A stretch of 55,831 nucleotides of DNA from Phoronis australis (lineage: Eukaryota; Animalia; Phoronida): contig NMRA01000255.1 of assembly GCA_002633005.1 (NCBI GenBank), positions 1-55,831 of the forward strand, written 5' to 3'. Position numbers and translations under genes: made by a program. Below the pieces are notes generated by a model. The model was not told the DNA's origin and searched no databases. It saw only the letters and a program-made list of their open reading frames with translations. Shown here piece by piece: positions 1 through 55,831 of the stretch. Positions within the stretch are counted from its first letter, which is position 1. Every line of letters begins with the position of its first letter.

Positions 1-300
1 TGAGCCGTTGGTGAAGTAGCAATTTTTAAATGTATTTTTGTTGTGAGTAAAGTCTTGGTGTGAGTTTGTCACAATGCAGGTGTAATCACAATTTGACTGA
101 AGGCTGTCAATGTGCTCCAACAAACCACACATACTGCAATCCTTTCAAGGTGAGTGGGTGGAGTCACGAGGTGGGTGGAGTAAGAGTGCGGGTGGAGTTG
201 CAGTTTGAATTGTGTGGGTTGTGTCGTGGTGTGGGTTATGTCGTGCGAGTTGAATGTGTTTGGATTGAGTGTTGTGTTATGAGATTCGGAGGGGTCACAG

Positions 301-570
301 TTTATGCACCCTTATATACATATGTGGGCACGTTATGCCTTCATCGCTTTTTATTCAGCGTCTACTGCTTTATCTCTAAAACCCCCGTATGGTTGTTTGT
401 GAAATTTCGCAGTCCTGTTCTTATCTTGAAGGAGATGAGCAAATTTTGGAATGGATTTGACCTCTGTCATGCCCCCTAGTGGCAATTCATTTTTTACGTT
501 AGCCTGTATATCTACTGCAGAGTTCCTTCTAGTTGACAGATGTTCGTGAATTTTGGCAAAGAGGATCAAT
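301..570 (+). mobile_element. Older HINE-like fragment in the opposite orientation
   Basis: Degenerate terminus tttatgcaccc..gtgggcacgttatgcc plus a reverse-complement unit (atgccccctagtggcaatt, gtgaaattt). Confidence 0.55.
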
Positions 571-687
571 GAAACGACAACAATTGCCTTGTTTCAGATG
601 TATTTGACTTATGCTGCACCCCTTTTGTCGGTTTTATTTCGTGCATTAATACGATGTTTATAAACGCCCCTGGAAGCATGCTTTTTG

Positions 688-1155
688 AACGGACGCCGCC
701 CGTACGGACGGACGGAGATGACGGCATAATGCGTCCACATATAAATATGTGGGCGCATAAAAATGGCCACTAGGTGGCGCAAACTAAGTCGAATCCGTCC
801 GAAAACGGGAGAATAACGTCATCCCACTAATAGGTGCCTACATACCAAATTTCAAGAAAATCCGTTGAGGACTTTTGAAGACTCAAAGGTAAGCGTAAAA
901 AACTAAAATTGTCACTAGGGGCACACCGGTAGTCGCATCCGTCCGAAAGTTCGCTCATGCCGTCCCATATTCATGAATTGAACATATGTGTCAAATTTCA
1001 TGAAAGTATGTCAAAGGGTTTTGGAGATAGAGCAGCGGACGCCGGACGTCGGACGCCGGACGGACGGACGGACGGACGGACGGACGGACGGACGGACGGA
1101 CGGGGATGACGGCATAATGCGTCCGCATATACTTAAATATGTGGGCGCATAAAAA
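688..1155 (-). mobile_element. DINE-1/Helentron-associated (HINE-like) non-autonomous elements
   Basis: Terminal TTTTTATGCGCCCAC..GTGGACGCAT subterminal repeat/palindrome (present twice), (GGAC)n microsatellite at about 1035-1102, and about 145-bp internal units. Confidence 0.75.
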
Positions 1156-3884
1156 TGTCAAATGCTTTGATTTAAATACCGTTCACACAACGAAAATGAA
1201 ATTATCATATTTTAGACCACTAACGCTATTTCTGAGATCACTTCAGGAATACTTTCATAACATTGAATTCGATCTTATTATTGATACCGTTATCTTACTA
1301 TCAACGTGCCTTTGTTTTTTGCTAAGTTTTACGGTTTTTGAGAGACTGTGCCCTGAAACCAGGTATGAAACAGTGTACCTCAATAAATACAAATGCCTGA
1401 ATGATTGGCAAGTAGATTATTCACTTCGCTTTTCCAAATCAAACAAGTATTTGGTCCTATTTTGATGGCACACTGGAGTACACACATGTTGTCGAAACCG
1501 GTAACTTCCAGCATGTTGACAGATGAATTGGTTTCAGTAGTGTTAGTAGTCTTACGGCACCTTTGGTATACTGTCACTGCTCGCTACGTTAGTTCCTGCA
1601 TGTTTTACATGTCAGCCAAAGTCCAGTTGTTCGACAAATGGCCAAGTCGTTACACATCTACAATAAGATTAAAAGGAAATCAACCCCTTAGAAGTGAAAA
1701 ACCAATATGGCCGGAACTGATATCTAAAAGTGAGAGAGTTTGGGTCAATGGTATGACATCACGGTATTCCTAGGTCTGAACGTTAACTAGACCAAAAGTC
1801 CCTAAATCCGAAGTTCCACACAAGTCGGAAAGTCTATCAATTCGAAAGTTTAAAGTACGAACTTTCAGTACACGAGGTTCTGAACAGGATTTCGAGCAAG
1901 ATGTTCGGAGCTTATATACATGTACACATGTCCGTTTGAAACTAGTTCTTTGAAGAGCCTATGCTACTCAAAAGGATCAAAACAAAGTTCGGCAATGGTC
2001 ACTGAGCTGCATCTTACATTTTCAAATTTTGGTTTACAGCCACTAAAAGTATGGTGCTTCGCTGTCAATGACTTTGAATCGCTTGTGGGTGTCATGGACC
2101 TTTGGATTAGCTTCGAAATAACTGGCTTTTCTGTCTGCTTGAATTCTGAACCTTCGGATTTATAGGGCCTTTATAAAAACAATTTTCATTTGTCGCATAA
2201 TTTGCCTTCAGGCTTCTGAACCTTCACAGTATCGATCTCGATCCTATTTACACTAATGTGTTATGATTCGCAAGCTACGCCAATTACCTGATTAATTTTA
2301 GTCTTCGGTACTTAATTTCGGTCTTCCATCGTTCTTCTTCCGTTTTCGTTATCCGTGGGTAGCATCGTATCGTTGTTGCGTGAATATGGCGAGTAAATAA
2401 ACAAAAACCGGCATTAATAACAATCGAGGAATCAACTAGTGTTTTCAATTTGCAACTCGAATAGCATTACTAACTGAAAAATCCTTGTCAATGTCACGGC
2501 AGCTACATGTACTTCTCAGCTCCATCTGATTGCGGCATCTGCAGAGGAATTCAAATAATACCATTCAGCATGCGACTTTGAACGTCATTTGGATTTTTTC
2601 ATGCTGTCTTTCTTGTAATGTCAGGACTTGTGTTAGTATGTTAGTATGTTAGTGCAACTGTTAGTCAGGGTTAGAATGAGCGTTAGCGTCAACGCGAATA
2701 TACCAGCAAGACAAGTAACATACGTCTAGTGCAAGTGAATGGTATTAGATTTGATGGATGGAGAGATCTATCTATTAAGTACATGTGCGTCATCACCACC
2801 CAAGCACCAATACTTGAGTACAACCAAGAGCACGACTAAAATACAGTCAATTCTCAATACTTGAAATTAATTGCAAAGATCTATATACATGTACCACACA
2901 GAGTTGTCAAAGGAGGGGAACTGTAACTGCAAGAAACAGCCAGACAAAACTGATATCAATAACGAAAGTTAAACACCTCCATCGTACTTCATGTATTGGG
3001 TAAGACAGCATCTCATGGCGTGCGCCTTCACGTAAGAGGCAATTCCTTTGATTTTTTTACCTTTCCGACTCTGGTGGCTCAGCGACATCTTTGGTTCGCT
3101 GCTAGTGTTGGCGAGGTCAGGGTCGTCCTTGGTTAGGTCACGTATGACCATAGAAAAAATGTCTACATTTCCCTAACTTTAAAATAGCTGTTCAAGTTGA
3201 TGTATACTTTCAAATACAGCACATATCACGAATTTTTGTCCGCCCGGTCGGAAATTGGTCGACGACTGGCCGTACTATGATTAAACACTGTTCATAAAAC
3301 TTAAATGAAATGATTATATTTTAGAACATTTACAGTGTTTCACTCCTGGAACATTTTTATCAAACGAATATCCACTTTGTTATTAATACCGTTGTCTTAC
3401 TATCATTTTACCTTTTTAGCAGAAATTTACGCTTCTTGGGAAACTGTGCCTTGAAACCAGGTGTGAAACAGTGTACATGAATAAAGACAGTTGCCTGAAT
3501 GACTGGCGAGTAGTTACACTTCGCTTTTCCAAATCAAACAAGTGTTTGTTCATATTTTGATGGCTCATAAGAATACACGCATGTAGACCGAACCGGTGAC
3601 TTCCAGCTGAACGGTACCATAACTCTTGGCTCTGGTGTTATTCGTGGTCCTGTAGCACCATTTGTAAACTGCTCGCGACGTCAGGTCCCGCATGTTAATT
3701 GTAGACTGGTCAGCCAAAGTCCTGCCCTTTGACGAATGGCCAAGTCGGAACAAACAACTGCAAAAAGGTAAAAGAAAACCAATTCTTTAGAAGCGATAAA
3801 ACCTATAGTACCTCATTGCCCTCAGTTAACAACAAGTGAGATACAGTGAGACCCGAAGGTATGAAATCACGGTTGTCATGGTTC

Positions 3885-3950
3885 CGGACGAACGCCGGAC
3901 GGAGACGACGGCACAATGGGTCCACATATAAATTTGTGGGCGCATAATAA
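3885..3950 (-). mobile_element. HINE-like terminal fragment
   Basis: ggacgaacgccggacggagacgacggcacaatgggtccacatataaatttgtgggcgcataa matches 688-762. Confidence 0.65.
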
Positions 3951-4237
3951 CACACCAGTTAACCAAAATCCAGTAGGTTGACAAAAAGCGAAGTCGCTTA
4001 CATAAGATCTTCTAATTAGCATATACAAATACCAGTTTTCTGCTCTGTGGTTTGAAAGCAGTTATTAAACCATACACAGGAATACATGTACTTTCAATAG
4101 ATCATACAAGTACAACCATGTAGTCAAAAGCTAAAATTTTGAGGATGCTTTCAGATGAGACACACCATACCTTTTGACTCTGGTTTGTTTGGTTCTCAGT
4201 TATTCGGATATCATCGCGATTCTTTCGGAAGTTAGTG

Positions 4238-5022
4238 CCGCCCGTAATTACGATCGCAATTACAAGAGACTGCGCTCGTGTTTTACGACCGTAATCGTTA
4301 AATCCAATGAGAAATTGGTTTGTACTTTACGTGAGCTCAGCAGAAATTCTAGCTCGAAATTTTACGCTCGTATTTTTCGTTCGTAATTTTAGCAAGTAGC
4401 CGTTTGATTCAAGTACCAGTCCACGAGATCACCAGCATTTGATATTGTTTTGTGGTGCAAATGGTTTGTTATCCAAGTGTCTTGAATAAAGAATGAATAA
4501 TTTACCATCAACATTTGGAAACTCTACTGCATTACCCCAAAAACGGATTTGAACCAATGTTTTTGCAATTTTATATTATCTGCAAACATCGTTAAGAGTA
4601 AGAAAACGAAACTTGGTCCAAATAATGAAAAAGCATGGTAATTTTAACAAATGAAATAAGACAACCTGCTAGATATACATTTTGGCACCTCAGTATGTAT
4701 TAAAACGGATCACTTTCAAATGCATGGGATAGCTAGGGCAGCAAGTAAAAAAAATTCAGTCAGTCATCGATATTCTTCAATCTTTTGCTCTGATAAACTT
4801 TGCACCTGGGATTTTATCTTCTGAACACTTCATAATATGTGCAAAAATACAAGCGTAAAATAACGTACATAAAATTACTAGTGTAAAATGACGAACGTAA
4901 ATTTACGAGAATACAACTGCTTCAGAGCTCACGTGACCTGCAGACCAATTTATCATGGGACATCAGAGTTACAGTAGTAAAACGCTAGCTTTATCATAGT
5001 CTCGGTCGTAATTACGAGCGTC
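4238..5022. mobile_element. Old foldback/MITE with degenerate TIRs of about 150 bp
   Basis: 4238-4392 is the diverged reverse complement of 4870-5022 (CGTAATTACG, AAATTGGT and ACGTGAGCTC shared). Confidence 0.6.
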
Positions 5023-5934
5023 CATCAAAATCCAGTGGTTTGACAAATGTAAAATTACTCAAATAAAATAAAGCAATTAAGATTACATGAAGTTAACCCC
5101 CGAGAAAGAACAGAACATATTTGAGCTGAACTGAAATTTTCAATGTATGTATTTTACAACGTAAAGTGTAAATTGAATTGGTTAGGAAAATAAAGCAACG
5201 CCGCTGCAAGGGGGAAAATATCAGAAAACTGGATTTCTTACAGTGCTGTTTTTGGTGAATGTATAGGATTGTATTCTGTCGGTCAACAAACAAAATAAGT
5301 ACTTTTATTCATTATAACTTAAAATAACTAGTGAATACCATTCAATCATTCCCCATATTGTCCTTATAATTGTCACCGAACCGGACTTGCACCGTTTTTT
5401 TCATTTTAGACGACCTAAAAACATCAAAAGCAGAAAATTTACTGATTGATTTAAACAGACTAAAAATTTCAGAATACATGCCATAGTTAGTAAAATTGAT
5501 CATTTAATCCCAAACAGCTCTTAAAAAGTTCTTATTACTTCAATAGCGCTGTGCGTGATTGCGATAATGCAAGCACAGTTCTTGTGAGATCTTTGCAAAA
5601 GCATACCCTCCTTTCTGCGAATTTGACCACACTACAAAAAGGTGCTCTAAACCGTGCGGCCAAAACATATAGATTTTCAAATCAATGTCTTTTGTCCGAT
5701 GTAATTATGATAATATCAATCTGCTCAGTGCACATTGCCGAACTTTGTTTGGATCCCTTTGAGAGGCACTGGCTCTCCGAAGAAGTGGTTTCAAACAGGT
5801 ACGTGCATATAAATCCCCGAACACCAAATTACTATCAGAACCTCGAGTCACGAAAGTTCAATTTTTAATTTTCGGAGTTGTGTAGCATCTTTTTAGTACC
5901 GGACTTGTACTAGCAACGTACCTTAGGGGCCAAC

Positions 5935-6153
5935 ATACCCCCACGTCATGCAGTGTTGTTCCTAAACACCACGTCACGATATTAACGGTTGAATGATTTA
6001 CGGCGGATCATTTTCAATACCAAGCTCGTTCTTAGAATTTGCCGGTAATGTTCAACCTACTTCATATTCACATCGTCGCTATATACTGTGTTTCAATCTA
6101 ATATGATCAAGCAATTACAGAAATAAGGAAATAGGGTGCAAGTTCCACTTTAA
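5935..6153 (-). mobile_element. Terminal fragment of a TTAA-flanked (Kolobok-like) repeat
   Basis: The reverse complement TTAA|AGTGGAACTTGCAC... aligns with 21918-22140. Confidence 0.6.
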
Positions 6154-9100
6154 ATCACTAGTCTCTGGTGTCATAGACCCTCAGACTAGTTTCGAACTTA
6201 CTAGTTTTACATTTTGTCGGATTTGCGAATCTTCGGCCTTCAAAGGGCCTTTTAAAAATATTTTCATTTGTCGGATTATGGGCCTTTGGACTTGTGAAAG
6301 TTCGAAGTATCTACGTATTGCACTGTGACACACAAGCAACATTATATTACCTCCATAATTTTAATCTTCGGTTGTTGATTTTCGTCTTCCGTCCTCCTTC
6401 ATCCATTTCGGTTATCCATGGCTCGCAGCTTACCGTTGGGGGTATATGTAGGGTGTAAATACATGTATACAAAGTGCATTTATAGCATTTACAAACAATC
6501 GACAAATCAAAGATTGTTTTCAATTTTCCACTCGGAGACTAATTGAAAACTCCTTTCATCCCTACCTCGGCAGTCATCGATCACGGGAACCACTGCTGGT
6601 TGTGGCGTCCGCAGAGGAATTCAATTAACACCACTCAACATGTATTTTGTGACTTTGAACGTTGTGTTCATTCATGCTGTCTCTCTTATTAGATGTTAGG
6701 ACACCTGTTAGTACGTTAATTAGTGCAATTGTTAGTAGGGGTTAGAAAGAGCAGCAAGAAAAGTAACAAACGTCATTTGCAAGCGAATGATAATGAAATT
6801 GATAGATGGATCCATTGAAATGCATGCGCGTCGTCGACCCATTTGTACAACCCACAGTACAATTAAATACAGCCAACACTTAAAATACATTACTACGAAC
6901 TGGACACCACACTGTTTTCACGGGTGGAGAATTGTCATCCAGACTAAAATTTGATGAATAACGGAACTTACACACCTGCATCATTCGGCATGTATCGGAT
7001 AAGACATCATCTCATTCTGCGCGCCCTCTCGGAAATTGCCACAATCTGACACAGCAGGCCGTTCAACTCAAAAGGAAAATTTCTATTGGTCATTCTATTA
7101 CTCCTCGGAAGGGGTTGTAGTTCTTTCCAGTAAAATCTGGGCACTTACAGACCGTTGTGTATCCGTAATTATTTAAAGCATATCTGAAATAATTATCAAG
7201 TTACAACTGCTGGAGAAGACATTTACAAATTCAACCAAGCCATCTAAGTGCAACAGCCAGATAACCACGTCGTTACACCATCCAGTCAATAAACCCGTCT
7301 TTTAGAAATTCTGAATACTGAAAGTGTGCTCTCAATGGAAGTCATCTGTGATCCTGCAGTGAAGACTCTCGCGGATAGATCTTTGTGGAAACTGCATTTC
7401 AATGGGATACCTTCAAGAACCGTATGTGGGCAACGACGAAGTCATGACACAGGTCGTTCATCGGTATTGTTTCGTGGACAGGAGATTTGCCTTAAAGGCG
7501 GTGGTACCTCAAACAATTGACGGACAGGCAGGTGTCTTTGTAGCAAATCCGTCAACTTCAAGAGCTATGTCTTTCGATTTAGAGAACTCGTATTGCTTTC
7601 CACTACCAGGCTCTACCCAGTGGCGTATTTAGGGGGGAGGGGCATCACGTGACCTATAGTTAAGTCTAATAATATTGACCGGGATTTTCTGCTAACTGAA
7701 GGTTAGCAGAAAGTTTATAAAGTAGCACTGGATTTCTAAAAATAGGATTTATTTTCTAAAATAGTTTTGAATTTCTAAAATACCTTTGAATAGGATTGAA
7801 TTTATATAACAGGATTGAATTTATAGAGTTGCATTGAATTTTCAGAAGGATTGATTTTTATTTCAACTAAGAGTGAATTGATTAAAGAGCACTGAGTTTA
7901 CAAAATAGGATTTTTATTTTTAAATAATATTTGCCTCTTCTGATGCCCATATAAACCCCTCCTCTCATGCGAAACTCATTTCCCAGACTGAATTTTGTGC
8001 CGCGTACCTGCCAACTATCCAATTTTTGGCTGTCGCGGAATGGTCCTGCTTTTTGAAGCTTTGTCCTGGGTCCCGCCAACTGTACTTCTGTTTGACACAC
8101 GCGATGACGAAATTTACATATCATTCTAGGTATATAACTGTGTTTGTCCCCCTAATTTCTCCGTTCCATTTTGTAGGAATGACAAAATAAAAATTCGACG
8201 TCGTCTTCTGGTTGTTGCGGCAGACATTTGTCCATTGTGATCGAAGAAGACTAAACCGAACGGCAATACACCCCAGAATTGGCTATGAGTGGGCTAGGCG
8301 ATTATATCGCCGATGCACGCCGCAGACGTACAGCCAGCGGAGGGGCTACGTGTTGTCTAGCATTGGGCTTCAGAAATCATGATTTCAAAATAAGCATTTT
8401 TTGTAAAATCAGTACCGTGCAGAAGGGGGTGTGGTGGGGCGACGGGGGGACGGGGCGACAGCCACGGGCATCGATCTACAGCGGGGGGTCATCCAATTAC
8501 TATGAATAAACTTTTTGAAATTGTGACTGATTTGTAATTGACTAAAGTTTCTATGTTATATTTCGTCTTTTTTATTTTTCTTAGCATAAGGGTCCTGCAT
8601 AGGATTTGATTAGAGAAGAGGCATGCAATGAAAAAGTCGCCCCAAACCTCTGCACGCTACTGTGTGTATTTTGCCTACCGGCAACTTGTTAACTACTTGT
8701 TATTTGGAAGAGGATCAAGAATTTGTGCCCTGACCGTTTCCTGTCTGTCGACGGAGGTAAGCCGAGACGCCGCGCCGGTGCCTCGACGGCCGGCCAGGGT
8801 AGGGCTGTACTAGTTGAGTAGTGGTCTTGTGGGTGGGATGTGGTGGGGTGGGGCTCCAACAACAATAAATCCCAAAAATGGCATTACTGACATTGTCCTG
8901 TCTTGCACCGCGACCCAGGTGGACCCCCCTAAATCTGTCAGTCTGAGTGTAATGCAGGCCTAGTGAACACCGAAATGTCGGACCGAAATTGCATCTCAGT
9001 TATCTTTGCACCGTTAAGCAAATCCCAGGTGTCTCAAGTAAAGAGCCTGACATGAGAATCGGACACAACTGAAGCCCGTGGAACCGAACCTTCATAGATA

Positions 9101-9653
9101 AACTGTGTTGTTTTTCTTCCTGAGCCCCAGCCAGGGGCCTAAAACACATTTGGTCGGATTAGAAATACCGCCTTTCATATAATAGAACTAAAGAAAATAG
9201 TGCCAGACGCATATAACTAACTTACTTGTGTATCAGTAATGTTATCCAGAGAGGATTCGTTTTGGGTTTACTGCAACTCGAATGAATAGACTCAACACAA
9301 GTGACCCAGCGATCTCTATCAGGTTGAGACTGCCTGGGTGAAAGCGTGTTTTCCGATTGTTCACTTCATGTTTAGTTCCGTTAATTCTCACCGCGAAACT
9401 CGTGGGTTTGAATGTACTTTAGTTATTTCAACGTGGATGACATTGCATATTGTAGAAAGGTACGAAAAACCGTGTCATTGGCTGTCCTGCCAAACCGTTT
9501 GTTCCTACAATGGATTTTTGCACTTTTAGATGTTTTTGACCGTGTATAATAATTTGTAACACAACATCTAACTAAACATGCACTTATTTTGGGAAATAAT
9601 TGAGTAATTATGTATTTTAAAGAAAAATTAATGATCCTTTGGTTTTCCGTCAG

Positions 9654-9971
9654 GTGAAGTCATCAGTGGAAGACATTACAAAGACGTAGAGCAAGTTTGA
9701 CGAGTATTATGAAGACAGGTTTGGAGATGGGGGTGAAGACGACACTCAGGCCATAGATAAAACAGGTAATGAGTTAGACCTGTTCGCCCGGCCAGGAAAC
9801 GCAGGAGTCCACTCTCTACGAACAACTGAAATTAAAGATATCGCTCAAATTGGAATTCCGAAGTTACAGCAGTGCATGTATTTATACTTTCTTCTGTTAC
9901 TGTGGAATGTACTTCTCAACTGGTTGAGAAGTCATTTTCAACATGGTGGAAAGTACCACAAAAGTAAAAAA
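9654..9971 (+). pseudogene. Possible decayed hAT transposase C-terminal (dimerisation) fragment
   Basis: Broken frames give NELDLF, IPKLQ and LSSVTVECTSQLVEKSFST, which resemble ELDxY / FPxL / PxTSxxxERSFS. The sequence runs into the gap. Confidence 0.3.
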
Positions 9972-10631
9972 NNNNNNNNNNNNNNNNNNNNNNNNNNNNN
10001 NNNNNNNNNNNNNNNNNNNNNNNNNNNNNNNNNNNNNNNNNNNNNNNNNNNNNNNNNNNNNNNNNNNNNNNNNNNNNNNNNNNNNNNNNNNNNNNNNNNN
10101 NNNNNNNNNNNNNNNNNNNNNNNNNNNNNNNNNNNNNNNNNNNNNNNNNNNNNNNNNNNNNNNNNNNNNNNNNNNNNNNNNNNNNNNNNNNNNNNNNNNN
10201 NNNNNNNNNNNNNNNNNNNNNNNNNNNNNNNNNNNNNNNNNNNNNNNNNNNNNNNNNNNNNNNNNNNNNNNNNNNNNNNNNNNNNNNNNNNNNNNNNNNN
10301 NNNNNNNNNNNNNNNNNNNNNNNNNNNNNNNNNNNNNNNNNNNNNNNNNNNNNNNNNNNNNNNNNNNNNNNNNNNNNNNNNNNNNNNNNNNNNNNNNNNN
10401 NNNNNNNNNNNNNNNNNNNNNNNNNNNNNNNNNNNNNNNNNNNNNNNNNNNNNNNNNNNNNNNNNNNNNNNNNNNNNNNNNNNNNNNNNNNNNNNNNNNN
10501 NNNNNNNNNNNNNNNNNNNNNNNNNNNNNNNNNNNNNNNNNNNNNNNNNNNNNNNNNNNNNNNNNNNNNNNNNNNNNNNNNNNNNNNNNNNNNNNNNNNN
10601 NNNNNNNNNNNNNNNNNNNNNNNNNNNNNNN
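9972..10631. other. Assembly gap (660 N)
   Basis: Run of N. Confidence 1.
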
Positions 10632-11471
10632 AGCAGAAAGAGTCACTGAAGAAAGTAAGAGCCTTTTAGGTGCTAATTTTAGGTGTAGAATGTATTTTCG
10701 ACGAGGTGAAAACTTTACCAATGAGCGGATTTCGCCTACCGCCCGTTTAAAATACACGGGACGAAATTAGTACAGAACGCGATAGAACGTATTGTAATGC
10801 GAATCTGAAGTTCATTTGCCATAACAGCAATGCTTTTGGGCATTTTTCGAAATAAACGGCTAAAAACTCGAAGACAATAACAGAATACACTCTGCTACCG
10901 TGTTGGGCAAATGACCAAACGACAAGCTTTTGCCCCACTTCCCGTGACGTCACAGTTAAGTCTCACATAATCTCGCGTTATTGTTATAAACTCGCAAAAG
11001 GCCTATTCATATCACCTATCTACTTTCAAAACTTTGTTGTTCCAAATCAGAGGCGTAGTTACGACACATATGCACGCGCGTCCTAGACAAAGTGAAAAAT
11101 GTTAGTTTTCTAATAATAATAATAATAATAAAAATTAGTTTGTAAGGAGTTTTTGGTTGATAATTTTGTTTACAAAACACTTCCACAGCTCATCCAAACT
11201 ATAGGGAAGAAAATTTTCCCACTGTAACCCCAACCTTTTAGTACGTAGTTTCCACGATTGCAGAAATCAGAACACACTTTTAAAAACTGTTACATATTTC
11301 TATTTGACAAATGTTGTAGTACTTCCATAAAAATTGATTCTATAAACATCTTCTCGTTGTATGCATCTCCTCCCATGCAATTATGAGAAGCCACTACACA
11401 ATATATACATTGTCTCTTAACTCTGTACACCATAGTCCAATAAGACATCCTTGCTGCTTTCAAGAAGCGCA

Positions 11472-11549
11472 TCAAAGAAGTCCCTGTCGCTTTAAATCAT
11501 CAAAAGTCTTCTTGTTGACAACATTTCCAACAGAGTCTTCATATTCCTC
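11472..11549 (-). CDS. SF3A3: SF3A3 exon 15 (78 nt including TGA)
   Basis: tttcag|[25 protein letters not shown]. Confidence 0.96.
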   Translation of the reverse strand, partial: EEYEDSVGNVVNKKTFDDLKRQGLL

Positions 11550-14500
11550 CTGAAAATATAGCAAGTAATATCAATATTTCTGAAACTTGGGCAGTCACAG
11601 TACACTGAAACGAGCATCATTCAGGTAAATGTGAAGACCAGTATAAGTAAAAAACAAAAAATGCAGTTGGAAATAATTTGATTTTGAGAACTTGATGGTA
11701 CGCATGAACTGTTAACTTTGTACATGTCACAATAAATATGTATCAGCCATTGCTGTGAAAATGTGTCCCAATTAAAACTCTAGAAATTCACAATGGTACT
11801 GAGAGAACACAAACCTCCATGTCCGGTTTCCATCTCTCAGAATCTTTGTTGGTCTTTAATTTCTGCCATACTGCAATGAAGAAATCGCAATTGTAATGTC
11901 AACCATGTGAGACCCTACGAACATCTAACACACATCAAGTTAAATGTGTGCAAAGTTTGGACTATGATCAGCATGCTATGAAAGAAATCCTCACAGGTGT
12001 AATGCTAACCATGTGAAACACAAAGTAAATGTCAAATACATGTGAAATCATGAGTGTATAATGTTCAGACTGAAATCATGTTACCAAAAACATCAACAAG
12101 AGAAACACACAGATTATGAATATGCACAGAGAAAGTTAAACGTGTGATAAGTTTGGATGGTGATTTTCACCTCATGAAAACATCTACAACAGAAGAGCGT
12201 AACAATGGAAATGAAGCCATGATCTGTACTTTTGTCATACATGTGTGTGTGGTGCAAAACCCAGATATTTAGCCAGACACCAGAGTGAACATGACATCCA
12301 CTTGGTTGTTGGTAATTCAACGTTTGTGAAGCTGTGATGGACAAACTATCAGTAACCAAATCCTACCTTACATTACCACAATGTAACTGCCTCAAGAAAC
12401 TTTAAGCCCTGTAAAGATATCACCAATTTTTCCTCATCAAAGTTACTTACATGCCACTGCATCTTCTATAAGAGTAACATTGGCAAAATGAGCTGTGTTG
12501 GGGATACCCAGGCACCTCATTCCGTGAGCGTGGCGCCATTCCTGAAACAAATCGAAAACCAAATTCTTAAACTAGCAGCAGTAAAACACAGAATAACTTT
12601 TATAACATTCCAACATTCATCTGTACATGAAAAATGCATCTCGTACTGAAAGAAAAAGAAAGGGTGGTTTCAAACATAATTTAGTAACCAGAAAATGAAG
12701 TTACACGTAGATTGTAGGCAGTTCAAAAATGTCATTTGTTGACCTTTCAACAGTCTGTGTGTGGTTTTAGAATACATCACCAGGTCAGCATAATGATTAG
12801 GATTAAACAAATTAATGTAAATAGTTTAAAGCAGATGCTCTGTGGCAATTGCAACAGATTTTGCAATGAGAAAAGCCCAGACCACAGTGGCAACGTTACA
12901 AGTTTAGCCAAAAAAGAGCATGCTACTGAAGGTGGCTAACACAACAAGAGCAACGCGGAGCGTTGAAATGCGCCCACGAATGCATCGCAAATGGTGTGCT
13001 GTTAGGGTTGCTTATTTGTGACATAACAATGGCCACTAGATGGCGCAAAAACATACAATCCATCTGAAAACAGGAACATGTCATTGCTTATTTAATAGAA
13101 AGCTATACACCAAATTTCATAAAAATCCGTCACGGAACTTCAGAGAAACAAAGGAAAACAGAATAAAATGAAATTGCCACTAGGGGGCAGTTTTCATTGG
13201 ATGCGCCTGAAAGTCGTCATTGTTGTTACCATCATATAAATACATTTACTAATTAAATTTAATACAGAACCTACTGTGGGTTTAGGAGATACAGCTATGG
13301 GCGCAAAACAAAACAAAACAAAACTACCACTAGGAAGCGCCACAGTAGTCATTGTCAACCGTCCTCTTCAAACTGAGAACGTATAAGCCAATTTTCAAAA
13401 CTATCCTTAGAATGATTTGACTCAAAAAGCAGCAAAAATAGCCACTAGGTGGTGCAAAATACATTGATTTCATCTGAAAACGGGAGGATAGCGTCATATC
13501 TCCAATAGATGCCGGTATTCAAAATTTCATGGAAATCTGTTGAGGATCTTACTGAGGAAGTTACAGAGGTAAACGTAAAACTAAAATTACCACCAGGGGG
13601 CATACCAGTAGTCAGATCCATCCCAAAATCATCGTCGTCTGTTTTCGACATCATATAAACACACATCTTAAATTTAGTAAAGATCCTGCAAACAGTTTAG
13701 GAGATATAGCCATGGACGCAAAAAAAGAAACTGCCACTAGGAGGTGCCACAGTAGTCAAAGTCATCAGAAAATCATTGTTAGCCGTCCACTTCATAATAC
13801 AAGAGCAACGCAGAGCGTTGAAATGCGCCCACAATTGCACCGCAAACGGTATCCTTCTAGGGTTGTTTATTGGGACCATAAAGTGGCCAGAAGAGGGCAT
13901 ATATGTATGTTGTACTTAGCAAAATGGAAAGGCGTGAACATTGTCTCCTCAATAGGCTAGGGGCAAAATGTGAGTAATCTTCATAATACAAGCACATCCT
14001 ATACACCAGTTGCTTAAAGCACCACAGAAACATAGAATTAAAAATAAATTTACCAACATACGAGATTAGCACAGCATTAGAATGCCAGAAACAAATTTCT
14101 ACTTGGAACTTTTCCTTCATAGTCACGAAGTAACACAAAGTATACACCTGAAGACCTATGAAAATACAGAGGTCAATGTAAAATACTAAAATTGCCACTA
14201 GAGGCANTTTAGTTGTATTGTTTTGTTTTGTCATTCTGTTTGATTGGCATGACCCCTGAGTTAAATGCAGTGATGATGTAATTTGTTTACTACAGTATAG
14301 TGTGGAACTTTCTAGAAGACTCTAGCATGACAGTGATTAATGCAGTCTGGAATATTCTATAGACTAGTATATGTTTGTAGAATGATTGGGTAGATTCAGG
14401 AAAGTTCTAGAAATGTGCTTGAATTGATGAAAAGTTCCAGAACAATGCAGTAGGCTATAAATACACAAGCACGGGTTTGTGTTAGTAAGATTACGTCAGT

Positions 14501-17500
14501 TCAAGAGAAGATCAAGTAAGTTCAAGGAATTAATCAGGAGAACTACAGTTGAGTTGCACTGAAGAGAATCAGCAGTTACAGCGATAGTCAATACAGAGCC
14601 AGCTATAGAGACAGCAGGTTATTGAATAGACGAGTGTAACAGTTGCTGAACGTGTCTCAGAAGTTCATCACAAGTCAAGGATTCGCAGCACTGGCTGGAG
14701 AATAGAACAGACATTACGTCGGACGTTTTGTTTGAGTAGGCTTGTGAACGTACGGTCGGGATTAATAAAGGATTAACTCGAACCAGTCTTCAGTCAATCT
14801 TTGCACCGAAAGCTATTAACACCGGTCTGTAACAACCTGCACCCACCCACACACGGGGAAAAACGTGACATCTTCATAGTAAAAACATACATGCCAATTT
14901 TCACAATCATGCTTAGAGCGGTTTGGTTGATAGAGGGGTGGACGTCAAAAAACAGACTCGAAAACAGTAAAAGTGGCCACTAGGTGACACAAATTACATC
15001 GAATCCATCCGAAAACATGTAGATACCGTCGTCTCACTAATAGATGCCTATATACCAAATTTTATGAAAATACGTTGAGGACCTTTGAAGATACTGAGGT
15101 AAACGTAAACAAATAAATTGCAACTAGGGGCACACCGGTAGTCGGATCCGTCCGAAAGTTCGCTCATGCTTTCCCATCCATGAAAGGAACACATGTGCAA
15201 AATTTCATGAACATACGTCAATCCATTTTGGAGATAGAGCAGCGGACGCCGGACGGACGCCGCCCGGACGGACACAGATAACAATATAAAAAATCCAACT
15301 TACAGCAAAATGTCTCTGGAATGCCTTTGGACCCCGATATGTGAAGTTACCACAGATTTCACAGATGTAATTGATATTGAGACCATGTAGTTTGTATAAC
15401 CAGTAGGGAATGGGCTGGAAACAACAGAAACGCAATAAAGTTAAACTCTTTAACACACTTTTACAATTACATGAGAATACAATGGTCAACACAATGCTCA
15501 TCAAAGTTGGGACAGTCCCAAGCTCTGTCATTCGAACTAATTACAACAGTGAAAGTTGACAACAACATTTGCTCCTAGAAACTGAATGTAAACACAAGAT
15601 GAGGGGAGCTGAATTTTGGATGGATTGCATCGTATCACCATTGTTAGTCGTCTCGTTCATAAAGACCATCGGAACAGTAAGTGAAGCAGAAATATGTCCT
15701 TCCTAAGATGACCAGGGATTTTGTATTCTAATGAAAATCAGGGCAAAAAGCATATGCTGTAACTCTGGTCTCTTGTTTTGTTTTTGGAAAATCAAGTTGG
15801 AGAGGTATTATTTGGTAATGTTCACTTTTTCAAAAAAAGCAAAAACACCCAAGACGAGCAGAAACGATGTACAAATCATGGCGATTCAAACCTTGCATAT
15901 CCTTGTTCATGTGCCTTTGAGCAGTTTGTCAAATAACATCCACAAAACCTAAGTTGACTGAAATTGACGTAGGCAGGCGTGTTTCTTTAGTAGGTGATTG
16001 CAGGTCTCAAAATGAGTTTGGGGTACAGATCCGAACCAGGTATATTTTTTGGTCTAACACCAATGGTTTGCTTTCACTTTAAAATTGCTTTGAGGGTTAC
16101 ACAGTACATCATTCATTGCAAACTGAAGCCCTTGAAGGCAGGATATTGAGGGATCAACAGTGTAACATTGTGTGTCACGTACCTTTCCATCCCAGCCCAG
16201 AGGCAAGTTCTTGGGGTTGTACGGTATGTCATCCTCGTCCTCATCACTGTCGTCATCACTGTAGTGCTCCTCATCAGACTCTTCGCGTTCTTCGTCGGTG
16301 CGAGCCTGCTTGCGTTGCACGTTATCTCGTGTGGCGGCACGCTGCTCACTCAAGATCTCCACAAGCCTGTACACCTGGGCTTCAAGCAGAGCCACCTCAC
16401 GCTGCTTCTCAGCATCCCTACACACATACACATACAAACACAGAGTAAGCGCACGTAGAGAAATATAGGTAGAGAGTGAGGGGAGACTAGTAGTAGTGAG
16501 CAGACCGGGGGAGNGGAAATTTTCTGCATATCTAATCAAGGACTCGTTATAGCTAAGGCACTGGGGCTTACTGGCAGGTAGCCATTGGTCATATGCCCAT
16601 AATTGTGAAAACTACCATTTTTTGTACGATACATCAGATATCTGGTTGCAACTCCATAGTCACAGCCTTAGAACAACCGTTATAGACAGGATCCATAAAA
16701 ACTGCATTAGTACAGCATGCGACTATGGACATGAATGACAGTTGATAAAACAAACATCCTGAGGCATGACCAGAATATCTCCTCACCGAAGCACCTATTC
16801 CGTGTATTTGTTTCGTAAATGGATTTCTTATTTAGGTTCATTGTCCAAAAAGTAAGTGCCACTGAGCTGTTTCAAGGTGTAGAAAGTGACCCGACAGAGC
16901 TACTCACTTGCTCTTGGTCTGTTTGCCAGGCTTAGACTTTGTAAACAGTGATGGGTCCAGTTGAGCCAGGTGTTTACCCTTAGTGCTGAAGAGTCTCTGT
17001 GCTCGCTCTTCTAGAGTACTACAACAACACAGACAATGGTTTGCAATATACACTAGTACTTTGCAAACATATGAAAGAGATTGAGCAAAACTTACGTGAA
17101 GGTCAACATGAAGGAAATCATTTGAGGTCCTCAAGTGTATATTAATATCAACTGAATGCAATGTTCCCAATTCACCCTGGTGGTACTAATCTCAGCGATG
17201 CCACTGGTGGACTTTCATCAAGCATTTTCAACCTTATTCCAGGTTTACAGATTGTAAATATTTTAATTGTTTTCAAGATACCAGTGATCATGTCAGTACT
17301 ATTTGTTAAGGATCCTTTTGGCGAAGAGCACATCACAACATTAAATCCAATGAAGACAACACCTTTAGTTGGAAATTATCACTTAATTATTAACAACAGG
17401 TGGGAACAAGGAAACATTTGGTTAGACTGAATGTAACCTACCCTCCACATTTAAGACCCAGAGCCATCAAGGCAGACTTGAGACGATCAAGACCGAGTGA

Positions 17501-20500
17501 AGCAAGCTCCTCCCATGATGAGAACGCTGACAGATCAAGATGTGCACCGCCATGTGTTAAGGCACCACTTGCCTCTTTCTGCAAATAAAGGCGTTGAAGA
17601 TTTGAGCCAAGCCAATTTCCAATGACATCTACTGAGTGAGTGTAACACTGGCTTTCAGTCATTATGCTTTGATGGTATGTCTGCCATTATTACTGCGCCT
17701 TGACTACTTGGCACATGTATGAATGGGTGCAATCGTTCTTGCTTGGCATGTAGCATTCACATTGGGAACTCTCAAAAAACATTCAACTCTTATGAAAATG
17801 CAATACTACTGTTAATGAAATTAGCATTTGACAAGACAACAAATTCAATGACTGAAAGAGAAGTGTATTTTTAGTGCTGCTTACCGGCCATCCAGGGAAG
17901 TTGCCCACCAACCACTGATCGTCAAAGTCCTCCCTGACTGACTCCATCTCTTCAGACATACTGATCAGTGGCTTGATTCTGTTGATGTAACCATCCAGGT
18001 AATCCAGTAATGTTTCCAGGTAACTAGCAGAACACAAACACAATAGCCATCAGTGGAGATAACGTGATCCTTATCACCATCAAAAACTGCTAAAATGGGT
18101 GACAACATTTTTCCCCTAGTGGTGTCACGGCACAAAAATAATAACTGGGTGAATTGCGATGTCCCCTGAAGCAGGGCAAGATCATTATGGCTGTACCGCA
18201 AATTAGAGTAAGCATTTTCATTTCCTAAATATATATTAGTAACATTAACATGACCAGAGGATGAGCACCCGAGTTAAAGTTTCAAGTAATGTTAAATGAA
18301 ACATGGACTAACAAAAATGCATGCAGACAAACACGAGTGCATCACAGTGACAAAGCGTGTGCAAGAGAAGCCTTTCCACACAGAAATAATTGTGAAAACA
18401 AAAACATCACATGGAACCAATGTCTCCTACTAAGCAAAAACTATTTGAAAACGGTTTTATAAGGATGAAACCATACCCCAGTTCACTCACTTAGGAAGTA
18501 AGAATATTTCTAAGCACAAATATGTGACCCACCACCACAAAATGAGTCTTAAGTCGGGATTTGTCATTTTTTAATTGTTATTTTTTTCTGAAAACGCAGT
18601 GTTTTCTGATCATTTTGAGGTATGAAACATGTCCTTATCTTCACAAATGACCGAGTTATTGCCAATTCTATTCGGGGAAAGCGAAAATTTAGAGCATTCA
18701 AAAGTCAAGGAAAATGGCCGACGAAAAGTGCCGACAGTGTCTTTAAAATTTCCATAACAACCTGCAGTTGAATGCTACATTTCAGACTTACTAGTATGCA
18801 CAACAACATAAACAAATAAAAGTAATAAAAATTAGAAAAAATATAGACCTTATCATGTAATCTCAGCCAAAAATGAGTGATATTCATGTTGGGTTGCTGC
18901 AACTGGGTCAATAAATTTCCCAGCTAATGTGTACAGGGTCAGTCCACTTGTGACAGGAGGGGTTACCGCAAGTAAAACAAGTAGTTAAAGTGTATTTTGG
19001 AGAAATTTAATAAAATGAAGTCCTGTAGATTACAAAATACACGTTCGTGGCTGATTTTTGTTCGAAATAATTCAAAATTTTACGCTAGTGTGAATAATTT
19101 TGAAAAAATGACAATCACTCATCCCTATCCAAGTCCACTGACACTGACTGAAGAGCAACGATTTCCTCGACTTCTCACCGAGTGATTCAGCCCTATCGAA
19201 GATTGTTCTCTCTTGCAGTAATATTCAGCTGCTTGCACCCCGATCCACTGGCTTTGCAGATACAAGACATTGTTGTGCGATTAAGCTAATCCGGACTGTT
19301 TTCTTCAAGTTCTGTTTGTTCCAATCCAACGACTTGGAATCCAACGCAACCGTATTCGCGATGGGTCGATCATGAAACTCATCTGGCGACGAGTTGCTGC
19401 CGTCAGATGACTCGTCGCTGTCACGAAATTCCTCCTTGTCTCAATCAACAAATGTGCTCTGTTGAGTTCAGTTAATTCTCGCTGATCTTGATACGGCAGT
19501 CAGAGGCAAGAGTTAATCATTGAGATATCAGCTACACGGCGACCAGCCATCTTACTGTCTTGAAAACATGCCGTGACCTAGCTCGCGACCCCACGGTTTC
19601 ACGCCCACTTAACTAGTTCTAGCGAATGAGGTCAGCGATGCATTGGGTTAAAAGGTCGTTGCTAGCTAAAAGACTGGTGAGTGACACTTCTGTTGAAAAT
19701 ACCCCGAATGCAAAAAGTGAAATAACGACTTATGATTGGACGAAAAACTCAAAGAGATTACTACATGCATAATGAGCAGAGTTTGACCTTTCTGTTGATG
19801 TGTTTACGAGCGAAATTGGGTCATCGGAAGACTGATCAATGAGGACACGAAAACCGGCAAATTTCGATGAAAATTTCACGAGATATGCAGTCGTGGAGAA
19901 GGTGATGTTTTTCAAAATGAAATAAATAAGGTTTAAAATGAAGTTTGATCGTTTTAAAGTATTGTTTTGTGGAGTAGAATGAATAAATAATCATAATCTG
20001 CAATAAAAAAAATTTGACCTAATTTTAACCGATAGCGACTGTTTGCAGTCTTGTCAGGAAATTGAGTTTCCGACTTAAGACTCATTTTGTCGTGGTGGGT
20101 CACATATGTGTTAGCGCGAGTAATCATCTCCACGAGACTAGTCACCACAAAGAACTAATACCCAAACCAAGCCAGTCATGGTGATTTCTTCCATCAAAGC
20201 AACCTTCACTGATCCACATTTACAGTTGAATAGACAAGGTACTTACTCTCTGTAGGCAGTGTTTTTCCTTTCTTTGGGTATCTCAAACAACTGGTCAAAT
20301 GTGCCCAAATATGTGATGTAGTCCACTTTCTGTGAATAGCAAAATACTTTAATGAAGCACGAGTAATAATTCTGTGGCTTGTTTTGAAATACATTACAAC
20401 AGAAATGCCCACATTTTATGCAAGAGGTCACAAAATTTCCATATGAAGTGACATTCAGTTATTTAAATATCGCCCCAAAAGCAACTCACCTCTACACCCT

Positions 20501-23500
20501 TCAAGTTAATGAACTTCTCGTAGCACTCGTGCATGTCAAGGTACTTGCCATAGCCTTCTTCATCAGTGAAGTCAACCATGTCTACACAGACAGGGGTCGA
20601 AGGTTAACACAAAAGAAACACAGGTTTAGTTCAAGACACACAGCAGAAGTGACACTCATACCAGCCATCTGGTAGGTGATAAAATTTTTGTTGAGCAATT
20701 GTTCAGTGCCACCTATGAGACACAAGTGATTTGGATGCAGATTTAAGACAGAGGTTTTTTTACAATAATTTGAGGCCATCAGTCCATCAAACTGCCACAG
20801 TTGTGCAATACAACATTAAAATGACCCGTCACCAAAACACATCTATGGATAAAAGAAACTGCTTTCCACCACTGTCAACTCAGTAATTCTTGATCAGAAC
20901 AACCCGACCTTGTCCTAATCCACTAAAAACACTAGAGTTGAAATATGGATGTTTATAACTGGTAAAAATGATTAACCCTGACTCCTCCAGTGATACCCAT
21001 GTGGTTAACCATTCAAGCCAACAAACAGGACCAGATCACTTACTCTGCATTTCCTCGGAGGGTTGCTCTCTTGCCTTGGCCAACTCTTCAAACTCTACCG
21101 ACATAGGTACTGTGATCTGCAAAGTGCGACATGTAGCCTGACAGTAGATGAACATACCATAAACACCAAGGGTGCTTAAATCAGGGAACTCAAACACCAG
21201 TGGGAAGTTATTAAGCTGAGCATGGGGGTATGATAATGAAATGATCAAAAAGTCAAGGACGGGCATTAATGCACTCATTGGAATGCCTTATCACCATTTT
21301 TGCACACACGCAAAATACTGCTAGAATGCACATGAGCAAAAACACTAAATCCACGTCTCTCAGTGTAAAGTGTGAGAAAGAATATAAGGAAAGATGCTGT
21401 TTACGAAGCCAAAAATAACACTCCGTTGTGACCATAATAATAACGAAGAAAACAATACGTGCAGACTTGCATTATTTCATTTGTTTTTTTTTGAAAATCA
21501 ATACATTGTTCATTCCCCATTGTGTGAAAACGGGATGCCCCAGGGTAATAGTCGTATTACTCAATATACCCTTTTGTAAGCCCAGACGTCTTTTTAGCCC
21601 CTTTATAGTACAGCTGCTGTGTTACTTACCTCATTCGGGTGTTTTCTGTGAAAATCTTTGATGTTTTTGAGCCGTGCGTAGAACTCTGCAAACTCATTAG
21701 GACCAGACAAAGCGGCCACCTCTTCTTTACGTAGACTGAAATGGAACAAAATCAATACATAGGAAACAAAATTACAGCAGACACACAAGTTCACAAAAGC
21801 CTTGAATACAGGCATTGTAATAATTTCCACACTAATTCACAAGCAAAAGAATTTGGCAGGTGTCCACTTGTATACAAAATTGGTTGAATAACGGCAGTGA
21901 TTTCTCTTCACATTACTTTAAAGTGGAACTTGCACGCTAATTCCTTATCTCTGTGATTGCTTGGTCAAATTAGTTAGAAACACAACATAAAGTGATGATG
22001 TGAATATTAAGTAGGATGAAAATTGCCAATTGTTTTAAGAATGAGTTTTGTGTCGAAAATGATATGACATAAATCAATCTATCGTGTCCAGTAAACTTCG
22101 TGATGTGGTGCAGCGGAATAGCACTGCATGATGCGGTCTATGTGAGCCCGCTATGTGCGTCATTAGTGCAAAGTTGCCTACTACCAGAATTTTTTTGTTT
22201 TCACATTTACAAGTTGTCAATGAATAGCACTGCACTTTGTTTAGTGTACATGATGTTCAAATAGCATTGCTGTTTAGTTCCTGCTATACATTAGCGTAGT
22301 TAAGAGCACGCAAACTCATCTCTAATGGACACTTGCTGGTATATTTGCCAGTCCTACGAACAGCACAAATACAGTGGATGATCAAGTAACTGTACAAATT
22401 CAGTTCTTTGAAATTGTATAAAAACCCTCCAATACTTAGTGCATGTGAAGCTGTCTAACACTAGAATTCCTACACAACAAAAGCATAAAGGCAAACACAT
22501 GCGATATGACTTTTTGTCAGAAGAACTCACAGTTATCTGATTGGATCTGACTTATGCGACCATTACTGCACATAAAAAATGAACTTCCTTAAAAGGATGA
22601 ATTCCAGTTCCAGGCCATTAATCTTATTTTCTAAAGGCTGAATGGCTTGATGCATCAATTGTCTGTTTTAGAACTCACCCATCCTTGTCTTCATATAAAT
22701 CTCTAAGTTCTACAGCACAATCCATTGATCTCTGAAAAAAAACCCAGCAACTTAACTTAAATTGTCAATACACCTTCAGGCCCAATTCACCCTCCTTCAT
22801 CCATTTTCGATGTCAAAACACAAACTTTTGGCCCAAATTGTTCCTTACTAAAATTTTAAGAGATTTCGGTGCTTGACTGGTGACTTGTTACAGCTCAGGG
22901 CTGAATTCAACAGGGTGCCCTTATGTAGTAGGTCAGGGTTGACGCTTTGAAAAGCAGAGTGGCTTTAGGGGTGGGCACCGTTGCAGATGTGGTGAGTTTA
23001 ATGGCTTTTCATTTAAGGTACCTCATCTATTTCATTTTCAGCTCTTACCAACCATGTATCCATAGCAAATGTCCAGGACTTTTTGCAAACCTAGTACAAG
23101 GTTTCCTTGTTTTGGCGACGTTATGCTAAGCAATGCACCTTGCATTGCATTGGCTTCTTTTTGAGCACTTGATATAAGTTATTAAACACCAATCAGTTAA
23201 AAAATGTCAAAGCCTAAAAGTATAATGTCAGAATTGTGATGACTTAAAAACCTTTTGTGCTTCACGCCACACAACTGTTAGTGTTATGAAAATTAATTTC
23301 TAAACAGAACCTGAAATGCAGGCGACTCCTTTTTTGAAAATGTTTCACTGTCAGTAAATCGGCAGCCAAGTGTCAAATTTTCAATTTATTATAAAACAGA
23401 GATATCAGCCATCAAAGTCCCTTCTTAGAGCAATGTCTCAAGTCATCATTTCTGATGGCCGTTGTCACCATTGTTCGAACATTGCCGACTACTTTAATAA

Positions 23501-23785
23501 TTTAGAAACAATAAATTTAAGACAGAATCAATTATTCTCAAGTATCAAAGCAACTAGTAACTCATTTAATCGAGATTTTGACAAGAATGTGAAAACCATA
23601 CAGCTAATTTCAAAAAGGTTTTTAACGACTCATGTAGAGCTACTTACATCTAGCAACTGTTTTAGTCTGTGGTCTGAATTGATCTTTTCTCTGTGCTGGA
23701 AATACATAAAGAAAATACTTCACATACAATACTCATACTCATTAAGGAAAATCATGCAATTGCTAGCAATCTTTGCAGGATTATA

Positions 23786-23818
<33 letters not shown>

Positions 23819-23821
23819 NGT

Positions 23822-23863
<42 letters not shown>

Positions 23864-26800
23864 CCACGCTTCCCTGTTTTCAAAATCAGAAAAATCCTTT
23901 TAAAATATACAATTATTTCCATTTTCTTTAAATTCTAGCACCTTCCAGTGTTTATATCTCAGGTAGAAGTCTGTGCTATGTAGGAACATTCTTATATCAT
24001 CATGTAACACAATGAATGTAAGAATTATAACGATTAAAAATCTCTATGGGCTATCAAAATCACCATGAATTGGCTTTGAACTCTCGCTTATTTCAACAAG
24101 CAGAAATGCACTGTTTCCATTAAGTGTGCATGCAAAATAAAAAAGGCCCTGAAAGATTGGGAATCAATGCAAAGCTCTATCATTAGATTAATTACCATAT
24201 GACTATAGTAGTACCTGGCGAAACATGGTGTGACAATATAAAGCTTTATGAAGTTCCCGTACTTTGAGAACTCAATACCAGCACTGGTCGGATATGAAGA
24301 ACCAGTTTTATCCACTAAATAATGGGCCCGTTATTCAGTGATGCCTAGTTCTCTAAATCAAGGACCACCATATCCAACCAGCGCCTCAGACAAATTTAAT
24401 CGACAAAATCAAATTTTATTTGGCCACCTGGGATTTTCAGTTTCGGCAACCTCAGATTTCATTTGGTGACCTGGCAAAAACTATTGCCAGGTCGCTAACG
24501 GCTAAATCACAATCAAGGTCGAGAGTTGACTGTGCTACAGTCTAAAATAAATTTTTTTGGTCACTTACCAAATGCCAACTGAATCTCATATGCAAAGAGT
24601 TATTTGTGCAAATTGAAAAAAGAATCATCAAAATCGGACAATGTTTGAGAAATTTATGCATGTTTTTGTCTATGAATTTCATGCATTTTTAGCATTACCA
24701 GTGGCCATTTTAAAAATTACAATCTTCAGTAGTCAACAGTAGAAAAGAAATTTATTTTATCAAGTAAGCAATTACTTAGATATGACTGGAAAAAATTTGA
24801 GTCACTTTTAAAATCACTTAAATGAAGCTGTGCTTAATCATTGAGAAATGGTAGGGTTCATCATAAAACAGGCACTCGTTACGAAATTTGTAAATTCTGT
24901 GTTTCTAACCCTCACTTACTGTAAAGAAGGTTAAAAACTAAAGTTCACACTCTGTCATAAAAAGAACTGCAGACTATGTTAGCCAAGGCAACACAGCAAA
25001 TTATTCAATATCTAAATAAACCAAAGGTTTGGATATTGACTGGGTTCTGCTATGTTGAACCCAGGTCGCATTTTGCGACCTAGCCAAAATCCCAGGTCGC
25101 ATTTTCAAAATCCAACTCGCATTCATAAATGCCAGGTCGCAAAATTTTCCCGCCATTTTTGATTTTTTAGATCATCGAGAAAATGTTTAGATTATGCTCT
25201 TACCTACTCACAAATTTCAGACCGCAAAATTGACTTCGTTCATGCAGGTACGGCGTTGCTGTTCTTCACAACCGCCATTGGAAGGCTCTAGAGCGCAAAG
25301 CAAATTGCTGACGTGAAAGTTGAATCAGTGCTCTATAACTGACACGTACATTCGAGTAGCTAAGTTTGCGATGTGAAAAGCGAGAAAATGCCCATTGAAA
25401 AAGTATCCGGCATTTTGCTAGGTCTGACCTGCTACTGGCTGTCATCAAAGTTGTTAAAGATTCAAACTAACTTGGAGTGCAAATTCCCTCCACTTTTTGT
25501 TCGCAGCCCAAATTTTGCAACTTAACTCGACATTTGAAAAACATCAGTCGAAAAAAATCCGTGAAACGATGCCCTAACTGAATGACCTATTTGGATGCGC
25601 GGGAACAGTTCAGTGCAAAATTTCACAACAAAAATGTGGTACTTATGCTATTTACGTACTCAGCAATTAGTGAATTAATGAATATAACCTCGAAATAATT
25701 CCTGACTCCCTCCGTGCGGTTTTCCATCGGGTAATGGCGAGTTTGCTCCTCAATACCTTCACAGTACGAGAAAAATAGATCAGTAACAAAACGGCACGCA
25801 TGTCACTAGTGTAAACAACAAAACCGGAATTTAGTTTTTAAATATTGAGAAAAGATGTTTTGTTTTTTGAAAACTGAATTTGTTGTGTAAAATGAGAGTG
25901 ACTCACCATATAGGCTGCGTGTCAATTTTAAACCACGCGCGGTCGTTTGTAGTGCCCTATGGTGGCGCTAGCCTGAACTGTGGGCGCTTAATTGGAAATT
26001 CTCAAAAGTTGAGGGGGAACGCTTAATAGATCGACCAGTGAGCGCTTATTATGAAACTCTTCAAAGGTAGGGAGTAGGCTTGTACGTGAGCATAGTCGTT
26101 AACTTGAGTGTTTGCGGTATAATAAGATATTAAAAGACTGCAATGGTAAGAAACGTTATAATAATACGATTTTGCGAGGCAAACTCCATCTAGTAGGGGT
26201 GACTTCCTGGATATCGTTACCACCTACATTGTACCCTTTTTAGCCACCTGGAATGATTTTGTTTTTAACTGCCCGCTTCAGCCGGAACAAGGTTGTTTCT
26301 ATAGGAGTCTGAACATTTTACGGCGACGGGGTTCGGGGAGCGAAAAGTTGCCGGGGGGAGGGGTGGGGGAGGTGTAAAGAGAAGAATGAAAAGTTCGCTA
26401 ACTTGAACCACAATTTCGCATCTCGTGCCAGTTTAGTTGCAATAGCTGGCTACAGGCATAGAATACAGGGTTTACAGAACATCGACCTCGGGAAACATCG
26501 GAACAGGAAAACGTCAGTTCTGGGTTATATCGGTCCCGGGACCGACATCGGGTCTTTTATAACCGCTGGGAATCTGAGTTCATTTTCAAATAAACCAGAG
26601 CCAAGCTGGTATACTTTTATTTAGGACTGTCGCTGTTCTTTGAAGTGGTGCGCACGCGTGTGTTCACGCACTTGAATCGCTGGAGTAGGCCTACACTTTA
26701 CGTTGGCAGCAACATGTGAAAGACAAATCATATTTCACGCACGTAGCCCCAGAAACAAGTAAAGGGTTTGAGAATTTCTTGGCAAATGAAAGTAAAGACG

Positions 26801-29800
26801 TCGTTTAGCGATTAATAAGGTTGTCATTTTCACTTTGGCTGTCTTAATACCATAAAAAGAAGAAGCACATCAGGGCTTGGAATGACCAATGACAAAAAAC
26901 GCGGAAACTTTTACGGCCCAAAACATGCGCGCTACTCAGCCTTGAAATGGTCGATGTGAACCTTTCCCCGACAAAAATCGGGAAGACTAAAAAAGAAAAA
27001 AAAAACGTTACCACCATCAGTAGCATGCGTCTGCGTCCTTTTAGCTCGTCCGTCCGCTCCCAACCCACACATTTTTGGCTGCAGAGCCGTAGTATTTGTC
27101 GCCGCGGTTTACAATAACACGAGATGCCATTGAAAATCCCACCACGCTATCCCAGATGCCCTGGCAATGTTGACAATTTACGTTCCTCCAAAACATAAAG
27201 AGCAACTTCCGCTTTTCGAGGTGAACGTCGTCTGCAACGCCACGGTAAGAAGGGAATTTGCCGTGGAAATTTTATATCAAATTCGATTTTTTTTACGCGG
27301 AAATATAACAAAATGCGCGGAAAATTCCAAGCCCTGGCACATCTCAGTCTAAATCATGATTGCCTGCCGGGACCGCTTGCACGCTAACGGTGCCGCAGTG
27401 CGATATCAGGGATATTGTCGTGGATATTTGGGAAATGTAATAAGGACATTTTATGTGAAAAATAAACATTTTTGTCCACCACAAAGTTTGGTAAGTTGAT
27501 CGCTTAAGAATTAGTAGAAACACCGTTGTTTTGTGAAATTTTATCACCTGTTAAGCAGTGGTCTGAAACTTTTTTTTATAAACCTCACAAATCATTGAAA
27601 TGTAGAGTACGTACCCCTGTGTAATGTACGTACCCCTGTGCAGTGTATGTACCTTCAACCTCTATGCTATAAAGTATTGCCCACAAGTATGTTAACTTTA
27701 CATACTGCTGTTCTCATGAACAATACCGATATTTCCAAAATGCATCCAGTCTGACCCCCCCAACCGGTACCATTTTTTACTTTTTACAAGTGGAACACTG
27801 GGCCTAGCATTGCTTTAACTATTTTGACCAACTGGTGAATGTATTGAAAACTAGGCAAATAGCACCAACAAAGTTTTTTAAAAAAGTAGTTATTTGTCAT
27901 TTTCTTTTTGTAAGGATCATATTGCAAGGGAGGAAGTTCTCAATATACTTTGTTAAGATATGCAATGTATCATCATCTAGAACAACTTGATCAGCATGGT
28001 AATAACTTTTCTTACTTTAGTATGTAATACTTCTTCAATTTGATAAATAACTTGTTAAATTAAAAGCTACCTTATGAATTTTTGCATGGTAGAAGTTGGC
28101 TTTGACCACAAGTTGTAGTGTATGTTATGTACCCTTTTGTACAACTGTGATGCATTAGGCCATAAAATTTTGTTCGGTGGTTCTTGTGCAAAAATATTTT
28201 AGATTAAAAACCTGGAATGAAGGTACTTTGAAATAACCCAGCTTTTACAGTTATATGACAACCATCATTTGTCACCAAAAGTGGCCACCGAATATGCCGG
28301 ACCTTGATTGTGATTTGCCCGCAAATCCAAATGTTATTTGGTGTTAACCTTATTGTTGAACCGTCAACGCTGCACGTAGTAACATAGATTTGATATTTTA
28401 GCCAGGCTTAAGTGTAATTTGTAAATAATCTCTCAGCATACAGAAGATTAAGACATGACGTAGTATAACTTCTAAGACAAAGTCACTAAAAAGTCATCAC
28501 CTCTGTTGGCCCGAACCAGAGGCGATTCAGAGGCTATAGGCGCTCTGTACGCCGGAAGCTTTTCGGCAAATTATGCCTCGCAACGACTAAACCATCAAAG
28601 TCACGTTGTTATAAATACCTTTTGCACATAGAGGAACACCTTAGGAGGTTGTCAATGTGTTTAATTCCTTCCAACTCGAACAAATACTCCCGTTATGAAA
28701 CCTTTTCTTCGAGCAGTCCCTATTTCAGTTCCCAAAATCGTGAAATCAACATTTTCATTTTTTAACCAGGCCGAAGGTCAGAAGTTGCGGACCTACCGGC
28801 GAACTTTGAAAGCTGAAGTTCCCGCCCTTTACGTACGTGCTGCCGGGAACCAGCCGTGCATTTGCCGTGTTGTTAAACATTAAAATGTCAAATATGTGCA
28901 CAAAGACTATTAAATGTCATATCAACAGCATTTATTTTTATCAAATACAAACAATAATTCATTGAAATACAATCAGTTTCAAGTAACGCCAATTAAAGAC
29001 AAGTATAAGTGGTAGCATTTTGGAAACGAACATTTGACTGACAAGACCGCAATGGCTCACCTTTGGCCTATTTAAAGATTGAGGTCATGAANNNNNNNNN
29101 CAGGGCTCAACACTAACGGTTGCCCGATTGCCCGTGTACATGTAGATTTTGCGTTGGGCAAGTGGAATTTGAAAAATACTTGCCCGATGGGCAAGTTAAA
29201 AAGCTAGCCGCATAGGTAAGTAGATCCTAAGATTGTCTGCTCGACATTTGCTCCAAAGTAACGAACCCCGACACAAGCCTAAAAACCGTCGAAAAAGCCC
29301 CTGTGGCCGTCAAAGAAACTCCCGTCTTCGAATGAGCACCGAAAGGAAAATAGAACGAGTGTGATGCAGCGTGCACAGATGACGCTCGCGGTCAAATCCT
29401 TTCGATTCTCTGAACGTGCCCTGCAGTTTCTGAATAAGTTGTCACGTGATACTACTGATCGTCTGCACTCTGGCAAAACGTCTAAACATGGAAGCCGTCC
29501 AGTCCTGGACGGCATTGGTTTAGTTGCTAAAAACGAGTTCAGGAAGAATCAACGCAATAATATGAAACGAAAAGAGTGCGGGGATGGGTTCCGTCATGGG
29601 AAATTAGGTTTTCTGGCCTGCGAGACAGTGAACAAGGGATGACGTTTGATTTTTGCTGGCGTTTACCCATGTACAGCTGGAAGCACCGCGTTCGTCAGCG
29701 GATGTAAGTCATACAGATAAGCGCAAAAGCTAAAAAGTGAATGATGGATGGCATATTTTCTACACTATACAGCAGTTTAAAAGGCCTGCTATTTATTCAG

Positions 29801-30747
29801 GGGGAATTCCAAAGGACTTTCTTATGAATTCCCGGCTCCCGGTGGCGACTCCCGAAAGAAGAGGAATACATGTACGGTCTTCGGGATTGCCGCTCTGAAG
29901 TCTGAAGGGTGACATTTTCGCGGTCTATCTATTTTTTCAAAAATGTAATTATTTATTGAAAATAAAAGTATATGTGGCATTATTATATGCTAAAATTTGA
30001 TTTTAATTTAATACAAGCTACCGATGACCAAAACTGTGCAGATTTTTACGGATAGCAAAAAATGAAATTCAGGTTAGCAACAACTCATGTTTAATGCATG
30101 AGGGCGTATAAACTAATGAACACACAGAAGTGTCTAGAGTTCATGCCCTAGCTCATTTCGGCGCCTGTGAACGTGTGACAGTGGTTCAGATACCATAGTT
30201 ACTCTTCTAATTTGTCTCTCTAGTTTTGACACACCTTATAAATAAAAGTTATATAAGAAGAATCGTTGAAAAAATACCAACTCATGTATATAGCGTGCAC
30301 AACACAAGAGGAGGCTCAGCACAGGCAGCCCTACGGTAACACATTACCTAGGTGTGCACATGCACGGTGCTATTTGGGATTGTACTTGGGGCAAGTGAAT
30401 TCGTTGATCGGGCAAGTAAAAATTTCAACTACTTAAAAAGTTAAGGTTGAGCCCTGTCAGGTGTTCCTCTATGCGCAAAAGGTATTTATAACAACGTGAC
30501 TTTGATGGTTTAGTCGGTGCGAGGCATAATTCGCCGAAAAGCTCCCGCGTACAGAGCGCCTATAGCCTCTGCATCGCCTCTGGTTCGGGCCAACAGAGGC
30601 GATGGTCATTGCCTATGATGACGTCTGACGATATGATCGCTCAGTAAATACCGTTTTTGTTTGATGCAGTGTTTCTTTACACATCGCGTCGGTTAAACGT
30701 TCTCTCTCTTCGTGATACCGTCGCTGTTGCTCCAGTAAAGTTTCCAT
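11472..30747 (-). CDS. SF3A3: Splicing factor 3A subunit 3 (SF3a60/Prp9), full gene span; 15 coding exons, 1509 nt, 502 aa
   Basis: Exons joined by GT-AG introns keep frame from [18 protein letters not shown] to [12 protein letters not shown]. The protein includes [24 protein letters not shown] and the matrin-type zinc finger [24 protein letters not shown]. Confidence 0.98.
11815..11870 (-). CDS. SF3A3: SF3A3 exon 14 (56 nt)
   Basis: ttgcag|(L)[18 protein letters not shown]|gtttgt. Confidence 0.93.
12451..12541 (-). CDS. SF3A3: SF3A3 exon 13 (91 nt)
   Basis: tttcag|[30 protein letters not shown]|gtaagt. Confidence 0.96.
14277..14834 (+). mobile_element. Probable solo LTR (Gypsy-like); 5' boundary uncertain
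   Basis: TGT...TAACA ends, TATAAATA at 14456 and AATAAA at 14764. The block is foreign to the surrounding tandem units. No clear TSD was found. Confidence 0.55.
14305..14463 (+). promoter_or_regulatory. Cluster of heat-shock elements (nGAAn inverted arrays) upstream of a TATA box
   Basis: GAActTTCtaGAA (14305-14317), GAAtaTTC (14350-14357), TTCagGAAagTTCtaGAA (14395-14412), TTCcaGAA (14435-14442), then TATAAATA (14456). Confidence 0.6.
15304..15414 (-). CDS. SF3A3: SF3A3 exon 12 (111 nt)
   Basis: ttccag|[37 protein letters not shown]|gtaagt. Confidence 0.97.
16183..16417 (-). CDS. SF3A3: SF3A3 exon 11 (235 nt)
   Basis: gtgtag|[16 protein letters not shown]...[14 protein letters not shown]|gtacgt. 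Confidence 0.96.
16908..17018 (-). CDS. SF3A3: SF3A3 exon 10 (111 nt)
   Basis: ttgtag|[36 protein letters not shown]|gtgagt. Confidence 0.96.
17442..17578 (-). CDS. SF3A3: SF3A3 exon 9 (137 nt)
   Basis: ttgcag|[46 protein letters not shown]|gtaggt. Confidence 0.96.
17885..18023 (-). CDS. SF3A3: SF3A3 exon 8 (139 nt)
   Basis: ctgctag|[19 protein letters not shown]...[11 protein letters not shown]|gtaagc. Confidence 0.95.
18524..20103. mobile_element. 1.6-kb TIR DNA transposon derivative in SF3A3 intron 7 (Sola1-like)
   Basis: About 35-bp TIR GTGACCCACCAC(C/G)ACAAAATGAGTCTTAAGTCGG, flanked by ATAT on both sides. A decayed acidic/Cys-containing reading frame lies on the minus strand at about 19200-19550. 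The superfamily is inferred from the AWWT flank. Confidence 0.75.
20247..20329 (-). CDS. SF3A3: SF3A3 exon 7 (83 nt)
   Basis: tcacag|[27 protein letters not shown]|gtaagt. Confidence 0.96.
20490..20581 (-). CDS. SF3A3: SF3A3 exon 6 (92 nt)
   Basis: gtgtag|(N)[30 protein letters not shown]|gtgagt. Confidence 0.96.
21044..21116 (-). CDS. SF3A3: SF3A3 exon 5 (73 nt)
   Basis: ttgcag|[24 protein letters not shown]|gtaagt. Confidence 0.96.
21630..21735 (-). CDS. SF3A3: SF3A3 exon 4 (106 nt)
   Basis: ttcag|[35 protein letters not shown]|gtaagt. Confidence 0.96.
21918..22140 (+). mobile_element. Second copy of the same Kolobok-like terminal fragment (SF3A3 intron 3)
   Basis: TTAA|AGTGGAACTTGCAC start, about 220 bp of similarity to 5935-6153. 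Confidence 0.6.
22679..22731 (-). CDS. SF3A3: SF3A3 exon 3 (53 nt)
   Basis: ttttcag|[18 protein letters not shown]|gtgagt. Confidence 0.93.
23648..23695 (-). CDS. SF3A3: SF3A3 exon 2 (48 nt)
   Basis: tttccag|[16 protein letters not shown]|gtaagt. Confidence 0.93.
23790..23859. repeat. (GT)n microsatellite
   Basis: Directly visible, with one N inside. Confidence 0.95.
24504..28316. mobile_element. Possible 3.8-kb TIR-bounded element in SF3A3 intron 1
   Basis: Perfect 17-bp inverted repeat AAATCACAATCAAGGTC (24504-24520) / GACCTTGATTGTGATTT (28300-28316). No TSD or transposase was seen. Confidence 0.4.
29092..29100. other. Small assembly gap (9 N)
   Basis: Run of N. Confidence 1.
29101..30456. 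mobile_element. hAT-like non-autonomous element in SF3A3 intron 1
   Basis: TIR CAGGGCTCAAC..TAAC / GTTA..GTTGAGCCCTG with subterminal TTGCCC/GGGCAA repeats. The left TSD is hidden by the N gap. Confidence 0.75.
30652..30747 (-). CDS. SF3A3: SF3A3 exon 1 (96 nt)
   Basis: [32 protein letters not shown], followed by donor GTATTT. Confidence 0.95.
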
Positions 30748-30818
30748 GTTTACTCGTAGCAGAAACCCGCTATTACAATAAACAGCAATAAAAATCACCG
30801 GCTAAACGTCGAATCTCA

Positions 30819-30827
30819 AAAATGGCG
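30819..30827. promoter_or_regulatory. YY1-type motif (AAAATGGCG/CGCCATTTT) about 70 nt upstream of the SF3A3 ATG
   Basis: Motif match in a CpG-rich, start-proximal position typical of housekeeping genes; motif only. Confidence 0.4.
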
Positions 30828-31215
30828 TGCAATGTGCCAGGATAATAGTAAAATTAAAACTTCTGACAATAGGCGGCGCCGCTGCATGTGTCTCGTGCCT
30901 TGTTCAGATAACGTCTTTGTGTTTTTCATAGACATACATTGTTTTCATAACTATGGCATTATCACAATATATCCACGCATATATGATATTACACTGTGCT
31001 GTTGCATGCTCTTGCTCGACTTATTGACTCTCTGGAGTTTTCCGAAAGAGATTCCACCCATTACGGGGATCCTTACGAAAAAATGGTGGACCAAAAAGCC
31101 CTCATGGGAATTTTTCTCGGGATCGTTTGTCGCATGCCTGTCGTAGGACAAATTTATAAAAATGAGCCAAGATATGGTTATATTCTCTATTTGGGTCCTA
31201 AAATGACCATTAAAA

Positions 31216-31770
31216 ATTTATTTATTCATTTATTGTCAGTGATATTTACAATAAGGGTAATCCCACCAGTCTCAAAGTTTCACTGCTTTCCATGTGACTG
31301 GCTCCAAAAACATACAAAGACAGTGAGACACAAATAGACTTATAGAAATAAAAGACAAGACTTTAATGATCAATGATGAATATGAAACTGTCATGGAAAG
31401 ACTGATGAAACAGAACAATAATAAACAAACAATAAATAGAATATTAAAAGTACAAGACAATGTGATTACATAAAAATAAATAATAAATAGTAGTTAATAA
31501 AACTACAAGACATCATGTACGTAGATGAATAAAATACATAGGTTGCTATTAATATATTGAATGCATGATATTTGATGCACAGAACACTTCTAATTAAATT
31601 GACTGCTGATAGTGTTTTTAAAACTGCAGATTCGGCATCGGAGGGGAGAGTGCTCCATAAATAAGCGCCGTTGTAAGTAAATTATTTTTTACCACTTTCA
31701 TTTCTGGCTTTCGACAAATTAAAATTGGATGACTGTGAGGCCCTTGTGTTATAGTTCAAGTTTATTCGGC
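31216..31770 (-). mobile_element. 5'-truncated L2/CR1-group LINE 3' end
   Basis: The minus frame reads NYNTRASQSSNFNLSKARNESGKK*FTYNGAYLWSTLP, the 'YNTR..GK..F.Y.G..LW.LP' ORF2 C-terminus. It is followed by an AT-rich UTR and an (AATA)n tail. Confidence 0.7.
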
Positions 31771-33971
31771 GGAGGCGTTGGCGGACTACTCTTCGCCCCC
31801 AATTGAAAGAGTACTCAGATCAGACAATGGTACCAGTTGCGATCTTTTATATACTACAGGACAGCTCGCTTTGTAAAAATCGACGTTTTTGAGGCTTAAA
31901 TCCACTGGTTTGATATGAACCCAAACCGCGCGGGCGAAGTGAAATCCGCCGGACTGGTATTTCAAGTGCGTCGCGGTGCCGATGTTTCTTTCACTCCCCT
32001 TGACAGTATAGGTAATCGTTCAACCTTTGACCAAAAAGCCCGAAACGAGCCTATATTCTGCTGGCACTCAGTTCAACGCGAATGTACCCTGACCATGTCT
32101 AAGAGCATTTAAACGGAAGCCCACGTGCATTTTACAATAGAGACTTGATTTTAAATCAGTCTTTATCATCTGTGATAACGAAAAGTGAACTCAAATTAAG
32201 AGACCTCTTTCAGAAATCCCTCCCTGTACCACTGTCCTTTAACAATGGGGTTTTAATATCCTTTTTTCTACATGATTTCGTGAAATCCCACTGCGCTCTC
32301 ATTTATGTTTGGTCAGCCGTCATGATGACTGAGTGGTTCATGTATTTTCATTATCCTACCGAGGAGAAATGCAGTCAGTGTCCATTATCGTGAAATTTTC
32401 TTTTCCAAAACAGAATTATTTGCACTTAACACATATTTATACAGAATACGCGGGTAACGTGGCAAGACTCCATCCTCAAGTTTAAGGCCAATTGATTTTC
32501 GATACTTTTGACAGGTTTAAGAATCGATTTTCCGTAGATCAGTGGTGCGCACAAATTTTGCACCGGAAGTCACGATGGATAAGACCATAAGCATAGGAAG
32601 CGGAGGGTATAAGCTTCTGCTCACCTCACGTTTCCGTTTATAATAACACACAAGTAGTAAAAGGTAATGCACCATGATGATTTTGTTATTTATAGATTCG
32701 CGGAGCCTAAAATATCTTCAAAGCTACTGAGTGAAGAGTTCTTTGGAGACGTCACGTTTTGGGTGTTGTGAGAAATTTTGGCAACGAAATTGTCACGAAA
32801 AAGACCACTGAAATTCAATATTTTAAAGTTAAATCATATTAATTGTCCTGCTCATTTTGTAGTCCAGGGTCCAAGTCATCTTTGAATTATGGGGGGACGA
32901 GCGTTAAAAGGTTTTCTTCTTTACCGGTCGCCACTAGTTTGTTTCGCCCTCACCCGGTCCCCACCACTTTCTCCCCAACGTTGCCAAACCTTATGATCAC
33001 AATAGCCATCAATACCTATCCCAGGCCATGACAAAATCTACTAACTTCCCTACAAGTGATTTTTCCAAAATTGTTCTCCCTATTGTCGCATTTTGTGGCT
33101 CATTGTACTAACCTGTTTTTATCTCATTGGATGCCGAAAATGCACTCGTCCAAAGAACCACATGCGTAGTGGATTGCAGTTTCTGTATAAGCACCCAACC
33201 GTTTCCGAAAAAGACCCCCTGGGGAAATACTTGAATTGTGGTCACCTTTGTGCCCGCCGTAAATTTCCCCAAATTTTCTCTTCGCTATTCAAAAACATTA
33301 CAAATACAATTGATGTGGGTAACTAAATAAGTGGTCGTCAAATACAAGAACCTCTATAAAAATGGACTCCCAACAAGATAAGGCGTAAATTCTCTCATGA
33401 TTTATTAAATAAAACGGGTGCGTTTAATGGTTAAACACAATTTAATATATCCTATAGCATCAAAACAAATTAAAACATCTCCAAAATGGCTCTGTGAGGC
33501 TAAGCGACAGCAAACATCACACGAAATGGAGAATCGTCATGTGTACCTAAAGCTACCCAGTGCACATAACTGGTAGAAATAATGACAGGCGCACTACTTT
33601 CTAACAAAGATTTACACGTTCAAAGATGAGAATGTAGTTATGAATAGGCTTGACTTGCTGCTTGGTTGGGGTAAGGCACCTCGCCTAGCCTAGTCTTGGT
33701 GTAGCAAGGTCAGCCTGAGTAAACGCCATTCCCAGGGAACGTTTAAGGAGGAACAGTTCGAGTACCGTTTGGATGTGCTTCGTGCAACTAATAGCAATCG
33801 TGTATTGCGCTGAGTACACGCAGCAAATATTACGCACGGGTGTAAAACATTTCGAAAGATTTTTGACGCGAAGTTCGCCACAGCAAATACGACGGAAANN
33901 CCCCCCCCCCTCTCCACACACGGAGCATATTTGGACCAGCGCACTTAACGCGCGTGCTTTATCTTTCTATG

Positions 33972-34199
33972 CAGAGGCGGATCTACCGAGAGGGGTTCAT
34001 GGGGTTCATACCCCCCATTGGGACAGCTTCAAAAATAAAAAATAAAAAACAATGTCGCCAGAAAACGAAATGAACTACTAACATCAAAAAATTCTCACAC
34101 GGGGGGAAACCCCCTCCCGACCTTCCTTCCGCTCGGCGCTACGCGCCTCGGATTCCCGCAAATCCTACCCCCCTTGTTGAAAACGTAGATCTGCCACTG
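33972..34199. mobile_element. Small MITE
   Basis: TIR CAG(A/T)GGC(G/A)GATCTAC with G/C-run interior; TSD not clear. Confidence 0.65.
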
Positions 34200-35975
34200 C
34201 TGTGGGGTGGGCTTCATTGATACCTAGCAAGGCAAATCATTAATAAAGCCCTGTACTTCCACCACACTGCATGCCACTACTTTTACAGTGTTTTGTAAAT
34301 ATGTTTAGAAAAACGTTTTAACTGGACACTTCTCTTACAGCTGGGCTCAAATTGAACACAGGTAATCAATCCGCGGAAAACACCGACACAGTCTTTAATT
34401 CGTCTTCGCATCAGTTTTTTTTTTTTGAAAATCCCTTATTATCCGCGCTGATTGCGTTTGGTGGCAAAACTTGGTAAGAACCCTATTTGCAATAACTGTA
34501 GTATTTTTGTAACTTCTACGCTATTCAAAACAACCTGCGGGACTCCTGGAGTAAAAACACACTCCTATTTTGTCGTAAAACCATATCTTTAGGATACCGT
34601 GTATAAAGGTTTGTGTTCTTTCATCAGAGACTACCTTATTTAAAGCTTAACAGAACAACCAGTGCCATCCTTACCACAGGGACCCCACGCAGATCCATAT
34701 CACAGTAAAAAAGTCAAATGATACAACTCTTACCGGCTATGTAAAAATGCTCAACCTGCGTGATCGGAGCATCCAGGTAATTCACTGAATAAAAGACCCT
34801 TATATGCTAGCATTCAAATACATGTAGTTAGGACATAATCTGTATGGGAACAACTACCACACTGAATTCACTAATGAACAAACAAGTAAGTTAAAACAAA
34901 AGGCGTGCCCACACAAAACGAGACCCCACGCCTTAAACTCTCAAGATTCTACAAAGTTTTGTCGTGACGTGTAAGAAACGTGTGACGTCATTTTTACTTT
35001 AAGAGTTCTATCGCTCAAAATTGTTCCAAAGGTTCATATTCCTTCATCTGTCATACCGAAATGTTGAATGCTCTGAGATTGTGGCAATTTCGTAACGCAG
35101 TTATGAATTTGAAATCCTTCTCCTACAAATGCATTTCCATATATTTGTTTGCACTAGTAGTGTGGAAGAGAAAGACGCCGAAAGGGTCCAGGCCTTTGGG
35201 CGGAGGACGTGCAAAGGCGCTTTTGGGGGCTCCAAAACACTTTTTGAGCGCCATGTACCACGTTTGGTTGCGCCGAAAATCCGTTCTTGCCGTATATTGT
35301 AAATTTTTAAACGGAAGGGGAACATGCGCATTCATCCACTTGGCCCCCTAGCTAATGGATTCTACACAGCCACCGTTTGTTCTTGTGTGAGACGCTCCTG
35401 ACTGAACGTTTTACAATGACGCTCCGAAAGTTACGTTGGTTTGAATGTTTTGAAAGAAATAATTTCGAGGAAAGTTAATACAGTGAATGTAACTTTTTTG
35501 ACTTGGAACGTTTTCCTTCATGAGATTGGACGATAGGAATATTCCAAATGTCTAAACACTGGATTTTTGTGTTACACGACGTTTAAATTGTCTGTCGTTC
35601 GTGTGTGTAGAAATTGAAATTTCAGAACTCTATTGACTTTGATTCTATCATTAAGCGATTATGTGAAAAGAAAGTTAACAAGTGGTTGCGTTGAATACTT
35701 AAAGGAATATTAGGCCCTACAACGGTTGGTCAAATGTACCCAAATTCGATTTAAGTAAGACAAAATAAGAATCAGGTCGTTTAATCAGTCAAAAGTAACA
35801 ACATGAATATGAAGCATGAAACCAGAATGTCTCGAAAATGAATCTAAACAATTGATTTGCCATTTACTAAAACAGAAATAAAAGTAGACCTAGTTAACAA
35901 AATACTCTTCGATGTATGGCTGAATATGCCTTAAAAGCAAAGTTAGTTAACATGTGTGACTTTTGCATGCGTGGT

Positions 35976-36361
35976 CCAACGTCCCAACAGCTTCGATGTA
36001 CTGGGATATGTAGGTCGAATTATGGAAAAAGAAAAAAGTCAAATTAACGTGAGCAGCACAATTAACATACCAAAGCAACCCTCACGCAACGCCGAAAAAA
36101 CTGTAGTCGAGCACGTGAGTTCCTGTGCATAGCTAAACTTGACGAATACGGACAACACTGAGCAGAATGCAGACGAAGAGATGGTGCAAGCAACTTAGTC
36201 GCCATTTCGAGCATGGTCGTATGACACGCTTCAAGTTTTCGGCGAGAAAATTGCTTTCAGAAGACATCGCCATGTGCCTGGCAAAAGAGTTCCAGCGTAA
36301 CAAAATATGGCCTGAAAATCTTTTGAACAAGTGCACGACCGTCAACGTACCCATTTTCCAT
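35976..36361 (-). pseudogene. Truncated, disabled duplicate of the 5' part of the gustatory-receptor-like gene
   Basis: Near-identical to 47917-48301. It has one extra base near 36270 (frameshift), TGG>TAG at 36133-36135, and homology stops at 35976. Confidence 0.9.
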
Positions 36362-36369
36362 GGTCTTAA

Positions 36370-36605
36370 AGAGTTCCCACCATGACCCTGTGTCTCAAAA
36401 AGGAATTTTATTATTACATCTTAACAGATTTAATAGCCTTTAGTACACCTGTTGCTATGAAACAATCTAAAAATTTTAAAAATATATTTTTCTGTTACCG
36501 AGTTTGTACGCAATGGGTGGAAGACCGCCTCAGCCGTTGTTGTTTTACCAGTGCGATACTGAGGAGTCGTGAAGAAAGTCCGCGTGGAGCCGTCTTTTTN
36601 GGGGG

Positions 36606-36636
<31 letters not shown>

Positions 36637-37113
36637 CCCACTTACCCATGATTGTGCGCCGAACAAGAGTCTGGAGTGTCAGTGTGGAACATGAGATTCA
36701 GTTTGGCGTAAGCCACACTTTGATCGGAACATTTCAAAGAATCGTGTTTCGACCACACACATAAGCGGCGTTACAATGAAGGACTCACCACCAAGTAAGT
36801 GCATTTGCAAATTTTGTAAATAACGAACAAACTGCTTCCATTCTAGGGCGAGTGATGCCGGCCGAGATCGAGTGCTACTACAAGTAGGCTTATGCATATT
36901 GTGTTTAGACTGTGCTCATTCCATCACGGCCAACCGTCTTCCACCCATTGCATCATTTGGCGGGAAACTTAGAAATAAGTAATTTTTCTTCAAAATTAAA
37001 AAAGTTGCCACTATTTGGCATAAAAAGTGCCTATTTAGCAAGATTTTATGGTATTCGCTTCATATTAGCTAACTGAAACCTGAAAAAGTAAGAAAATGCA
37101 TGGTGGGAACGCT
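36370..37113. mobile_element. Kolobok-like non-autonomous DNA transposon
   Basis: TTAA target duplication (36366-36369 / 37114-37117) and TIR AG(A/C)GTTCCCACCATG. The empty site cTTAAagaaatc is seen in copy B at 48306. Confidence 0.85.
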
Positions 37114-40100
37114 TTAAAGAAATCCAATATTACCTAACACAGTTCAGGCTGACAGACGAAAAATCTTCGTTCTCTATTTATTGGCTTTTTGCAATCTCAT
37201 TTCAAATCGTGAACGCTTTCACACATTAATTAAGGCAACGTTTAATCGATAGGAAATTTGTTGCTATTGATATACCAATCAAGAACAGGTAAACCAACAA
37301 TGGACCAATAACAGGAGGACAGCCATGTCTGTCCAGAGTCAAATGTTTTTAAATGATCCTTGTTTTATGGATCTTGAGGGCCGGCATTTTCATGGCCACA
37401 TGAACGTTTATTAAGTTACAGCACACTCATGTCAGCAGAATCACGATAGAGCTAATGGCACTAAGACAATTGAATAACACGTTGTATTGTATATAACGTT
37501 GGCTTCATGGTTAATGGAAGCAAAGTGCGTTGAAAAATGTCCACTATTTGAGTTGCAAATAATGACGTGAAGTTTTAGTCTAGCGGTTATTGCCATCACT
37601 GAGTCAATACTGTCGCAAGCTGATTTTTTTGTCTCCTGGCCGTAAAAGGCTTTTTGATCGATATAGGGAAGATGACTCAGCAAAATTTCTCAGATTTTGT
37701 GGTCACGTTTCGAAACAAATTAGGGATGCGTTCCTTTACCGCAAGAATCTATCGAGTGAGCTAGGGTAGTGGTGAGCTTCGCTTTCAATGCATGGGGATA
37801 TCTCACAAATGCTTGCGTGTTGTTGGGTTTTCGAGAAGACCAACGCTACCGTAGCTCCCAGTAGATCTTTATTTTTCGCGACGTAGAAACCCCACTGGGT
37901 GGAGCTTGCATTGATGACCACTTGAAGCCAGAACCACTAAGAGAAGACGAACAACTTTGTAGTCAAATCAGCGATATTTCGTGAGACTTCATACAGCATG
38001 AAGTCGCCTGAGTTGTGGATGTTCAAATTTCAAAGTTTAAATTCATAAAATGTGAGGGATGCTCTAAGCTTGCACTTACAATAGGAAATCAAGAGCATGT
38101 ATCTTAAGTCTCGTTTAGGCATCAACTTTTGGCCCAGCGCAACTGACACGGAGCAAATTGACCCGTGTCAAGCGGCCGTTTACACTCACTAACCGTGACA
38201 AGAAGGAAATTAAAGGCTGGAGAGACTGGAACGCACATGCGCAGGTTCACAAATGACGAGAGTTGCAGAGATAAAGAACCCGTACGTAGGTCATTGCACA
38301 AACGCAGTAGAGATGATTCTTTCCGCCTTGGTCCAATTTCGCGTTTAGACTTATAATTGACACGACGCAAGATGTTCGGGCGCAATTTGCTCTATCTCAC
38401 CAACGGGTGGCAAAAAATTGTCACCGCGATGTCAATTTGCTCCATGTCAGTAAATTTACACACTGGAACAACTTGTTCCGTGTCATTTGACCTGTGTCAA
38501 CTTTGTAAGTGTAAACGGCACTTTATTGTTGATAACGTTACATACATGTAAACCATTCGCCGGGTGTCGCTTCCAGTCACGCAAATCACCACAGGAAATA
38601 TTTTAAAGTTCGTTGTAGGAATCAGTGGTGTCTACTGGCACGCGACACGTTATTGAATAAGCCAAACTTCTTCGTCTAGTTGCCGGTATAAGAGTGGAGA
38701 ACGCAATGTTGATTATGTAATCTTTTTGCTGGAATAGTATTAGGAGAACAAAATTAGTCTGACTGCACTAGGAGTCGAGCCTTGAACATTTTTTAGATTT
38801 CAAGATGTTTCTCCTAACCCGATGTATGATATCCTGAAGGAAAGTTTACAATAAAAACCATTGCAGGGTTAACATATTGACAACTTTAGTATACTGGATG
38901 TTTTTAGGCTCAAAACACTTTTTCGAGACCGCAATTTACTGCTATTTAGAGCACATAGCAAGCAAGAATTGGTTGGTCATCGGTCCGAAGGGCTGATAAT
39001 CCGAGGTGGAATTCCCTTTAGCAATATTTCGAAGGGCATATAGCGAGAAGGCTCAATACTGGTGAGACCAGCGACTGTTTGCATTTGGTTTACTTATTCA
39101 TCAAGACCATTTTTCATACTTTCGTGAGTTTGTAGTTTTTGGATTTACATGTAATTCCAGCCAACAGGTGTCAATAAGAAATGACGGATCCCACAAATCT
39201 CAGAGTACTTAGGCATGCGCATGCATCAGGGCTGCATACCGTTGCAAAATACAAGATCACGCAAGTCTTTGTGAGACATAGTCAAGCATTAAGACCGAAG
39301 CACGTGATCACAAAGCAAATCAATTTGAAATAGATTACTGCCACCCAAAGAGGGGGACGCCAAATTGAAAATAATGCGGATCAAAATTATGAGGGTTAGG
39401 CTTATAGTAAAACCAGGGATGAAATGAGGTTGGGGCGAATCGGTGTGTTGCATCTAAACCCTTCAGACTACAAGCCTATAAGACTATAGGCCCTTCCTAC
39501 TGCAGAACTACTAAATTTTGCACTGACAGTGTCTTTGTTTTTTTAAATCGAGTCGGTGGTGCAGTGTTTCTTTATGTGGTTACATTTCAGACCAGAAAAA
39601 GCCCACCTGATACGACCAGAACTGCCCTTGTGAAACTTCTTCCTTCAAGTCATGTTTATGCAGGTCCATGACATTTTCATGGTCAAACAGTGTGATTTGT
39701 GTATTGCCACGGAGGAGAGGAGTTGGACAGTTACCCGCCTGATTCATGCAGAAAATGAAAATTTCAATAAATTAAAATTCGGCATGGCTGCTTCTAATGA
39801 TAAATTACGGGGAAACAGAAAAAGAATGAACAGCGTAAAAAAGAAATCAATGTCAGTAAATCAAAAAAAATATTGATGTGAACTTTTCACATGGAGAATG
39901 TGAAATTTTCCAACTTCCCGAAAAAAATCACAGTGTTTTCGTACAGCATCAAAACACACATAATAAACTACAAATTATGGGAGACTGAACAAAAAATCCA
40001 AAAATCGAACGGAATAGGATGGCCAAAATGTTTTGGAAAATGCTAAAACCAAAGACTTCAGTTTGTGCAAATTCACAAGCCAAAAGTTGTCGCAACTAAA

Positions 40101-41198
40101 CGCTTGAAACATTTTGTGCTTGAAGGGCCTAAAAAAAAATTCATCTTGAGACTTTTGACAATTTGTTCAGGGAAGACTGTTTGTGATCCAACAGTGTGCC
40201 GTCAACATGCATATCCACATCAGCTTCTAATTAAAAGTCACACATTTCAACTGTGTACCACCTTGAACCGGCGAGGAAATATACTGTAGATCAGAAGCAT
40301 TTTAAGATTGGTCTGCACGCCACCTGTTGGGTACATCACGTGACCTAATAAACGCAAGTCTGAAAAGATTTTTGCCTCCGTGAATTATGTTCATTTACTG
40401 TACGCGAACTTGGAATTCTGCCTAATTTCAAGATCACTTGGAACTAAATATTCATTTGGGCAATCAGGGGATTTTTTTATTCAGTGTAAAAAGTTTTTGT
40501 TATTATTGGCTTAATGATTACACATTTTCTCCTTGTGTCAAAGAATCGAAGGAACATGTGAATTGTTAAATCAATTATTCTTTGGTGAATTAGATCGCCA
40601 ATTGTTGAAAAAGGGTTGGTTAAAATTTACATTATTTTATCACCATGTAATTTGATTGAGCGCAGTGCAAATCAAATCTCTTTATTTATAGTCAGTTTGA
40701 CAAAATAGACAAACACTAGCCAAAGGCTAATATCACTGACCGTAGATTATAACATAAAACGTAAACAATAAAATAATGAAAAACCAAGTACATGACAAAA
40801 TGAGAAAACACATATTGACGAAATATCATGAAAGTATGGCACACACGCATAGGCTACACACACGCACACATACACACGAGATTTAAAATCTGCATACACT
40901 GCGCCTGCATGATGGTTCTGTCCAAGATTTAATAAAACTCTTAAAAAGTTTATAATCCATGAACTTGTACTCACTGGGATGAGAGCTCCAAAGTTTTGCG
41001 CCGTTCACTGAAAAGGAGTTTAAACCTTGGCGCAAGATTTCAAGTTCACGCACAGCACATTAGCTCACGTGATGACCAACAGGTGGCGCGCGGACCAGAC
41101 CTAAAAACTTTGGTACCACCTCATTGTTTAACACTAAATTGTAAAGTTCTGTGACAGACAGAACATGTGATTATTTAATTTTTACATCGCTTCCAGAC

Positions 41199-42088
41199 AT
41201 GAAAACGAGAATTTGCCTCATGACCATGTTGTTCTTGTTAGGGATTCAGTTTCTGCACGCGTCGACACTGAAATCGGAAAGAGGGAAGCTGTTTGTTACC
41301 TAAAAACTATGAGTTTTCGTAAACAAGTTTTTTTATGGGTGGTTAGAACGTATTCATTGTTCACGAACTCATGTCTTTTTAGTTCGCAAAATTCTGAAAT
41401 GAATGTCAGTTTGTCCATACGGAAATTTCAATCAGAGAGCACACTTACATAGATTTACCCAGACATATGCAACAACTTACACTGGTGCAACTTGCTCTGC
41501 GCTGGTCACACTAGTTCAACTAGCGTCCACACAGCCCTCAAACCTAGCGATAACTCGTTCCAGGACTGAGTGAATTGTCTGTGTGTGGACGGTACTGTAA
41601 TGGGTCAAAGTGGACACAATTGGTCAAAATGGACTAAATCGATAAATGGACTGGATAAAACAACGTACCGTCGGATTTTCAGATCCAGAGCCCCGTTTTT
41701 AGGGTCACTACTCAAGTTCACGTCGTGTTTGAAGGTGTACGCTTGTCCTAGTCAAAGTCACTGGTTCTTGGGTCAGTAATTCATACTCATTTGAATGCAT
41801 TCAACCCAAGATCAGTGCTTCATACATTTCACATTCAAGCTTGCTTTGCAGACCATGTATCAAGTGAATCGCGGCGTTTGTTTCGAGTTGGAAAGAAGTC
41901 GTCGAGCACGCATGATTTGTGATAATAACGAATCGTGCCGGCAGTGGTGCATAAACCAAGGACGTGCTAGTGGGCGCTGCTATAAAGCCAAGTGTTACTG
42001 CAGAGGGTGTGTAGTCAAATTCTTTACCCGGTATTTTAACTGCAGTTCATTTCTTCTTCTTTGTTCTTTACCAGCCTCTTTCACGTGA
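41199..42088 (+). pseudogene. Probably disabled duplicate of the defensin-like gene
   Basis: The signal exon at 41199-41283 has its donor changed from GT to GG (41284-41285). Exon 2 starts at 41852 and lacks 2 nt (tttgcagag>tttcgag), which frameshifts the mature domain away from the signal peptide. Confidence 0.75.
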
Positions 42089-43751
42089 AACCGAAAATCA
42101 TGCTGTTTTAAATCTACCAAACAGGATTTTGATATAATATATTTAAAAAGCTGATTTCCGAGGCATGATGACATTGGCTTCAACCTTCATTTAGAACAGA
42201 GAAGCGTCCTGTGAGTGAACTTAGACCCGACACGCATTTGTTGGGTCTGTCAGCCCTAGGATTTTCTCAAGCGTCACAGTGTTGTACTCGTTAATGCTCT
42301 AGGCGTTTTCGGTAGCGTAATGTTGTTGAGACTACTGGCTTACTTATTTGTCGCTCTGTCTTGAAGTAAAGTTTGTTTGTTTGATTTTTATTGCGTAACC
42401 ATATTAAAAAGCGCCTATCCAGGCGCTGTTTGTGGGTTGACAGCGCAAAATCGACATTTTTTATTGAGAAAACGCATTTTTACAAAAGAGAATCAGTTTT
42501 CTGGAACGTTTCATGTGCGTCAATAACGCAAACCAGACCTACTCTTTTTTCACAACGCAGGCCGCTATTTCAAGTGAGATAGCGCATTTTTGATAAGATT
42601 CCGTCACTTGCAGAGAACGGTTTTTGAGCATCGGCGATGCAAGCCTAATATTTCATATTGAGAAAGCGTATCTTTGAAAAGAAGAAGCAACACTTGTCGG
42701 GAACGTTCTTTATGCGTTGACAACGCACATTTCTTACTGGGAAAGCTAGATTTTCAAAAATTAATCGCGCATTCCGTTTGAGTCTTATTGACCTGCATTT
42801 ATACTGCTATCAAATGACCGAGCCAGCAATGTTGATACTGCGACCGCTCATCGAAATAATGTACACCCACGAAATTGGGACACTAGCCGAAGCCCAAATT
42901 TGGAGGTCCGCCAAATTCGGACACCACAAAAATGATGTTTCGCGAGATTCGTCTAAGAATGATTTTTTTCTATGGGAATTAATTTTCAGTGTCCGAAAAA
43001 CGCGCGACTTAACCGTAACCGTGTTCGTTAATTATTGATACGCACTGCTGTTGACGTAACGATAAGCCTATAGGTAAATACAAATGTACATGTTGGTACT
43101 CAGCTTAAGTTTTTAATTGCTGTGAACATTCGCTGGTGTAACGGGTCGCCAATGAACTGCTGGGACTGGGGGTCCATGATATTGTAAGATATGGCTCTGC
43201 ACACAAATATGTTTATACAACTGACAGTTATGTGTGGGAACGTTAAGACAAAGATATTAGACTTTACTTCTCAATGTCTTCAGCATAAACTGAAAGATTA
43301 CACGCCGAAATGAACCGCCAATGTCCACACTTTGATTGTGTATTTGCGACCAAGCAACATTTTAACCATTTACCCCCTATCTAAATAGAACTCTGTGTAT
43401 TGGTTGCGTTGGATTGGGTTGATTCGGTCATCATTACGTAATCTTTGACAGTCTGGACTGCCGTGATTACGTACACGCCATCCAAGATTTTTTGTTGAAT
43501 CTGATTGGTCCTATTGCTGGTACCCGGATGGCATGTTTCGAGAAATCCCTTCAAATCGCCGTGAAGTGGATTAGTTCGTTCCAAATAGGGGTGTGAATTT
43601 TGCAGTTCGTGGCTTCGTCGTTGAACTTGAAGTCAGCGAGTAGAAGACCAAATGACCCCCTAATTCTCGGCTTATTTTGCACAAAAATTATTGAAGAAAT
43701 TGTCATTTTTCTATTTGTCATACCTTGCTTGGTAACATTAGAAGAAGTTAT

Positions 43752-43808
43752 ACGCATACGCACGCACGCAAACGCACGCAAACGCACGCACGCACACCCA
43801 CACACACA
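43752..43808. repeat. (ACGC)n/(AC)n compound microsatellite
   Basis: Directly visible. Confidence 0.85.
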
Positions 43809-44619
43809 TCAAGTGAAAATAGAACAACTAATGGACTAAAAATCTTTATACTTCTTGAGAAATTTGACAAATTAGAGTTTCGTATGTACATAGTAGTGTG
43901 TGCAAACTTGATAAAAGCGTATTATATATTAATTTTATTAACACAGCGCTCTTCGCAGTTGAAAAGAAAGTAGCTGCGATACGTTTCCAAAAACTAACAA
44001 AAACTATTCACACCCGAAGCGACCCGAGGAGATTCGATTGTATCGCGATGGAAACCAAAACCTCCAAAAACACGCTTAGCGGCAAATGAGGAGTAATGTC
44101 GATCACGTCATCATATACTGCATAGAATAAAACTCTGTGACATTTCATATGGAACATAAACTGCACCAATGATTAAGCTTAGGAAGTCTAAAACATTTCT
44201 CAGAACTGTCTTACTAAAACAATGTCTCAAGTGTCAGTGTGGATATCGAACTGAATAGTCATGTTATGAACGGGCCAGAATCCTTAAAGATGTATTTGCA
44301 TGCTCCTAACTATGCTAATGAATAACAGGAACTAAACGACGATGCTGTTTTAACGTACATGTAATCTACGCTAAACAATGTGCAACCTTCATGACGGAAC
44401 TTATTTGATCAGCTAAGTCGTTTATCCATGACGTAATTTGACCCATATTTAACATTCTTTACTAACAGCACGAGGCCGAAAGGCCTAAACAGTGGACATG
44501 TTGCAACTCATCTATGGCTGAATATGACGTTGTCTTTCATGATCAGCGGCGACCAGTATTTTCATGAATGTGTTCTTGCTTTTCGTTGGTTTGCTGTATA
44601 ACTGTAGCTTGTTTGACTC

Positions 44620-44742
44620 TCAGCTTGCAGTTCCGTTGAGTACTTGTGACGTAACATTGTGCATGCTACAATTATCCGGGTTATCAGCGCCAGTGCTAAA
44701 CTGAACCAGCACCAGGAAATAGGTCACGAAAACTCCCAGAAC
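44620..44742 (-). CDS. Gustatory-receptor-like protein, exon 3 (40 aa + stop); absent from the ORF track
   Basis: ttttcattctcag|VLGVFVTYFLVLVQFSTGADNPDNCSMHNVTSQVLNGTAS*, containing the GR-family TM7 signature TYhhhhhQF. Confidence 0.9.
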   Translation of the reverse strand, partial: VLGVFVTYFLVLVQFSTGADNPDNCSMHNVTSQVLNGTAS

Positions 44743-45312
44743 CTGAGAATGAAAAACAATAGCTTACTGATTATGCAAATGGGTCATGGCATCAAATAGC
44801 TGCAAAGTCCACTCGAAGGTTGTGTCGACTTAGGATGAAAGCTTTGGCGACAGGGAGGCCGTGAAAAATTGGAGCGTGAATGGAAAATTGCAGCTAAAAC
44901 AACTATCACCCCGGCCAAGATTTTCAATAGCTTAGAAAATCATGAATATTGTTTTGGGATTGTAGAAAGCACGAAAAATTACGCCAAGCCTATTATTTGG
45001 TGCCATGCAGTACCGAACCGGCGTTTTAGGCCACATGGTCTAAAGAAAGGTGATGATGGTTCCTTTAATAAACGCATTTAAATAAATACGCATACTAAAC
45101 AAATGTTTTGGTTAGACAGGCAGACCTCCCCCTAATCTCTCTTTTCCCTCTCCGTCGGTCACTGTATAGACTTGTAATATCTATTTGGTAAGCGAAGTCG
45201 TATGTATACATTTACGCAAATATCTTTATCATCAGCTTTCCGCAAAACTTGAATAGTATGCTGTCAGATCTATACAATCAAGCTCTTTTCGAAGCGACAG
45301 TAGGTAAATTAC

Positions 45313-45474
45313 CGTTACGAGCAGTGGCTTGTCGACAAGAAAATAGCCCCACGCAGTGACGCCGATTGGAGGCCCAGATAACTTGTTGACCATGAGCTGA
45401 AGTTCCATTACTTGTGGTAACGTCATGTCCGCTTCCTCGTCTACTTTATGAAGGGTAGAGAGAGTTTCATGTGC
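45313..45474 (-). CDS. Gustatory-receptor-like protein, exon 2 (54 codons)
   Basis: tttcag|AHETLSTLHK...QLMVNKLSGPPIGVTAWGYFLVDKPLLVT|gtaatt (phase 0), the typical GR/GRL 'T-x-x-G-hF-x-h-D' segment. Confidence 0.9.
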
Positions 45475-47320
45475 CTGAAACGTTAAATCAAGCACAACTT
45501 CGTGTAAAATTTTCTAGGAAGGCAGAGAGACACTTGAAAACGTTGTATTTTTCACAAACGTCTTCATAAAGAGATTTTTTAAAATGGCCATCGGAAAATT
45601 GATTGTGGTACCAGACAATCGCCAGCCTCTATAAGGTTGACTAGCTCCTTTCATTATATGCTTATTTGGAATCAAGTCAGTCTAATAAATCACTGCACAT
45701 GATTGAACCTTACATAATCTTCATTTACTAAATACTCATGTGTATTGAATCTTCTGTACATTTTACAAATCCTATTTTTCTGGCTAGAGTGTTGCTCAAA
45801 ATACAATTAAAATATTTGCCACAAACTTCATTGTCGTTTGTTGTCATGTATTTCTTTCGACAACGCTTACTTTTGGCAACAACAACTAGTTTGTTCTTGA
45901 CAACAATATTCAATTATACACGATATTTGTTGATGTCCTGTTGACTTTGCGTCATGGATAACAACCATCCTAGCAGCTATAAACCAACCTTACGTCTCAA
46001 AAACTAACTTTTGATCTATACCAACCATACCGTTATGAAATCGGTCTCATTTCAGAACTCTAGCAGTTGTTATTACTTGAGACCAGCCTCTTGTTCAGTA
46101 ACCCCAGGACCTCGCTAAAAAGCAAGACTTCGCGAGATTACATGGCTATCGCCGTGTATTTTGAATGAGAACATGTGACTTTATCTAGATTTTAGCTAGG
46201 TCCTAGCGTAGGTCCTAGCGTTACGTTTGTCTGAACGCACGCCAGGCTCTACAAGTCGGCATGTCACGGCGGGTCATTTCATGAGCCGAGCATGGTCTCA
46301 GGGAATAAAGAACTATCAGTTTTTTTGCAAAGCTTAAAAAGGATGCCACAATGCGTCGGCATAACCCTTCTGTGCTCTGACGCCACGTGCCAAGAGCGCA
46401 ATTTTGAAACGCGAAGCGTCGCGAGTTGCAGACACCTGTAATGACCGAAGGCCACGAAGTTTATGTCACCGATGAGTGCGATCAATCGCCGCAGAGTCCA
46501 AATACAGGAACCAGCACAGCTTCACGGACTATGGGATTTATGCAGATCAAACAATGGATAAATTCCTCTCGCAACTGAGTTCTAATTCAATCTCAGATTG
46601 GTCCAGAATACTCGTCAACTAATTACGACAATTTTTGGAAGGAGTATTCAATTACAATAAATTATTACAGAAAGAAAGCCGACGAGGAATGATTTGGACC
46701 GCGAACGTCTAAAACCCACCTTCCGTAAAGAATCTAACTTTTGTTTTAAACCACTTGCCGCTTTAAATATGGAGCTAACGTGTTCCTTACTAGGATTACT
46801 GAGCTTAAAAATAACTAACAAATTGTTATTGGTGGAGAACTGTCTCCATAAATTGGTTTGTCCCGGTGTGTCATTTTGATTGGCGAGCATGTTCTCAAGC
46901 ACTACCGACTTGTCAGTTCTTCCATAGCCCGGAAAGCATTCAATCCTCACACGAGTAAGGAACAATTTGAGTCCAGTTTTATGATACAAGATGATTCTCC
47001 CAAAGTTTTGTTTCTAATGTCTTTCGCAATACAGGCGCTCTTACGCAGATTGTACAACACGTAGGACCCTGTCAAACCGTCGTAGTTCTTGATACGTTCT
47101 AAGTAATTTGAACACAGTGGGGTGGAACTAAAATGGATCTGAATAAACGTTGGAACACATGTTACAAGTTGAGATTCTTGGACAGGAGCAGATCTTGTTG
47201 TGTGACAGGTACAAACTCGATTATCTCGATTTTTGTTCCACTAGTAATATATTGCTCCTAGAGCTTCTTTGTTGTAACTCTGAAATGAATGTAATGGTAA
47301 ACGGAATGTTTATAAATTAC

Positions 47321-48301
47321 CTTTTCATTTACGGACGCACCAAGCAGGATGATTGTAGCAACGCATCCAACACCATATGACAACCAAAAGATGTTTGTGC
47401 CGATAAAGAACGAACTGGATCGGAGACAAGAAAAGTTGACGAAGCAGTATATGATTATTAACACCAAGACCGTGTTGATGACGATGTTTATCGCAATGTA
47501 TAAGGAGAACACGTGGTCCAATATCTCCACCAGCTTGCAAACTTGTCCGTGCAGTTTCCGGTAATATGCAACATTTGGGAAAAGCTTTTTTTCTTTCACC
47601 ACCCTCTCTAGTTCACAAATGAACTCGTCCATGCACATGTTGGTCAAAGAAACCATAAGTATGAATAAAATGAAAGGGGCAAACCAGGCGGCGCTGCTGT
47701 ATGAATTTGGCATGATGTAAATGACCTTCAGTACCATCAATTCCGGATCGGCGTGCTTAAACGGAGCATAAAACACATCGTAGATCGGGGTAATCATTTG
47801 AACTAACGTAGAGAACAGAATATTCGCCAAATACATGAAAATAAATACAACGACTGCCAACTGGCATTTTCGCTGCACTCGTAGCAATGACGTCCGTCCC
47901 AGTCTCCAGCGAGATACCAACGTCCCAACAGCTTCGATGTACTGGGATATGTAGGTCGAATTATGGAAAAAGAAAAAAGTCAAAATAACGTGAGCAGCAC
48001 AATTAACATACCAAAGCAACCCACACGCAACGCCGAAAAAACTATAGTCGAGCACGTGAGTTCCCGTCCATAGCCAAACTTGACGAATGACGACAACACT
48101 GAGCAGAATGCAGACGAAGAGATGGTGAAAGCAACTTAGTCGCCATTTCGAGCATGGTCGTATGACACGCTTCAAGTTTTCGGCGTGAAAACTGCTTTCA
48201 GAAGGCATCGAATGTGCCTGGCCAAAGAGTTCCAGTGTAACGAAATATGGCCTGAAAACCTTTTGAACAAGTGCACGACCGTCAACATACCCATTTTCCA
48301 T
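47321..48301 (-). CDS. Gustatory-receptor-like (7tm_7/7TMIC) protein, exon 1 (327 codons)
   Basis: Long open frame with multiple hydrophobic helices and YRKLHGQVCKLVEILDHVFS. It ends ASVNEK|gtaatt (phase 0). Confidence 0.9.
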
Positions 48302-49825
48302 GGTCTTAAAGAAATCGAGTGTTACCTAACTCAGTTCAGACTGACAGACGAAAAATCTTCGTTCTCTATTTATTGACTTTTTGCAATCTCATTTCAAATC
48401 TTGAACGCTTTCACACATTAATTAAGGCAACGTTTAATCGATAGGAAATTTGTTGCTATTGATATACCAATCAAGAATAGGTAAACCAACAATGGACCAA
48501 TAACGGTAGGACAGCCATATGCATGCCTGTTCAGAGTCAAATGTTAGAGGTTTTAAATGATCCTTGTTTTATGGATCTTGAGGGCCGGCACTTTCATGGC
48601 CACATGAACCTTTGCTAAGTTACAGCACACTCAACATGTCAACAGAATCACGATAGAGCTAATGGCACTAATACAATTGAAAAACACATTGTAGTGTATA
48701 TAACGTTGGCTGCATGTCTAATGGAAGCAAAGTGCGTGTGAAGATTCTTGAAACCTGTCCACTATTTGAGTTGCAAATAATGACGTGAAGTTTTAGTCTA
48801 GCAGTTATCGAAATCACTGAGTCAATACTGTCGCACGCGGATTTTTGTCTCCTTGCCGTAAAAGGCTTTTTGATCGATATAGGGAAGATGACTCAGCAAA
48901 ATTTCTCAGATTTTGTGGTACGTTTCGAAACAAATTTGGGATGCGTTCCTTTACAGCAAGAATCTATCGAGTGAGCTAGCGTAGTGGCGAGCTTCGCTTT
49001 CAATGCATGGGGATATCTCACAAATGCTTGCGTGTTCTTGGGTTTTCGCGAAGTCCAACGCTACCCGGAGCTCCCAGAAGATCTGTATTTTTCGCGACGC
49101 AGAACCCCCACTGGGTAGAGCTTGGGCTGATAACCGCTTGAAGCCAGACCCACTAAGAGAAGACGAATAACTTTGTAGTCCAAATCAGCGATAATTCGTG
49201 AGACTTCATGCAGCATAAAGTCGCCCGAGTTGTGGATGTTGTGAAATTTCAAAGTTTAAATTCATAAAATGTGAGAGATGCTCTAAGCTTGCATTTACAA
49301 TACGAATGTGTCTGTAAGAGCATGCATCTTAAGTCCCGTTTAGACATCAACTTTTGGCCCGGCGCAACTGACATGGAGCAAATTGACCCGTGTCAAGCGG
49401 CCGTTTACACACACAACTCACCAACTAGACGGAAATTAAAGGGTGAAGAGACTGGAACGCACATGCGCAGTTGCAGAGACAAAGAACCCGTACGTAGGTC
49501 ATTGCACAAGCGTAGTCTCCTACATGCAGAATGGTGAATGTTGGCCAATTCCCCTTTTGTCCACTGACGTCACAAGCATACTGGCGCCCCCAGTGGAGGC
49601 CCTGAGAACTCGTAAACAAGCATGCTGGCGACTGTGGTTAAAGTATTTTTTATGATTTTTCCAGAGTCGCTATGTTTTAGAGTGTTTTTTAAATAATGTT
49701 GCATGTCATACCTCTCACAAAATTAATATTGTTCCAATAAATTAAGAAAATTGGAATATTCATTCTCGCGATCCTGCAACACCATCCAAATGTTCTTCTG
49801 TGACACACGGNTGCACAAGCGTAGT

Positions 49826-50412
49826 CTCGCTGGTTCCCTGCGTGCCGCTAGGTGGGGCGGTAGCTGCGCCAGCACGCAGGTATCACTTAATTTTCCTCGG
49901 TAAATTTTTTTACACCGGCGTTTCTGATTGGCTAGTCAACAGGCAGCGCTTTACGCAAACAAACTGGTATGACTGATGGACTAAAGTGTAAACGGGGTCT
50001 GTTGTGCAGAAAAATCTGGTGCTTAAAATTTATGTTCAGGAAATGTGAAGCCTAGAAATTGTAATTGCGCCTTTTCGGGATGCATCATTCTACTGTCGAT
50101 GACTTTTGTTTACGACAGTGTCCTGTATTCATACAGTATGAATAACACACCGGTTAAATCGGCCAGATGTGTTTATTGTACATGTATGTGCTTCAAGCAC
50201 GCGGCTATTAAACATCACTGCAGAAACGAAATAGTTTCTGCGACGCCATAAGCTTGCATGACAAGGCTAAAAATCGTTCACAGCCCGCCATTTTTTCACG
50301 TTGTTGTAAAGCTAACCAATGACTGCCGAGGTTACATCGACCAATGCTAAAGTGCGTGCCACTGCGTGATACCTGCGTGCTGGCTGGGCTAAGCACGCGG
50401 GGAACCAGCGAG
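49826..50412. mobile_element. Non-autonomous TIR element with a 9-bp target duplication (MULE- or AcademH-like)
   Basis: AAGCGTAGT flanks both ends (49817-49825 / 50413-50421). TIR is CTCGCTGGTTCCC(T/C)GCGTGC with an inner inverted GCCAGCACGCAGGTATCAC. Absent from copy A. Confidence 0.75.
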
Positions 50413-53400
50413 AAGCGTAGTCTCCTACATAGACGCACGAGTATCCGTGACGTCATCTTGTGAGGCCCGGGAACCATGTTATGAACAAGCGCAGTAGAGA
50501 TGATCCTTTCCGCTTTGCTCCAGTTTCGCGTTTAGACGTATAATTGACACGGCGCAAGATGTTCGGGCGCAAATTGCTCTATCTCACAAACGGGTGGGAA
50601 AAATTTGTCACCGCGGTGTCAATTTGCTCCGTGTCAGTCCGTTTACACACTGGAACAACTTGTTCGGTGTCAGCTGATCCGTGTCAACTAAGTAAGTGTA
50701 AACGGCACTTTACTGTTGATAACGCTTCATCAATCATTCGCCGGGTGTCGCTGCCAGACACGCAAATCATCACAGGAAATGTTTTAGAGTTCGCTGTAGG
50801 AATCAGTGGTGCCTACTGGCACGCGACACGTTATTGAATAAGCCAAACTACTTCGTCTAGTTGCCGGTATAATATTGGAGAACGCAATGTTGATTATGTA
50901 ATCTTTTTGCTGGAATAGTATCAGGAGAACAAAATTAGCCTGATTGTACTATGTCCAACCTTGAAAGATGACGGTTTCTCCTAACCCGATGTATGAAGGA
51001 AAGTTTACACTAAAACCCATTGCAGGGTTAACATATTGGTAACTTTAGTATACTGGATGTTTCTAGGCTCAGAACACTTTTTCGAGACCGCGATTTACTG
51101 CTATTTAGAGCACATAGCAAGCAAGAATTGGTTGGCCATCGGTCCGAAGGGCTGATAATCTGAGGTGGAATTCCCTTTAGCAATATTTCGAAGGGCATAT
51201 AGCGAGAAGGCTCAATATTGCTGAGAGCAGCGACTGTTTGCAATTGGTTTACTTATTCATCGTGACCATGTTTCATACTTTCGTGAGTTTGTAGTTTTTG
51301 GCTTTACATGTATTTCCAGCCAACAGGTGTCAATAAGAAATGACTGATCCCACAAATCTCAGAGTACTTTGGCATGCGCATGCATCAGGGCTGCATTCCG
51401 TTGCAAAATACAAGATCACGCAAGTCTTTGTGAGACATAGTCAAGCATTAAGACCGAAGCACGTGATCACATAAGTTTTTCTCGCGAGTGTCGTGTATCT
51501 ACAAAACGCATTCTCGGTTCCGCTATTCGCTTGAAGATCAAATGCATCCCCATTAAAAATTAACCTTTGATTCAGACCGCTTATCACTATTTATCACCTT
51601 TAGTCTTTTAACTGATCTAAATCAGACGTTTTGGAAAATGTTAAAACATTTGAAGCTTATTGGGAAATAGCCCTGATGTACACCAATCTAGTACCATGTG
51701 GACTTAAGCTGAAGTTTCATATTCATGTGCTTTGATCAAACATCAATCGTTTTTTAACTATTCCTCAGCTTGCGCAAATATACTAAAATATAAATCGGCC
51801 ATAATTAAAAGTTGTTACTGTGACTACAGTTCATCAAATGGAATTAATTTGGTATATAAACTGACTATATACCAGTATATAACATTCGATCTGTCTACAT
51901 TCTACGGCCTTTCTATCGAGATACTAGCTCGGAGGTTTCTGCATTTGACTGGAAATCAAGATATAATTTCTTGACATTCTTGCGGTAGGTAAAGTTGCCA
52001 TCTACTTTTTGTTCACCAAAGCAAATCAATTTGAAATAGGTTACTGCCACTCACAGAGGGGAACGCCAAGTTAAAAATAATGCGGATAAAAATTATGAGG
52101 GTTAAACTTATAGTACGAACAGGGATAAAATGAGGTTGGGGCGAATCGGTGTGTTGCGTTAAAACCTTTCAGACTATAAGCCTATAAGACTATTGACCCT
52201 TCCTACTGTAGAACTACAAAATTTTGCAGTGACAGTGTGTTTGCTTTTTTAAATTGAGTCGGTGGTGCAGGGTTTCTTTATGTGGTTACATTTCAGACAA
52301 GAAAATCCACCTGAGACGAACAGAACTGCCCTTGTGGAACTTCTTTCCTCAAGTCATGTTTATGCAGGTCCATGACATTTTCATGGTCAAACAGTGTGAT
52401 TTGGGTATTGCCACGGAGGAGAGGAGTTGGACTGTTACCCGCCTGATTCATGCAGAAAATGAAAATTTTAATAAGTTAAAATTCGGCATGGCTGCTTCTA
52501 ATGATAAATTACGGGGATCAGAAAAAGAATGAACAGCGTAAAAAAGAAATCAATGTAAATCAAAACAAATTATTGATGAGAACTTTTCAAATGGAGAATG
52601 TGAAATTTTCAAACTGCCCGAAAAAACACACCATCTGTTTTCGTACAGCATCAAAACACACATACTAAACTACAAATTATGGGAGACTGAACAAAAAATC
52701 CAAAAATCGAAAGGTATAGGATGGCATAAAAGTTTTGGAAAATGCTAAAACCAAAGACGTCAGTTTGTGCGAATTCACACTGAAGCCAAAAGTTGTCGCA
52801 ACTAAACGCTTGAAACATTTTGTGCTTCGAGGGCCTGAAAAAATTTCATCTTGAGACTTACGACAATTTGTTCAGGGAAGACTGTTTGTGATCCAACAGA
52901 GTGCCGTCAACATGCATATCCACATCAAATTCTAATTAAAAGCCACACATTTCAACTGTGTACCACCTTGAACCGACGAGGAAATATCATTTTAAGTTTG
53001 GTCTGCACGCCACCTGTTGGGCACATCACGTGACCAAATAAACATAAATCTGAAAAGCTTTTTGCCTCCGTGAATTATGTTCATTTGCTGTACGCGAACT
53101 TGGAATCCTGCTTAATCTCAAGATCACTTGGAACTGAATATTTATTTGGGCAATCAGGGGAATTTTTTATTCAGTGTAAAAGTTTTTTTGTTATTATTGG
53201 CTTAATGATTACCCATTTTCTCCATGTGTCAAAGAATCGAAGGAACATGTGAATTGTTAAATCAATTATTCTTTGGTGAATTAGATCGCCAATAGTTGAA
53301 AAAGGGTTGGTTAAAATTTACATTATTTTATCAAAATGTAATTTGATTTAGTGCAGTGCAAATCAAATCTCCTTATTTATAGTCAGTTTGACAAAATAGA

Positions 53401-53870
53401 CAAACACTACCAAAAGGCTAATATCACTGACCGTAGATAATAACATAAAACGTAAATAATAAATTAATGAAAAACCAAACACATGACAAAATGATAAAAC
53501 ACATATTGACGAAATATCACGAAAGTATGGCACACACGCATACACACACGCACACATATACACCAGATAACTGCATACACTGGTGGTTCTGTCCAAGATT
53601 TAATAAAACTCTTAAAAATTTATAATCCATGACTCATTGGGAAGAGAGTTCCAAAGTTTTGCGCCGTACACTGACAAAGAGTTTAAACGTTGGCGAAAGA
53701 TTTCAAGTTCACGCTCAGCACATTAGCTCACGTGATGACCAACAGGTGGCGCGCGGACCAAACCTAAAAAGTTTGGTACCACCTCCTTCATTGTTTAACA
53801 CTTACATCATTGTAAAGTTCTGTGACAGACAGAACATGGTGACTATTTAATTTTTACATCACTTGCAGAC

Positions 53871-53955
53871 ATGAAAACGACAATTTGCCTCGTGACCATG
53901 CTGTTCTTGTTAGGGATTCAGTTTCTGCACGCGTCGACACTGAACTCGGAAAGAG
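53871..53955 (+). CDS. Defensin-like precursor, signal-peptide exon
   Basis: acttgcag|ac ATG: MKTTICLVTMLFLLGIQFLHASTLNSER G|gtaagc. It has a basic N-terminus, a hydrophobic core and an L-H-A cleavage-like site. The phase-1 donor fits the next exon. Confidence 0.8.
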
Positions 53956-54589
53956 GTAAGCTGTTCGTTACCTAAGCTATGAGTTTTCGTAAACAAGTTT
54001 TTATGGGTGATTAGAACGTATTCACTGTTCACGAATGAATGTCTTTTTCGTTCGCAAAATTATGAAATGAATGTCAGTTTGTCCATACGGAAATTTCAAT
54101 CAGAGAGCACACTTACATAGATTTACCTAGACATGCAACAACTTGCACTGGTGCAACTTGCTCTGCGCTGGTCACACTAGTTAATTCAAATTGCGTCCAC
54201 ACAGCCCTCAAGCTAGTGCAACTTGCTTTGCTTGTCACACTAGTTTAAATAGCGTCCACACAGCCCTCACACCTAGCGATAACTCGTTCCAGGACTGAGT
54301 GAATTGTCTGTGTGGACGGTAGGCCTACTGTAATGGGTCAAAGAGTGGACACAGTTGGTCAAAATCAAAAAATAGATAAATGGACATAATGGGTGAAACA
54401 ACGTGCCGTCGGATTTTCAGATACAGAGCCCCGTTTTTAGGGTCACTACTCAAGTTCGCATCGTGATTGAAGGTGTACGCTTGTCCTAGTCAAAGTCACT
54501 GGTTCTTGGGTCAGTAATTCGTACTCATTTGAATGCATTCAACCCAAGATCAGTGCTTCATACATTTCACATTCAAGCTTGCTTTGCAG

Positions 54590-54828
54590 ACGATGTATCA
54601 AGTGAATCGCGCCGTTGGTTTGCAGAGTTGGAAAGAAGTCGTCGAGCACGCATGACTTGTGATAATAACGAATCGTGCAGGCAGTGGTGCATAAACCAAG
54701 GACGTGCTAGTGGGCGCTGCTATAAAGCCAAGTGTTACTGCAGAGGGTGTGTAATCAAATTCTATACCCGGTATTTTAACTGCAATTCATTTCTTCTTCT
54801 ATGTTCTTTACCTGCCGCTTTTCCGTGA
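54590..54828 (+). CDS. Defensin-like precursor, propeptide plus CS-alpha/beta mature domain (3' end uncertain: read-through to 54828 or splicing at 54746)
   Basis: ctttgcag|(D)DVSSESRRWFAELERSRR-ARMTCDNNESCRQWCINQGRASGRCYKAKCYCRG. Spacing is C-x5-C-x3-C-x7-GxC-x4-C-x-C after a furin-type RSRR site. Confidence 0.8.
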
Positions 54829-55831
54829 AACCGAAAATTATGTTTTTTTAAATCTACCAAACAGGATTTTGATATAATGTATTTAAAAAGCTGGTTTCCG
54901 AGGCATGATGACATTGGCTTCAACCTTCATTTAGAACTGAGAAACGTCCTGTGACTGAACTTAGACCAGTCACGTTTTTGTTGGGTCTGTCAGCCCTAGG
55001 ATTTTGTGAAGTGTTACAGTGTTGTACTCGTAAATGCTCTAGGCGTTTTTGGTAGCGTTATGTTGTTGAGACCAGTGGCTTAGTTATTTGTCGCTCTGTT
55101 TTGAAATAAAGTTTGTTTGTTTGCTTGTTGTGTTGTGTTGGCACGACTGCAGACTACATTTTTGGATGATTGATATAAAATTTACATACGACGGACATGA
55201 AAGTTACCAAGAGGTTGAAGCCAAATGTTTGTGATCTAAATGGGAAACAGAATGATATCGTGGAGGACATTTCTTGTTTTCAAGGTTCTCGAAACCAAAC
55301 CTCAGACTCTTTCTGAAAACCAGTGTATGAACTAAGGAATATTAGAAGTTTACTCGGCCCGGGTGATGCCTACGTCGGGCACGACAGTTGTAGGGGCGTT
55401 TTTTAGGCTCACAACAGTCGTCTCTGAGTTCAATGGTAACATGATCGTTCGTGTGTTACATACCTAATATTTGTTTATTTTAAAAGATTCTTATGGTTAA
55501 ATGACCACATTATCTGTAAAACGCGTTTTGTGGATTTAACTACTGTATCTCACATCGTTGAGCAGTGGAGTGGGATCAGCATCAGTCAGATACTCACACT
55601 GATGAATCACGTGGCTTCAAGATTACTCCGGTATGGATGTTACAATTTGTGTTATTGGTTCTTGGTTACATTTTCAAAATTACATAGGTGGATTTAGAGG
55701 GGGGGGGGACCCAGGGGGCCCACCCCCCCTTGGCTGCCGCAAGGAAAGTGAAACAGCAATAGCGTAAAGCTTGAACGGGAAATGTTGAGTGAGTAACCAG
55801 GATCGGTAGCGGAGAAGTGGGGGGGGGGGGG

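What the first reader, a model, noticed from the sequence alone, without database searches (positions are those of the whole stretch)
53871..54877. Hidden spliced gene for a secreted CS-alpha/beta defensin-like peptide with an unusual prepro architecture
Seen: an 85-nt signal exon missing from the ORF track splices in phase 1 to give MKTTICLVTMLFLLGIQFLHA / STLNSERDDVSSESRRWFAELERSRR / ARMTCDNNESCRQWCINQGRASGRCYKAKCYCRG. The core is cationic (5 R + 2 K versus D + E, net +5) and carries CxxxC, GxC (gamma-core) and CxC. Known: this spacing defines CS-alpha/beta defensins and scorpion-toxin-like peptides. An N-terminal propeptide ending in a furin site resembles insect defensins, whereas mussel mytilins, myticins and MGD carry C-terminal extensions. 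Inference: this is a candidate new antimicrobial or toxin-like peptide that gene predictors would easily miss. I do not recognise it as a named peptide.
Basis: partly seen in the sequence, partly recalled or inferred. Interest (0 to 1): 0.85.

Follow-up and report, generated by a model that had tools for sequence, protein, structure and literature searches.

The report
Hidden four-exon invertebrate defensin gene
A worm- or shellfish-type animal carries a small gene, transcribed and spliced in RNA reads, for a six-cysteine peptide predicted to fold like a defensin and likely used against microbes; it is a new member of a well-known family, not a new kind of molecule.

Summary
The gene is real and expressed. 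The 53955/54590 splice is seen in 12 reads of two RNA runs and in one contig. Reads show that the peptide ends in Gly-stop, with six cysteines. Two corrections: a non-coding first exon ends at 51984, and the last exon is not found in the window, so the end at 54877 is unsupported. The 33-residue core (net +5) is predicted at pLDDT 91 as a helix plus hairpin. It just reaches Pfam's Gamma-thionin cut-off, and drosomycin is its best sequence match among solved structures. It lacks the scorpion K-C-X-N signature. No close relative was found. The architecture is not unusual: 6 of 13 listed molluscan six-cysteine defensins also have an N-terminal propeptide ending in a dibasic site. The host is a lophotrochozoan of unresolved phylum. 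A decayed second copy lies at 41197-42006. Best reading: a furin-released, probably amidated host-defence peptide (0.65); activity is untested. The scan had no earlier defensin note in this genome.

The parts
51853..51859 (+). TATA-like element, candidate core promoter (others at 51789 and 51876); inferred
   Evidence: motif scan; lies about 40-50 nt upstream of the inferred start of exon 1
51900..51984 (+). Exon 1, non-coding 5' leader (start approximate)
   Evidence: X1 contig has 83 loose letters before 53868; a 21-nt piece of them matches 51963-51983 with 2 mismatches, chance mean 0.01; GT donor at 51985-86. One contig only
51985..53868 (+). Intron 1 (GT..AG, 1884 nt)
53869..53955 (+). Exon 2: ATG 53871, predicted 21-aa signal peptide (53871-53933), start of propeptide
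   Evidence: RNA depth and joint; translation; hydropathy peak 2.96 over 9 residues; SignalP not available
53956..54589 (+). Intron 2, phase 1, 634 nt, GT..AG
   Evidence: joint in 8 + 4 reads and one contig
54590..54746 (+). Exon 3: rest of the 26-aa propeptide, processing site, mature core, first two bases of the Gly codon
   Evidence: donor 54747 scores 7 against 3 for 54749 on a simple U1 match, so the end at 54746 is inferred (54748 fits the linear reads equally)
54634..54651 (+). Predicted furin-type sites: R-S-R-R ending 54645 (33-aa product) or R-R-A-R ending 54651 (31-aa product)
   Evidence: sequence; the second aligns with the R-K-R/F-T-C start in P0002; furin consensus recalled
54646..54744 (+). 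Mature six-cysteine CS-alpha/beta core, 33 aa, net +5, followed by a Gly (likely amide donor)
54747..55831 (+). Intron 3; the terminal exon (Gly completion, TAA, 3' UTR) is not found in the window
   Evidence: loose ends in the X1 contig (185 nt) and 4 X3 reads; 0 matches in window
41197..42006 (+). Decayed second copy (exon 2 and exon 3 equivalents): donor GT replaced by GG, 2-nt deletion in the propeptide, no exon 1 or promoter, no terminal exon
   Evidence: none of its private letters among the differences listed
35976..42389 (.). Duplicated block (89-95% identity by piece with 47917-55129) that holds the decayed copy; lacks the counterpart of 51471-52017
   Evidence: junctions

Best explanation
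This is a transcribed, spliced gene of a lophotrochozoan animal for an 81-residue precursor whose six-cysteine core is predicted to fold as a CS-alpha/beta (cis-) defensin and likely acts as a secreted antimicrobial peptide. Shown: transcription, the exon 2-3 splice, the Gly-stop end, the cysteine array and the charge. Predicted: signal peptide 1-21, and a helix (8-17) with a two-strand hairpin. Inferred: a furin-type convertase cuts after R-S-R-R (or R-R-A-R), the three disulfides pair C1-C4, C2-C5 and C3-C6, and the terminal Gly is turned into an Arg-amide. Also inferred: the cationic gamma-core (G-R-C-Y-K-A-K-C, +3) and helix bind anionic microbial surface lipids and damage the membrane. 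Sequence affinity leans towards the plant/drosomycin antifungal type, so fungi or yeasts are my first guess for the target, with Gram-positive bacteria second.
For: Splice joint in two raw-read runs and one contig, two studies. Gly-TAA end. AlphaFold single-sequence model, pLDDT 90.8, H8-17 E23-26 E29-32. All Foldseek rows shown are CS-alpha/beta-type peptides, top TMq 0.72-0.87, none at E<=0.001. Pfam Gamma-thionin 25.2 bits against a cut-off of 25.1 for the mature core and 27.6 for the exon, against 16.0 and 16.4 bits for two unrelated six-cysteine control domains. Drosomycin is the best PDB sequence match, 13 of 27 columns, E 0.004. The same signal-pro-dibasic-core layout occurs in molluscan and jellyfish-labelled defensins. 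Reads show amino-acid variants in the core (A1S and S22N in X1; T4I in 7 of 18 X3 reads) with all six cysteines unchanged among the listed differences.
Against: No activity, induction or tissue data. Tarr 2016 (PMC5116183) states that six-cysteine spacing cannot tell a toxin from an antimicrobial peptide. With the true 33-aa core, the top five Foldseek rows are scorpion K-channel-toxin-type peptides and drosomycin falls to rank 12; its first place came from a model that included the intronic seventh Cys. The Gamma-thionin score is only at the cut-off and n = 2 controls. Expression is low: 17 and 20 reads laid from about 12 million records in X2 and X3, and 0 in X4. The propeptide is net neutral (6 acidic, 6 basic), not the anionic shield of many AMP precursors. 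No strict kappa-B-like site lies within 600 nt upstream of exon 1; the nearest of 15 in the window is at 51175.
Confidence: 0.65

Rival explanations
1. The peptide is a defensive or predatory ion-channel toxin secreted in mucus or a gland, a recruit of the defensin scaffold parallel to scorpion short toxins.
For: Cys spacing x5-x3-x9-x4-x1 aligns without gaps to agitoxin 2. The top Foldseek rows are K-channel-toxin-type, TMq up to 0.87 for BeKm-1. Pfam Toxin_2 E 0.0036. A nemertean host is not rejected (p-AU 0.55), and an alpha-KTx/defensin/myticin-like family is reported in nemertean mucus (PMC10674772 section 2.5.6). PMC5004176 says the signature is important but not essential.
Against: The K-C-X-N signature is absent; the peptide has neither the Lys nor the Asn. 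Toxin_2 is 18 bits against a cut-off of 25.1, about the same as a moth control domain (17.7). Identity to the five top-ranked toxin-type structures is only 27-30%. Only one intact copy is seen in the window.
Confidence: 0.15
2. The peptide is a non-microbicidal secreted effector (immune signal, wound or nerve-repair factor, or enzyme inhibitor) built on the defensin fold.
For: CS-alpha/beta peptides have other roles: macins are neurotrophic (PMC6780910). An amidated C-terminus and multiple basic sites are typical of signalling peptides too (recalled). One of the three HMMER hits, P0003, is a tandem-domain moth protein resembling X-tox proteins, recalled as non-antimicrobial. Expression is low.
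Against: Net +5 charge, a cationic gamma-core and the drosomycin/plant-defensin affinity fit microbial membrane targets. Non-synonymous allelic variation is common in AMPs (recalled).
Confidence: 0.15
3. The locus is a transcribed but non-functional relic or a chance reading frame.
For: The neighbouring copy is decayed. One of three raw-read runs has no read.
Against: Open frame across a read-supported splice, intact cysteines in the read variants of three runs, a confident fold, and 0 motif hits in 100 simulations. The core differs from the second copy at 2 of 101 nt against 7.5% in non-coding DNA (p 0.016; p 0.27 if only the dead copy drifted).
Confidence: 0.04

Closest known systems
Drosomycin (PDB 1MYN) and plant defensins (Pfam PF00304); 'drosomycin-type antifungal peptides'
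   Same: Best PDB sequence match, 13 of 27 columns with 7 outside the Cys/Gly motif; the only Pfam family reached at its cut-off; same helix-hairpin core.
   Different: 33 aa and six Cys. No N-to-C terminal disulfide and no first beta-strand in the model. It has a 26-aa N-terminal propeptide. The host is a lophotrochozoan, whereas PMC9751787 restricts the family to plants and ecdysozoans.
Insect-type six-cysteine defensins of molluscs (M. coruscus arthropod-like defensin-1, Haliotis defensin, Pv-Def, Dpd) and the jellyfish-labelled P0002
   Same: Signal, N-terminal pro-piece, basic cleavage site, x-T-C-D start, six Cys; 17 of 43 identities with P0002.
   Different: Only 5 residues between Cys1 and Cys2 (8 in P0002, longer in the six molluscan rows); Pfam Defensin_2 13.8 bits against a cut-off of 20.4.
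Scorpion alpha-KTx short toxins (kaliotoxin, agitoxin 2, BmKTX, BeKm-1)
   Same: Gap-free Cys spacing with agitoxin 2 and the closest predicted backbone, rmsd about 1.1 A.
   Different: No K-C-X-N signature; Toxin_2 below cut-off; 26-30% identity for these rows.
Mussel MGD, mytilins, myticins
   Same: CS-alpha/beta fold, cationic core, lophotrochozoan host; mytilin genes also have four exons (PMC7168163).
   Different: Those have eight Cys, and mytilins have an anionic C-terminal extension; this has six Cys and stops at Gly.
[quoted passage not shown]
   Same: Small defensin/KTx-like secreted peptide in a non-molluscan lophotrochozoan, function open.
   Different: Sequences were not compared (supplement not read), so the relationship is unknown.

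Membership tests
CS-alpha/beta (cis-defensin) superfamily | Six-Cys array with CxxxC and CxC plus the third Cys pair | tested here: met
   Cys at 5, 11, 15, 25, 30, 32; definition in PMC5116183
CS-alpha/beta (cis-defensin) superfamily | Helix carrying CxxxC packed on a beta-hairpin carrying GxC and CxC | tested here: met
   Predicted only: H8-17, E23-26, E29-32, pLDDT 90.8; Foldseek probability 1.00 to CS-alpha/beta structures, best E 0.03
CS-alpha/beta (cis-defensin) superfamily | Disulfides C1-C4, C2-C5, C3-C6 | not testable with these tools
   Model coordinates are not returned; pairing is inferred from the positions of the Cys on helix and strands
CS-alpha/beta (cis-defensin) superfamily | Secreted precursor with signal peptide | tested here: met
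   Basic N-terminus, hydrophobic core (peak 2.96), small residue at -1; hydropathy only, SignalP not available
Classical insect-type defensins (PF01097) | N-terminal propeptide ending in a basic site before x-T-C | tested here: met
Classical insect-type defensins (PF01097) | Pfam Defensin_2 gathering score | tested here: not met
   13.8 bits against 20.4; the P0002 control domain scores 34.4
Plant/drosomycin-type antifungal defensins (PF00304, DTAFP) | Pfam Gamma-thionin gathering score | tested here: met
   25.2 against 25.1 for the mature core, marginal; 27.6 with the exon-3 pro part
Plant/drosomycin-type antifungal defensins (PF00304, DTAFP) | Fourth disulfide joining N- and C-termini | tested here: not met
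   Six Cys in the mRNA; cremycins lack it too, so this does not decide membership
Plant/drosomycin-type antifungal defensins (PF00304, DTAFP) | Three-stranded sheet with an N-terminal strand | tested here: not met
   Two strands in the model; 4 residues precede Cys1; three strands described for mehamycin
Plant/drosomycin-type antifungal defensins (PF00304, DTAFP) | Antifungal activity | not testable with these tools
   needs an assay
Scorpion alpha-KTx toxins | Short-toxin cysteine spacing and fold | tested here: met
Scorpion alpha-KTx toxins | K-C4-X-N toxin signature | tested here: not met
   Neither residue is present around the fourth Cys; signature defined in PMC5004176
Scorpion alpha-KTx toxins | Channel block and venom-gland expression | not testable with these tools
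   tissue of the runs is not given
Mussel MGD / mytilin / myticin | Eight cysteines | tested here: not met
   six
Mussel MGD / mytilin / myticin | Anionic C-terminal extension | tested here: not met
   Gly then TAA in the X1 contig and 4 X3 reads

The most novel reading that the evidence does not exclude
The peptide is a true drosomycin/plant-type antifungal defensin in a non-molluscan lophotrochozoan, trimmed of its first strand by a furin site. That would break the 'plants and ecdysozoans only' distribution on which the plant-to-ecdysozoan gene-transfer hypothesis rests, and it would be a six-cysteine short-loop defensin from a phylum where compiled lists show none.
Probability: 0.12. Interest if true: 0.62.

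Novelty: new member of a known kind. Interest (0 to 1): 0.33.

Why it matters
It is a verified example of a small host-defence gene that databases miss. No relative was found among 29-95 aa proteins, and only distant multi-domain hits turned up among 1.84 billion representatives. It offers a compact, cationic, 33-residue peptide that can be synthesised and assayed. In the 2023 lophotrochozoan AMP list, all 13 six-cysteine 'TID' defensins are molluscan; the CS-alpha/beta rows among 41 annelid entries are 6 macins; the brachiopod (4), phoronid (3) and bryozoan (2) rows are big defensins; and there is no nemertean row. If the host is not a mollusc, the gene fills a taxonomic gap. If its drosomycin affinity is ancestry rather than convergence, it bears on the origin of animal antifungal defensins. 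As a mechanism it is ordinary.

Tried and rejected
No whole genome is held, so paralogues elsewhere and exon 4 could not be searched. The ESM Atlas gave no result. The word-index protein search with exon 3 found no candidate (only 29-95 aa searched). HMMER over representatives gave 3 hits: P0002 and P0003 are tandem CS-alpha/beta proteins; P0004 is a Cys-free repeat match and was dropped. Three C-terminal models were rejected on reads: read-through with a seventh Cys, a terminal exon at 54865 (short or long frame), and a mussel-like extension. Early searches included the intronic seventh Cys; Pfam, PDB sequence search, folding and Foldseek were repeated on the true core, the others were not. 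VIA-align on the longer model gave best Z 5.7, below its noise note of 8. No inverted repeat flanks exons 2-3 to favour circularisation (best E 0.88 for reversed hits). Host phylum: an SF3A3 tree places the window in the lophotrochozoan clade (SH-aLRT 96), but AU tests reject neither Nemertea (p 0.55), Lingula (0.48) nor Mollusca (0.46), and no named phoronid row was available (the earlier tree used untrimmed pieces and did not finish its careful search). The neighbouring 7TM-like ORF gave no Pfam hit and no homologue. The paper on Lingula immunity (PMID 29278680) is not held and may list such defensins. No complex prediction was run because there is no partner claim.

Full report
Observation. 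The window is animal DNA (40% GC, an intron-rich SF3A3 gene at 11475-23695). An ATG at 53871 opens an 85-nt coding stretch that reads as a basic-hydrophobic signal peptide and ends at a GT donor at 53956. An AG acceptor at 54588-89 leads, in phase 1, into a frame with a propeptide, R-S-R-R, and a 33-residue six-cysteine core with spacing x5-x3-x9-x4-x1 and net charge +5. A six-frame motif scan finds only this locus and a duplicate. A slightly stricter motif had 0 hits in 100 simulated windows.

RNA evidence. Four runs were listed and all four were laid twice; about 18-19% of each raw-read run was read. The joint skipping 634 nt (GT..AG, equal to 53955/54590) is in 8 reads of X2 (6 starts), 4 reads of X3 (4 starts) and one contig of X1. 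X4 shows nothing on the exons, which is no test. X1 may be linked to the assembly; X2-X4 are a second study. The X1 contig carries 83 letters upstream of exon 2, and part of them match 51963-51983 next to a GT donor at 51985. There is thus a non-coding first exon with TATA-like elements upstream; this rests on one contig. At the 3' end the genomic frame would continue into a seventh Cys, but the X1 contig and 4 X3 reads leave the genome there and read Gly, then TAA. The precursor is therefore 81 aa (21 signal, 26 pro, 33 core, Gly). That this end came from the acceptor at 54863-64 is my inference. The better donor is 54747.

Variation and the second copy. Reads differ from the window at a few sites. 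A1S and S22N are in X1, T4I is in 7 of 18 X3 reads with a silent change in 7 of 17, and X2/X3 have W-to-L and a one-codon insertion in the propeptide. No cysteine changes among the listed differences. A block of 89-95% identity (35976-42389 against 47917-55129) holds a second copy at 41197-42006. It has GG in place of the GT donor and a 2-nt deletion, lacks the stretch with promoter and exon 1, and has no terminal exon. It shares four exon-3 letters with expressed alleles, but its private changes are not among the read differences. It looks like a decayed duplicate of a divergent allele; a mis-assembled null haplotype is not excluded.

What it resembles. For the true core, Pfam gives Gamma-thionin 25.2 bits (cut-off 25.1), Toxin_2 18, Toxin_3 14.2 and Defensin_2 13.8. 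Two unrelated six-cysteine domains score 16.0 and 16.4 on Gamma-thionin. Among solved structures the best sequence match is drosomycin (E 0.004, 13 of 27 columns), followed by scorpion K-channel toxins and a pea defensin. AlphaFold without an alignment gives pLDDT 90.8, helix 8-17 and strands 23-26 and 29-32. Foldseek ranks scorpion short-toxin-type peptides first, a tomato defensin sixth and drosomycin twelfth, with none at E<=0.001. No close homologue was found: 0 candidates in the word search and 3 distant hits in the HMMER search, two of them tandem defensin-type proteins labelled jellyfish and moth.

Host. SF3A3 homologues and a tree place the window among lophotrochozoans (SH-aLRT 96). 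It is not nested in the sampled gastropod, bivalve or nemertean groups, but AU tests reject none of Nemertea, Lingula or Mollusca as its group. The phylum is open.

How it most likely works. Shown: transcription, splicing, frame and end. Predicted: signal peptide and fold. Inferred from established knowledge of CS-alpha/beta precursors (recalled): secretion, cleavage by a furin-type convertase after R-S-R-R or R-R-A-R, three disulfides, and amidation from the terminal Gly. The cationic gamma-core and helix would then bind and damage microbial membranes. I put this at 0.65, an ion-channel toxin at 0.15, a non-microbicidal effector at 0.15 and a relic at 0.04. The toxin reading has the spacing and backbone but not the K-C-X-N signature.

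Comparison with the literature, and what I saw of each paper. PMC5116183 (abstract, passages, sections 5, 6 and 7 in part, 8): spacing cannot tell toxin from AMP, and typical defensins had not been reported from annelids. PMC10414684 (passages; S1 File part 1 of 8 and three term searches): 13 six-cysteine 'TID' rows, all molluscan, 6 of them with an N-terminal pro-piece ending KR/RR. The layout is therefore not unusual. PMC9751787 (passages, Introduction): drosomycin-type peptides are said to be limited to plants and ecdysozoans. PMC5004176 (passages): the toxin signature. PMC7168163, PMC6780910 and PMC7203481 (passages). PMC10674772 (passages, section 2.5.6): a KTx/defensin-like family in nemertean mucus; its supplementary sequences were not read and may bear on novelty. 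PMID 29278680 was not held. Listings of searches showed no report of this peptide or of a six-cysteine cis-defensin from phoronids or brachiopods; the library lacks most subscription journals.

Verdict. A real, expressed and apparently unrecorded gene, and a new member of the CS-alpha/beta defensin superfamily with an ordinary architecture. Its interest lies in the taxonomic gap and in the modest drosomycin/plant-defensin tilt. That tilt could be convergence within a 33-residue motif: the peptide lacks the first strand and the fourth disulfide of that family. Interest 0.33.

Noticed in passing
window 54746 joined to 53869: Three X3 reads (agreement 0.74, so perhaps two) run from the exon 3 donor straight into the start of exon 2. 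This could be a 244-nt back-spliced circle, read-through splicing between tandem copies, or an artefact. It was not listed as a joint, and no flanking inverted repeat was found.
   Followed up: partly
window 47258-48325 (-) and 45232-45513 (-): A hydrophobic multi-pass membrane ORF and a likely second exon resembling gustatory-receptor-like 7TM chemoreceptors (label recalled). No Pfam hit and no homologue at E<=1e-5 among 949 candidates. A truncated copy with two in-frame stops lies at 35976-36372.
   Followed up: partly
window 11475-23695 (-): SF3A3 (Prp9) splicing-factor gene, at least 14 exons; used here to place the host.
   Followed up: yes
window 54976-55197 (+): Depth 1-2 in X2 only, on the transcript strand, around an AATAAA at 55105: pre-mRNA, or a minor intronic 3' end. 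The duplicated block also ends here (55129).
   Followed up: no
window 54238-54294 and 53250-53420: Short dispersed repeats inside introns draw reads from elsewhere on both strands.
   Followed up: no
P0002 (EukProt, labelled Sanderia malayensis): A 443-aa protein of five tandem signal-pro-defensin units of insect type in a jellyfish data set. It may be fused tandem genes or contamination; an insect-type defensin in a cnidarian would merit a look.
   Followed up: no
window 26844-27146 (-): A frame beginning with a G-I-S-C-Y-C motif looked defensin-like at first, but it has no Pfam match and no full Cys array.
   Followed up: partly
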